In this document: in pieces, positions 1 to 64,000 of the stretch | How positions within the stretch are numbered: position 1 is the first letter of the stretch | Layout: each line of letters starts with the position of its first letter | DNA from: Yuukianura sp. NJ FZ-2021 | Lineage: Eukaryota | Length of the DNA stretch: 64,000 nucleotides | Assembly: GCA_046563655.1 (NCBI GenBank) | Contig: CM102289.1 | Span: 2,418,001-2,482,000 of the forward strand | Reading direction: 5' to 3' | Notes under the pieces: generated by a model | The model's database searches: none | The model's input: only the letters and a program-made list of their open reading frames with translations | Told to the model about the DNA's origin: nothing | Translations under genes and position numbers: made by a program

Positions 1-1185
1 CTAGTCAATGACTTCTAAAATTTTCTAAAGTCAATTAAACGCTGGTTCTGGAGAACACTGCGACAATTTCTCAAAATCTAAAACTTTTTTTCCGCGTTAT
101 TTTCTACAACTAACTTGTCACTTTGTTTTATCTTCGGAAGTTTGTCCAAAACTTTTTCTGAGTTCTAAAACTAAAGTTTTTTTTTTATCACAAGCGTAAC
201 TAGAAGTAGTATTATTTTTAACAAGTAAGTTGAGTAAAAGCGGTTGAAATTGATTTCACAAGAGTAATTGAGCCAATCGACACCAAACTTTTTGAGTCAA
301 GTGTAGTTTTGCTTTTGAACAATTTTGAAAAGCTAGTGATTGGTTGAATAGTAAGCTCAGTTGAAACTTTCAAGTTGAAAGTCTCTTCATATTTATGTGA
401 AACGACGGTGGCAGTCATCTGCAGACATAGAACTTGAAAGGAACTGGACTCCGGATGTACTATTTAAGTGAATTTCAACGGAAAATGGAAAAGTTTTTGA
501 TGAAAAGTTTTAGATCAGAAACAAAAGGAATTCAAACTTTATTTAACTCGTTTTAACTTCTGCCTTTGATTCATTATTAAATTTACTTTGTCAAATTGTC
601 TGTTTGTCTTTCGATACTTGTATACACCCGCTTTTTTTTTTACTTCTGCGAGCTCAAAAAGCCTCGCTGTTCCAAAATCTAATTTTACACGACGCGATTT
701 CAACTTTGTGTTGTTGTTTGTGCATGAATGCTGGATAAAACTTAAGTTTTCACTGCTTTCAAAGTTTTGAAAATTAAAACAATAAAAAATAAAAACGAAG
801 TTTTTTTAGCTTTTCTAAAAAACAATGTGTGATGCAGTTTATGGTAGGTCAGGTTTTACATGTTTATTAGATGTTAAGTCGTAAAGCCGCTTTGAAAACT
901 GGCGCTTAAATTTCCCTTTCTTTGAATTTCAATGACACGGAAGACAAATATTTTCTTTTAGCTTTCCGCATTTTCAGCTCCGTTTTACAGAAACTTTTGT
1001 TTCAACTTTCATCTTTCACTGGAACTAAAAGTCAGAAAAGAGCCAAGGATACATCAAATGTCCATCAACACATTTCCATCTCAAGTCCCATTTAGACTTT
1101 CATCCACCATGAAATATTATGTTTCACAACTCAGCTCGTGGTTTGGCTCAGTCGAGCTGAAATTTGAATATAAATAGTTACATAC

Positions 1186-4100
1186 ACCGAAAACTTTTCC
1201 TGATCTTCTAAACAGTTTCCATTCATCTCCGAAGAAGTTCTGTATAGAGCGGAAAATTCTGTTTCAGTGGTTACCATTCATCAAAAATTGTAGTAAACTT
1301 ACTTGAAAACGTTGTTACACGAGGAGTTACTGATGAAGAAGAAAGTTGTACATTTAGGTTCGGAATGGTACTTCCTGGTGGACTGGTACTTGTAATGTTA
1401 TGGTTGCAAAGACGTGAACCAGTTCTGGAGGTCATTCGCAAGCCAGAGCGAGAATGCCCAAGGTTCCTATAGCAATAAAATAGATTTTAACTGGTAAAGC
1501 TATAAGTCCATTTTTCAGAAAAATTTTTCCCCAAACATTTTTTTCACCCAAGTATCACCCAAAGTTGTTCATTGCTCTTTTTGGGCAAAAGTGTAAAACT
1601 TTGCCCCAAATTGAATTATGGAGGGGCATTAACGACTTTAAATATTATTTATTTATTTTACATTTTTAAATAAATTTTTTCTTTAATATAAAAAAAATTC
1701 AAAAACAAAAAAAAAGTTTTTAAAAAAATATTTTTTTTTGTATTTTAAAATAATTTTTTACATTTAAAAATATTTTTCCATATTTAAACTATTTTTTTTA
1801 TATTTTAAAAAAAAATCTGTACAGAGATGTTTTTTTTGTCTAAAAAGTTTTTTTTTCATAATGAAAAAAAAACTATATTTTTGGCCACAAAAATATAAAT
1901 GTGGGACACAGTGCATAAAAAAACTTTCTAAATAACAACTCATGGCTGTGACGTCATAAGCCAGGATTCGGTGGTCTTAAGTGAAGGTTCATTTCGTCCT
2001 TTGTCTCCCTCTTCTCCTTCCACTGCTCTGCCCCGGTGCCAAGCCAACTTGAGATGTGGCGTGGAGACAAGAGCAGCTTAATGGTAAAGGGAAAGCAGGA
2101 GAGGAATGGGTGGGTGGGTGAACAGAACAGGATATGTTGGCAACGGGGCAGAGGAGCGGAAGGAGAAGAGGGAGACAAAGGACGAAATGAACCTTCACGT
2201 AAGACCACCGAATCCTGGCTTATGACGTCACAGCCATGAGTTGTTATTTAGAAAGTTTTTTTATGCACTGTGTCCCACATTTATATTTTTGTGGCCAAAA
2301 ATAAAGTTTTTTTTTCATTATGAAAAAAAACTTTTTAGACAAAAAAAAACATTTCTGTACATAATTTTTTTTTAAAATATAGAAAAATAGTTTAAATATT
2401 GAAAAATATTTTTAAACGTAAAAAATTATTTTAAAATACAAAAAAAAATATTTTTTTAAAAACTTTTTTTTTGTTTTTGAATCTTTTTTTTATATTAAAG
2501 GATAAATTTATTTAAAAATGTAAAATAAATAAATAAGATTTAAAGTCGTTAATACCCCTCCATATTGAATGTTCAAAATGAATAAAAAAAATATTCGGTT
2601 TCCAAAAATTTTCCATTTTTGGAATTTTTGGGGAAAAAAATAGAAAAGCGACTTATTGCCTAACCTGTTAAAGAAAAATTATTTTCTTGTTTACGAACCT
2701 TGGGGAATGCCCATGTTTGTTAGTTCCGTTGCCCGCGTTAGTCAATCCAAACTCCAAATCGGGTGCCGTTTCATTATCAACTGCATCTAGATCAGATGTA
2801 GGGGCCGTTCCAAGTCCAATGGAAAAAAGTGTATTTGGATTGGGGATTTCATTTGGTGATGACTCTTGACCTTCTTCGAGAACGAGACGCCTGATTCAAA
2901 AGTGAAAGAAAAAAATTGTAAGCGATTCGTGCTTGGTATGCCATAAATTGACTCCATTTACTGATCCATAGCAGGGTTAGTCAGAACTACTATGATATTT
3001 AGTGGGCAAACGCAAAAAAAAAGCCAAAACATTGTGAAAAATTTTTCCAAGAGTATTCTGTACTTTGCGTGGATTATGTTAGGTTACGTAAGCAACTATC
3101 AAGAGCAATGGTTAGGTTAGCCTAACAGGCGACTAAACTTTTCATTAAAGAAGAGCTGTGATTTGGCGAAAGTTTGAACATCCCCATTGGGATTTTTGAC
3201 AAATATTACCCCTGGGTTTTCATGAAGCAATGGAAACCCTGCCAAAAAATCAGGCTGGTCAAAACTTCTAAGACGAAAAAGATTTCTAGAAATGTGTCTC
3301 GTCTGTTTCCAATACTTATAATTCTGGAAGCGTTTCGTGAGTCTCTCTAGAGGACGTTTCAAATGAAATCTGAGCTGTTCCCCACTGTGCAGCGACAACG
3401 GATAATGATGACCAGTCACAAGCAAGAGGGCCTACTGGAGATGATATTTTGTCCTATTTATAGTCTCTCTTTTATTCCTTGTCATGTCATCCTACTAGAC
3501 AAACTTTCATTTCATTTTGTCCAAAAAACGAAGAGGACTCGATTTTTTCTCTCCATGAGACTCTGGTTATATTAGTTCTTGAAAAAGTTTACTCTCGTAT
3601 TACTCGTTTCATTTTCACATCTGTAACTCGATATAGTAACGAATCTCGACTTATTAGTAACGAAAACTTTCGTGCGCATTGGAGTTGTGCAGGTTTTAGA
3701 CGTAGGGTTGACCAGTGTTAAAGAAGACTTTTTTAAAACAAAATGAAAAAAAAACAACAATTTTCACGATTTTGTTTTTGAAAACAGGCTAAGATAAATC
3801 TACGTTGTAAAAAAATAATTTTTCGGTTATTGCGTTTTAGTGTTTTGGAATCTCTCATAAATCTCTACTCGGTCGTCGACGGTATAAATCGGCTGGGTTC
3901 CGAACTGTTACCGTAGAGTACCGAATCCTTTGTTCGTTTTGAATTTAAACATGAAAGGGGATCGATCCTTAAATTGGATGGGATTTGGATGAAGACGAAG
4001 AGGTTTCTTCCTGTACTGTCACATCAGAACGGATTCGTCCTCAGAAGCGAGTGGGAAGCCTGGGGAAAAAGTTGGAGGAATTGGAAGTCCTGCTGTGGCG

Positions 4101-7100
4101 TCCATTCGGCAAACTCGTTTCAAAATATATCAATCATACAATTCACGTCTCTTCTACTTCCGTTTCAACCTCCTCCATCAAAACCAAAATATTGCAATGT
4201 TGACACAACGCTAACACTACACAACGAGGTTTCCATATTTAGTTTTAAACATAACCGGAACCTCACGGGCCTAACTTAAATAATACACGCCGTACATACC
4301 CAAGAAGCCAACTTATGATAATGTAATGAATTTTTTGAAACATTATTTTAGCATCGTGATTACTAAATCCAGCAGACATAGACTAAAACTACGGAATCAA
4401 AAACAAAAAGAAAATTAAAATTTGGAATTAATTTTTTTTTTGAAAAATTTGAATTATTTAACAGGAGAAAACTTTAAACAACTTCCAAAAAAATGTTGCA
4501 ATTTCCGAAAGAAAAAAACTGACTTTTTTTTATAACAAAATTTGATTTTTGTTCTTTTTCTAAAAGCGGCGGTTTCAACTCCTAGGGAATTTTGAATAGG
4601 AAAAGGCGGGGAAAGGGGAGGGGTAGAAAGAGAAAGACTTTTTCTCTTTTTTTATTCTTTAAAGTCAAAAGTGGGGAAAACAAAGAAAATACTTTCCATC
4701 TCAATTTGGATTTGAAGTGACGCAAAGTACTTGTCACTTCTAATTGATTTTTTGTTTTTTTCGGAGAAGAGAAAGTTGTGGCATTTTCTTCACGAAAGTA
4801 CCTCACTGGTCGCCGTTTTCAAAGTGAACTTTTAGTATGAAATCCACTTTCTACTAGATTGCCATGTCTCTCACAATATCTTTTGCGATGTTACAAAAGC
4901 CGTTGATGGTCGAAATGGGGGAAAATACTAAATCTTTCTTCCACTTTCCACTGAAGTGAAAATGTCAAAAGTCAAATTGGGGTTGATCGAAACATCTTCT
5001 GCTGTGGATTCACGACCACTTTCAATTCAGAAAACGTAACCCACGATGTAAACTTTTCTCAAACTACTTGAAAAACTACCACTGTGTCAGTTTTATGCTT
5101 GGAAGGCCGATTTCCCAGCGATTACTTTCATAACTTCCATTTCAATAGCTTAAGCATGCTTTGAATGTGAGAAGTTTCATTTTAAAAGAGAAAGTTTGAT
5201 AATGTTTTTTGAAATTCAACGTAGAATGGAACGTAGTTGGCGCTTGCGTAGTTTACAAATCGAAAATAATTGACACTTGAACAATTTGAAGTGAGCAATG
5301 TCGAGCAAGTTGGGGTTAAGTGACACTTGAATTTGCCTCACAACCAAACTAGATCTGGCAACCGTGATCTTAACTATAATCTTAGGTGTGAAATTTGGCA
5401 CTCACTTCCTCTGTGGCAAATCTTCCGTCTCCTTCCATCTTTTTCCTTTGGATCTACTGCAACACAAGAGATTCCAATATGTAGAATCCGATGGAATCCG
5501 GGGATTGGATTCCCTTTGACCTCTGCGAGAACTAGACGCTGATGATGTTGTACTTGTTACTTTCTCCTGTCGCTTCACAGACTTCACATCACTTGGAGTT
5601 CTGTTCATTGTCAACATCATCTCGCTACCCGTGGTGTCACCCTACAATCCAAATATGTCAGAAAAATATTTTCAATGTGAAACATTTCAGGGACAATCGA
5701 CATTTGACATGCAACTTATGTCATCGTGACTTTCTAGCACAAAGGTCAACTTTCCGCTTTTCCAGTCACTAGCGACAGCAAAAGTTTTCAAAAGTGTCCA
5801 AAAATTTTTTGTTTAAGTTTTGAAACAAAAAAATTTTGGAAGTGTTAAAAACGTATAAAATTTAGACGACAAAAATGTTTGTGCCGACAAAGCGCAAGGT
5901 TCCACGGCACGGAAAAAAAAATGCCTGTGCACTGAAAATTTGAAATTTCCGGGACCGTTTTCGCTACGTTGGACTGATAGTTTAGGTTCACTTTGAACTT
6001 TACATATTTTCTTTTAAATTGGGTTACTTTGTCTTTGGTTTTTTGCAACTTCTGGATGTTGTGTTGTCTCCGAGCGATGACACAGGCAATCCTGGCGTAG
6101 ACATAAAGCATAACGAGTAGCGGAACAAAAAAGGAGCCCATGGCGGAGTACACTACGTAGAATGGGTCATCTTCATACTCGCATTGATCTGGACGTTTCT
6201 GCTCAGAATGAAGCCTGAAAGTGAAAGCACAAAAATTTATCGCTTGCAGAGAGCTTTACAACAATATTTGCCATTTCTCTTCCGCTGTCACTCTAATCAC
6301 TAGCAAAAGTCAGGTCAGCTTAGGGTCCACTTTATGTAAAACATAGCTTCCGATTTGGTTTTATATTATGTGTAAAAAAATTTAAAAAAATCTGCTGATA
6401 CCACTTTGGGCAAAAGCTAGTTCAAAATTTCAGCTTTTAGAATTTTTGACATTTTTGGTAATAGAATTCTAAAAAAAATGTGTTTTGAACTGCACAACAT
6501 TTCGGTTGCCTCGTAATGGTAGTTGGGGTGATTCAAAAATCACAAAATTTGAAAGTGACGGTTCAAAGCTTGGCGCGGCTTACCATTTAAACATGGGCGG
6601 AGTCGTGATGGCTATGGATCCAACCCAAACAAATGAGATCATTGTCAACGCGAGTCTTTTGGAACGTCTGCGGCGGGAGTAGGCCAAAGGCCTTGTTATG
6701 GACAAGTACCGATCAATACTGATTGTACACAGCGACAGAATAGATGAACTAAAATTTGAATGAAAATAAAATTTAACACACTTATTAAGCTTATTAATTT
6801 CAAAAATTTTCTGGTCGAATCATAATGGTTGTACAAGAATTTTGAAATTATGACGTTGTTATAACTCACGTGCATAGCATTACGTCCAGCGCAATCCAAA
6901 TTTTACAAACCAGCCATCCCAGAGTCCAAGTATTTCCTATAAAAATTTCAAATTCAAAATGACAATTTTTTTTCTATTTGAGCCCAGTTTCAAGAACTTT
7001 TCGTAAAAAAAGTATGAAATTTATTTATCTGTGGTTCCAATTTTTTGGTACGTTTGCGAAAGAATTTAATTTGAGTGCGAATGAACTAATGTCAATAGAC

Positions 7101-7398
7101 CCGGGAGAAATCAAAAGAAAAGCTTCCTTTGCACTTTCTGTCAACCACATACTACCTTTTGTTGCCCACTAATTCAATCCCTCCTTTCCCCGCTGTGTTC
7201 AAAACTCAAAAACAAGTATTTCGGACTTTTTTGATCAATATGATGCACTATTTCTATTGTCAACATAAAGCTCTTCACAAAATAAAAAGTAATCCTTAAG
7301 TTTTTTACTTTCAACTAAGGACTTGCTAAAATAACTCTCTGCAAAACTTTTATTAATTTTAAGTGCGAACCACTTTCGCTACATTATGTTTTCTCCTA

Positions 7399-7439
<41 letters not shown>

Positions 7440-8258
7440 GCAGGGCACTGTAAATTTTTCACCACCGGACCGATTTTCAATTTGTCTTCACAGAGTCGAT
7501 GAACACTCGCTTTGTGGTTAGAGCGGAGGTCAACGTCTGGGTCAAAGGTCATTCAAAATAACTGTTTCCAACGGAAATCAAAAATGGTGTTTACTAAAGA
7601 AGTTGGCTGCATTTTGCTACATATATAACGGTTATTAACGTAAAAGCATTTACAACGGTTCTTTTTTTTAAAATATTTTTTCAACACTTTTTTTTAATGA
7701 AAAAGGGCGACTTACGAGAAAGATGGAAAACGACTTTAACTGGCATGACGAACATTCCGACCAACCAATCAGCTACGGCCAACGACATTACGAAACAATT
7801 GGTCACTGTACGGAGCCTACGCGTTGTTGCTACTGCAGCTATCACAAGAGTATTTCCAATCTGAAAATGAAATTCAAAATTTCTTAATAAAATTTCTCCA
7901 AAATTTCAGCTTTTCAAAAAAAACAAGAAGAATTTCAGCAACGAATTTAGGAAGACTTTGGTCAAGACTTGTGATCTTTAAATGTTGAAATGCACGTCAA
8001 ATTTTTTGGACGAATAGCAAAGTATTCAAAAAAAAAAAAGTATTTCTGGAAATTTCGGTTTTGTCCTGATTTTTCAAAATTTCATACCACTGTGCTCGCT
8101 ATGATGGTACAGTAGAGCATGATAAGCAGAATGTCTACGAGTTGAGTTGCGTCTTCCTTAGTAGCAGCACTCTCCACCTCCTCAGTTCCATTCGTGGTTG
8201 AGTTTAGGAGAAAGTTGAGTGTTGTGGTGTCGTTGAAATCAAGTAAATCCTGCTCCAT
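1186..8258 (-). CDS. Biogenic-amine GPCR, tyramine receptor type 2/3-like (partial; TM6-TM7 not found in window)
   Basis: Spliced exons from ATG 8258: TM1 ([24 protein letters not shown]), TM2 ([15 protein letters not shown]), TM3 with the amine-binding Asp ([24 protein letters not shown]), ICL2 [12 protein letters not shown] typical of arthropod TyrR/TAR2, and TM5 ([14 protein letters not shown]). Phase-compatible ICL3 exons follow at about 5642-5406, 2891-2698, 1467-1303 and 1258-1186. Confidence 0.85.
1617..2564. mobile_element. Fold-back non-autonomous DNA transposon (IS3EU-like termini) in a receptor intron
   Basis: Near-perfect inverted arms of ~425 bp (1617-~2042 and ~2137-2564) around a ~95-bp spacer. 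Ends are TATGGAGGGG...CCCCTCCATA. A direct repeat TTGAAT flanks it at 1611-1616 and 2565-2570. Confidence 0.85.
7358..7555 (+). repeat. (TGTC)n microsatellite inside a possible Helentron-associated (DINE-1/HINE-like) element
   Basis: About 10 perfect TGTC units at 7399-7440, preceded by a short hairpin GCGAA-ccact-TTCGC. The microsatellite is certain; the element boundaries are not. Confidence 0.5.
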
Positions 8259-11200
8259 GGCTTTGAACGACACTTTCAAAGCGGCGCGCCAAAATTTGAA
8301 ACCAAACCGCAAGAAGTTGAAGCTGATTGAGTCTTGACTGTATTAGTTTCCTACGTCAGACGCTCAGTGAAGCGTCGTAACATCGTCATTACAAAGTCAC
8401 ATTATAATTATGCGGTGGAGCATGGCACTGTGAAGGAGTCAATTCCGCCTTCTTGAAATGAACTTGTTTCCAATTTCCATCAAACTTTCACTTTCACTTT
8501 CACCCTGGACCAGATCAGAATCTGATTATTTCAGACTCGCGCTTTTGATGTTGATGGTTTGTGATGAGCTGCTCAGTAATTACTCATCTCCAAGAAGCTA
8601 TAAAGTCCAACAACCAATTCCAATTTTGGAAACTTGAGTCAACTATCATTTTCTTTCATATTTTCAGGTTTTTTTTTTTTTGGTTTTAGCACTTCAATTT
8701 ACAAAGTTTAGCACAATTTTCAAAATTTGTCGAATCTTTCACATCGGCTGGTTCAGTTTGATTTCAAATCTAAAAAGCCAATGAAACAAAAGTTTTGTGT
8801 TTGTTTCCTTACAGTGAAACCCGGAACCTGAAAAAAATCAAAAACGCATTTCGGTTAATGTTTTCCTTTGTACTTACCCTAACTAACTTTAACTTTCATT
8901 GTGATTAAAATTGCTATTCATTTTAGTTGCCCTTGACCACAAATTGTGGCCATTCTGAGTCATTCGGTTTAATTGAACATAATGATCCTGGAAACTGCTT
9001 TTGGTTGAATGACGTTACATTCTTAAAAATTTGTTTCTTTAGTAGGCAAGAAGTTGCGACTTTTTGCTTGAAATTTTTAGACAAAATGGTAGCGTAGCAT
9101 GTCATATCGATTTTTTGTGAATATGAAATATTTGGTGACATTTTGTGTTCACTTCTCTTGGATCCAGAAGATGCGGAGTACAGAACTCTAGTAAATCAGG
9201 ACTTCTGAGGTCATTAACTTTCTCATTTCTAAAGAACAGAGTTACTAAATGAAACGAAATCTGGAGAACCAAAGACAACCAAGAGTTGGAGTCACATTTG
9301 GACATTGGAAGACTAGAGAGAGATCTTCGTAAGGAGCATTTCCAAATTACTTGTCTAATACACTTGCTTCTTGGAGCATAGAAGAATTCCACATTACAAA
9401 AGTAATTTGAATCGGAGTGCCATTCTGCCCAGCTACATGTGCTTCTTCACATTTCAGAAATCAAGCAACAGCAGCAACCTTGTAATCTTCAGAGATCCAT
9501 GGATTCACTACACTAATTGAAAAATGATCTCGCCGTTTTTTACGACAACAGATGAAATGTAATTCAAACTGAAGAAAAAGAACCATCTTTTGTATCAAAT
9601 TCAAAATGAAGTGCCGCGTTTTCTTCAAAACCAGCTTGGTTTGGATAACTGCCAAGAAAAACTGTATCTTAGATTAATACACAAATGCAAAAATTTTTTC
9701 AAAAGTTTGCATCACAGAATGTACGTGTATTATGTGCACAACTGTGCAGTATTAACGAAAATGAAAGAAAAATTAAGTTTTTTAAAAAATTCAAAAATTG
9801 GAAGCATTGAGTGCGTTGCCAATATCGATTTTTTTCTGTTTTAAATTATTACTGTGTTGCTCAAAGTTTTCTGAAAAAAAAAAGACTGTATTTGCATGCT
9901 TTTATAAAGAATGAACTTAACATGACTAAATTTTCGATCACGTAAGCGCAGTTTAGTTCAAGCATTTGTGCATTAGTAGCCAATTTGCTTCGTGAGGTAT
10001 TCCGAAAACTTTTTTTTCGAAAACTTTTCGAAAACGTTTTACGTCAGCATGAATATCGATAATTTGATTGAGACCTTGAATGTCTTCTCATCTAGTAAAC
10101 AAGATTAACAGAAGTTTTGAAGAGTTAAACTTCCATTGTTTATACTTGAAGCTATAAATTTTGAAAACTTTGAAGTTTAGTGCTCCAGAAATGGTTCATT
10201 TCCGTTGCAAATAAGGAAGTAGTAATCTGCATTAGAATAGAATTAGTTTTCATTGTTTTTGTCTCTAGTGTTCCAGTTTTCAGAAACAAATTAACTTAAT
10301 CGTGTCATTCGCACTAAGCTTCTTTGGAATAGTTATTATCCGCTTTCTCTTTTTATGAGATGTTGTCAATTTCCTAATGCGAAATGGATCAAAAGGTTTA
10401 TATTTAGTGTGGGAAAATTTAGCACATGGCGCTCGCCTTTCTGCAGCGTAAAATATTAATGCAATAACTCTTAGTTTTGAGTTTTCATAAAAAAATCTCA
10501 GACAAAGCACATTTTCTTTCTCTTAATCCATTTGGCATAAGATTATAACGAGTTACCAGATTTCAAAATTTGCATTTTTTACTTTATAGAGCAGCTATAA
10601 ATTCGGACGAATAAAAATAACTATGGAGTTTCCGACTTGGTCATAATGTTTAGAAAAACAGTTTTTTTAATTAAGTTTAATTTCAGAATTGAATTCTTAA
10701 TTCAAATAAAGTACTAAGGCGTTTAGATTATGACAAAAAAATTTTTTGGTTGTTTTTTGGCTGACGGATAAACAGACTGACAGAATGACGCTGAAATGCA
10801 TAAAGTTGCTTTCAGTAGCATAAGGCTATAATGAAGACAATGGAAAATGAATTAGATCTCCTTTCTTTTGTGAATAGACGAAACTCACAATTGGATTTAA
10901 TTTTAAACATTCAATAAAATATTTCTACAGAGTCTTATTCTCCAGAGGAGAAAGTCAAGAAGCTTCTGCTTTACATTTCGAGCGCATAAATTCCAAATCC
11001 AATTTTGTCTAATTTTATTTCAGCAGAAACTGAAATCATTTTGAGCAAACAATTTTCAAATATTCAGACTTCCCAAATGTATTTAGTGCCAAACACTTTC
11101 TAGCATCAAGAGCACAAACAATTCCCAGAAGAACTGGATCGTTTCCCAAACAAAATCAACTTTTGACTTTGAAGTTTATTTTTACTATGTCAAGCGGACA

Positions 11201-11842
11201 AAAGCAAGAAAATTAGCTCCAATTGGGTTTTTCAGTGACAGGTTGATGCAGTTAGTACGTCCAAAAGTCCAATTAAAAGTTCAAACGCTTTTTGCATTTT
11301 CCGCTCTTTCGGGCTTACAAAAGTGCTTTGGCATTTCTATTCAACTAAAAAAGAGGGGGTTGCTTCAAGGAGCAGAAAGAAAGCAAATCAACAAAAACCA
11401 AAGCTCAGATTCAAACCTAAAATCAACCAACTCCTAGAGCTTCCAGCTTTATTTAAATCCTGCGGCTTGGTTTAAATTTGACGCTTTTCAGTGTAAGAGC
11501 GCCAACTTTTGAATTCCAGAAAGATCAAATGAACGACTCTTTTCAGTGTAATTAAACCCACTTTTCAGATTTGATTCAAGCCAACCTCAAGACTAAATCT
11601 AAAATTCTACTAAGCTGATGAACTCAGTTTGAAAATTAGGCGCCATAAACCAAAACTTAAACTTCCGAGGGCACCCGGTGCAAATATTTGGTGTTTCGTG
11701 AGGTTGCAAACAAACTCGAGGCTAACATGTTGATTTTAGATGGAATTCAACAATATTGAAGATATTTTCACTACATCTGAGGAAAGTTTGAGATCTTACG
11801 GCGTCGTTCTCGGGCGCAAGGTTCGTAAACAAAGAAAAAGAT

Positions 11843-12008
11843 TTTCTACAACAGGTTATCCAATAACTCGAAGTTTTAAAATTTGTTTGAAGGTAGCAAA
11901 TCTGTCTTTCAGTTGTAATTTTGAGCATGTTAATATAAATGGGATTGGTGCTAAAAGTAGTTTGGTTCTTGAAAACCCCAAGTTATTGGACAACCTGTTG
12001 TAGGAAAT
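11843..12008. mobile_element. Small MITE-like inverted-repeat element
   Basis: Arms CTACAACAGGTTATCCAATAACT (~11846) and AGTTATTGGACAACCTGTTGTAG (~11981-12003). Confidence 0.55.
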
Positions 12009-13889
12009 AGAATTCGGTTATCAATGAACCTTGCTCAGGTAGGAATGTTTGAGTAGAATGAACTGCGGGTAATTTGAATTCAGTTGACTTGGCCTCCCGG
12101 AGTTCTCATTATGGGATTGCCACTGTCTATTTGTGTATTGACTGTGTGATGTTAGGTATAAGTCAAGCTTTAATTTAACTGAAAGGGATTAAAAGCTGGA
12201 ACTCCGTTGGCTTAAAGTTGACCTGCGGAAAGCGGTGAAAGTTGTTTTCTTTTGGCTTTTGGCGTCTGGCTCCTGGAAACTCTGTAGAGAATTTGGTTCG
12301 ACGGAAGTGAAAACCGACTAACGTAAACGGGCACGCATGAACGGAAACTCATGAACCGTGCTTTTCTGAACGTTGGCTTACGGATGTTTCCCGGTGTTGA
12401 CTGGCTTAAGTCCATAAGAGAACTTTACAATAGTATTTCATGAGGGTTGCAGAAGTTTCCGTCCAAGGGATTTCAGGAATGAGCAGACGAGCCTTGCATT
12501 CGAAGTCCCACATCAAGGGAAAAGTGGTTCTTGGACTTAATCTGCCTTGAGCCACCGAACTGGTGAAAGTGTCCTCTTAGTCCCACTCGCTCCATTTGTC
12601 CCTTTGTTTTCCGTGACACAGGGGACCCTTGACTCTGGATCTAAGTACCCACTCAGCATCGACTTCTTACAGCCTTATGAAAACAGTGCAAAAGCCACAG
12701 TGCCAAGGGAATTGGTTCTTTTGAAAACGGAATATCAGATTAGGCACAATGGAATTTGGAAATGGCGAAGTATATCATCTGAATGGGAATATTTTTTAGA
12801 AAATTAGAAAGAAAAAAGAATGATTTGAACATGAAACACTCGTAATTGTGATATATCTCTGCTACTTCTTAGGTATTTTATGGATTGAGTGTGTAATAAA
12901 ACTGAAATGTTAAAAACGTTACGAAATGTATGAAAAAATGTTAAACCTTTGTTTTGATTTGCAATGATTCTTGAAAAACAAAATCAGCTTTAGTTGTTTA
13001 AACACTGAGAGTTACTGCGAAATCAATGTTTTTTGTTCTCGGATGATGGTGATGTCGGTTTTCTTTTGGTACAAAAAGTTTAATCTAAAAAGATGGATGA
13101 GGTTTTGCAGGATAAGGTAATGCCTAGGGTCAAAAATTCCAAAATTGTTTTTGTATACTGTGTTGAAGTTTGCATTGAAAACGAAAAAATGGTTTGAATT
13201 TACTTTTAGGAAAAAAGAGAAAAGTGAAAGCGTCCAGCGAAAAAGCTTTTAAAGCAACTTTTGTGCTTGACCGTGTTAGCCTATAGAAAAGCAACAAATT
13301 ACTTCCTTTGGGCATTTCATGAGCGAAGCTCCAAACATCTTGGATGGTTTTAAGTAAAAAAAAGTTACTCATGTTAACATGTTCGATCAAAGATATGCAA
13401 TCTTTTGAAGTTTCGTGTTGACGTAACAAGTGAAAGTCAGGATTTTCAAAAGGTTTCACGCTTATCACTAACGGTGTAGTGAAATTTACTATAGAAGCAT
13501 TTTTTTCTTAAGAGGAGAACATGCATAAAGTAGGATTAAAATAATTAAAGTTATTAAAAACGCTTTAAAAACTAATCATACTAAAAATATCCTTAAAAAT
13601 ATTAACTTCAGCGAAAGACATGCTTGCAAGCAGCGCAGTTTTTAAAAATACTAAAAACTTTGTTAACAGAAAATGGTAATAATCTATGTTCGGTTTGTAC
13701 ATTTTCTTGTGCGTAGTCAAAACATTTGCTTCTTTTACAAAATTTGTACGAAATTATTGACCAAAAAAATCTGCCATTTAGGAAATTGTAGGAAAATTTT
13801 AAATGCTTTGAATATAAGTTTATGGTTTCGTTTGTTTAAAAACCTGTGAGGGTTTTTCAATCTTGCATCAAGTACGGCGATAACTACTT

Positions 13890-14486
13890 CCTGTCCATAT
13901 CAAATCTCTGATTTGGAGATTTTGGCATAACGCCATTATCTCTTTTGACATCGCCAAAAATATGGGTTTAATATCGGATGGTTGTTGCCCATACTGCCAC
14001 CAATCCAAGACTACTTCTTCGCACTTAGTCTTATGCAAGTCAACGAAACAATTGTGGGAATATGTTCATTCATTATTGCAAAAATCAAATTCAAAAGATC
14101 AGATATACGATAAGACTTTTGGTTGTAAGAATGATTTCGCGAACTATCTTATTTTTTGTGCAATAAGTATTTTATACAATAGATTTATCTACAATATTAA
14201 CTCTGGTAAAACTGATTTTGATATTTTAGGTAAATATAAGCAATTCTTGTTCCAATCAATTTATCTAAGTTTCCATAGTTATAAAAGTCAAAATGATTTA
14301 GCAGCATTTAGAAGCCTTTGGTCTGACGCAAAATTTATAGAAATTATACATAATACTGTTGAGATTAAGTTATAAATTTGTTTAATTTTCTTTATTCTAG
14401 TAATCGAATTTATTTATCTTAAGTAAATCCAATCCCATTTGCAAAATTTTGAATTGAATAAATCATCGAAGTATCAAAAAAAAAAA
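13890..14486 (+). mobile_element. 5'-truncated L1/Tx1-clade non-LTR retrotransposon (ORF2 C-terminus)
   Basis: Open frame 13890-14375 reads PVHIKSLIWRFWHNAI...CPYC-x7-H-x3-C...QLW (zf-RVT-like zinc knuckle). AATAAA at ~14457, then an A11 tail. TSD AACTACTT at 13882-13889 and 14485-14492. Confidence 0.8.
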
Positions 14487-17208
14487 CTACTTTTAAATCC
14501 ACCTTGGTTTTACTCAAAATGAAAAAAATGATTGATTTTGAGGGAGTGATGTGTTTTTTTTTTAAATTTTGCAACATACTTTTCATCTCAGAAGCACTAA
14601 GAGCTTGTCTAAAGCTTTCTATAAAATCTTATAAACCTCGTAGCTCTTGGCGAAACAGTTGCAGCAGTGGAGGTGAAGCACTTGTCAAACTCAAAGTAAG
14701 AATACAAAGGGAAGAGGGAAATTGAAGTCTCTTCTGTTTTCTGTTCTTCAAAGAAAAACCCTACAGCAAACCAGAAGATGGAAGTTATTTTTACCTGGTT
14801 CAAAAAAAAAAGAGAAAAAGCAGGAGATTTACAATATTTGAGACATGGGAAGCTTTTCCGGATGATTTTCATTGTTGTCTTCTCTTCAAAGAATTTGTGA
14901 ATTTCAAAAAAGAATACAAAAGCATGTAGGCGGGCAATTTGTACTTTCCGGCTGAACAGCATGCACAATAAACCCGGACGCTATTATTCTCTATTCTTCG
15001 AAAATTATGCTCAGCGATACGGTGAACTTTGAATACTATGTATTCAAATTCATTTTTTTAAAATAGGACAAAAGTTAAAAAAAATCTAAACTGCATGACG
15101 TTAGTTGCTCACATATTAAAACTTAGTAAATGCAACTGAAAGCAAACTCACAAAAATTTCTAAATTATAGATTCTTGAAACTCCTACTGTATACCTTATT
15201 AAAAAAAATTGTTAAGACATTGGCACTAGGATCATGGTTAAGAAAGTGCAACACATACTAGCTGCCTCTCTTTGCTCATGAATTACGACACTGTCGTTTT
15301 TGTCTATCTGCCCTGCCGATGCTTCGGTGAATACAAAGTTATAAAATTGAAAGTTAGGCAGAGAAAGTAGTAAAATGCAGTGAAGGAAGCTCGTTAGCTT
15401 TCAGCCCAGTTTGACGCTCGTTCACTTGACATTTTCTCATTTTACTTAGAAAAAGGTGACAGGAATTTATAATGCTGCTGAACAGTGTGCAAATCGTTAA
15501 GCAGCTTATCGCAGGCCAGTAAAGAACGGAAAATCAGATCAACAAAGTATAGAGCCGTTGTTAGTCATTCAATAGGCGCAAAAGTGAAAGGCTTTGAACC
15601 TTAATGAAGCTTAACCTAAACTTCAAAAGATAGTTTTTGAAAGAAAAGTCTCAATCGAGCCAAACTGTTACAAAAGTAGATGAGACAACAGGTGCTGGTA
15701 ATCGCCGTTTCTGTAGAGTTGAAAATTGCTGCAATTTATTTTATTGATGTTATGGCCCCGGCATCTTTGCAATTTCTTTATTAGATTTACGGATCTTAAT
15801 TCCAGAAGAATCCATAATACTAATGAGGAGATGTAAGTCCGCGTCTTAATATTTACGGATTTCTTTGTTTACTCGGTAATGGGGATGTTTGGTTGTACCC
15901 ATAAGTTGGCAAGTTTTAGAAATGTTCTTTACCAGAGGCAAGCAAGATATACGGAAAAATTTCAAAATACTGTGATAGCAATTCGTGGCAAGATTTTAGT
16001 TATTTCTGATTTGCCTGGAGCTCTTGAGGAAAAAATTTATTGTGTTGGATTTGAAATTTTTTAAAAGTTCAGGTCTTTCTGGAACTAGAGTTCTTCCATC
16101 TCGTTGAGAAACTATATGTCACGCGCTTTAAAAAAAACAAAAGTTGCAAAATCCGGGAAATTAAATTTTTGGATTTTTTGAAAACTAGGCACAGGCACAG
16201 CGAAACAGGCACTTTTGTGCCCCCATGGCAGATCACATTGGAGTGATGCCCAGAACCTGGTCACTGGTCTCTCTCCCATTGTTGATTTTCGTGGAGCGTT
16301 AAAGGCGAGATGGAGGAAGATCCTTTTTATATGAAATAAATCAATGGGGATTTATTTTAAAAAACGCAATCTGCATTGTTAATCAGTGGCTATAAATCTG
16401 TCAAATGAGAGTTGGAATGCCGGAGTTGTGTAAGTTGATACAAGACGAGGGAGATGAGTCTCTTAAAAAAAGCATCCATGACAAGGGTCAACTCTGCGGG
16501 ATGTCTCTCTTCCAGGATCATCTTCTGGTCCAACATGAAACAAAAAGCATTAGTGAAATTTGTCGAACAAATTGAGGAAGTGGAGACTTTATTGTAGGGC
16601 ATGTGCTTTCGAGTTAAGTTGAGTGCTTTGTTCATAGGTGATCAAACGAAAAACCTTAACTGTAATTATGATTGTGTAACGGGTCTTGAGGAGCGAAGCC
16701 CCGGCAAGCATGCGATGCAGTCTGGTTTTTATTAACGTAATAAACAATTAAGGCAATGAAATTCTTTTTCTCTAAGCCACAAAAATTCGGCGCAAAGGCA
16801 TTACCACCAACAAAAGTCGTCACAACTTTTATTTATAAAAATAAATCAGCCTGTACAAATACATTTTCTAAGAAAAAAGCACACATTTCTACTGTTCTAC
16901 TTTTCTTATCCGGAGAAATTTGTGGCAGAAGCCGCACCACCATATTTGTACAGTAAATTTTCTTGTGGTATTAGGAGCTCTGCCCAAATAGTTACTTTGC
17001 TCAAACAACATTGTGTGTTTTGAGCATGAAAATACTTGAAATGCATGAGCATGTATTAATGTTAGAGAAACCAGGAGCTTATAGCTTTCGAACGTGGTCT
17101 TAATGTTAATACATTACAGTATTTGGTCAGATAGGTTGAGATGACCCCCTTGGGACGTTATTAAACAATACTAGTTTCCAGAAAATTATGATTTTCATAT
17201 AAAATAGA

Positions 17209-17674
17209 GTCCAAGGCCCGTAGGCCGGGGGGACTAGAGCTCCGGCTCTATCCTACTAACACCTTGGACGGGCGCGGGTTCGAGTCCCGGCGTCGCCGAC
17301 ACGAAAGTCGTTTTCCAGAAATGGTTTTTCCACTTTCCTAGCCCAGATGGGGTGTTCGGATGATAGGTCAGTTTGGGGGTTATGGGTGCGTGTGAAGAGG
17401 TCAGTAGTTGCTGTTGTGGAGGGGGTCGTGGGCCGGTATGCGTACGATGCTGTTCCTGTCACTTGCCTGGAGCTGTGATATGTGGTAGGGCCCTAGCCCG
17501 TTCAGCTCTAGCAGAAAGCCTTTCGTCCTTCCCTCAGAACTTCTCGCCAACTATCTGACTGTACCACCGCCCCACCTCATAGGACCTCAACCCAACCCAG
17601 AAATTCCCTAACCCTTGTTGATAGAGCATATGCTAAAGTCAATAAACCCCGCAAAAAAAAAAAAAAAAAAAAAA
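17209..17674 (+). mobile_element. tRNA-derived SINE with poly(A) tail
   Basis: GC-rich island with an A-box-like TAGGCCGGGGGG (17221), a B box GGTTCGAGTCC (17277-17287), AATAAA (17641) and a ~22-nt A tail. 12-bp TSD ATATAAAATAGA at 17197-17208 and 17675-17686. Confidence 0.85.
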
Positions 17675-20374
17675 ATATAAAATAGAACCCTGCTGGTGAA
17701 GTATGACAGTTCAAACACACCACGCCAAAAGACGCTGCATTCAAAAGCGGCTAACGTAAAAACAAACCATCCTGAACTTAAAATAGTAAAGCAACGTTCC
17801 AATTACCATTCGATTTGAAAGATTAAGTCAGATTGGGTTATTTTAGGATCAAGCGGTTTTTGAAATCAAAAATTTTCTTATAACGTCGTTTTGCATGTAC
17901 TGCAATATTTTTTGGTTTTTGGTGAGTGGCGCGTTTGGTTTCGCCCGTTTTGTCCTGGAGCAACTAAACTAGTAGCATACACATGAATCATTCGGTTTTA
18001 GATTTGACAGCACGGCTTTTAGTACACCCTAAATCTGTGGTTTCGCCTACATTTTCTCAATTCAAAATGAACTTATACATGTAGAAAAGGCATTGAAGAA
18101 AAAGCAGCCGAATTCGTATTCGAAGTGATTCCAAATTTGGGATTGTTCTTGGAAATGGAGCTTTGAAGCATAAAATTCTTTTGTTTTTGTCTAATTAGAA
18201 AAGTGAGGAAAAGTCTTCTTAAATTAGAGAAAGAACGAGAGAAAGTGGTGCGGATTTTCTCTTGTTCTGTCTTTGTTTTAATGGCAAACTGAAAAAGTTT
18301 TTAGTTAGACTTAATTTAAGTTACCGCCGTCCTTTTGTACACAAAACTTTCGTTGTGCTCAGGTGCTTTTGAAATCAACCGCGGATTACAACTTTCATTG
18401 TGTTTCATTTTCATTTATACGGAACAGAAAAAATAATCATATTAATACCTATGTAAGCTAACTTCATATTTTTAAAGAAATATATAAATGACAAAATTTA
18501 AAGAAATATATGAATAATTAAATATACAAAGAAAGTATAAATCACAAATGCTTTTACACAAAGGCCATGCTCCAATTTTGTAACTCTTTTTATGTCACAA
18601 ATTGGTTTTTTTTTCTGAAAAGTTTGAATTCTAAAATGTCGAACCGAAAGTTTGGCCTCTGATGGCCAAAAGCGTTTAATTTGGATGTCACCTTAAGTAT
18701 TAAACAACTTGGTAGTTTTTGTTTGGAAACTTCGTGGTGGTTAGTTCATTAAGCTACGTCAGAAAAAAAAACTTTTTTCCAAAGTGCCTCGAAGACACAA
18801 GAGATTCAAAACTTTTTTCTAAAAAAGTTTTCCCAAGTCCGCGTCGCCTACTTACTCGCTCAATTCCAATCGAAATTTATGGAAATGAAGTTCGGTTGGT
18901 GACATGTAATGCTCTGGCACACTTTTGCTTGGAATTGAATATTCGCACTTTTATGGTATTACAGCAAGAGGTCAAACCGCAAATCCTTCGGGAAAAACCT
19001 CACTACTGTCACTTCAAAGATGTTTATTTGCACTATGCCTTAAAAAGTTATTCTGGTGCTAAAAATATATTTCCGCGTTCCGGATCATTTTCAAATTTTT
19101 AATCATATCGCTTCCACCAAACTTCTAAAAACGAAATTGGACTTTTGGTATTTTATTTTAAGAACGAAGGTTTACTTATTGGTTGAAAACGTTCCCAGTT
19201 ATATGAAATTGTGAAAATTTATGATTCCCTGGATGTGTGAAAAGAATATTACTTCGTTGTCGTTGAATAAAAATTGACTCAATTCTATTCACGCGACGAT
19301 TTGCTAAATTACAGACAATATGAAAAATAACTATTAAGTGCTTAAAAATAAAATACTTACTTTATATTCAAACGCCACTGCACAGCCTCTTCATTAAAAT
19401 TTGTGAAACACAATGCAACCGAAATTCAGCAGAAGCAGTCGGTAATGTTCATTTCAGAACTTCTAAGGCGCCTTCCAAAATTTTGTGAGCAATACAAGCT
19501 AAAATCATCTCTACTCACAGTTAAGTCAGTGTCTCTATGAGTTTATTTACTTCCTGAATAGCTTTGATTTTTTCTGATGATCAGCTTTGATTGTTTTGGC
19601 ACATAACAGAAATTCCGGTTGAGGTTGTAAAACTTTATTGACTACTGTAAGTTTGGAATGTGTTGTCTGTCCGGAGTGTTAAACCCAACTGTTGGACCAT
19701 TGCAAAAGCAAAAGAGAAAGTGAAGGAGAAAGCTGGCTACCAAGATCAACGGTTTGCGATTACACATAACTAAAGGACCTTTTAGGGTGAATTATTTAAA
19801 GTAGGCTGTTTAAAAGTTAAACATGACATTTAAAAAAATACAAAAGGAGTTGCGTGCAAATGATTTTAATCAAGATGAACAATCAATAACATCAAAAACA
19901 AAGTTTTGAAATAGAAGGTTAGCTGGTAAAATGATCAAAAATTCTGCTGTACACAAACCCACGTGAAATAAGAATTTTAGGAATAAGCCGGACCGAATAC
20001 CTGACGAGATATACATTTGGTTTACGCTTTACTTGGTTTTGGATAAATTTGGTACAGTTTTTGTGGTAATTAAGAGCTACTGATTGATAGCTAACAAATA
20101 TTAAAAACTGAAAATACTTCTATACAGTGGTTAACATAAACAATCCCTACTGCCTTATAATGCTTAACATTCTATTTAAGTTAGGTATACATAATACGGA
20201 GTTCAATGTCTTTAGCATTGCAAACTTATAAAAATAAGTTAAGTAGACATTTTTAGAAAATAAAAATATGTTTAACTTTTGTTTTATTTACAATGTGGTA
20301 TGTCTCAACGTAGATCGCAATGTTTTTAAAACAAGTTTCGGCATTCAATTTCGACAGGCAGTTTATGAAGCAGT

Positions 20375-23300
20375 TTACAGCGTTGTTGTAGCCGAAGGCT
20401 GACGAGATTGTACTGACGTTTGAAGCCTGCCGAAGTGTTTTCTAGAACAAGTTTTACATACAAGTTTGAAAAGTTCAGCGCGAAATCTTTTGCCCATCAA
20501 GCAGTAGAAGAAGAAATTTGTAGAAGAGTTAAAGATGATTGGGACGCAGGAGAAGACATCGATGTCTCTTGGATCATAGCTTCCAGAAGACACAAAGTAC
20601 CACGTGATTACTCCATTTGCCAAATTGCACACCAGGAAACAGACGCTCACACTAAGCAACATGATTGTCAGTGCAGTGTTGTCGTCCTTTGTTTTGGTTT
20701 GCGACATGTCTCGACGACGCTTCGATGAACTGCACACCTAAATTCTTTTCTAAATTACTTACGGAATTTCAGTGTAATAAATTTGAACAATACCTTATAC
20801 AATATAGTTGCATTAAGGAAGCAGAGAATCGGAATTGGTATAGAGTACATGAATGCCGTCCAGAAAAAGCCATGATAGAATTTACGATATTCAACGTTTT
20901 GGAGTATACTTGGATGTGTATAATCACGGATCAAAAATGTTCCAATGTGGCGAATACGTGATCCCGTATTTTCGAACCATCGCGGGAAGTTAACAGCAAA
21001 TGCAATCAGAACAAAAGTTACACACAAACGAACAGCTTTCTTTTTGCTTGTCCATGTTCGGATCTTGAGAGGGTACATTACCGCTGCAAACCTTTCCAGC
21101 GTCAGCGCAACCGTGATGTAAACAGAAGCAGTGTAAACTAAAGAAGCAAACATAGTTCAAACTTTTTCCCACACTAATGTTTTCTTTGGTTGAAGCTAAA
21201 ATATTTGACAAAGCTTACTAGATTTCCACAACGGATAAATGAACCTGGACTGAACTGCTTCTAGTTGCATCAGTGTTAATATTGCATTATCGCCAAAAGA
21301 TTGTATCAACGGATACGTCTCAATTTGCCCCAGTTCAAGCGTATAAATTTCTGGAAATAGAGTTACCAGCTTGAATCCAAAAAGCGGCAAAAATGCTGCA
21401 AAGGTGACAAGAATCGTCAAGTCGAGTAGCGCAAGTGCAATCATCAAACAGCTTGTTGAGGACATCATTTCTTTTGTGGACAACACTGCCACTGAAATAA
21501 TGTTTCCTACAGTTCCAATAATGCTGACGCCCAGCATTGTAAAGATGTAAATGTTGTACCACTTGACTCCTTTGTCAATAAATACTTCCGGAAACTCTTC
21601 CGTACTCAGGCTGGAACCAGGCGGAGAAGCTGATACAGAAATATGCCACTCTCCGTATGTACCTCTTTCAAAACTTATTTCCATTCCGTCCATATGAGCC
21701 GAAATATTAAACAGGTTGAACAGTTTAACATTCCTGAGTCCAAGAACCTCTTCTTCATCTGTTATTACTTGAATAGTTGAAATTGAACTTTTCAAAATTT
21801 CATCCAAAATGACATCACCATCTTGCCTGAACAACGAAATTTCTTCTGTGTAGTCAAACACAAAGGAGAAGTTAGACACCAAGGATTGGTCGAGTATGCA
21901 GCGACTCAAATGCAATTGCTTCACTTCGTCAAACTGAAATAGTCGTGTTAGAATGATTTTGAAATTCGTAAGCGACAACGTCGCCAAGCTCACGTAGCTT
22001 GGCAAAAGTGACAGATCCAGAACATCCATTGGTTTTGTACTGTTTTTCTCGTAACCGATAAGCCTGATTTCGCTGAGCCCGTTCAATTTACGTAAAAAAT
22101 CGTATCCGCCTCCAACAAACTGAACGCAAAGCTCCACATTACGTAATGTGTTTGAACGAAATTCAACTCCTGAGAAATTTACAATTGCATTTTCCAAATA
22201 CAAGTAGTTCAATTTTTCAAATTCTACTGAGCCGTTGGCTTGTGAGAAATATATCAGTTCGGAATTTTCAATGATAAGCGACTCCAAGGAGTTCAAGTTC
22301 AGTTGGCTCAAATCGTATGTGGTACTTCCGTTTTTAAAAAATGCTCTCATCAGTTTCAAACTATTTCAAAAATGAAATTAGTTTATAGATTTCTGAAATA
22401 TGTAATGCATAAAAAAATGAGTGCTTACGTTGACACGTTGACAAGTTTTTTCAAGAATTCATCTGGAGTGCCATTAGTCATCAACGAGCTTTGGATTTTG
22501 AGCTCCTTTACATCATACCCATGAAATTTGGAAATGTCAATCACGGTTAGATCAGCGTCCAGTCGCGTATACGGAAACAGTTGTTGAGTATCGTACGGTA
22601 TGCGGTAGATGCTCAATTCGTTTCTATAGAAACTGAGTTTTCCGCCAACGGGGTCTTCAAAGTAAATCGAAAATTCCGGAGTAGCCTTCATGTTTTCAAC
22701 CACAGGAAAGAAAAATTGGTCCAAAAGATTGTTTGGGTTAGTGTCAGAGAAAGACCAAACACTGCGTTCAATATGAATGCGTACTAGATTCGTTTTCTTC
22801 CATTTTCCCTTGAATTCTCCATTCCAACTCACCCTTAGTAGATAAATTTTTTCAAGATTCGTTAGCATGCCCAACTCCTTAACAAAATTCGTCGGCACCA
22901 ACTCAAATTTATGCAATACGAGTGAAACAATGGCTGACTTGTTGCAGTGCACAATGTTTTCAAATATTTCGTAAGGATAATACTTCAACTGTCCACTCAT
23001 TTCCAACTCCACGTCACACTGCAAAAGTGTTCAGAGTTGAGTCCGATAACTCATAAAAAATGTAGGACAATGATATATACGTGAGGGGCACTAAAACCTG
23101 CACACCCAAAATTTGTTTCCATGGTAACAACTAAAAGTGTGGAGGCGACAACGTAACTTTTTGTTTGAAAACTTCGACTTTGATGCAAACCTTTCAGTTT
23201 GGGTTTTCTCGTGAAACCATTTTCCCCCCACAATTTAGCAAAATAAACAAAAACGTATTTTTGGTGTGTGCAGGTTTTCGTGCCTCTCACTGTATTATGT

Positions 23301-23422
23301 AAAAAAAAAATTACCGGTATGTCGCCAGAATTCAGTCTAGTTATTGCATCCGTCAATTCAATCGAACAAATTGCAGCCATCACAAATATTACTCCGGTAA
23401 AACTCACTCTCTTGTACGCCAT
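20375..23422 (-). CDS. GPCR with signal peptide, ~500-aa LRR-like ectodomain and FMRFamide/peptide-receptor-like 7TM (848 aa, 5 exons)
   Basis: Exons 23422-23315, 23018-22429, 22360-21219, 21137-20794 and 20737-20375 join in frame via GT-AG (2547 nt). 7TM motifs: GTVGNIISVAVL, LALLD, TASVYITVALTLERF, NFPRWFE, NSSTNFFFYCLMGKRFR. The N-terminus has repeated LxxLxL motifs. Confidence 0.85.
23080..23292. mobile_element. Tc1/mariner-type MITE, copy A (intron 1 of the LRR-GPCR)
   Basis: TA-flanked, with TIRs C(A)GTGAG...AAAACCTGCACAC / GTGTGCAGGTTTT...CTCACTG. Homologous, in opposite orientation, to 42489-42699. Confidence 0.8.
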
Positions 23423-24124
23423 GTTATAGTTTAGGAAATACAAAATACTTTATATACTTTAATTTATGTAAAAGTGTGAAAATTAGTAGTAAAAAGAATT
23501 TGAGTGACAGAAAATGGTTTAAGGAAATTTTATGGTCAGGTTGACTATCGATATGACAAAGGAATATTTAAAGAAATATTAAAGTTAGGAGTATTTCTGT
23601 AGCTTAATGCTCGTAAACTTAAAAAAATGCGAAAATAATTGAGCTAATGATCCGACAACCACAAATGCCGTTATCTTGGGAATCTTTAAAAGGAAAAGAT
23701 TAAAATTTAATTAATTTAATTAAGACATTTAATTAAAACTAATATGTAAATTTATCCTCGTAATTTATGCAAGGAACAAGGAATGTGTGGATTTATTAGC
23801 TGTCAATTGCTAACTTATGCTAACGCAGCATAACGTAAAATTTACACTATTCCCACATTTTAATGTAAAAACATTTTCAAAACATAAGACGCTCTTAAAA
23901 ATAGTTACAAAATACAATTTACATGTTTTCAAACCAATCCTTACTTACTATAGGTGCTTTAATAAACAGTCATTTTGGTACAAATATAGTCTTACAAGTT
24001 TACATTTGTGAATAATCAAAATCGGAAGGCTGTTGCAAAAATTGACCAAGTTTGAAATAGATTTTGGCCCTGTTAACGTAGATCATGCTCAGCGAAGTGC
24101 TCGATCACTGAGTGAGTTTTGATA

Positions 24125-25055
24125 TCAAAATTCGTTTTTTTCTTCTTCTTTTCCTTCAAAAGGATTTAGCATCGTAAAATATTCGGAAATATTCAGTATC
24201 CAACTATTAAAATTGGACTCCAATCGAGCATAGTCCCCTCTGAAAAAAAAAAAACTGAACGTGTTACAGACAATTTGAGTTGTAAATACAGAGTTTAAAG
24301 TATTACTTGATGGCATTCGCAGAAGTTTGTACTTCGTTTAACACACGTCTGCACTCTGCCAATTCTTGATCCTTTTCGTCATTTTGACGACGCAGTTTCT
24401 CCAATTCCATTTGTATAGGTGATGGTCCCACGACATCTTCCAAGTCCTCATCACCTAACGGATAAATCCTGCGCAAATCACCACCCGGACCCGATACTCT
24501 CTTATTGCAGTATGGACAACCGTCTCTACAACAAAAATCGCCAGAGAGAAACAGAAATAAAAAAGTGATGTAAAGTAAGAACTAAAATCAGAATCTGAAT
24601 TTGTCAGAATGAACAAAGGGTGGCATACCTGCGTTTAATCCATTTCTTTAGGCAGTATCTACAAAATTGTACAACATTTAAGATTTTTTTAGCATTAAAA
24701 AAACGATTCAAGTTGAACACGGGTGTTTAAAAATCATGTCTCAATTTAAAATAATTTTTTTTCTGATTGAAATAAGTTCACCGCTTAAGTTTGTCCTAAA
24801 ATTTAATTTTTTGATAAAATTTTTTACAGAGCAAAAAGACGTGACCCTTTCGACACCCGAGGAATCAACTTACGGTTGGATATCAGAATTGTGTGCTCAT
24901 GTAAAAAAAACTTACTCATGTTGAGCATGTCCACATTTCGGAACAACGACTTTGGCACTTAATGTACTCTTACGGTGTCCATCCCAGTCAGCCTCTTTTC
25001 CTGGTATAGGATTCGACGTAAGTGATTCGCGACATATGATACAGATGATACTCAT
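24125..25055 (-). CDS. RING-H2 plus coiled-coil protein, copy 1 (TRAIP-like architecture), putative E3 ligase
   Basis: Four exons give MSIICIICRESL...KCGHAQHEYCLKKWIKRRDGCPYC, followed by a heptad-like segment ELEKLRRQNDEKDQELAECRRVLNEVQ. Confidence 0.8.
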
Positions 25056-25982
25056 TTTCCAAACACAAAGGCATTCAAGAATTTCGAAATATTTTGATGA
25101 GAAAGCGATTTGTTGCGTAATGTGAGGAAGCCGTCTAATGTGACTAGCCCAATCACACGAGAGAATGCAAAGTCTGGCAGCAATTTCACCGTACTGAGAT
25201 CAACGGAGATCAACTGAAAAATGAGACATTTTCCGCTGTTAAGTTTCAACTGTACTAAACTTTGTTTACAAACAAAACGTACTTATGATGCAGGTTGATA
25301 TAGTTTACAATGGAACACGATACACGAATATTTATAGGTCTATAGTAGACGTCACAAGCACTATATGTAAAAAACCGAAAGCCATCAACCACGAGTCACA
25401 CTAATCCTCGGAAAGTGTGCACATTGACTCAATATTTCGAAACTTGTACTAAAGTTCCTAATTTTGATTATACGCAACCGATTAAATGAATTTGGTCTCA
25501 TTATGGGATTTAGACAATTATTAATCATTGAAAATTAACTACGTTACTATGTAATTATAAACTACTACCAATTATATTTGAAAGATGTAGTAGCATCCCT
25601 GCTATGTGAATAAGTGAATTTATCCATGTAAATTATGTAAGGAACAAGGAATATGGATTTATTTCCTGTCAATTGCTCACTTATGCTTAAGTCATATTCA
25701 AATTTTGCGTATTCGCTTCAACTTAAATATTAAAGTTCAATTGTACAATCACCATTGTTACAAATCATTACAAAATACAATTTAAAAGTTATAATCGATC
25801 ATTTATCAAACCAATCACTATTTACTAAAGGCGCCTTATTAGTACACAGTTATTTTGGCACAAAATAGTCTTACAAATTTGCATTTGTTAATAATCAAAA
25901 TCGGAAGGCTGTTGCAAAAATTGGCCAAGTTTTAGGTAGATTTTGCCCTTTTAACGTAGATCATGCTCAGCGAAGCGCTCCA

Positions 25983-26905
25983 TCACTGAGTTTTGATGTT
26001 GAAACTCGTCGTTTCTTCTTTTCCTTCAAAAGAACTCATCATAGCGTCGTAAAATATTCGGAAATATTCAGTCTTTAAACTATCAAAATTGGCCTCCAAA
26101 CTAGCATAGTCCAGTCTGAAAAAAACTTAACGTGTTACTGACAATTTGAGTTGTAAACACAAATACAACGTTTAAAGTATTACTTGATGGCATTCGCAGA
26201 GGCTTGTACTTCGTTCAAAACACGTCTGCACTCCGCTAATTCTCGATCCTTTTCGTCATTTTGACGACGCAGTTTCTGCAATTCCAATTCCATATTTATA
26301 GGTGATGACCCCACGACATCTTCCAAGTCCTCATCACCTAACGGATAAATCCTGCGCAAATCGCCACCCGATACTCTCATATTGCAGTATGGACAACTGT
26401 CTCTACAACAAAAATCGTCAGAGAGAAACAGAAATAAGAAATTGGTTCAAAAAGTGATGTAAAGTAAGAACTGAAATTAGAATTTTTCATCATGACCAAA
26501 GGGTGGCAAACCTGCGTTTAATCCATTTCTTTAGGCAGTATCTACAAAATTGTACAAGATTTAACATTTTTTAGCAATTTTTTTTAAATGATTCAAGTTG
26601 AAGACGGGTGTATCAAAATCACGTTTGAGTTTAAAAAAGATATTCTGATCTGAATAAATTCGGCGAATTAGTTTTCCTTAAAAGTAATTTTTTTTTTGTA
26701 AAACATGATTGAAGTCCGAGAAGAAAAAAAGACGTGACTTCGCCACACCCGAGAAACCAACTTACTCATGTTGAGCATGTCCACATTTAGGAACAACGAC
26801 CTTGGCACTTAACGTACTCGTATGGTGTCCATCCCAGTCTTCCTCTTTTCCTGGTACAGGATTCGACGTAAGTGATTCGCGACATATGATACAGATGATA
26901 CTCAT
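25983..26905 (-). CDS. RING-H2 plus coiled-coil protein, copy 2
   Basis: Same four-exon structure and RING-H2 ligands as copy 1. Ends ...FEGKEETTSFNIKTQ*. Confidence 0.8.
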
Positions 26906-27188
26906 TTTCTAGACACAAAGGCATTCAAGAATTCCAAAATACTTTGATGAGAAATTCGGGATTTGCTGCGTAATGTGGGGAAGCCGTATAATGTGACTAA
27001 GCCAAGCACACGATGGAATATAGAATGCCAAGTCTGGTAGCAACCTCAAAGTGCTGAGATCAACGGAGGTCAACTGAAAAATGAGGCATTTTTCGCTGTT
27101 AAGCTTCGCTTCAACTTTACTAAACTTTGTTTACAAAAAAACGCACTTGATGCAGGTTGATATACCAGGTAGGTAGCTTACTTACAAT

Positions 27189-27487
27189 CAGAGATGTAAA
27201 TAGCCGGTTCGCCGAACTTTCGAACTGCGCTGGCCTTGTGAAAAATTGCCTCGAACCGAACCGAACTGCGCTTTGCAATTTCCCATCGAACCTCGAACCT
27301 ATTTTACCTTATGGGGGTCGGTTCGCGGGCGCAGTTCGGTTCGATCATTTCTATCTCGCACCCCGAACCGCGCCGAACTTAAACACAAAAACGTCCTCCT
27401 CGACCCGAACCGCGCCGACCCGAAGCGCGGGCGCAGTTCGATGATTTCGCGCCCTAAAGTTCGGCGAACCGGGAATTTACATCTATG
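27189..27487. mobile_element. hAT-type MITE
   Basis: TIRs CAGAGATGTAAAT...ATTTACATCTATG with subterminal CGAAC/GTTCG repeats. 8-bp TSD CTTACAAT at 27181-27188 and 27488-27495. The paralogous site in unit 1 (~25304-25311) is empty. Confidence 0.9.
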
Positions 27488-27937
27488 CTTACAATGGAAC
27501 TGGAATAAGTATTAGGTGTAGAAGAATGACAAGTACTATAGGTACAAAAAGACGAAAGCCATCTATCCCGATCCCCCGGGTGACACTTATCCTCGGAAAG
27601 TGTGTGTACCTTGACTCAATATTTCGTAAATCGTACTAAAGTAATTTTGTTATACGCAAGCGATTAAAAGAATGTGGTCTCATCGTGGGATTTAAATGAT
27701 TAAACATTGAAAATTAACTAACTTACTAATTATAAACTATTAACGATTATCTCTGAAAGATGTTTTAGAATGTATGCAAATGTCAAAAAATCATCTGAAA
27801 ATGTGCCAGAATAATCAGTGACGAGACTGGCTTCATTTTAGAAGGAAAATATTGCCTATCAGTTACGTAAATTATGGCAGTATAGTTTATGTTATGACAA
27901 TGCATGTATAACTTGGCAGTACATTATGAACTGTATT

Positions 27938-30553
27938 CTACACCATACCAACAGCTTGGTAAAATTGGTCACAAAATTTCATTCTCTTGAACAGAATGAC
28001 TTTGTTGTGTTCGTAGTCATTGTTCTTGATATACATCCAATTCAAGTCCCTGGACACGATTTGACCTTGATCCACTGGCAACCAATATTTCCTTCCCGGT
28101 TCATGATTTGGATCTCTAACATAATATTATGTTTATGTATATAAAATTTAAGAACTGATGTATAGAAATTCATTGAGATAAAACATGGCATACCCGAATT
28201 TAGCAAAGTTTGTGTACATTCTAATTAGTCGTTGAGAAGCAATCAGTGTATCGGATCCATTAGAAATCGTTGGATACGTCGGAGAATTGAACACGTATTG
28301 AAGATCATCACGATGAGCCATGCCTTTAGACCAAAAATTTGTTGGAAGTAGCCTGATATTCATCGTGACCTCGGAATATAAATTTGACCTTTGACCTTAC
28401 ACCTTACCTAAAGTTGGATACCCCAAAGCATTAATGCTGGACCAAGTTCCTCTTATGTCCAATATAGCTGCATAAGTTGTAGCATGAACGGCATGCATTA
28501 TTGCCAATTCTCTAGTACCGAAGATGAACACAGTATCGGAGAATGAGTTAGTAAAATTATGAAAACTGTCTTTGGTCAAAATTGGATGTTTGTTGCTGAA
28601 GTAGAACATGAGGAAATCTTCTGAAATCCGTTTTCTTGATGTTTCGGGCAAATGGTCATAGTTGTACATATGCGGAGCTGCGTCGTACCAGTGGTTGTTA
28701 ATTTCTGCGATATACTGCGGATTTTTCATAATTTCTAAAAAAAAAACATGATAGTTAAAAGTACGTTGCACATAAATTTTCAAATTACTATATATGTAAG
28801 AATTTGACCGGCAGATTTAAAGGCAAGTCCTTCTTCTGCGTTGGCTGTAACAAGGAGTGGAATTTTGGCAAAATTTCCGGCAGAGTACAATACACGGGGA
28901 GATTCTGTTAGAAATGCGTTTGGGGTGCCTTTAGCCTCTATCACTGGTACGAGCCATGGATTATGTAGTGGGTTTTTGTCCTAACATTGTTTAAAAGTCA
29001 AAAGAGTTGTGTTCGAAATATGTATTGGAACAATGAAATTAATGTATTTTTGAATGTTGAACGTTACCGCCTGTGTAGCACGACAAATGTCCAGCACGTT
29101 ACGAGTTTTCATGAAATTTTTAATTTCTTCACTAGACAAGGTTATACCGTTCAGTAATTTCGCAAGATCTGCTGCATTCCTTTTAGGATCTTCCTGGAAC
29201 ACCCATTCGTCAAAACATGTTCCACTGCTGCAAATGGCTTTTTGAAAAAGTCCGCGCGATAAAGGCGAAACCAAATGTAAAGAAACCGCTACTCCTCCAG
29301 CACCTTCTCCATACAGAGTAACGTTTTTTGCATTCCCGCCAAAAACTAGAATATGTTTCTGAACCCATTGCAATGCCAAATTCTGGTCCTTGAGTCCTAG
29401 ATTTCCAGGCAATACTTCATCTCCGGTACTCAAAAACCCTAAATTTTGCAAAATTGAAAATTTTAGAAACTCCTATTTTTCGAAACGCGTTTAAGCTTTT
29501 TTAACTTGTTTACCTAAAGCACCCAATCGGTAGTTGAACGTAACAAGAATAACATCTTCGTCCATTAGGTAATCTGCACCATATTGATCCGAACTACCAA
29601 ACTGAAACCTTTAATAGCATTACAAATGAAAAACATAGTATTAGTATTAAGTTTTTAGTCAAAACTTAATAGTTAAATATTTAGTACAGTGCAAGGTAAT
29701 AAAATCGTAAGCATACCGTTCACCATGAATGTAAACCAGTACGGGTAGACCTACCTTTACCTAAGTAAAAAAAGGTGGCAAAGTGTTGTCTAACAATTTG
29801 AAATTTGATAGTTTGCGTCGTACCTCCGTCGGTTTAGACCAAACGTAGCTTAGCATCTTTTTCCCAAGTCGTCTACTGATTGATTCGTACCCCGTAGGCA
29901 ACACTGAACTAAAATGCTGTCAAAGTATACGTTATTCAAACCATGAAACATTGACAATGTTGTACTATATCGCAAATATGTCCCTGTTCGGTTGTAATAT
30001 TGAAATATCTCCTACTACTCGAACTATGGTTTCCAAATATATCATATTGCTAAGCTTACTTCAGCAGGGATGAAAACGTTGATAGTGAGACAGTGTTCTT
30101 CAGAACCCACAGTAGTTCTAAGAATCCTATCCCATTGAAGACATGCGGGTCCAAACCTAGAAGCATCTCGTATCCCCGTCCAAGGAGTGGCAGGTTTGGC
30201 GAGCTAAAAAACGATGTTCAAAAACAGTGTTTGCATGCAGGTATAATGCGGAAGTAAACTTTATCTATCATTTATACACATTTTTTATATATAACTCATA
30301 CAAAAAGATGTCAACAATATTTTTATATTAATAGCAAATATTTTGAAAACTAGGAAACTAATCGGAAAGATTCGTCTAATCCCATGCACTAAGCATGCGC
30401 ACTTACTTCAAACCTTTCCGGTGGATCCGCATACGGGATACCCAGGAATGCTGCATAGGATTTCCCATTACGTGACACAAGATACACTCCTTCCAAACCG
30501 CCACCTTCAAGTGTAAGGAACGGCCTTGGGCTAACGTCTTCCTTAGCAGCCAT
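27938..30553 (-). CDS. Type-B carboxylesterase family protein, predicted non-catalytic
   Basis: Multi-exon ORF with FLGIPYADPP, SEEHCLTINVFIP, VTFNYRLGALGFLSTGD, GNLGLKDQNLALQWV, NAEEG and GMAHRDDL. The nucleophile elbow reads GEGAGG and the oxyanion loop reads HGERF. Confidence 0.9.
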
Positions 30554-31619
30554 TCCGCTTCCGGGCCAAAATTCGACTAAAAGTGTGTGTTGCTAACTTA
30601 AATTCTGAATTTGATTTGTGAGTCGATCAAATGGAAGGTGACTTTGGTTTTAGTTTTCCAAGAGCAACAGGCTCCTCTTCAAAACCGGTTTGTTTGCATA
30701 GTAAAAAAAAAGCCTTGTTTTGTGATGTTTTAAAATAACTTCTTTTTCTAAGGTCTTCTGCTTTTTGTTAATTAAAGGTCGATTTGGTACGTCCGTAAGA
30801 TGTAAAAATCTTTGATTGTTATCAAGGATGATATGGAATGATACATCAACAACGCGTGCAAAGCTAAATATTCGCACCTACTGGTTTCGAAATTAAATAT
30901 TTAACATGTAGAAAAAACTTGTGGTGCAGGTTCAAGACATGGTGAAGCGGAAAGCGTATTATACAAATTTCTGAATTAACAAGTTTCAGAAACGGCCGGA
31001 ATTTTCAACGTCATAGACAATGTACATATCCGTACGTACTGCTTGTATTTTGCCGCAAAAATCATTTTAACGAGGCTTTTGTTATGTGAAAGTTTCAGTA
31101 ATTCTCAAGCTCACAAAAATCCCCCAAAATATTGATTAAAAAATGTGTTAAAAAATTTCCCAAATATTTACTTATTTAACAATAAGGGCATAGGCAAGTA
31201 TATAAATATTTAGTAAACAAAATCCCGGAAATATTTTTTTTATTAATATGGAGACTAAATATTTTTGGCATCCCTGTTAATAACACTGCACTTTCCTTCC
31301 ATAACAATTTCATTCTTTCTTATCGGTTTGGAACGAGGACAATTGCCAAACACCACACCGTCTGTCACTGTTTACTAATTAAAAGTTACCTCTCTTATCT
31401 CATCACTGCGGTCTACCAATGATAGGCTATCATATTTTGCGCAATCACACGAGTCGTGTAAACGTAAAGAAAGCTACTAATAAAATTTAGCAGCTGTTTT
31501 GAGAGTAAAAAGTGTAGCCTGATTTTCTTTTCGGGGAAAGTAAGGTTCCATGTTAGTTTGTGAAACTAATTTCTAAAAAGTGTTTAAAGCCTTTGTTTTA
31601 AGCCATTTAAAAAGAAAAG

Positions 31620-33138
31620 ATGGACGAGGTTGAAGTTTGTCAAGTCATTTTACAAAATTCCATTAAGTTGGAACTACTTTTGAGAAAAGGAACCGAATGC
31701 CTGCGCGAAATGTTTAAAAAAGAAGTGGAGGCAGCTACAAAGCATCCATGGGGAAACTCGTATTCAGATGGACACAAGTTTCTTGACGTGCATGAAGAAA
31801 CGTTACGACAAAAGTACAACTGGACTACACACTTTCCGCAGTACAATAAACTGTCAAGTGGAAAAGTTGACGAATGGGACATGGCTCTATTAATTAAACT
31901 AATTAAACTTTTCCCCTCAACACTTCCAAATATTTCTACAATTCAGAGAGACAATTACTTAGACATTTTGGCCAAAGAGAGAAATCATTTAGCACATCTT
32001 GGAAAGGAAGACATTCCTTTTTATGAATTTCAACAAAGATGGAAGAGAATCGTTTCAATCTTTGTTAAATTTGGAGTTTCCGCTGAACAATTGAAAAAAA
32101 AAGTTGTTCTAGGAATTGTTGAAACCAAAACCAACAGAGTGAATGAGCAACCTCGTCAAACTACAGAAACAGAGAAATTGACAAACTACAGAAACAGTAT
32201 AAGGTTAAGTTTAAAAAAAGCTATTTATTTAAAAAAAAATGGCACATTGACAAAGTTTTTCGGAGTTTTGTGGTGAAAATTGTTTGTTTTAACTTTTTAG
32301 TACCAAAACGGCAGTGGATGACCATACTACGACTCTCAGAGCGTTGAAGGACACTTGTAAAATGTGCTTCCAGCACAAATTATACGATACTGCAATTCGC
32401 AAGTACACCGAGGCGATTAGCATTCCTGAGCTCCGTTCTAGCGATGTGGCGTCACTTTACTTAGACCGTGCCATTTGTTATGTCAAGTTGAAATATTTTG
32501 GCGCTGCTAAACACGATGCCAAGTTGGCAGTGTCGCTTCAGCCGTCGTCAGCCGGTTATTGTACACTGGCAGTAGCCTATGTTGGTTTATCCAAACTTAG
32601 TAGAGCCCTTGAGAACTACGAAGAAGCCCTCAAGCTAAATCCAGAAAACACACAAATCCGACAGCATCGGGATGAAACCAAATTCCAGCTGCATTTGCAT
32701 TTGCGTGAACTTGCAGCAGCTGAGGCTCCAAGACATGGAACTGATCCAACTGTTCTCGAAGCATACGCTGCTGATGAATCGATACTACGGGAAGCTACGG
32801 CAATAACATTCAGGGAAAACCAAGGGACACACCATCATCAAGAGACTGATATTGAAGAAGCTTTCAACCTCAATCCAGAAAACAGTCAAACCCAACAGCA
32901 CCACGATGAAACAAAATTCTTTTTGCATGCGCATTTGCATAAACTAGCAGCAATTGAGGCAGCACAGCGTGCAACTGTTGAAATTCTTCCCGCAGCATAT
33001 GCTCCTGAATCGCGAGTACGGGAGGCTACGGTAATAACAGTCAGAGAAAACCAAGAGACACACGGACACCACCATCAACAGATTGATGAAGAAGCTTCTG
33101 TGGAATACCGCAAAGCTAGATGTTGTCTAATCTTATGA
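31620..33138 (+). CDS. HEPN (DZIP3-like) + TPR protein with a 78-aa internal duplication and C-terminal CaaX (473 aa, 2 exons)
   Basis: A GT-AG intron at 32204-32300 joins the two ORFs in frame. The N-terminal domain has SGKVDEWDMALLIKL and ERNHLAH (RxxxxH). TPR helices: AIRKYTEAI, LYLDRAICYVKL, ALENYEEALKLNPEN. The protein ends in RCCLIL*. Confidence 0.8.
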
Positions 33139-34196
33139 AGGAGTATAACCTGCGTAGATGCGTCATTGAATAAGAGCTTCTGATCAGTGTGCTAATTTTT
33201 CCGTTATAATCTTGGACAATTTTTTCTTATTAATATACACTTCATTTTCATAAATCATGCAGCCAAGATAAAACCTAATAATAAATCACTTGAGTGAAAA
33301 AAACAATAACATGCTAATTCCTAAAAATCATGTTGTTTTGCTTTGCTTTAATGATTTTAAGGAATTTAATTTTATGAATTTGCTTTAATTTTTAATTACA
33401 TTATGTATTACATGAAGCAATTTACATCTCACTCCAGTTACAATGTACGTTTCAATTACGGTCTAGAGCTGCATTCTTTTATTGATTTTGGTCTTAGCAA
33501 GCAGACTTATGATCAAAACCGTCTCGTCAGCGATTTCCCATTGTCTCGGTTCTTAAGAAGTCTTAACACAAGAGTACTTTATGAAAATCGATTGTCTGTC
33601 TGTCCGCCCCAAGTGTATCTCTGGAAAACTCAACTTCATACGTATTTAATTTAATGGTATCTCTCAATAGATTTTGTATCTCTGCTAAGCTTTTGCTTGG
33701 CTAATTCCCTTCTAGTACTTCGGGAAAGTTGTAAAAACATTTAACTCTGTTAGGCAAGAATATTCAAAATGCACAAATTTATGAAAATTGTTAGATGAAG
33801 AAGATTTTTTGCTCCGTGATAAAGTCGATCAGTTTCAGGACTTTACTTTCTTAGCATTTTTTCATGCGAGTTACAGGAAGTTGTAATTTATGTGTTTTTT
33901 ACTGGGAGCTGGATACTTTAGAACAACGTTTGTGTAAAGAACGTTTTATTGCAGTTCGAAGCTAATGACTTATAAAGGGCAACTCTTTTAGTGGCTTGGG
34001 GGATTTTGTCTTAACGCCAGCAACTAAAAACGTTTTTCTAACTATGATCAGGCCACGTCACTCTCCAATTAAACTTCTAATTGAAGTTCCAACACAAGAT
34101 TTCACTCATTCGTCGTTCAACACTTCAACATCAGACAACTTCTAAAAAATTTTTGAAAACTAAAAAAAAACGAAAGTTTGCTCATCCGATTCCAAA

Positions 34197-35059
34197 ATGG
34201 CACTGAAGGGACCCATTGTTGTGATAGTAGTTGAATGGGTACGTTTTTTTAATTTTTCGCAGTTCTACTGAAAGCTATAATTTGTTACAATTTTTAAGAA
34301 ATTTTCTTCAAACTTATTTTGAACAATTTTATTAAAACAATTCTTCTGATAAAAATTGTGAATATTGCTACTTTAGTTATTAATTACCAAAAATGTGTCC
34401 ATTTTAGGAATGTTTTAATGATTTGTGTTCTTGCTTAAGGTTTTGTTCTTCATCACGATTGCTGTTGGAATTGGGGCATTGTCTTTTTACATGGTGGACA
34501 AAGACCATGACGCAGTGTTTCTCGTCATCAGCATCATATTTGGTGTATTAAGTTTGCTTCATCTAGCACTCAATTTGCTTCTTACAATTGGCTACAAACA
34601 GGTAATACTTTTTTTTTTCAATATAATAAAAAAACATTCCAAATTAAAAGAAATTGACCGCAACCGAAAACAAAGTATCTCTTGCGTCAAATTTCTGAAT
34701 TCCTTGAAATTTGAAGCCAAAGCATATTGTTTTGTTTGCCCAAAACAATTTTAGCCTCAGGAAATAATTCTGTTTAAACAATTTTCAAATTTTTAACGAA
34801 AATTTTTTACTTGGATTTGCAGGATTCGGTTCAGAAGTTGAAAGTCTGGGTAATAATTTCTACTGGATTTGCTATTGTTAATGTGCTGGCTTCCATCCGA
34901 CTGCTCTTTATCCACCCATTGGCTGGAATGAAGGGTTTCTTATTCTGCTTGTACCGGTTTCGCACTATTCACATTATTACGGAACACTACGAGCGACTAC
35001 TCTCCGATGTCAGTGACACTGAAATCCTAGTTGTTGAGCCTAAGAATGAAGAACCGTAA
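34197..35059 (+). CDS. Small four-TM membrane protein of unknown function (146 aa, 3 exons)
   Basis: Exons 34197-34238, 34440-34601 and 34823-35059 join in phase 0. Several hydrophobic stretches and an acidic tail. Confidence 0.65.
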
Positions 35060-35639
35060 TTCCAAAACGAATCTTACATTTAGTAAACATTGCACTTATC
35101 TACATTTTACTTTAACTGCCAAACTAATTTGTACTTTACTGCTCTTAAATTCCAAGATTTTGTCTTGTTATGCGTTACAATGTTTGCTTCCTTTGAGAGT
35201 TCCAAAAACCAAAAAGTTTTACTGAGAGTAAACTATTATGTATAATGAAAATTATTAAATTGGTTTATACCACTTACATTCCATGTCCAATCGTACTCAG
35301 TTTCCAGCACAATCATTAATGGTTTGTCGGCTAATTTTTTCTATGAAAGTCGGCGCGTTAATTTGTTATTGTTTCAAACCTAACCTAACTTAATTCTGAG
35401 AAATGTCGACAAATTTGTCAAGTCCAGGAAGTCCTAAAAGCTCTAAAAAACACGCTTTTACTCACTTATCCGATGTTTTCTTGTAAAAGAGAAAACCTAT
35501 TTCAAGAAGCGAATCACAATTTGCTATTGTCTTCTGGCGAATAAAGTGTCAGAAGGCCACGCACTTTCATTTCAGTAAAAAAAGAGAATCGCTTAATTAT
35601 TTCTCTGTAGCAGTAGCTTTTAACTGCAAAGTACGGAAG

Positions 35640-36989
35640 ATGGAGACAATCAAAAAGTACATCCATATTGTACTTATTAAAATAGCGTTTTTAAGTATCG
35701 CTGGATTCTACGGTTTCATCGTTGCCCTCAAGTTCTTGTACTTCAGAATCAGGTTCGGACCGAAGTTCTTTTGTGTCAAGGAGCGAACACTTCCACCGGC
35801 ATGTTTACAGGATCCGGCATTTAAGCACTCGCACATTAATGTTAAAGTCAGTCAACCAACTTCCTCATCATTTCACACTTCAATTAGCTTCTTTCAAAAA
35901 ATGAATATTTTGGAACTATTTGTGTCTATAAATTCCATTTTAGGATGTAAAACTCCACATGGTTGAGGCTGGAGAACGATCGAAGCAGCTAATGCTGTTT
36001 GTCCATGGATTCCCAGGATTTTGGTTTAGCTGGAGACATCAGTTGAAGCATTTTTCTAAGGACTATTGGGTTGTGGCCTTTGACATGAGAGGCTATGGAG
36101 ACTCTGATAAGCCAAAACGAGTTTCCAGTTACAACCGCCAGAATTTAGTCGGTGACGTTGTCACCTTAGTCAAAGCATTGGGCAAGAAAAATTGTATTTT
36201 GGTGGGGCATGACTGGGGTGGAGTTATAGGTTGGTATACTGCAGCGGCATCTTCAACCACCTCAGTTGTAGACAAACTTATCATCCTCAATGCACCGCAT
36301 CCGAAAGCATTTAAGAAAAAATTCCACAGCAGCTGGAAACAGTTTTTCAAATCATGGTAACATACAAAACGAAATGTTTCGCCTATATTAAAATTAAATC
36401 AAAACATAAATAACTTTTTAACTCGAATTTCTAAATTCAAGGTACACGTTTTTCTTTCAATTGCCAATATTGCCAGAGATCTTTGGTTTGCGGAATGATC
36501 TAGAGATATTCGACAAGGTTTTAGTTAAAAGTGATGGATCACATATTGAAACGGATGTACTGGAAGCTTATAAGTACACCTTCTCGACATTTGGTATAAT
36601 GGAATGACCTTTAAAACTTATGTCGTTTCCTTCGTTTCGTTTCGTTTAATTTAAACAAAATTGGAATATTATGAACGTATCGGACATATTATTCTGTTTA
36701 TCTTACAGAGAGTTGGACACCTCCATTGAATTTCTACAGAGCGAACTTGATGGCAACCGAGGTGTATAAGTATAACCAAGAAATTTTGAAAATGCCAAAG
36801 ATTGAACAGCCAACTTTAGTTATTTGGGGTGAGAACGATGTGAAATTGGAACCGGATTTTCCAGAACGATCAGTAGCTTACTGCACTGGAGTGACTGAAA
36901 TTTGTCGAATCAATAATGGTAATCATTTTATTCAAACGGATCGTCCAGAAGAAGTTAACGCTGCTATTGATAAGTTCTTAAAAGTCTAG
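35640..36989 (+). CDS. Epoxide hydrolase 4-like alpha/beta hydrolase
   Basis: N-terminal membrane anchor, then HGFPGFWFSWRHQL, DMRGYGDSDKP, nucleophile GHDWGG, NAPHP, NFYRAN, WGEND and catalytic His in GNHFIQTDRPEEVN. At least four exons. Confidence 0.9.
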
Positions 36990-37486
36990 ATCTAACCACA
37001 AAGGATTACTTAGTTGATAATAATTAACGATAAGTAATCTGCTGAAATTGGTTTTCCATTAAAACAGCTACTTTCATTGACCAGAAGTCAAAATAGTGCT
37101 GATAATTGCCTCCTACAATCTAATAAAATTTCAGCAAATTTGAAACTTCAAATAACTTTGAAAACGGAATCGCATTTTAGGAAAGAAGAATTTTTAGTTG
37201 CAAAGTTTTAGTTATATTTGTAAACTACTTGGATGGAAATGGAGAATGGATGGAGGGGATGGACAAAAATTTGGCTATAAAAGGTAACCACTTATCTTTT
37301 CTATCGATGGTTATCTAAAGATAACCACAAAAGATAATCACTTGGTTATGGAATGCATTTGTTTTAATTCAAAATTGAATGAACAAAACACGAAAGTGCT
37401 AATTCTTATTAATATAATCCAAGCATATTTAATTATCGATTTTAATTGTTGCAGTATCGAATGGCCGAGTACCGCTTGTATTACAT

Positions 37487-38601
37487 TTAGCACTTGTCAT
37501 TGCTGTACTCCAAGGTTTTGAAAACGAGTTGTCCATCTTTGTCTGCCAATTTTGGATTTTCGAATCCAACCTCTTTAAAGTGTTTCAACATCTTCTTCTT
37601 GAATTTCTTATCACCTGACATGTCTTCGACCGTTGCAACCCAGAAAAATTGGTTTTCCCCAAATATGCAAGTGGTTCCTGCCATGTACGTCTTGTTGTCC
37701 GTCTTCGTCAAAACCATGTCACCAGCAACTACAAGGATGCAGAATTCGTTCTTTAGACTTTCGTGAGGTTGGGCTGCTGGTAGAGCTTACAATATAATAT
37801 TTAGTAATACATGTAGGAATCCCAATTTCTTACGTAATCTGTTTTTTGATTTCCCTGGAAAGAGTATACAACCTCCTTGTCCAGTGACTGAGTAAGTACA
37901 TTCGATGTCAGCAGTAAAGGGCTTCTTGTCCATGTCACCACTTATCTTGTAGCACATACGGTGTGGAGGAGCCGTTCGACCGGAAAATGGTCTCCACTGT
38001 TCATCACCATTCTCACAGTTGGTACAGTCTGAGTGAAATGGAATGTGGAATTTCCCATGTCTAAGCTATAAAAATGGAAATAAGAGTTTTTACAAACCTT
38101 TTCTTTTAAAATTTTCAAGAATACTAAAAATTTACGATTAAGAAATGTAGTACAGAAGACATTGAATTATAGCAACTTTTTTTTTATGACTTTCCATCCC
38201 AGGCGGGATGTACATAATTCATAGTTAATAAGTTTGGAGGGAATAGTTTCCGATGGTTTTTCTCTTAATCACAACGATCGTTCAGAATATTTGCAAATTT
38301 TGATAAAAAAAAATTATGAGGAAAACGTCTATCCAAAGAAGTGTCTTCTTGGTGTTCTTTTTGAACCGTTATGGTAAGAGCGTCCTTTAAATTCTACAAA
38401 CACACACTCGCAGCTAGTTGCTATAACCCAACGTTTTCTGTAACAGGATTCTAAGGTACTAAGGTAAAGTGAAGAAAATTGTAACTATCTTACAAACTCT
38501 TCCGAGACTAAACTGTATTTCTTGGGTATTATACAATCCTTCACTCCGTCACTCCATGGCAATACTACGGCCAACAGGCCTAGCGCAAGTGCAAACTTCA
38601 T
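37487..38601 (-). CDS. Secreted cysteine-containing protein, lipocalin-like (199 aa, 3 exons)
   Basis: Exons 38601-38494, 38065-37873 and 37785-37487 join in frame. Signal peptide MKFALALGLLAVVLPWSDG, a TDY-like motif LTKTDNKTYM, an amphipathic helix ending in GF, and a terminal Cys. Confidence 0.7.
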
Positions 38602-38755
38602 GGTACAAATTGTTTGTTTCCGGCGGCAAGTATTTATTTTGGAGTAGAGGCACAAGATTGATGCTGAACGACAAATTCGAGCAGCCTTATATAGCCCCTT
38701 TCAAACAATAGAACAATAGGAAAGCGATATTGGACAAGGCAATCAAGGACTTTAC

Positions 38756-39100
38756 GAGGAGAGGCTTTGAGCCATATCTTAAAATAAAATATGGGACTAG
38801 ACGCAATTTTTTTTTGTTATAATTAAAAAGAATTTTTGGAAGAAATAAAAGTCCCAACGAGTGTTAAAATTTGAAAAAGTAATAACGTAATAAATAAATA
38901 AAAAATAAGTGCATAATTCACGCTAAGTCGGAAAAACAAATCTTCAAGGCGTAAATTGTCTTGGATGGGGTTACGGTCATAATTTTTTTTTTTTTGCGTT
39001 CGCAAACCAAACTAGTGCCAAAAATTCTTTTTAATTATAAAAAAAAGTTTGCCACTAATCTCATATTTTATTTTGAGATACGTCTGAAAGCCTCTCCTCA
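38756..39100. mobile_element. MITE-like element with ~85-bp imperfect inverted arms
   Basis: GAGGAGAGGCTTT...AATTAAAAAGAATTTTTGG (38756-38839) is the reverse complement of CCAAAAATTCTTTTTAATT...AAAGCCTCTCCTC (39018-39099). Confidence 0.65.
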
Positions 39101-39732
39101 TTTAGAAGATCTTAAGAGGTTAGAAAATCACAATTGACACGAGCCAATTATAAAACATACTGTCCCATACTGGAATATTTCCGCATATTTCCCCATTCCC
39201 TTGAGCGGATTAAGCGTTCGGCGTTTTCCGACAAAGAGAAAACGAAATCAAGGATTTTCGATTGTTCGAAGTCTTGACGTTTACATTAATGAAAATTGCC
39301 GTTATTAATGTCCTTTTTAAATTTGTTGACGCATTCGAATAATTACCTTGAAAATTATACTGCATATGTAAGTTTTACAATTTCATATCAAGGTTGCCTT
39401 AACAAACATTCAAGAATAATTGAATACAAAAAGAAAGCCTGTGCTTTCTCTATTATGTCGTTGCAGCGCTTCTAAAATATTAATTTAGTATTTACTTTTT
39501 AAAAGTTACTGACTTCTCTTTAGCATACAAATACTCTTTTGCATAGTTACCATACAAAATTTTTTTTTCTCACGAAACTGTTAAAACAACCAAGTCAGCA
39601 AAGCTGGCGCACTGATTTTAATTTGGCATTTGAAATTGAATTATGATGACGGAAAAAGTATGCAGCAGTTGAATGATCCAAACTGGATCATCTACAATCA
39701 AAATGAATTCTGTTAGGTTAGTTTTTATTTAA

Positions 39733-40165
39733 GCTATTTTCTAAGTTTTTCTAAAGACTAGAGGGGAAATAAGGCTTCATTTCAACAAAAATTTTGAAGC
39801 CATTTTTGGAGGAACTCGAAGGGACGAAACTGAATTTTTTTTTCGCTGTGTAAATGCTAGTTTGTAAGAATTTTAATTTTTCTTAGCTTAAGATGGGAAA
39901 TAGGGCGTTTTGCTTGGCAAAATGTTGAAGCTGAAAATGTTGACATTAGCAAGGAAAAATCATGGCGCTTAAGCCAGGTTCACACTGATCTCTGATTAAA
40001 ATAATGATTGTCTACATTAAAATTAGCGGTTGGTGTGTGAACCGGGCTTTACACAGCGAAAAAAAAACGCTTCCGTCTCTTGGGTCCCTAGGAAAATGGC
40101 TTCAAAATTTTCGTTGAAATCAAGTTTTATTTCCTCTCTAGTTTAGAGAAAACTTAGAAAATCGC
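39733..40165. mobile_element. Degenerate inverted-repeat element (~120-bp arms) with a nested 77-bp TIR element
   Basis: Arms at ~39733-39855 and ~40048-40165. The inner element AGCCAGGTTCACAC...GTGTGAACCGGGCT (39972-40048) is flanked by TTA on both sides (PIF/Harbinger-like). Confidence 0.6.
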
Positions 40166-40274
40166 CTGGATAACTCTATGGCTAGTTCACATACCAACCC
40201 CTAATTTTAATGTAAGTCATAAACAGATTTTCTTTAATTGATAACTACTGCAGTAGTTACTAATTAAAGAAAAC

Positions 40275-40402
40275 CGCTTAGAAATCAGTGTAGTGGTTAT
40301 CGAGTTATTAGCGTTACAGACGGACGGACGTTCGGACAGATGGACGGACAAATGAGCGGACGGACAAGACAATCCCTATAAGTATCTGACGATACTTAAT
40401 AA
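40275..40402 (-). mobile_element. End of a possible DINE-1/HINE-like element
   Basis: Hairpin AAGTATC-tgac-GATACTT (40380-40397) next to degenerate (GGAC/AGAC)n repeats (40317-40366). Confidence 0.45.
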
Positions 40403-41680
40403 TTTACAATTCTTCTTCTCACGCTAGATGGAATTGGAGCATACCACATGAAGTTTAGTGGCAAAAACGTCCTTGTCACTTTTTCATACTAATAAGAACT
40501 ATAATTAACTTTAAAATAAACAGTCTAAGCTGTTCCGAAGAAATCAATTTTTCGTCCAGTTGCTTGTTTGTACATGTACAGTGGAAAAACAAATTAGGAA
40601 ATAACTAGCTTTGACCTCTTTTTTAGAGTAAATAAATGATGCAATTAGGTTTGACATATGCCGTCCTGGAAACCTATTTTGTACAAAATCGAACAAATAC
40701 GTAACTAATTTTACCGCTTGAGTTAATGCTTTACATAAACGTTAATCATTAACTCATTTTGGCGCTAGGTTAACAGATATTTTTGAAATAAATATTCAAT
40801 TGCACTACTGGTCGCGAAAATAACTGATATAAGCTCGTTATAACTCCCAATAAATAACAATAAAATTGATATAAAAAGTAGGTAAGTACAGTAATGTACC
40901 TATCTTGGAAACCACGCTATCCCTTTCTCTCCTTTCTCTTTTACTGCGAATTTCCAATGAGTGGGGGGAAGGCGGGAAGAGAACTCAAAACTCAACTCTA
41001 TGCACGAGTTTTTCACATTACTGGAAGTTTTACAGTAACCGTGGGAGGAGTGAAATGAGAAGAGCCAATCAGAGCAAGTTTCCACGATAGGTCCAATACT
41101 AGGTTTACCGCTTTTTCTCGCATATCGCTTCAATTTCAAAGTTAATTGGTCTTCCACTCGAGTGAGTTCTCAACAAGGCTGCACTAAATATTCAACACAT
41201 ACAATAAACGAAGTTGGAAGTTTTGCATCTTTTTGATGTTCGAAATGACCTTAAGTAATAAATGCTCATGATCATTATGCCGTATGTAGCTGAGTCTCTC
41301 TCAAGAGGTTTTAAACATATGCATAACCTCTTTGTCTTTCCATCGTTTACTCCTTTCCGAGCACTTAAACTTTGCAGTTCGAACAAGGAAAAGTAAATAG
41401 CCAAAATTCACACAATCATGTTAATTATAAACTATTTTTTACATTGACGAACATATCTGTTTTCGTCAGTGTACTATCTCTTCGTTTGTATTTAAAAATT
41501 TTCTTGAAATCGCATATTCTGCAAGCCTAGCGTAACCGTCAAAAGCACAAATATTTAGTAAGTAGAGGTTTAGGTAAACTATTTCGGCAACATTCTTTTC
41601 TTTTGTAATACGATTCCTTTCCACCTCCTAACTGTTCAAAATATATTATTTTGACCAAAATTTTGTAGCTCTCCGTTAAC

Positions 41681-43283
41681 ATGATATCAAACTACACTCT
41701 TTCGAATTACATAAATGTCTTGAAGTTTATTTCATTGTTTACTTGGAGTTGCTTCAAAGTAAAGTACTCCACTTCAGCACCTCAAATTGTACCAACCAGG
41801 AACTCATTTGGCCATTTTTCAGTAAAAGACATGGTCAGCATTTGCGGAATGTCAAGTTTAGGTTTAATAATGTACAAGCCTGCAGTCAATGCTATCGCTG
41901 AGCAGGACAGAAACCTCATTCTCTTCGTCGGTGTCCATCTGGAATTATATGTTATTTTTATAATTTATAAAACAATTTACATACTGACCATATCGTCTTC
42001 AATGAAATTCTTCAATATTTTCTTCAAACTCAATTCACAAGAGCGTAAGAGCGTGCTTAACGATATTACTAAAAATTATTCCAGACATTTAAATTTTCCT
42101 TTCTAATGAATAATTTATTTATGAATTTAAAGAAACTACCTTGAAAGTAAGCAAAGATGGACTGGAAGTAACTTCAAAAATGATTCACTGGGGAATTGTA
42201 TCTACAGTTTTGGTTGGATTCTTTTACATATTGATGTTACTTGTGAGTGATCAACCAATCGGAAGAAGTGCAACAGCACTCGTAAACCTGTTCGTGTCAT
42301 ACCCGCACAACAGCATCGGAATGTATCTCATCAAATTTGGGTGGGCAGCATGGGTGTTCTATGGCTCCGCAGACTGTTCCCTCTCTGGTGTTTTGTATGT
42401 TATTTTATTTATTCTTTACATAAACTCTACAACGATCACTGTTACAGCAATCAGGTATACCCAAAATCATAAAACTGAAATACACATACAGTGAGTGCAA
42501 CGAAAACCTGCACACCTCAAAAAAGTTTTCGTTTATTTTGCTAAATTGTGGTAGGAAATGTTTTCATGAAAACCGCCGAAATGATAGTTTTGCAACAGAA
42601 TCAAGGTTGTCAGCGGAAAAGTTACGTTTTCGCCTCCATAATTTTAATTGTTGCCAGGGAAACAAACTTGGGGTGTGCAGGTTTTCGTCGCGCTCACTGT
42701 ATATATTGCCCTGATAACACTAAACTATACATGTACTGACAGCTGAAGCAGACTTTCTGAATTGGATATTTTTTTTAGCAAACTTTGCTGTGCCGATGAC
42801 GATGGAATACAAAATGACGATGAGGTCTTAACCAAAGCAAAAGCTGCGCAACTCTATAATACCAGGGCTGTATTAGCCAAAATGTTCAACTACCAGTTCG
42901 CATTTATCTTGGGCTACATACAAAATATACTTGCATGCACAATCATTTACATGACATTTATCGTTATAAAATTCGGCACAACAAATGTCATATCCACCCT
43001 GTTCTTTACTTTAGGAGCAGCTACTTCCGTGGTGTGCGACTGGTTCATGATAAAATGTCTGGTTGAGTTGAGGTCAGCTTCAGTTGACGCAATTGCAACC
43101 ATGCGAGTCTATGCTGATCGCTGCTGCACCAATGAACCAGTAGTTGGGCTGACATGGCAAGGAATCCGTCCATTGGACATTTGGGTTGGCGACATATTTG
43201 TGGTGGAAAATTCAGAATTCATTCTGCTGTTATTTGGTGACATAATCATTGGAAACATAATCTACCTGTTGCTAACATTTTGA
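41681..43283 (+). CDS. Gustatory/odorant receptor superfamily-like 7TM protein (3 exons)
   Basis: Exons 41681-42043, 42133-42454 and 42779-43283 are phase-compatible. Many TM segments and a C-terminal IRPLDIWVGDIFVVE...IIGNIIYLLLTF resembling GR TM7. Confidence 0.7.
42489..42699. mobile_element. Tc1/mariner-type MITE, copy B (GR intron 2)
   Basis: TA|CAGTGAG...CTCACTG|TA with ~28-bp TIRs. Homologous to 23080-23292. Confidence 0.85.
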
Positions 43284-43759
43284 GAAGTTTTACATTGAGG
43301 AGATGAGAATGGATAGAGACATCGATGCATAGAAAATTTGAAGTGAACATTTGAAGTTCACTTTGAATTTACTTAATATTACCAAGTATATCAACTTAAC
43401 TTAATAGAATTATAGCTACTTTGATTTTTTTTTCTTATTCTCAATTTTTTGTGCAATTTATATTCATATTTATTAATTCCTTTTGTTCGAGTCATTTAGT
43501 CATTTGGCATGATTTTCTGCGGAAAGAAGTCTATCAAATTCAGCTAATAAAATCAAAAGCCAATTAATTACTTATCTCATTCTATCGCTTTTTTTTTTAA
43601 TTTTCGGTCCCCGCTCACAATTTACCAAGCAAATTTCAATTCATCTAAAGTACGATTTGCCCTAAAATTTTATGTTGTAACAACACACAAAAAATTTTCA
43701 CAAAAGCATTTTCAAGTTAATAAGTACGGATTCATAGTAAATCAACACCTAACGGAAGT

Positions 43760-46700
43760 TTACGAATTAGCGTCGAGTAGATTCGTCAAATGGTCCGAAA
43801 GACTTTGAACAGTTCTGTTCTCTTGAAGCGATTCCAAAGTTAAAACTGCTTTAGTATTTTCGAGAGGAACCTGCAGGTAATTTCGCAATTCCATTGTGGA
43901 GAGAGAGTCAACACCCCATTCCGAAATATTTTGGTGTGGGAGAATTGTTACATTTGAAGATAGTTGCAGCGTTCGCTTCAACACGCACTCCACGTAAAGC
44001 TGAACTTTCTCTCGAAGTCCCGCCCCTTTAGCATTTTTGATTTCATGCAACAGTTTATCTGCTTCTGCTCGGTTCTTCAACCATTCATTATTCTTGCTTT
44101 GTGGCTCGGGCACTAGTTCGTCAAGGAACCTTCCTAGTTTAACATATTGCTTCAACAGGTCCAAATCAGTAATATATGCTACTGAAACTTGTGGCAAATG
44201 ATGCCCAAGAATGTATTCTAAAGAAGAAATTCCTTGTTCTGGAGTAAATGGTTGAATACCCTGTGCTCCCTCGAGTCCAAATTTGAGTTGTGCCGCTGCT
44301 CCAACATCAGCCCATGCACCCCAGTTGATTGTTGTAGCTGGCAGTCCAAGTCCAATGCGGTATTGAGCAAGTGCATCCAGAAATTGGTTCGCAGCAGCAT
44401 GATTACTTTGTCCAATTTGTCCGAAAACAGACGCTATAGATGAAAATAGTACAAAGTAATCCAATGGATCATTCCGGGTTAGAAGATGGAAGTACCAAGC
44501 CCCAAATACTTTCGATGCAAGCGTAAGCTCGTATTTTTCCCAAGTTTGGGCCATCAAACTACCGTCCGAGATCGTTCCAGCAGCGTAAAATATTCCTCGC
44601 AATGGTGGGAAAGATTTTCGGATCCACTCGAGTAGTTGTACGCAGTTATCGTACTGGCTGACATCGGTCTGGAAGACCATCACCGAACTGCCAGCTTGGT
44701 TCCACTTGTCAATTCGATTCTGTGCTTCAGCCGAAGGAGGGTTCCTGCCTACAAGAACAACGAAGACAGCACCAGAGCTTAACATCCATTGGGCCACTTC
44801 CATTCCAACGCCACCTAATCCTCCTGTGATGACATAAGTGCCTCTTGCATCAAAGAAATGATGCCGCCAGGTCATTATTCCAGTATTTTTGTCCAGCGTC
44901 CAATGAGGTATTTTTAGCACAACCTTCCCAATGTGCTTTGCTTCTTGGAAATAGTGAAAGGCTTCTCGAATGTTAGCCAATGGAAATGTTGTATGCGGCA
45001 ATATTGTTAAACTACCCGACTCGTATCCCCGCTCAATGGCACCTAGCAAAGACGGCAGTCTTTCTGGGTCTGAATATTCCAAATCGCCAAGATCGACTGT
45101 AAAATATTTTACATCCGGCCTCAGAATTTTCACTTCCTCGGGCTTCCAAATATTAACTTTTCCAATTTCAACAAAACATGCTCCTTTTCCGCACACCGCC
45201 AAAGAAGTTTCCTTGTATCCAGGTCCGGTGAGTGAGTTAAGTACAATTGTCATCCCATCATGTTTGCAATCCTTCGAGATTTGTTTCCCAAAATCTGTGT
45301 TTCTTGAATTATAGACGTGTTCAATACCAAGTGAACGTAGGTATGATCGCTTCCGTCTACTCCCAGCCGTGGCATAAACTTCAGCTCCGAAAAGTTTCAC
45401 AATCTGAATTGCTGCTAAACCAACACCTCCTGTAGCAACATGGATGAGTACGCGATCTTTTGCCGAAATTTGTGCAAGGCTAACAAGGCAATAATACGCA
45501 GTGACGAATACACTGGGGATTGTGCATGCCGCTTCAAAGGTCATGTTCTTCGGTTTACGAATAAGGGCATACTTAGAGGTCACAGCATGACTCCCAACAC
45601 CACCAAGGAACCCGAACCCCGTTACTTCATTTCCGATGTCAAATTCATTCACTCCTGCGCCCTTTGAAACAACGGTTCCTGAAATATCTACTCCTATGAA
45701 CATTTCACGACCACCAGCATTTTCAAACCCTTCGGGCTGCAAAATAGCAAAGATGTCACGAAAGTTAATGGCCGTGGCTCTAACTTCTACCACCACTGTG
45801 TCAAATGTAGGTTCGGGTACTGGTCTAGGAATAAAGTCCATGTCTGCCATTGTTTTCTTGGATGGATTCAGAAATGTGATGCTTGGTGCTTGAGGCAATT
45901 CTATTTTGTTTTCCAGTATTTGATGCGGAACTAAGCGTTTTACATACCGATTCCCATCTCTGAAGGCGAGAAATACTTCACCGCCTTGCTTAGTCATCTT
46001 CCAAAGCTGGTGGACGATTTCTTCTATTTCAGCTTCATATGCAAGTGTACTAGGATCACTGTCAACAATTAATACGGAGAATTCTGGATTTTCATTATGG
46101 AATGATATCATTGCACCACAGATTGTGGCGGCCATTGGGTTTGAAGCCGGTTCTTCAAACTCTCCCATTGAATTTACGCCTGCTGTCACTACACAGGTCC
46201 GCGGTACTGTCATCCTGTTTCTGCTTGAACTAACCATACCTTGCCATAGATGAAGAAAGCTCTCGCACAACAATTTCTGAGTAAGTTTTACGTCAGACGT
46301 TGTGCAATTGTCTGTACAAAAATACAACACTCCTTCCAAGTTGACTTTTGGGTCTAAAACCTTGTCCAAACGTAGTCGTAGATCAGAGAGAGCAAGATCG
46401 CTTTCAGATTCGTTTTGACTTTGAAATTGCACTAATTCGACGCTCCTTTTCAGGACTTTAAGCTTTTCGATTACACCTCGACAAACGTGCCCTCCATCAT
46501 CAAAGACGATCCATACTGGATCAGCGGCAGCATTTACATATTTTGTAAGCTGTACCTTCCGAGCACACATACCGCCAAGGGTACCGTCAAATGCCTGGAA
46601 CGATTCTGGGTTGGCGTATCCCGTTTCTCGCAACAAACCTTCCCACTTGGTAATATTCCAGATGGGACTTATTTGTCGATCATCTTCAAATCGCCACCAA

Positions 46701-49700
46701 CCATCCAAAAATCCAAAGGAAAGCGAAACAAACGGGCAGTCCTTAAATTGCTCAGTAAAAATCAACGTACCTCCCATACGTAGAAGCGTGTTCAGATTTC
46801 CCAGCGTTTCGCGTAAGTTGCGTGTTGCATGCAGCACTTGGAATCCCAAAATGAAGTCAAAGTAGTTGGGCGAGAAATGTTGTTGTAATGGATCATCTTC
46901 AATATTGAAAACCTCAAAGTATAAATTATCGTTTTCTCCAAACCGATTTCTGGCATTGTTAACAAAATGGGCGGAAATGTCGGTAAATGTGTATTCAAAA
47001 TTTGTTCCAATTTCTTTCAACTTCTTTAGTATATGAGCCGTTGTGGCTCCCGTTCCAGCCCCAACCTCCAACAGACGTACCTTCTGTCCTGGATGTAAAC
47101 AACCTAGTTGGGCAATTCGGCTTGCAATTTCTGCCACGACAACCTGATCCAGCAAAACTAGACATTTGGCTGAAAAATACAGAGGCAAAAATATTAGTAG
47201 GTAAATAAAAAAAACTTACTACAAAGTCGTTGATACAAAAAAGCTAAGACTCACCTTGCGAGTACACTTTATCGGCACCAACATCATTCTTTGGAAAAAG
47301 CAGTTCTAATGGCGACATTTTTCCTGAAAAAACTTCTGTCATGTGACCAATCACTCGCTTAGCGTATCCGATAAGTGGATCTTCTCTAAAAACCGTCTCA
47401 GCTGCTGTAACCAGTTGATCAATATTTGTTGTGATATTCTCCGGAGATGGAAGAGGTTTCACCACTTTATACTCCCCATCAATAATACTAACATATCCTT
47501 CAGCCCGTAATCTGTTCAAGCAGGATTCCAAAAATTTTGTTTTTTGTAGATGAAGTGGTAGTTGGCGACGAACAATTTCTAGGTTAACTGGCATTCCAAC
47601 ACAAAGTTCCCAGCCACACTGGATAATGCTGCGTACCAAACCCAAAGTAAATGCATGGTTAATCTTTCTGTATTCCACGCCCAAGTGATTTTCATAAGCT
47701 TGAATGGTACGAATTGCTTCAGCCAACTCTCCTTCAGCCGCCTGAAATGTGACATCTGGAGTGGCAGTGTCCAATCGTACCGCTGTTTCGGTAACGCCAG
47801 CTGATCGCCTCCAAACATTAACGTAAAGTTCTGGCAATTTGTGGTCATACGCTCTCAAAGATCTTAGAAAGGAATGTTCAGTCGTTGGCAGTACTTCCAA
47901 ACCTTCCAAACATGCTAGCGGCAACCCAGCGTCGTTAAGAAGAACTATTTCCGTTGCATCTGGATCAGCTTTATTTCCAACATCGTGGATTGTTGTGTAT
48001 GCGTAGACTACCTCGGTGCAAGGGTGTGCTGCGAACCATGTAAACTTTTTGATTGACACCGGAAGCCGCAATGACTGGCTACAAGCATTTCCAGTGTCAC
48101 TCCACATTTCGGATAAAACGTAAGTCTGAATCATAAAATCCAGAACAATTGGATGGCAAACGTACTCAGCGTCACGTGTCTGGAGCAGCGTTTGTGTCAT
48201 GAGTTCCGCAGCAGAACTTGATTGACGACTCCATGCTGCTTTAACGGATTGAAACTGCGATCCAAACTGGATCCCAAGTTCAAATATAGCTGAGTATGCG
48301 GAAGAAATTTTATCGGGACTTTTTTGGCCCAGTTGGGTTTTGAGGCAAACAATATCCACTTGATTCAAGGTCTCCTTGTTAGTAATTGTAGCCAATCGTA
48401 GCGTAGCAGAAGCGTGCCGTTTCCATTTTTCATGCTGAATTTCCTTGTATATTCCAACTGTGTATGCGGGAGACTGTTCAGCATCAGACGAGCTTGGAGT
48501 TACAAGGGTTTGAATATTGGCAGGAGACTCTAGTTGAAGCGCAGCTTCTACGCGCATATCTTCGACGGTAATTGGAACCATATGTCTTTTAAAGTGCAGG
48601 ATTTCCCTTCCACTTCCCATAAACATTTCCAAATATGCAGCAGCTGGAAGAATAGTTTTACATGCGACACGATGGTCGGCTAGATATGCAAGTTGCGGCG
48701 AAGATGAAGAAATCGTGTTGTAGAAGATCGATTGATTTGTCGCCATCGGCATCTTTTGTCCTAGGAGTGGATGAACAATTGACTTCTGATTTAGCCCTAG
48801 TAGTGGAAGCGGATTAATATCGGTGTCATTTTCATCGTCTATATACCAGTAGTTTTGACGCTGAAACGGATATTTCGGTAGTTGTGATGCAACTTCTTTG
48901 GATAAACCTTCGTACCACCCAGAAGTGTCGATGTCCACACCTGAATTGAATAGCTGACAGCAAGACGCCATTATCGAGTAAATCGGATCTTCGCTATTGC
49001 GCATGGATGGACAAAATATACAATCGCGTGATTCTTGAGCAAAGTTTCCCGTCGCTAACGAAATGAGAATCGGTTTCGGCCCAATTTCAACAAAACAGCG
49101 AATACCTTCCCGCCTCAGCTTCTTAATGGCGGATTGGAATTGGACTGTACTTCGGAGATGGTGGCCAAAGTAACTTGGAGTAAAATCGTCTGCGTTGTTC
49201 ATTGTTTCACCTGACGTACCCGACACAAATATTGAGCTCGAGGGCGCGACAGAAGTGAATTTTGCAACAAAATTCTCAAATTGTCCTCGAATTTTTTCCA
49301 TCTCTCGAGAATGGAAGGCGCTAGAAGCTGATATAGGTTGGAACTGAATGCCGAGACGATGGCAAAACTCTTTAAACTCCTCAATCGTCCCACTTTCTGC
49401 GGACACTATGACTTCTTCCAAGGAATTTACAGCTGCAATGTCAACCCAGGTTGAAGAAGAATACCCGTAGTTCTCAATTGCCGATCTTACATCTGTTTCG
49501 GACGCTCTCAAAGCCAGCATGGAACCTCCCGAACATGTCGCTATCAAGCGACTGCGCTCAGCCACAATTTGGAATGCATCCGACAGTGTGTATACACCAG
49601 ACGCTAGAGTTGCAGCGAATTCTCCAATGCTGTGTCCTAGGACGACGTTAGGTTCTACCCCAAGCGAATTCCATAGCTTGAGTAAGGAATACTGGAAACA

Positions 49701-52700
49701 GAATAGTACCGGTTGGGAGTAAATTGTTCTGCTCAATAGTTCCTCGTTTGCAATGACGTTGTGCAGCGATTCATTAAATTTTTCTTTGAAATAAAAATTA
49801 CATTCTTCAAAGGCATTTCGAAAGGCTGGGAAGTTGTTAAGCTTTGTTCCCATGTTGGCGTACTGACAACCTTGTCCAGTAAAAAGGAATGCCACTTTTG
49901 GTCTCGCTGACAAATTTATTGGGCAGTTCCACGAATATTCCTCCATTTTTGCTGCCAAATCTTCTTTGTTTGTGGCTACAAATGACGCCCGATAGGGTAA
50001 CTTCGCACGGCAATTGTTCGTTCCAAAGGCGATTGATTCCAGACTGTGGTTCGTCGTTTTAACGAAAACAACGTATTTCTTAATCAACTCTTTTAGGGCT
50101 TCGGCAGATTTGGCAGAGATTTGAATCAATTGCGGTTTTACGTCAGCGACTGCTGGAAAGCCGGTTTTGGTTGGTACGTGTTGTTGAATTAAAACATGTA
50201 CAACAGTCCCGCTCATGCCAAATGAATTCACTCCTGCAATTTTGACACCATCATTCCAGTCAGTCAACACCAGAGGAACCTTCGCTGGAATCGAATCCAA
50301 CTGAAGCTTTGGGTTTAGTGTTTTCAAATTCCGATTTGGCGCAATCATATTATGCTTCATGCAGAGAATGACCTTGATCACACCTGAAATTTAAATGATA
50401 TTAGTTAGCCTACTAGTGATCGGAATACGAAACGATACCTTCATAATATATAATTACGTTAGGATAAAATATAAAATAAAGTGCATTAATTAATTCAAAT
50501 TTAAATCCACTTTGCCGTTTTTGAAACTTACCTGCGATTCCTGCGCATGACTCTGTATGCCCAATGACGGATTTCACTGAACCAATCATCAATGGTTGCG
50601 TTCTGTTTTCCGAATATACGTTCCTAATTGCCTCAACTTCAATTGGATCTTAAATTAGGAAATAAACTTTTGAACTACAATAAGGTGAGACATCAGGCCA
50701 ATACAGACATCTGTAAACACAGACATCTGTAAATACAGACATCTGTCAATTACAGACAATCTGTAAACATAACGCTAAAAAACGCTTTGTAGACATAGGA
50801 ACGACTGAGAATTGAGAATTAACACATTACGTAATCATACAAAACCCGAACGGGTGGATTCTTTACGATTGAAATTTTGCACAACTCATTCTAACTTGCG
50901 AATCACTGCGTTGGATTTCAAAGTTGTCGATCATTCGCGAGTTTTTCTAAATGGGCATGGCGAAGTGGATGAGCCACTTCTGATACTCAATTCTTAGGTC
51001 GCCCCAACTCTTAGTGACGTAATACGAAATTGTAAATTGTAAACACGAAATTTGTGAACTCTGACCCAATCTTAAGGTGCATCGCCGGTATAATTGGTTA
51101 CGCGCTCAAAAAACTACGACCACACTTTCCGCATTAGCATACGCTGCTCCACTTCGCAAAAGTTTGCGATCTGACGAATCTTCAACCGTTTCGCCGTTAA
51201 AAGCAAAAGAAGACAGAAATCCGAGGCTTTCCGAAACGTCTTCCAGAAAACCTATGTTTTCTGGGCGAAGGGTCCTGTTTTCGTCAGATCGCAGAGTTTT
51301 GGGTTGTGGAGCAGCGTACGCTAATACGAAAAGTGTGGTCGTAGTTTTTTGAGCGCCTAACCAGTCATACAGGCGATGCACCTTAAGTCTTACGGGAAAT
51401 TGCGTATAAGCGAATCTGTAAATCGCCTCATTAAAGAATAAAAAATAAAATTTTAGATTTAAAATAATTAATTTGAACATTCACCTCCAGCCTGCGTTCC
51501 GGTTCCATGTGCTTCGACGTAGCTAACGTCATAAGGTTTTACTGCAGCATTTGTCAGAGCACTACGAATTACACGCTCTTGCCCATGTGGATTCGGCGTT
51601 CCGAAACTAGTACTTTGACCGTCATTGCTCAAAGCTGAACCCCGAATAATCGCGAGAATATTGTCACCATGTTCCATGGCGTCAGCGTACCGCTTCAATA
51701 CAACAACTCCACAACCCTCAGCTCTGACAAACCCATCAGCCGCTAAAGTAGTACGATATAAATTATTTTTGTAATTAAAGATTCAAGTGGCTGACCAAAG
51801 CTGGAAATTAAATCATACTTACATTCATCAAATACCCTGCAGCGGTTAGTTTTCGACATAACCACAGAGACAGTTTTGCCGGAAAATGGACCTCCTTTGG
51901 GATTCAGAATGAGGTTGACTCCGCTTGCAATAGCGATGGAAGACTCGCGTTGTCGTAGGCTTACGCATGCGAAGTGTAAAGCACTCAAAGAGGATGAGCA
52001 GCCACTAAAAACAAGTTCAATACACAAGTTCAAGAAGTCAATCCAGTCCCACTTCTATTCGTGAATTGGATTCTGGTCTAGCCTGGATCCAACTTTAAGT
52101 TGTCACAACATCACTTATTGAGTTCTGTACTAAGAGACAGCAATTTATTGAGTATGAATTGGTTATTAATTACCTTTCGATTGCGACATTCGGACCGTGG
52201 AGAGCCAGAAAATACGAAACCCTGGCAGCAATTGCGCTGAAGGCGTTTCCAATGTACTGATAGTGAATCTCTTTTTCCAACAGTTTTTCAGAGGGAATCA
52301 TAGCACCGTAGTCTTGAGTCCAAATTCCAGTAAATACTCCAGTATCGGTTTGCGCAAGTGAGAGAGGGTTAATCCCCGCATCTTCTAGACCCTCCCATGT
52401 CACCTCCAAAAGAAGCCGTTGCTGGGGATCCATGAAAGCAGCCTCTCCAGGGCTGATCCCAAAAAACGACGCATCGAATTCATCAATTGGGCACTTCAAA
52501 AAACCACACTCGAGCTTATTGGTTTCCCCGGACAAAGGTCTTCCATAGCGAAACGCTGCTGGACGCCCTTCCGGAAATGGAGTGATGCATTCCTCCGATG
52601 AGGACAAAATTTGCCACAATTCTTCTGGCGAATTTGCTTTGGGAAACCTACAGCTCATCCCAATTACGGCAATTGCATGGTCGGTGTTGAAATGCCCGGA

Positions 52701-52718
52701 GGAATTGATTGGCGACAT
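43760..52718 (-). CDS. Single-module highly reducing type I polyketide synthase KS-AT-DH-cMT-ER-KR-ACP (2546 aa, 6 coding exons)
   Basis: Exons 52718-52174, 52004-51823, 51742-51485, 50648-50532, 50383-47255 and 47169-43760 total 7641 nt in frame. [114 protein letters not shown]. Confidence 0.95.
50703..50768. repeat. Minisatellite of four ~16-bp units (ACAGACATCTGTAAAC) in PKS intron 3
   Basis: Four adjacent near-identical units, each with a quasi-palindromic core ACAGA-CA-TCTGT. Confidence 0.85.
51076..51382. mobile_element. MITE with ~105-bp TIRs and TTAA flanks in PKS intron 3 (Kolobok- or PIF/Harbinger-like)
   Basis: TTAA|GGTGCATCGCC...GGCGATGCACC|TTAA, with arms extending to GATCTGACGAA / TTCGTCAGATC. 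Confidence 0.85.
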
Positions 52719-53004
52719 TTCCTGTTTAACGTAAAGTAGTAATTCGAATGATTTTTAGGTTTAAATAGTTACCAACTCATATTAGCACATGATTAGGTTC
52801 AAATAATAACTGCTTACTTCGAGCCTGGGCTAAAAACTGCTGAATTCCTCTAATGCTCTAGCAAACTGTTACGGTGTATACAGTTGATGGTATTTCGTTT
52901 TGTGTTTGTTAGCGTATCAGTGCAGATTTACGGTACTGAGGTTTGAATAAGTTTTACGAGCAAATTGAATTTGAAAATATTCCAACTACAGAAACCACAC
53001 CAGT

Positions 53005-53011
53005 ATTTATA
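53005..53011 (-). promoter_or_regulatory. Candidate TATA box of the PKS gene
   Basis: Minus-strand TATAAAT about 190 bp upstream of a GTAAGC donor (~52817) that would splice a 5' UTR exon to the acceptor just before ATG 52718. Confidence 0.35.
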
Positions 53012-53145
53012 ATGAAAATTGTTCTCAGTAAAAAACTGAAACGAAGGCATTTCTTTTGGAAATTATTTTTAACTCAATTTGCAAAAGTTAATTACTGATT
53101 AAGAAAGAGGGGAATGAAGAGGGTTTATGTTAGACAGTCCTTCAT

Positions 53146-54060
53146 TAATTCTCAGTTTATGACCAACAATATTCCCATGTGAAAACCGTAAGATTACTTA
53201 AATTGACTAGTTTTGTAACGTTGAAAATCGTTTCCTTAATAATTAATTAGAATACAGAACAATCGTCACAAAAAAGTATTCACCTTTCCTCGTCAGATTT
53301 TGCGATAAATTTAATTTACCAAAAGAAATGTTTAAAATATAAAAAACATTAATTCTGGTTTTATGACCAACAATTCTTCCTGTGAAAACAAATTAGGATT
53401 CCTTACACATTGCTCAGTTTTGTAGCGTTGAAATTTTTTTTCTCAAAAAATAATTAGAACAGAGAACATGTACCTATTATAAATCAGTATTCACCTTTCC
53501 TTGTCAGATTCTGCGATAAATTTACCAAAAAAAAAAATTTTAAATATAAAAAACATTAATTCTGGGTTTATGACCAACAATTTTCCCGTGTGAAAAGAGT
53601 GTAGAACACCTTACATTGCTCAGTTTTGTAACGTTGAAACCTTTTTCCTAAGGAATAATTATAATAGAGAAAATGCATTTTATAATAGAGAAAATGCATT
53701 ATAAATAAGTATTCACCTTTCCTCGTCAGATTCTGCGATAAATTTGCCAAAAAAATTTTTAAATATAAAAAACATTAATTCTGGGTTTATGACCAACAAT
53801 TTTCCCTTGTGAAAAGAGTGTACTTCGCCTCCCCTAATGTGCTCTTATGGAGAAAAAGTACATAAGGCCCCATTTCGGGGTTTCTATTCCCTAAACTTTT
53901 GAAATCATAAAGATACCTGACAATGCTCAGTTTTGTAACTTTGTAAATTTTTTTCTTAATGAATAATTAGAATAGACAAAATGTATTATAAATAAGTATT
54001 CACCTTTCCTCGTCAGATTCTGCGACAAATTTAAAAAAGAAATGTGTAAAGTATAAAAAA
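53146..54060. repeat. Tandem array of four ~205-220-bp units upstream of the PKS
   Basis: TTAATTCT...TTATGACCAACAA recurs at ~53146, 53349, 53556 and 53775, and AGTATTCACCTTTCCTCGTCAGATT recurs four times. Unit 4 carries a ~90-bp insertion. Confidence 0.9.
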
Positions 54061-55053
54061 TGAAAAATAAATTTGGTCTACGTTAATAACACTACTAATA
54101 TTACTTATTTTTATTTGGATACTTGAAATTTGGCAACTTCTAAACAGTAGAAAAACAACTCTCCAAAAAAATAGACTATAATTATGTTAGAATTTAATCA
54201 AAAAATGCATGCCCAGAGTACCACTTTAGTGTGCAGATGACTGATCTATGAAAGAAAATACATAATTTACATAATCTGGAAAAAAAATTTACATAAGGCA
54301 ATTTGCAAATTGCAATACCTTACACACATTGCGAGATTTTGTTTTAGACTATTATCACGCTATTATTTTTTTATTGCTATTTGCTACGTTTTTTGAATTT
54401 TGTACTAAATCATTACTTTTCAAAACCTCCACTTTACATGGTTTTGTAATATTTGCCCCTTTTGGAAACATTTCCTGAGCACTTAACTTCAATTCGAAAA
54501 CTATGTCTGATAAGAAAGCATATAATTGTCTATGGTCGTTCGTTGTCGCTTTGGAAAACCAGAATTACGTAGTTAAGTGGCACAAGAGAAGTTTAGATTT
54601 CGATGAATAGTAAATTATCGCATTGGAAAAGTGGCAGCTTTGACACTTCATTAACTTCAGAAACGAGCTTGTACTAGAGGATGGTGAATAAAGTTGTAAA
54701 TATTTTTCAAAATGTATTTAAATTAAACTGTAAAAATCAAGATTAAATTTCTACTACGTTTCACAGTAAACTGGGCACTTTATCAGCCTTTACAACCTTG
54801 GCAGCTTTAATTGCTCAGATAAGGAAATTGTCACGGCGAATTAAGACTGAGCTTATAAAGCCAGGTTTTTTTATGAGGGAAAATCTGACTTGTGTTGGTA
54901 AGTTCGCGTATTGAACTTATAACAGTGACATTCAAACTTATATAACTATGTATAACGTAAAATATAATATAAAAATATGTTTTTTAGCTATATATAAAAT
55001 AATACAGTTTGTACTTATTCACATTTGAGTTGGTTTCTATTTAAGCAAAAAGT

Positions 55054-56452
55054 ATGTTAACAGCTCTCCAGTACAGGGTGTTCGTAGATTGTATTCGCTT
55101 CTATTGTCATTGGGGTCAACTTCCGTTCAAATGCACGGGAAAAGAGTTTGAGCTCGTTGAAAATAGTTGGAAATTTAGGTGTATCGTGGCTTGGTTCAAA
55201 GGATTCTGGGTAGTCCAAACCTATGTTGTTGTACTGCTCATCACCTACGAACATTATATAATGGGGGAATACGGGCTATTTCTGTTAAGCTCTGTTTTGG
55301 TCCTTGCGTGTACTGTTAGCGTCGCAAGTAAGTTCAGCGTTGAAACAAATTGGCAAGAATTCCTCGAAATCGGCAATAACGTGCGGACCCTCAATATGAA
55401 ACTTGGTAAACAACTACGCATTTTTTCTTAATTTAAAGGCAAGTTCCGGGTTTTCCAGGGCCAGCTGATGCAATGCGGAACGACAACCACAGCGCAAAGT
55501 GGTTATGCATATTAAAATATTGTTATTTATTGGATAACATTAGGTTCTGTAAACGTTTCAGGAGAACGATTCATGGACGGTGAACATTTTGCTGTGAATA
55601 CACTGCAAGAACGTGTTTTTCTTATACTCATGACTGCAGTTATCGCGAGTCCAGTTGTAGCGAGTTTCCAATGCATGTATATTATAATGAGTAGTGCGAA
55701 ATCACTTGCAGTCAAAATCACAGTAACGCTAAATATCGCTGTTGGGTTTGCAATTCTGGAGTTCGATGCCACCGCGACTGTACTACTGTTGTCGACGTCA
55801 ATTCAAACCATTAACGTGTGGCTCACATACTGCAGGCAAGTCATTGCTTTAGTTTTAATTATATACGTTAAATAAAATTGAATTGAATTGAATAAATATA
55901 AAATATAATATAATTTAAGTATATGATATAAACTCATTCGATTTTAGTTGTTGCAGTATTTCGTGGCCAGCAACAAACAACACATTTGAGGCATTCGATA
56001 ACAGTTTCAGCGTTTACCAAAGTGTATTCCTCCTCAACCAATTGTACAACAAGGCGTTTGGTTGTGGGTTTATACCAGTATTCAAACTAGTATTGGTAGT
56101 TACATTCAACATTAGCGTGTTTGCAGTTATCACTTTACGTGCAACACTACCAACGGTCATTGTCATGACTTTGGTCATGTACATGATGTTTGCTTTACTT
56201 TACATTGTGACTGGGGCTGTCCTTATGTCGCAAGTATACTCAACCTCAATGTCATTCTTCACTAACTGGAGGAGGCGCATTCCAGAATTTGGTTCAAAGG
56301 AGGAGAAAAGTTTGGCGGCAAAAAGAATGCGTTCCATGTCAACATTGCGGGCTCAAGTGGGTGGATTTTACCATATGGAGGCAAATGCCAAGCTAACGTT
56401 GTTTGACAACATTACGCGCGGAGTTGCGTTTATGCTAATTACTTTTAAGTAG
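55054..56452 (+). CDS. Gustatory receptor-like 7TM protein (3 exons, probable GC-AG second intron)
   Basis: Hydrophobic exons 55054-55405, 55562-55835 and ~55948-56452. C-terminal MSTLRAQVGGFYHME...LTLFDNITRGVAFMLITFK resembles GR TM7. Confidence 0.7.
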
Positions 56453-57317
56453 CACACTCCTCTGCAATAAAATATAAATCCCCGTAGATATAGAATAGAA
56501 AGCTTTAAATCATACAAGTGTACTATAGCATCTGATAACTAGACAGACAGGCACATATTACTGTAGGGAACTTGAACGTTAGAATTTTGGCGTTTTTGAG
56601 CTAATATTTCGGCAGTTTGTATGAAACTTTCGATAGGTACAACCTAGCGGTTAAGCGTCTGCTTACAAATTTCTTGGTACAGTAACATCCACGGTAGCTG
56701 TGTAGTTGGAATATAGTGGTGTACCATTTAAATTTCTATTCTATTGTGTGTGTGTCATATCAATTTCAAACTTGAAACTTAAACGGAATACACTCAATTA
56801 GTCTTCTTCAACATGTCGTAGACATGCGTCTCCGGAAGAGTAAAACCATTGAAAAATTAAAAGTTTAATTAAGCAATGCAAAACCATACTCACAATTAGC
56901 CAAGACGCAGTACGTATTGATCGATTTAATTTATTCACACCATATGTGCTGCCGGAAATCGCATGTCTGTATAAAATAAGAAATCTCACCATCAAACGGC
57001 GATCCGCAAAGCATGCGACTGAGATCCGCAAAGCTTGCTTTCATCCGCAGAATAATCTGACTATTCAGGGTATTAGTGTAACACACGAAAGAGCGGGCCT
57101 GAGCTGTAAACAATTTATTTCACAAATCACAAACACATTTTGCCAACTCTGAACTTTTACCAAAACAAAAGAATTCCTAAAGGTCAAGAAGCATAAAACT
57201 ACTAACATCAGAAGTAAGTGTACAAGTAAATTAGCATTTAATGCTTAACTATCTCTAGTCTAACTGAATTCTTATACCTATGAACAGCATCTTCAGCATC
57301 GAATCCAGTAGTCCACA

Positions 57318-58771
57318 ATGGCACAGCAGACGTTAAATACGGAGAGAGTGGAGGAAATATTGTCAGTGTCGGAGCCAGATACTGAGAACTACTTTCTAAC
57401 CCCACCTGTGGCGCCATCAAGTCAACAGCAAAAAGTATTGTCTGAATTCTCCACGCCGAAGTCATCTGGAATTAAACGGCTTCAAGAGCTTAAAACACAA
57501 CGCAACAGCCCAGCCCTTGCCGTACCAGCGTCACCATTGATGAAGCGTTTGGGTTTCGGTACAGGTATGTTTTAATCTGATAATAAAAACAAAGTAGAGT
57601 TTGTAATTTGCTTTTGATTTGATTTTAGGCGTTGGAGTTTATCTACTCGAACGGTCGCCAATGAAAACCGGGGAGATTCGATCACCGTGGGCAATAAAAA
57701 AGATTAACAAAGGCAATCTCCCTTCGAATGCCTTTAAGGAGCGACTGGAATACGAGGCTTCCATTCTCAAACAACTAAATCATCCTGTTAGTTCTTCACC
57801 TTTAAACATCTCCATTTCATTATCAAAACACTTGCCAAAACTTCTAAGGTTAAAAAAAACAATGAACTTGTTTGATTTTTGGAATTCCAGAATATTGTTG
57901 GATATCGTGGGTTTTCGAATCCACATAATGCCCAACCACTCCTTGCAATGGAGAGTGCCTCGTCTTGCTTGAGCGATTTGATTGAGGCTCGTGTCGACTC
58001 AGAGCTGTCACCGGTGCCTTTTCCGGCCAAGTCGATTGAAAAGGTAGCTCTTGACCTTGCCAATGCCTTAGACTACCTCCACGAGGAGAAGCGGATGATT
58101 CACGGGGACTTGAAGAGCGGAAATGTACTTGTGTTCGGAGATTTCCAAATCATCAAGCTGTGTGATTTCGGTGTTGCTCAAGAGTTGAGGTCAGATGGGA
58201 CTATAAACGGAGATGCATATGTTGGGACCCAGATCTGGAATCCCATGGAGGTCATTCTTTTCCAGAATGGTGAGTAGTAAGCGATATTTTCAGTGATAAC
58301 AGTATCGCAGGCGTAAGGCGTTGTTTGACTGATGACAATTTACACTGTAATTGCACAGGTACACCGAATTACCCAATTACAACGAAGGCAGACATTTACT
58401 CTTTTGGACTCACAGTGTTCGAAATGCTGGCTCTCCAGCAACCGCATATTCCAAATGAAGACGAGTTGGATTCTTCTCAATCTCAATCCGAATCGGATAT
58501 AAGCTTCGACGAATCAGCTTACGACGAACTGCTCAACCAGCGACTCGGTTTGACACAATTCACGCGCAAATACTTGAATTAATCAGCGCATATGTTGAAA
58601 ATCCAAACATTCTTTCCCATAGGTACGCGTCCGCCTTTGCCAGACTTTGAATTTGATTCTTCCTACAACAAGATCCTGGAGACATTTTACTGTTGCACTG
58701 AAGAAAACCCAACTAAACGTCCAACTGCAGAAGACGTCATTGCACTGCTCACCCTCATTACACTCAATTGA
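57318..58771 (+). CDS. PBK: PDZ-binding kinase / TOPK
   Basis: Family signature [24 protein letters not shown]...SPWAIKK, plus HPNIVGYR, IHGDLKSGNVL, KLCDFGV, YVGT and ADIYSFGL. Five exons. Confidence 0.92.
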
Positions 58772-59054
58772 AATTTAATCTTTTCCAACACAATTTATTA
58801 TTAATTACTTTTACTGTATTTTTCGTTACTTTACTTCGAGCCTTTCCAACAGCGGAGTATACGTTCAACATCCTATTTTACCGACTGTCCATATCGAAAA
58901 ATAAGTTATATTATAATTACAAACTTATTTATTCCATTAGCCAATTGTTCCGTCAATTTCTCATCCTAACTTTGTTTTAAGTTATTATAAAGAATGGAAT
59001 GGAGTAGCCGCTAGAACTTACACTTTGATACTGCGGTTCCATTTCAGTATTTGG

Positions 59055-61606
59055 TCATACTGAATCTGACCCAGTACTCTGGCTCGTAGCACTGAACTCC
59101 GCTTCCGCCCTTTCCGCCTGCCTTACGAGTTCATTTTCTACCTCTGGATCCTCTTCCTCAGTAAAAGCCTCAGCGGTGTTGTCATCAGCGCTGCTCCCAG
59201 TCGAACTCACCATTGATTTTTGCGAAGAGGCGTAAACCTTCACTGTGGTCGTTGGCACTATTGTTTAGCAACAAGTATGAATTTTAGTGTAATGATGAAC
59301 TTTAATGAGTCTTCGGATATTGATGTTATTCATACCATTGATTCTGGCCTTTCGACCTCTGCCGAGATTAACATTTTCACTTTCCTCGTAAAATTGATTA
59401 GGGTGCTGAATTCCACCTTCGACGGTTGCAGAGGAATGCGTGTATTCGAAATACTTTTGACAGGCAATTTGATAGTGCTTATCCTTCGTCAAGTTTAAAA
59501 TCTCCGTAATCCCTTTAGATCAGATTAAAAATAATAACTAAACTTAGCCTTTGGTGACATTTTTCCAAATGTTTTGTCGTATTTCATTTTAAGTTCGATT
59601 ACCGTTTTCCGGAATTTGAGCTGCTACGAGCCTTGACCTGAGCGGTGTGACATCAGAGTGACGGAATGGACACCCATGATGATCTCCAGCTCCTACAGCA
59701 GAAGTGATGATTTTCATGCAACTGTATGGTGTGTAGTCGGCTCTCTTTCCTTCCTTGCCATACATATGACGTATGTTATACAGATACTGCTTGTCAAACT
59801 GCAAAAAAAAAAAATCAAATCCGTCAATGAAAAGAATCAGCTGACTTTCACCATTGAATTGACGAAACAGAAAAACTGACTCGATTTGCATCCATTCCTG
59901 CTTTTTTGGTGAAGTTTGATCTCCAGAACTTTGTAGCATCCTCAATAGGAAGCCCAATCCCTTTCAGAAAGAGACCAAGTTGCAGTCTCCCAAAATGTTT
60001 CAAATGATGTTCTCGCTCGACGACATTGTACAACTCTTTCATACAAAGCGGGAAAGAATTGGAAGCTTTCTGAAACAACAAAAAAAATTTAAAATATCGC
60101 CACAAAAAGCCTAGCCTTGGAACTCTTTGAAGTGGGACCAGTATAGCTAAAAATCAAGTTCAAGGTCGGCTTACTGCAGGCAAATCCTGGAAGGTAACGG
60201 ATTCCCCGTTCTTTTTTGTGTCACCACCATAATTCTTTCCGGTGTAGCGTTGTTCAAAGTTGGTTAAAATTTGACTCAGACGATCATCTCGTTGAATTCT
60301 AGGAGCTGCTTTCTTTGTCCACTGAAAAGTGAGAAAGAATTTAAAAGTAAGTTAAATGTAACACGAGTTTCTTTTAATAATTGTCGCATTTATGAGTTTA
60401 TAGTGAACGACTTAACTGCAAGGGAGAGAGATAGTAATTTTCTGTATTGGGCAGCAATAACGACAATTAAATCCGAATATGAAACATAGGCGATTCCTTC
60501 CGTGAGAAAAATGCGGCGGGTACGGACGAGATCCAGCACAAAGGTAAACGGGACTTTGTAGTAGTCGAAGTCAGGAATGGTGTTCTTTTGGATTTTAAAT
60601 TGGGAGTTGCTGATTTCATTTTTGTACAGCTGGATTTCGGGATCACTGGCCTAAAAATAGGAACTTTTACATACAACTCGACTTTTACACTTTTAAAGTA
60701 ACTTCTAGATCCTGATGATTTCTAGTAATTTTACACAACATAGAAAGGAAGACATACCTTCTCGAATTGTAAATTGTTCTTTTCAAGGAATATTTCACGT
60801 TGGTTGCGACTACTAACGAAAAGAAACTTCAACCTGAAAAAATCCACCTCCATTGCTATGAACCACTTGCATAACTCTTCTGACCTTGAAGTTGAAATAA
60901 AAAAAGTTCACAAAATAAGCCTCAACACGGAAGAGTTGTGATGTAAACTACAAACCTCACCTGCAAAACGCCAAACGCAAAATATAATGAGAAATACAGT
61001 CATACTTCCGACACAAACATAAAGCTTCTTGGAAACGTTTAACTCGATCATCGTCGGTGATTCCAGAATTACCGTCTGTGACCTAGTAACATTCATTGCA
61101 CATAGTAGTTCATCTTTCAATTCACTCACGAGTCAGTAGAATTTTAGTATGATCGAAAATCAAAGCTTTGAGGATGAAAAAAATGTGTCAGACACTCACG
61201 ACTGCTAAAAATTGATTGAGATTTAACTTTTCAAGTTCTTTCACCACCGTTTCCTTCCACTCCTTCGAGTATTTGATATTCGAAGTTAAATTTACGCGTT
61301 CGATTGTGCGAAGAACTGTGATACAAAGGTTCTTATGGTATTAGTTAAATTCTAAGATAATTTTGATTTCATTTTCATTTCATTTCCAGAAATTATATTG
61401 AAATTTATCTGATTCTTACGTGTCAGACGATTGACTGCATACTCTTCGAATTCCTTCAGCGAAATGGAATCTTCCGGTGGATCCACATAAAAACTGAGAT
61501 TAGTTGGATACAATTTTTCCAATTCTGAGCTAGAAGCTGTAATTTTAATTCTGCTCTCGCGTCTTCTTGAGACTGCTGGTGACTGGAGCTTTGTCTTGAA
61601 CTCCAT
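59055..61606 (-). CDS. PRIM2: DNA primase large subunit (p58)
   Basis: N-terminal [23 protein letters not shown]. All four Fe-S cysteine motifs are present ([35 protein letters not shown]), plus [18 protein letters not shown] and HPNQFYEES. Confidence 0.95.
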
Positions 61607-62365
61607 TGCAACCAAGAAGTGTAATTCCTAAATCAAACCCAAATTCAAACATAAAACCGTGTCCGATTTTTCCTTGTGATACACAGTTATTTCGAGATTT
61701 ATAGCTGTCGACCTTACTTTATTTTCCTAGATAAAAAAAAACAATCAGCTGGATGCTGGATCCCATTAATTGCTTGGGAATTATTTTATATAGTTTAGAC
61801 TGTCAATACTTCTTTCTTACCAGAAATTGAATGTCAGTCACGTTCGCTGACAAACTCGAGAACGATTACTGATGAGAATTGACTTCACTGATTGTGTCGT
61901 GCAAATCTTCCGGCAAAAATGAACACATTCATCCCGCTCACCGACTCGCTCGCGCTCCTCTTTCTTTTCCCGCGCTGTCTCACTTAATGGTAATCACTAT
62001 TCCACTGACTTCCAGATTCCTCTGAATGGAAATCATCGATACGATACCAGCATAGGAATTTAATTATTATGACAGTTAACTAAATCTTATGTTATTCATT
62101 CTTTATTCATTCAGGAACATAAATTGAACAACGCCAACTGTTACATCAATACTTTTTGAAATTTATATTAGTTATGTTCCATAAGTAGCGAGAGCTAATT
62201 TATGCATTTGTTTTGTCTATCTGCCTGTCTGTCTGGTCGGTTGATCAACGTAAAATCTAGTAAAATAAATTTGCACATAGAGGATTGAAAAAGTTATGCT
62301 GAAAAAAATTGTTTTTCTGTCTTTCATGCCATGGCCATTGTTGAGAAGTTTAAATTCAAATCAAA

Positions 62366-63774
62366 TTAGAACATTTGTAGCAGCATAATAGTGTTGGTTA
62401 CGACAACTGAAAGAAATGTGAGAATAGTTGAAGAAGAAATGCCGTACAATTTCCCACTCCAGTACTGCATAGGCGTGAAACCTTGCAGAATGGCAAGTTG
62501 TCTCATTTCAAGTGCGTCACTCCCAACGTTGTTTGCAATTACTTGTTGCAACGATTCTTTCAACGTCACACCCAAAGTGTGAACTCTGCCCATGAGAATC
62601 ACCGCAGTGTAAAATCTAAGGGAAGGAACCAATATGGCTAATGCAAGAGGAGTTAACACCCCGCTCAGTATTTGGTTTGAAAATTTAGCAAATGCGTACA
62701 GTACACCGCACATGCTTGTACCCGCAGCTACGCTAAAGAAGAGAACAAAATTTGAGAAAATGGCGTTGAAGGAGGTAACAAGCTTTTGAATTCTTCGGTA
62801 CAAGTACAACATGCTCTTAAGGTTCAACATGCTCCTGAAGTTTGATGCGTTGTTGAATCTGGTTGAAATTCAATTTGTGGGGTAGTTTCATCCATTTGAT
62901 TTGCAAATGCGGTCATTGTCTGCAGACATTTTTCAATTCTTAAACAGAAAGTCAAGAATGCAATGTCACATACCCCAGAAGAAATCCAGATCAATTCAAC
63001 GAACAGAAACGTTTCTAATGACGTCAGAATGTAGATGGCGCTGGATGTAACTGAAGGTTCCATATGTTGTAACCCAAATAGCCAAAACGAATGCCCAACT
63101 ACCATTAAGCCTTCTGGTTGTAAAACCAAAATCAAAATGGGCAACAAGTATGTGATCAAGTTGAGTACGTTAAATCTCCGTAAAGTTATTCTTGCACTTG
63201 CCGAAAAGTCGCTCTCAACAGCGTCAGATTCAGCTACACCTTAAAATTTATTTATAAACGTAATTGCATTAATCCAATTTTTAATTTTAATAAAATTTCA
63301 ACCAAAAAAAAGTTCAAATTTTGGTAGCAAAATGGTCATACCTGAGCTCCACTTTTTGAATTCTTGTTCCTGAGGGTGCCAGTTGTTTAGAAATGTGACA
63401 AGCTTACTTAAATATCTTCTCAGTGTTAGAATCCACACAATAAAAGCTACCAACATTATTGCGAAGATAATAGAAACTACATTTATGTGTGGATGGCTAT
63501 CTTCCGATAGGTAGCTTGGAAGAAACCGCCAAAAAAAGAGCAAACATCGTACAATAATGTAGCAGTGGACGACAAACGCAAAAGTTGTCCAGAATTTGCT
63601 CTGACTCTGCCGCACTCCGATGAATACTTTTTCCGTTTTCTCAGTTTCTGGTAAAGTGGTCCATGCCTGTTGTTCATGCTTTGGCGGAGCGTAGATAAAT
63701 TCCAGTGGTAAAATTCCCGCCAATCGTTGTAAACTCATAATGAAAATACTATGCTCCACTGCTGATTTATCCAT
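62366..63774 (-). pseudogene. Gustatory receptor-like 7TM gene with an apparent frameshift near 62830-62880
   Basis: Exon 63774-63342 (LQRLAGILPLEF...) splices to 63239. That frame stops at 62824, while TM5-TM7 (...SGKLYGISSSTILTFLSVVVTNTIMLLQMF) continue in another frame. I found no phase-compatible GT-AG intron to bridge them. Confidence 0.6.
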
Positions 63775-64000
63775 GTTAAAATGGCAAATTTCAAAAATTC
63801 AAATATTTCAAAAGTTTAAACTTTTAAACAAAAGATGGCAAAATACTTTTTACGAATTCAATTTCGAAACGTTTGTATTTTTAGTTTTAGAACTAAACGT
63901 CGTGTGTAGTTGGTGCTTAAAGTGCAAATGTGAGCAGCATTTTTTTGCGGCTTTCTAATAAAGTGAATGCTTTGTCTACAGTAACAAAAGACTTCTGCAA

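What the first reader, a model, noticed from the sequence alone, without database searches (positions are those of the whole stretch)
43760..52718. Intact, intron-bearing, bacterial-style reducing PKS module in an animal genome
Seen: a complete 2546-aa KS-AT-DH-cMT-ER-KR-ACP frame with intact KS (Cys, His, His), AT (Ser), DH (His, Asp), SAM-binding and ACP-Ser motifs, five GT-AG introns, and clearly animal neighbours (PBK, PRIM2, GR-like genes). Established: animal FAS has a degenerate pseudo-MT and a C-terminal thioesterase, whereas this protein has an intact-looking MT and no TE. Inference: linker and domain motifs ([37 protein letters not shown]...GGTLIF...[24 protein letters not shown]) read like cyanobacterial/myxobacterial cis-AT modules. 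This suggests a horizontally acquired module domesticated as an iterative synthase for methyl-branched, reduced polyketides (cuticular lipid, pheromone or defence compound). GHSIG and xAFH suggest malonyl-CoA extension.
Basis: partly seen in the sequence, partly recalled or inferred. Interest (0 to 1): 0.85.

Follow-up and report, generated by a model that had tools for sequence, protein, structure and literature searches.

The report
Springtail-type polyketide synthase gene
An intact, intron-containing gene for a large bacteria-like polyketide-building enzyme really does sit among ordinary animal genes, but it belongs to an enzyme family already reported from springtails, so it is a new member of a known kind rather than a new discovery.

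Summary
On the minus strand, six exons joined by five GT-AG introns give a 2546-aa KS-AT-DH-cMT-ER-KR-ACP synthase with no release domain. It lies between animal genes, and independently assembled contigs bridge both ends.

It is not a fresh or unique bacterial transfer. In maximum-likelihood trees its KS and its MT-ER region fall with full support in a clade whose named members are all springtail proteins: 11 of 28 rows, Orchesella dallaii and Folsomia candida. The neighbouring esterase also matches springtails best among proteins of normal length. The gene's GC3 lies within the range of neighbouring exons. Unnamed relatives only 38-45% identical appear to share intron positions.

Springtail type I PKSs were published as horizontal-transfer candidates in 2017 (PMC5490193). 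Among solved structures the nearest are bacterial cis-AT modules (CurL, MAS), not animal FAS or AFPK.

It most likely works as a stand-alone iterative, highly reducing, SAM-methylating synthase that uses malonyl-CoA and is released in trans. Expression and product are unknown.

Verdict: new member of a known kind, moderate-to-low interest.

The parts
52174..52718 (-). Exon 1 (start ATG at 52718-52716); KS N-terminal part, residues 1-181 plus 2 nt
   Evidence: gene model; Pfam ketoacyl-synt E 4e-47; junction colinear with homologues
52005..52173 (-). Intron 1, 169 nt, GT..AG, GC 35%
51823..52004 (-). Exon 2; holds the KS active-site Cys in the motif ESGCSSS
51743..51822 (-). Intron 2, 80 nt, GT..AG, GC 28%
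51485..51742 (-). Exon 3; KS up to HGTGTQAG (first catalytic His)
50649..51484 (-). Intron 3, 836 nt, GT..AG. Most of it is a high-copy repeat insertion that is absent from other contigs of the same organism.
   Evidence: In one search, contigs of runs X2 and X4 skip 50681->51442 (760 nt, 8 letters between), and bins 50717-51918 have depth 9,000-23,000 against about 300 elsewhere.
51071..51387 (.). Inverted repeat inside intron 3: arms 51071-51178 and 51280-51387, 108 nt, 89% complementary. Foldback or MITE-like element.
50532..50648 (-). Exon 4; KS second catalytic His ([11 protein letters not shown])
50384..50531 (-). Intron 4, 148 nt, GT..AG, GC 26%
47255..50383 (-). Exon 5 (3129 nt): end of KS, KS-AT linker, AT, DH and the DH-MT linker
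48990..49889 (-). AT domain (protein residues about 533-832); GHSIGE active site and SAFH motif
   Evidence: Pfam Acyl_transf_1 E 2e-48; motifs. Reading xAFH as malonyl-specific is recalled knowledge.
47874..48773 (-). DH domain (residues about 905-1204); His in [13 protein letters not shown], Asp in LDFMIQ
   Evidence: Pfam PKS_DH_N and PS-DH
47170..47254 (-). Intron 5, 85 nt, GT..AG, phase 1, just before the MT domain. The site appears to be shared with unnamed relatives.
   Evidence: ORFs P0241 and P0242 start at equivalent residue 1415. P0130 carries a 37-aa F/I/L/K/Y-rich insert at exactly this junction.
43760..47169 (-). Exon 6 (3410 nt including stop 43760-43762): cMT, pseudo-KR, ER, KR, ACP
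46610..47092 (-). C-methyltransferase domain (residues about 1437-1597); [14 protein letters not shown] and GGTLIFTE all present
   Evidence: Pfam Methyltransf_12 E 2e-19; PDB matches to DisA, CurJ, PsoF, PksCT and LovB MT domains
44915..45799 (-). ER domain (residues about 1868-2162); [11 protein letters not shown]
   Evidence: Pfam ADH_N, ADH_zinc_N, ADH_zinc_N_2; CurK ER 229 bits
44306..44842 (-). KR catalytic domain (residues about 2187-2365); TGGLGGVG; His at the canonical Tyr position (SNHAAAN)
   Evidence: Pfam KR E 5e-58
43787..43978 (-). ACP (residues about 2475-2538) with GVDSL serine; the protein ends 8 residues later
   Evidence: Pfam PP-binding E 1.8e-4, 22.1 bits against cut-off 20.8
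43469..43601 (-). Candidate polyadenylation signals: ATTAAA 159 nt and AATAAA 286 nt after the stop
   Evidence: Pattern match only; no transcript data

Best explanation
This is a functional-looking nuclear gene of an arthropod, probably a springtail. It encodes a stand-alone type I polyketide synthase with the domain order KS-AT-DH-cMT-ER-KR-ACP.

It belongs to the bacteria-like PKS family that is expanded in springtails. Within that family it sits in a subclade that so far has no named members. Whatever transfer founded the family is old: the gene has host-like composition and five spliceosomal introns, and at least some intron sites appear to be shared with relatives only 38-45% identical.

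Inferred mechanism:
- The single module works iteratively.
- The AT loads malonyl units and the KS extends the chain.
- The cMT adds alpha-methyl branches from SAM in some cycles.
- KR (a His-type variant), DH and ER reduce the chain.
- The finished methyl-branched, largely saturated acyl chain stays on the ACP until a separate enzyme removes it, because there is no TE or reductase domain.

Shown here: gene structure, domains, motifs, linkage to animal DNA, and clade membership. Inferred: iteration, substrate, product type and release in trans.
For: - Gene model: six exons, five GT-AG introns, and all junctions colinear with homologues.
- Domains and catalytic motifs.
- Animal neighbours.
- Linkage: an 11,346-nt contig of run X4 lies from 41063 to 52011 and bridges the 3' end. 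Contigs of X1, X2 and X4 bridge the 5' end.
- KS tree, 44 rows, careful: the window plus 4 Orchesella dallaii and 2 unnamed rows form a clade with 100/100 support. The 73-row quick tree gives the same clade at SH-aLRT 100.
- MT-ER tree, 63 rows: a 28-row clade (support 100) holds the window, 11 named rows that are all springtail, and 16 unnamed rows.
- Clade-specific motifs. ESGCSSS occurs in the window and in 2 of the 15 relatives that cover this part, both Orchesella; the other 13 have D/Q-T-A/T-C. Arg after AFHS occurs in 5 of 5 clade rows and 0 of 12 others.
- Neighbouring esterase: the best hits of single-domain length are Orchesella dallaii (55% identity, 139 bits) and Folsomia candida (52%, 126 bits).
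- Composition: GC3 is 39.5%, against 32-53% in ten neighbouring exons; introns are 26-40% GC.
- Intron sharing: 5 of 24 N-terminally truncated relatives start 4-11 residues after the window's intron sites, and P0130 has an insert at junction 5.
- No second PKS and no reductase-domain remnant in the window.
- Published background: Folsomia candida has 30 type I PKS clusters, and most genes in its 36 predicted biosynthetic clusters (of which these are 30) were flagged as HGT (PMC5490193, passages). It has a single PPTase (PMC10531068, passage).
Against: - There is no expression evidence of any kind.
- The organism is inferred, not identified. The esterase margin over insects is small (55% and 52% against up to about 51% at similar coverage).
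- The KR carries His where the textbook catalytic Tyr sits. The DH motif has Cys or Ala where Gly is usual. Activity of both is assumed because relatives share such variants (15 of 18 aligned relatives have the His).
- Of the 13 best-supported differences between the window and run contigs inside the CDS, 8 change the amino acid and 5 do not. That is only weak evidence of constraint, from a small and biased sample.
- No protein at or above 50% identity over the MT-ER region exists among the 1.84 billion representatives, so orthology to any studied gene cannot be claimed.
- The trees are unrooted. They contain only sequences fished with this protein, so the direction and source of any transfer are not shown.
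Confidence: 0.8

Rival explanations
1. A recent transfer of a bacterial cis-AT module that is specific to this genome. On this view the module entered this lineage on its own and was then domesticated.
For: The closest solved structures are bacterial: CurL 282 bits, MAS 341 bits, and only bacterial chains among the 38 that exon 1 matches at E <= 1e-25. KS identity to cyanobacterial modules (47-48%) is close to that to Orchesella (50-51%). An uninterrupted metagenome ORF, L001, has the same architecture at 34% identity.
Against: The KS and the MT-ER region nest with 100% support among springtail PKSs, not among bacterial rows. The clade has its own motif changes and a long stem branch (0.34-0.66). 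The gene has five spliceosomal introns, GC3 like its neighbours and apparently shared intron sites. No bacterial protein exceeds 37% identity over the whole MT-ER region.
Confidence: 0.05
2. The family is an old eukaryotic or animal PKS lineage inherited vertically, with no bacterial transfer. Its bacterial look reflects slow evolution or loss in other animals.
For: Intron sites appear shared across deep paralogues. The clade is large and diverse, with 28 rows at 29-45% identity. PMC10764717 reports that mollusc PKS genes also have few introns concentrated at the N-terminus, and that one mollusc clade has an active MT (passages). My trees cannot be rooted.
Against: Every named member is a springtail (11 of 11). 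Published HGT screens flag springtail PKSs as foreign (PMC5490193; PMC10764717). Animal FAS and AFPK structures score far lower than bacterial ones. Vertebrate and sea-urchin PKSs have other architectures (KS-AT-DH-KR-ACP and KS-AT-DH-ER-KR-ACP-TE; PMC4604110).
Confidence: 0.15
3. The gene is an unexpressed or decaying copy of an expanded family, intact only by chance.
For: No RNA evidence is available. Springtail genomes hold many paralogues (30 clusters in Folsomia), so redundancy is likely. 8 of the 13 best-supported CDS differences are non-synonymous. Many relatives in the databases are fragments.
Against: The reading frame is 7641 nt without a stop, and every catalytic motif and all five splice sites are intact. 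The one well-supported indel inside the CDS is 3 nt, so it keeps the frame. Fragmentary relatives are explained by prokaryote-style ORF calling across introns.
Confidence: 0.1
4. Assembly artefact: a bacterial or symbiont contig wrongly joined to animal DNA.
For: GC is 41-44% in the gene against 33-37% in the flanks.
Against: The introns have canonical splice sites and are AT-rich. GC3 is no higher than in neighbouring exons. Independently assembled contigs from runs of two studies cover the gene, and one contig runs from the flank at 41063 through the gene to 52011. Depth in the gene matches the flanks in run X4, about 25 in both.
Confidence: 0.01

Closest known systems
Springtail type I PKSs: Orchesella dallaii CAL8085358.1, CAL8085190.1, CAL8085139.1, CAL8085367.1 and others; Folsomia candida XP_035711528.1 ('highly reducing polyketide synthase lcsB-like') and OXA45421.1
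   Same: Same clade in the KS and MT-ER trees. Same core order KS-AT-DH-MT-ER-KR-ACP. They share the ESGCSSS, GHTESC and AFHSR motifs. Several members, such as P0275, P0263, P0273 and P0282, also end right after the ACP.
   Different: Only 29-36% identical overall, with KS at 49-51%. The window sits in a sister subclade with five unnamed proteins. Eight relatives, including P0201, P0212 and P0256, carry a C-terminal extension of about 430 aa. In P0201 and P0212 this includes a thioester-reductase family hit (PF07993). The window lacks it.
Bacterial cis-AT PKS modules and single-module KS-AT-DH-cMT-ER-KR-ACP synthases (CurL and CurJ/CurK of curacin, an Okeania sp. protein P0214, mycocerosic acid synthase)
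   Same: These are the best matches among solved structures. P0214 has the same domain order and length (2550 aa). They share the His-type KR. MAS is likewise an iterative reducing synthase.
   Different: 30-34% identity overall. They have DTACSSS rather than ESGCSSS and AFHSP rather than AFHSR. They are intronless (L001). They fall on the other side of a 100%-supported split. MAS takes its methyl branches from methylmalonyl-CoA and has no cMT (recalled).
Fungal highly reducing PKSs of LovF/LovB type
   Same: The domain order KS-AT-DH-cMT-ER-KR-ACP is the same. They use iteration, SAM-derived methyl branches and release by a separate enzyme (LovD or LovG; recalled). This is the best functional analogy.
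   Different: Sequence similarity is lower than to bacterial PKSs. LovB scores 175 bits, mostly over the MT, against 341 for MAS. LovB is absent from the exon 1 and exon 5 lists at E <= 1e-25.
Animal FAS and FAS-like PKSs (AFPK, e.g. EcPKS1/2)
   Same: Single-module megasynthases encoded in animal genomes, with a shared overall fold of the reducing region.
   Different: FAS has an inactive pseudo-MT and a TE, and its genes are intron-dense (PMC10764717). The window has an intact MT, no TE and five introns. Scores are 190-205 bits (FAS) and 142-162 (EcPKS1/2) against 341 for MAS. None appears at E <= 1e-25 for the KS, AT or DH parts.
Deuterostome animal PKSs (medaka/vertebrate PKS, sea-urchin PKS-2)
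   Same: Animal-encoded type I PKSs that are not FAS.
   Different: Their architectures are KS-AT-DH-KR-ACP and KS-AT-DH-ER-KR-ACP-TE (PMC4604110, passages), with no cMT. No sequence of this group was available to me, so relatedness was not tested.

Membership tests
Type I highly reducing, single-module (iterative-type) PKS | KS-AT-DH-(cMT)-ER-KR-ACP on one polypeptide | tested here: met
   Pfam domain order across exons 1, 5 and 6; colinear with full-length homologues
Type I highly reducing, single-module (iterative-type) PKS | Catalytic residues of every domain present | tested here: inconclusive
   The KS C/H/H, AT S, DH H/D, MT motifs, ER and KR NADPH sites and ACP S are present. The KR has His at the canonical Tyr position and the DH Gly is replaced. 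Both variants occur in relatives, but no activity was assayed.
Type I highly reducing, single-module (iterative-type) PKS | Acts alone and repeatedly, not as part of an assembly line | not testable with these tools
   No other PKS sequence lies in the 64-kb window. Iteration itself needs biochemistry.
Springtail bacteria-like type I PKS family | KS groups with named springtail PKSs in a supported clade | tested here: met
   7-row clade with 4 Orchesella dallaii rows, UFBoot 100 / SH-aLRT 100, in 44 rows; the same clade in 73 rows
Springtail bacteria-like type I PKS family | The reducing region (MT-psiKR-ER) groups with the same family | tested here: met
   28-row clade, SH-aLRT 100; all 11 named rows are Orchesella or Folsomia
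Springtail bacteria-like type I PKS family | The host is a springtail | tested here: inconclusive
   The neighbouring esterase's best single-domain-length hits are Orchesella dallaii and Folsomia candida, and nearly all of the 120 listed hits are Pancrustacea. No marker gene or genome was available.
Animal FAS / AFPK | Inactive pseudo-MT, C-terminal TE (FAS), intron-dense gene, KS closer to FAS than to PKS | tested here: not met
   MT motifs are intact. There is no TE. The gene has five introns. FAS and AFPK structures score well below bacterial PKSs.
Deuterostome-type animal PKS | Architecture KS-AT-DH-KR-ACP or KS-AT-DH-ER-KR-ACP-TE | tested here: not met
   The window has a cMT and an ER and no TE. 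Architectures are taken from PMC4604110.
Deuterostome-type animal PKS | Phylogenetic grouping of the KS | not tested
   No sequence of this group was returned by any search, so none could be put in a tree.
Bacterial gene (contaminant or very recent transfer) | Uninterrupted ORF, bacterial flanks, donor-like composition | tested here: not met
   Five introns, animal flanks bridged by independent contigs, and GC3 like the neighbours

The most novel reading that the evidence does not exclude
The window's subclade consists of this gene plus five unnamed relatives that appear to share its intron sites. The window protein is ACP-terminated and, like the two relatives that could be scored (P0241, P0101), has a His-type KR. 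This subclade could be a distinct, old arthropod lineage of SAM-methylating reducing synthases. If so, it would supply methyl-branched chains for springtail-specific cuticular or defensive chemistry. That would be a route to methyl branches in an arthropod that does not go through FAS and methylmalonyl-CoA. Its His-for-Tyr ketoreductase would then be a catalytically competent variant tied to C-methylating modules in bacteria and animals alike.
Probability: 0.2. Interest if true: 0.6.

Novelty: new member of a known kind. Interest (0 to 1): 0.3.

Why it matters
Springtails have unusual chemistry, including sigillins, pyridopyrazines and odd cuticular hydrocarbons (PMC10825826, passages). Their many PKS genes have been counted but, in my three literature searches (listings only), none appears to have been characterised.

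This gene is a clean, complete, compact example: 7.6 kb of CDS with five short introns. It is ready for heterologous expression and comes from a subclade with no named member.

It also gives sequence-level hints about how long such bacteria-like genes have lived in animal genomes, through shared intron sites and host-like composition. It does not change the picture that animals, and soil arthropods in particular, carry such genes.

Tried and rejected
- Whole genome of the window: none is held.
- First homologue search with exon 5, longer proteins: swamped by multi-module actinobacterial PKSs whose scores add up over modules. It was uninformative for kinship.
- Sequencing runs: no RNA holder is listed, so nothing can be said on expression.
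- Rfam scan of the window: 0 matches. It gave no help with taxonomy.
- ESM Atlas with the PRIM2 exon: best score 0.82, unrelated clusters. Discarded.
- Earlier findings of this scan: none for this genome, and none relevant by words.
- Metagenome loci: 79 loci. The best, L001, is an uninterrupted ORF at 34% identity. The contigs that encode the closest relatives (P0130, P0101, P0241, P0242) were not among them, so their introns could not be read in DNA.
- Search for a reductase-domain remnant or an N-terminal extension like Orchesella's in the window: only chance hits, E >= 0.12.
- Synonymous against non-synonymous count: only 13 differences were visible (5 synonymous, 8 non-synonymous). The sample is too few and too biased to use.
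- Pfam at E <= 1 on the ORFs that flank the PKS (41669-43283 and 55045-56452, plus strand): no credible family. No biosynthetic partner was identified. The carboxylesterase at 28.4-29.5 kb and the alpha/beta hydrolase at 35.9-37.0 kb are only speculative release enzymes.
- Literature on a His-type KR: one paper was listed and not read. I cannot say whether the variant has been described.
- Considered and rejected: that the His makes the KR dead. 15 of 18 aligned relatives share it, including full reducing synthases that need a working KR.

Full report
**Observation**

The gene is there as described. Stop-to-stop frames on the minus strand between 43760 and 52754 hold PKS sequence. Joining them at canonical splice sites gives six exons: 52718-52174, 52004-51823, 51742-51485, 50648-50532, 50383-47255 and 47169-43760. 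The five GT..AG introns are 169, 80, 836, 148 and 85 nt. The CDS is 7641 nt, encoding 2546 aa.

Pfam finds KS, the KS-AT linker, AT, DH, a class I methyltransferase, an ER (ADH_N/ADH_zinc_N), KR and a carrier domain, in that order. Nothing follows the carrier domain.

In an alignment with 18 relatives the protein is colinear across all five junctions.

- The KR has His at the position of the canonical catalytic Tyr (S+13, 'SNHAAAN').
- The DH motif reads [10 protein letters not shown].

**Setting**

Neighbouring frames match rhodopsin-type GPCRs, a carboxylesterase, a TPR/HEPN gene, an alpha/beta hydrolase, a protein kinase, the large subunit of DNA primase and, weakly, a 7tm_7 chemoreceptor.

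The higher GC of the gene (41-44% against 33-37%) is a coding effect. GC3 is 39.5%, within the 32-53% of ten neighbouring exons. The introns are 26-40% GC.

Five public runs from two studies hold parts of the stretch, and none is RNA. When the runs were laid on 40500-58500:
- One 11,346-nt contig of run X4 lies from 41063 to 52011, so it runs from the flank through almost the whole gene.
- Other contigs cross the 5' end.
- That X4 contig differs at about 8% of positions in the CDS (550 of 6712).
- It lacks 760 nt of intron 3.

The missing piece is a high-copy repeat, with depth 9,000-23,000 against about 300, and it has 108-nt inverted arms. Contamination or misassembly is therefore excluded for practical purposes.

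**Kinship: searches**

Word-indexed searches were dominated by multi-module bacterial PKSs whose scores add up over modules. They did turn up two Orchesella dallaii (springtail) proteins.

An exhaustive HMMER search of 1.84 billion representatives with the MT-psiKR-ER region gave 42,428 hits. Nothing reached 50% identity over the whole region. The best single-stretch hits were unnamed fragments at 42-45%.

Look-ups of 30 of these proteins gave names for 11, all springtail:
- Eight Orchesella dallaii and one Folsomia candida protein were named directly.
- One more shares a 90% cluster with a Folsomia candida protein.
- Together with the two Orchesella hits named, this gives 11 named rows in the clade described below.

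**Kinship: trees and motifs**

- In a careful KS tree of 44 rows, the window groups with four Orchesella and two unnamed rows at 100/100. It is sister to the other six at 100/99. A 73-row quick tree agrees.
- In a 63-row tree of the MT-ER region, a 100%-supported split separates 28 rows from 35 rows. The 28 are the window, the 11 named springtail rows and 16 unnamed rows. Among the 35, the only named member is cyanobacterial (Okeania).
- Inside the 28, the window sits in a 6-row subclade (support 99) with unnamed proteins only. All springtail-named rows are in the sister subclade.
- Motif changes mark the clade. ESGCSSS replaces DTACSSS. GHTESC is shared. Arg follows AFHS in 5 of 5 clade rows against 0 of 12 others.

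**Host**

The carboxylesterase next door finds almost only pancrustacean proteins. Among hits of normal single-domain length the best two are Orchesella dallaii (55% identity, 139 bits) and Folsomia candida (52%, 126 bits), just ahead of grasshoppers. Taken with the PKS clade, this makes a springtail or close hexapod relative likely, but it is not proven.

**Age of the gene in eukaryotes**

Many unnamed relatives are fragments called as prokaryote-style ORFs on longer contigs. Of 24 that are N-terminally truncated, five begin 4-11 residues after one of the window's intron sites:
- P0101 at equivalent residue 333 and P0130 at 339, for intron 3 at 328/329.
- P0304 at 372, for intron 4 at 367/368.
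- P0241 and P0242 at 1415, for intron 5 at 1410/1411.

By my own arithmetic about 0.4 such coincidences would be expected by chance, although these proteins are not independent of one another.

These relatives are only 38-45% identical to the window. If the sites are truly shared, the introns are old, and so is the gene's residence in eukaryotic genomes.

**What it resembles**

Among solved structures:
- The KS-C/AT/DH part matches CurL best (282 bits), then DEBS modules (about 190-210) and MAS (182). No animal FAS, AFPK or LovB chain reaches E <= 1e-25.
- The KS N-terminal exon matches only bacterial chains at that threshold.
- The reducing region matches MAS (341 bits), a spinosyn module (266) and CurK ER (229). 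These are ahead of Drosophila, human and pig FAS (190-205), LovB (175), the AFPKs EcPKS1/2 (162 and 142) and Dictyostelium Pks16 (148).

**What is known**

- Faddeeva-Vakhrusheva et al. 2017 (PMC5490193; passages read) reported 36 biosynthetic clusters in Folsomia candida. Thirty were type I PKS, and most genes in the 36 clusters were flagged as horizontally transferred.
- Lin et al. 2024 (PMC10764717; passages read) cite a Folsomia PKS as horizontally acquired and suggest the same for other arthropod PKSs. They note that mollusc PKS genes have few introns, concentrated at the N-terminus. The same pattern is seen here, where four of the five introns lie in the KS.
- Hojo et al. 2015 (PMC4604110; passages) give the different architectures of vertebrate and sea-urchin PKSs.
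- Three searches for functional work on springtail PKSs (listings, with passages of PMC13389473 and PMC10825826) found none.

**Mechanism (inferred)**

One module with no partner in 64 kb must iterate, or else make a very short product.
- GHSIGE with xAFH suggests malonyl-CoA (recalled rule).
- The cMT has the SAM-binding motif and the His/Glu pair seen in CurJ-type MTs, so methyl branches would come from SAM.
- KR, DH and ER would reduce the chain fully or in part.

The His-type KR is probably active. 15 of 18 aligned relatives carry it, including complete reducing synthases.

Across the 385 fetched PKS proteins:
- KRs downstream of a cMT have His in 85 of 102 cases.
- KRs without a cMT have Tyr in 201 of 225 cases.

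That sample is biased and relatedness is not controlled. In the only two proteins that carry both module types, the MT module has His and the other module has Tyr.

There is no TE or reductase domain, and no remnant of one. By contrast, eight relatives have a C-terminal extension of about 430 aa; in P0201 and P0212 it carries a thioester-reductase family hit, and JGI names P0250 'thioester reductase-like'. Release must therefore be in trans, as for fungal LovF and LovB (recalled).

**Verdict**

The find is a new member of a published family rather than a new phenomenon.

What remains open:
- expression
- the product
- the root of the family
- the exact host

Interest 0.3.

Noticed in passing
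window 44306-44842 (KR), protein residue about 2336; also P0001-P0385: His replaces the canonical catalytic Tyr of the KR (S+13). Across the 385 fetched PKS proteins, KRs that follow a C-methyltransferase have His in 85 of 102 cases, and KRs without one have Tyr in 201 of 225. In the only 2 proteins with both module types, the MT module has His and the other has Tyr. The sample is biased and relatedness is not controlled. I could not establish whether this is described in print.
   Followed up: partly
window 50682-51441 (inside intron 3); arms 51071-51178 and 51280-51387: A roughly 760-nt high-copy repeat with 108-nt inverted arms is inserted in intron 3 of the window's haplotype. It is absent from contigs of runs X2 and X4, so it looks like a recent, polymorphic foldback or MITE-like insertion.
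   Followed up: partly
window 41063-52011: A contig of run X4 covers the gene at about 8% nucleotide divergence (550 of 6712 in the CDS part). Other contigs of the same sample are identical or about 2% different. Very divergent haplotypes or mixed populations or species are therefore present in the sample.
   Followed up: no
P0130 (unnamed JGI protein), at the site equivalent to window intron 5: There is a 37-residue F/I/L/K/Y-rich insert beginning 'GK' exactly at the junction. It looks like an in-frame intron read through by a prokaryote-style gene caller, at the same site and phase as the window's intron 5.
   Followed up: partly
relatives P0241, P0130, P0243, P0101, P0304, P0269, P0314, P0374: Eight ORFs of relatives end at positions equivalent to window residues 2353-2385, just after the KR. 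This may mark an intron between KR and ACP that the window gene does not have.
   Followed up: no
window 41669-43283 (+) and 55045-56452 (+): Runs of open frames of 96-178 aa lie directly on both sides of the PKS with no Pfam family at E <= 1. Bins 42303-42903 and 56727-57327 have 8- to 40-fold excess depth, so repeats are present there.
   Followed up: partly
window 31611-33138 (+): Two long frames (221 and 281 aa) carry a DZIP3-like HEPN domain (6.5e-5, below Pfam's cut-off) and TPR repeats. This is an unusual neighbour for an arthropod locus.
   Followed up: no
window 5845-6255 (-), 20755-22365 (-), 62366-63798 (-), 13884-14375 (+): Several rhodopsin-type GPCR frames, a weak 7tm_7 chemoreceptor frame and a zf-RVT retroelement remnant share the window.
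   Followed up: no
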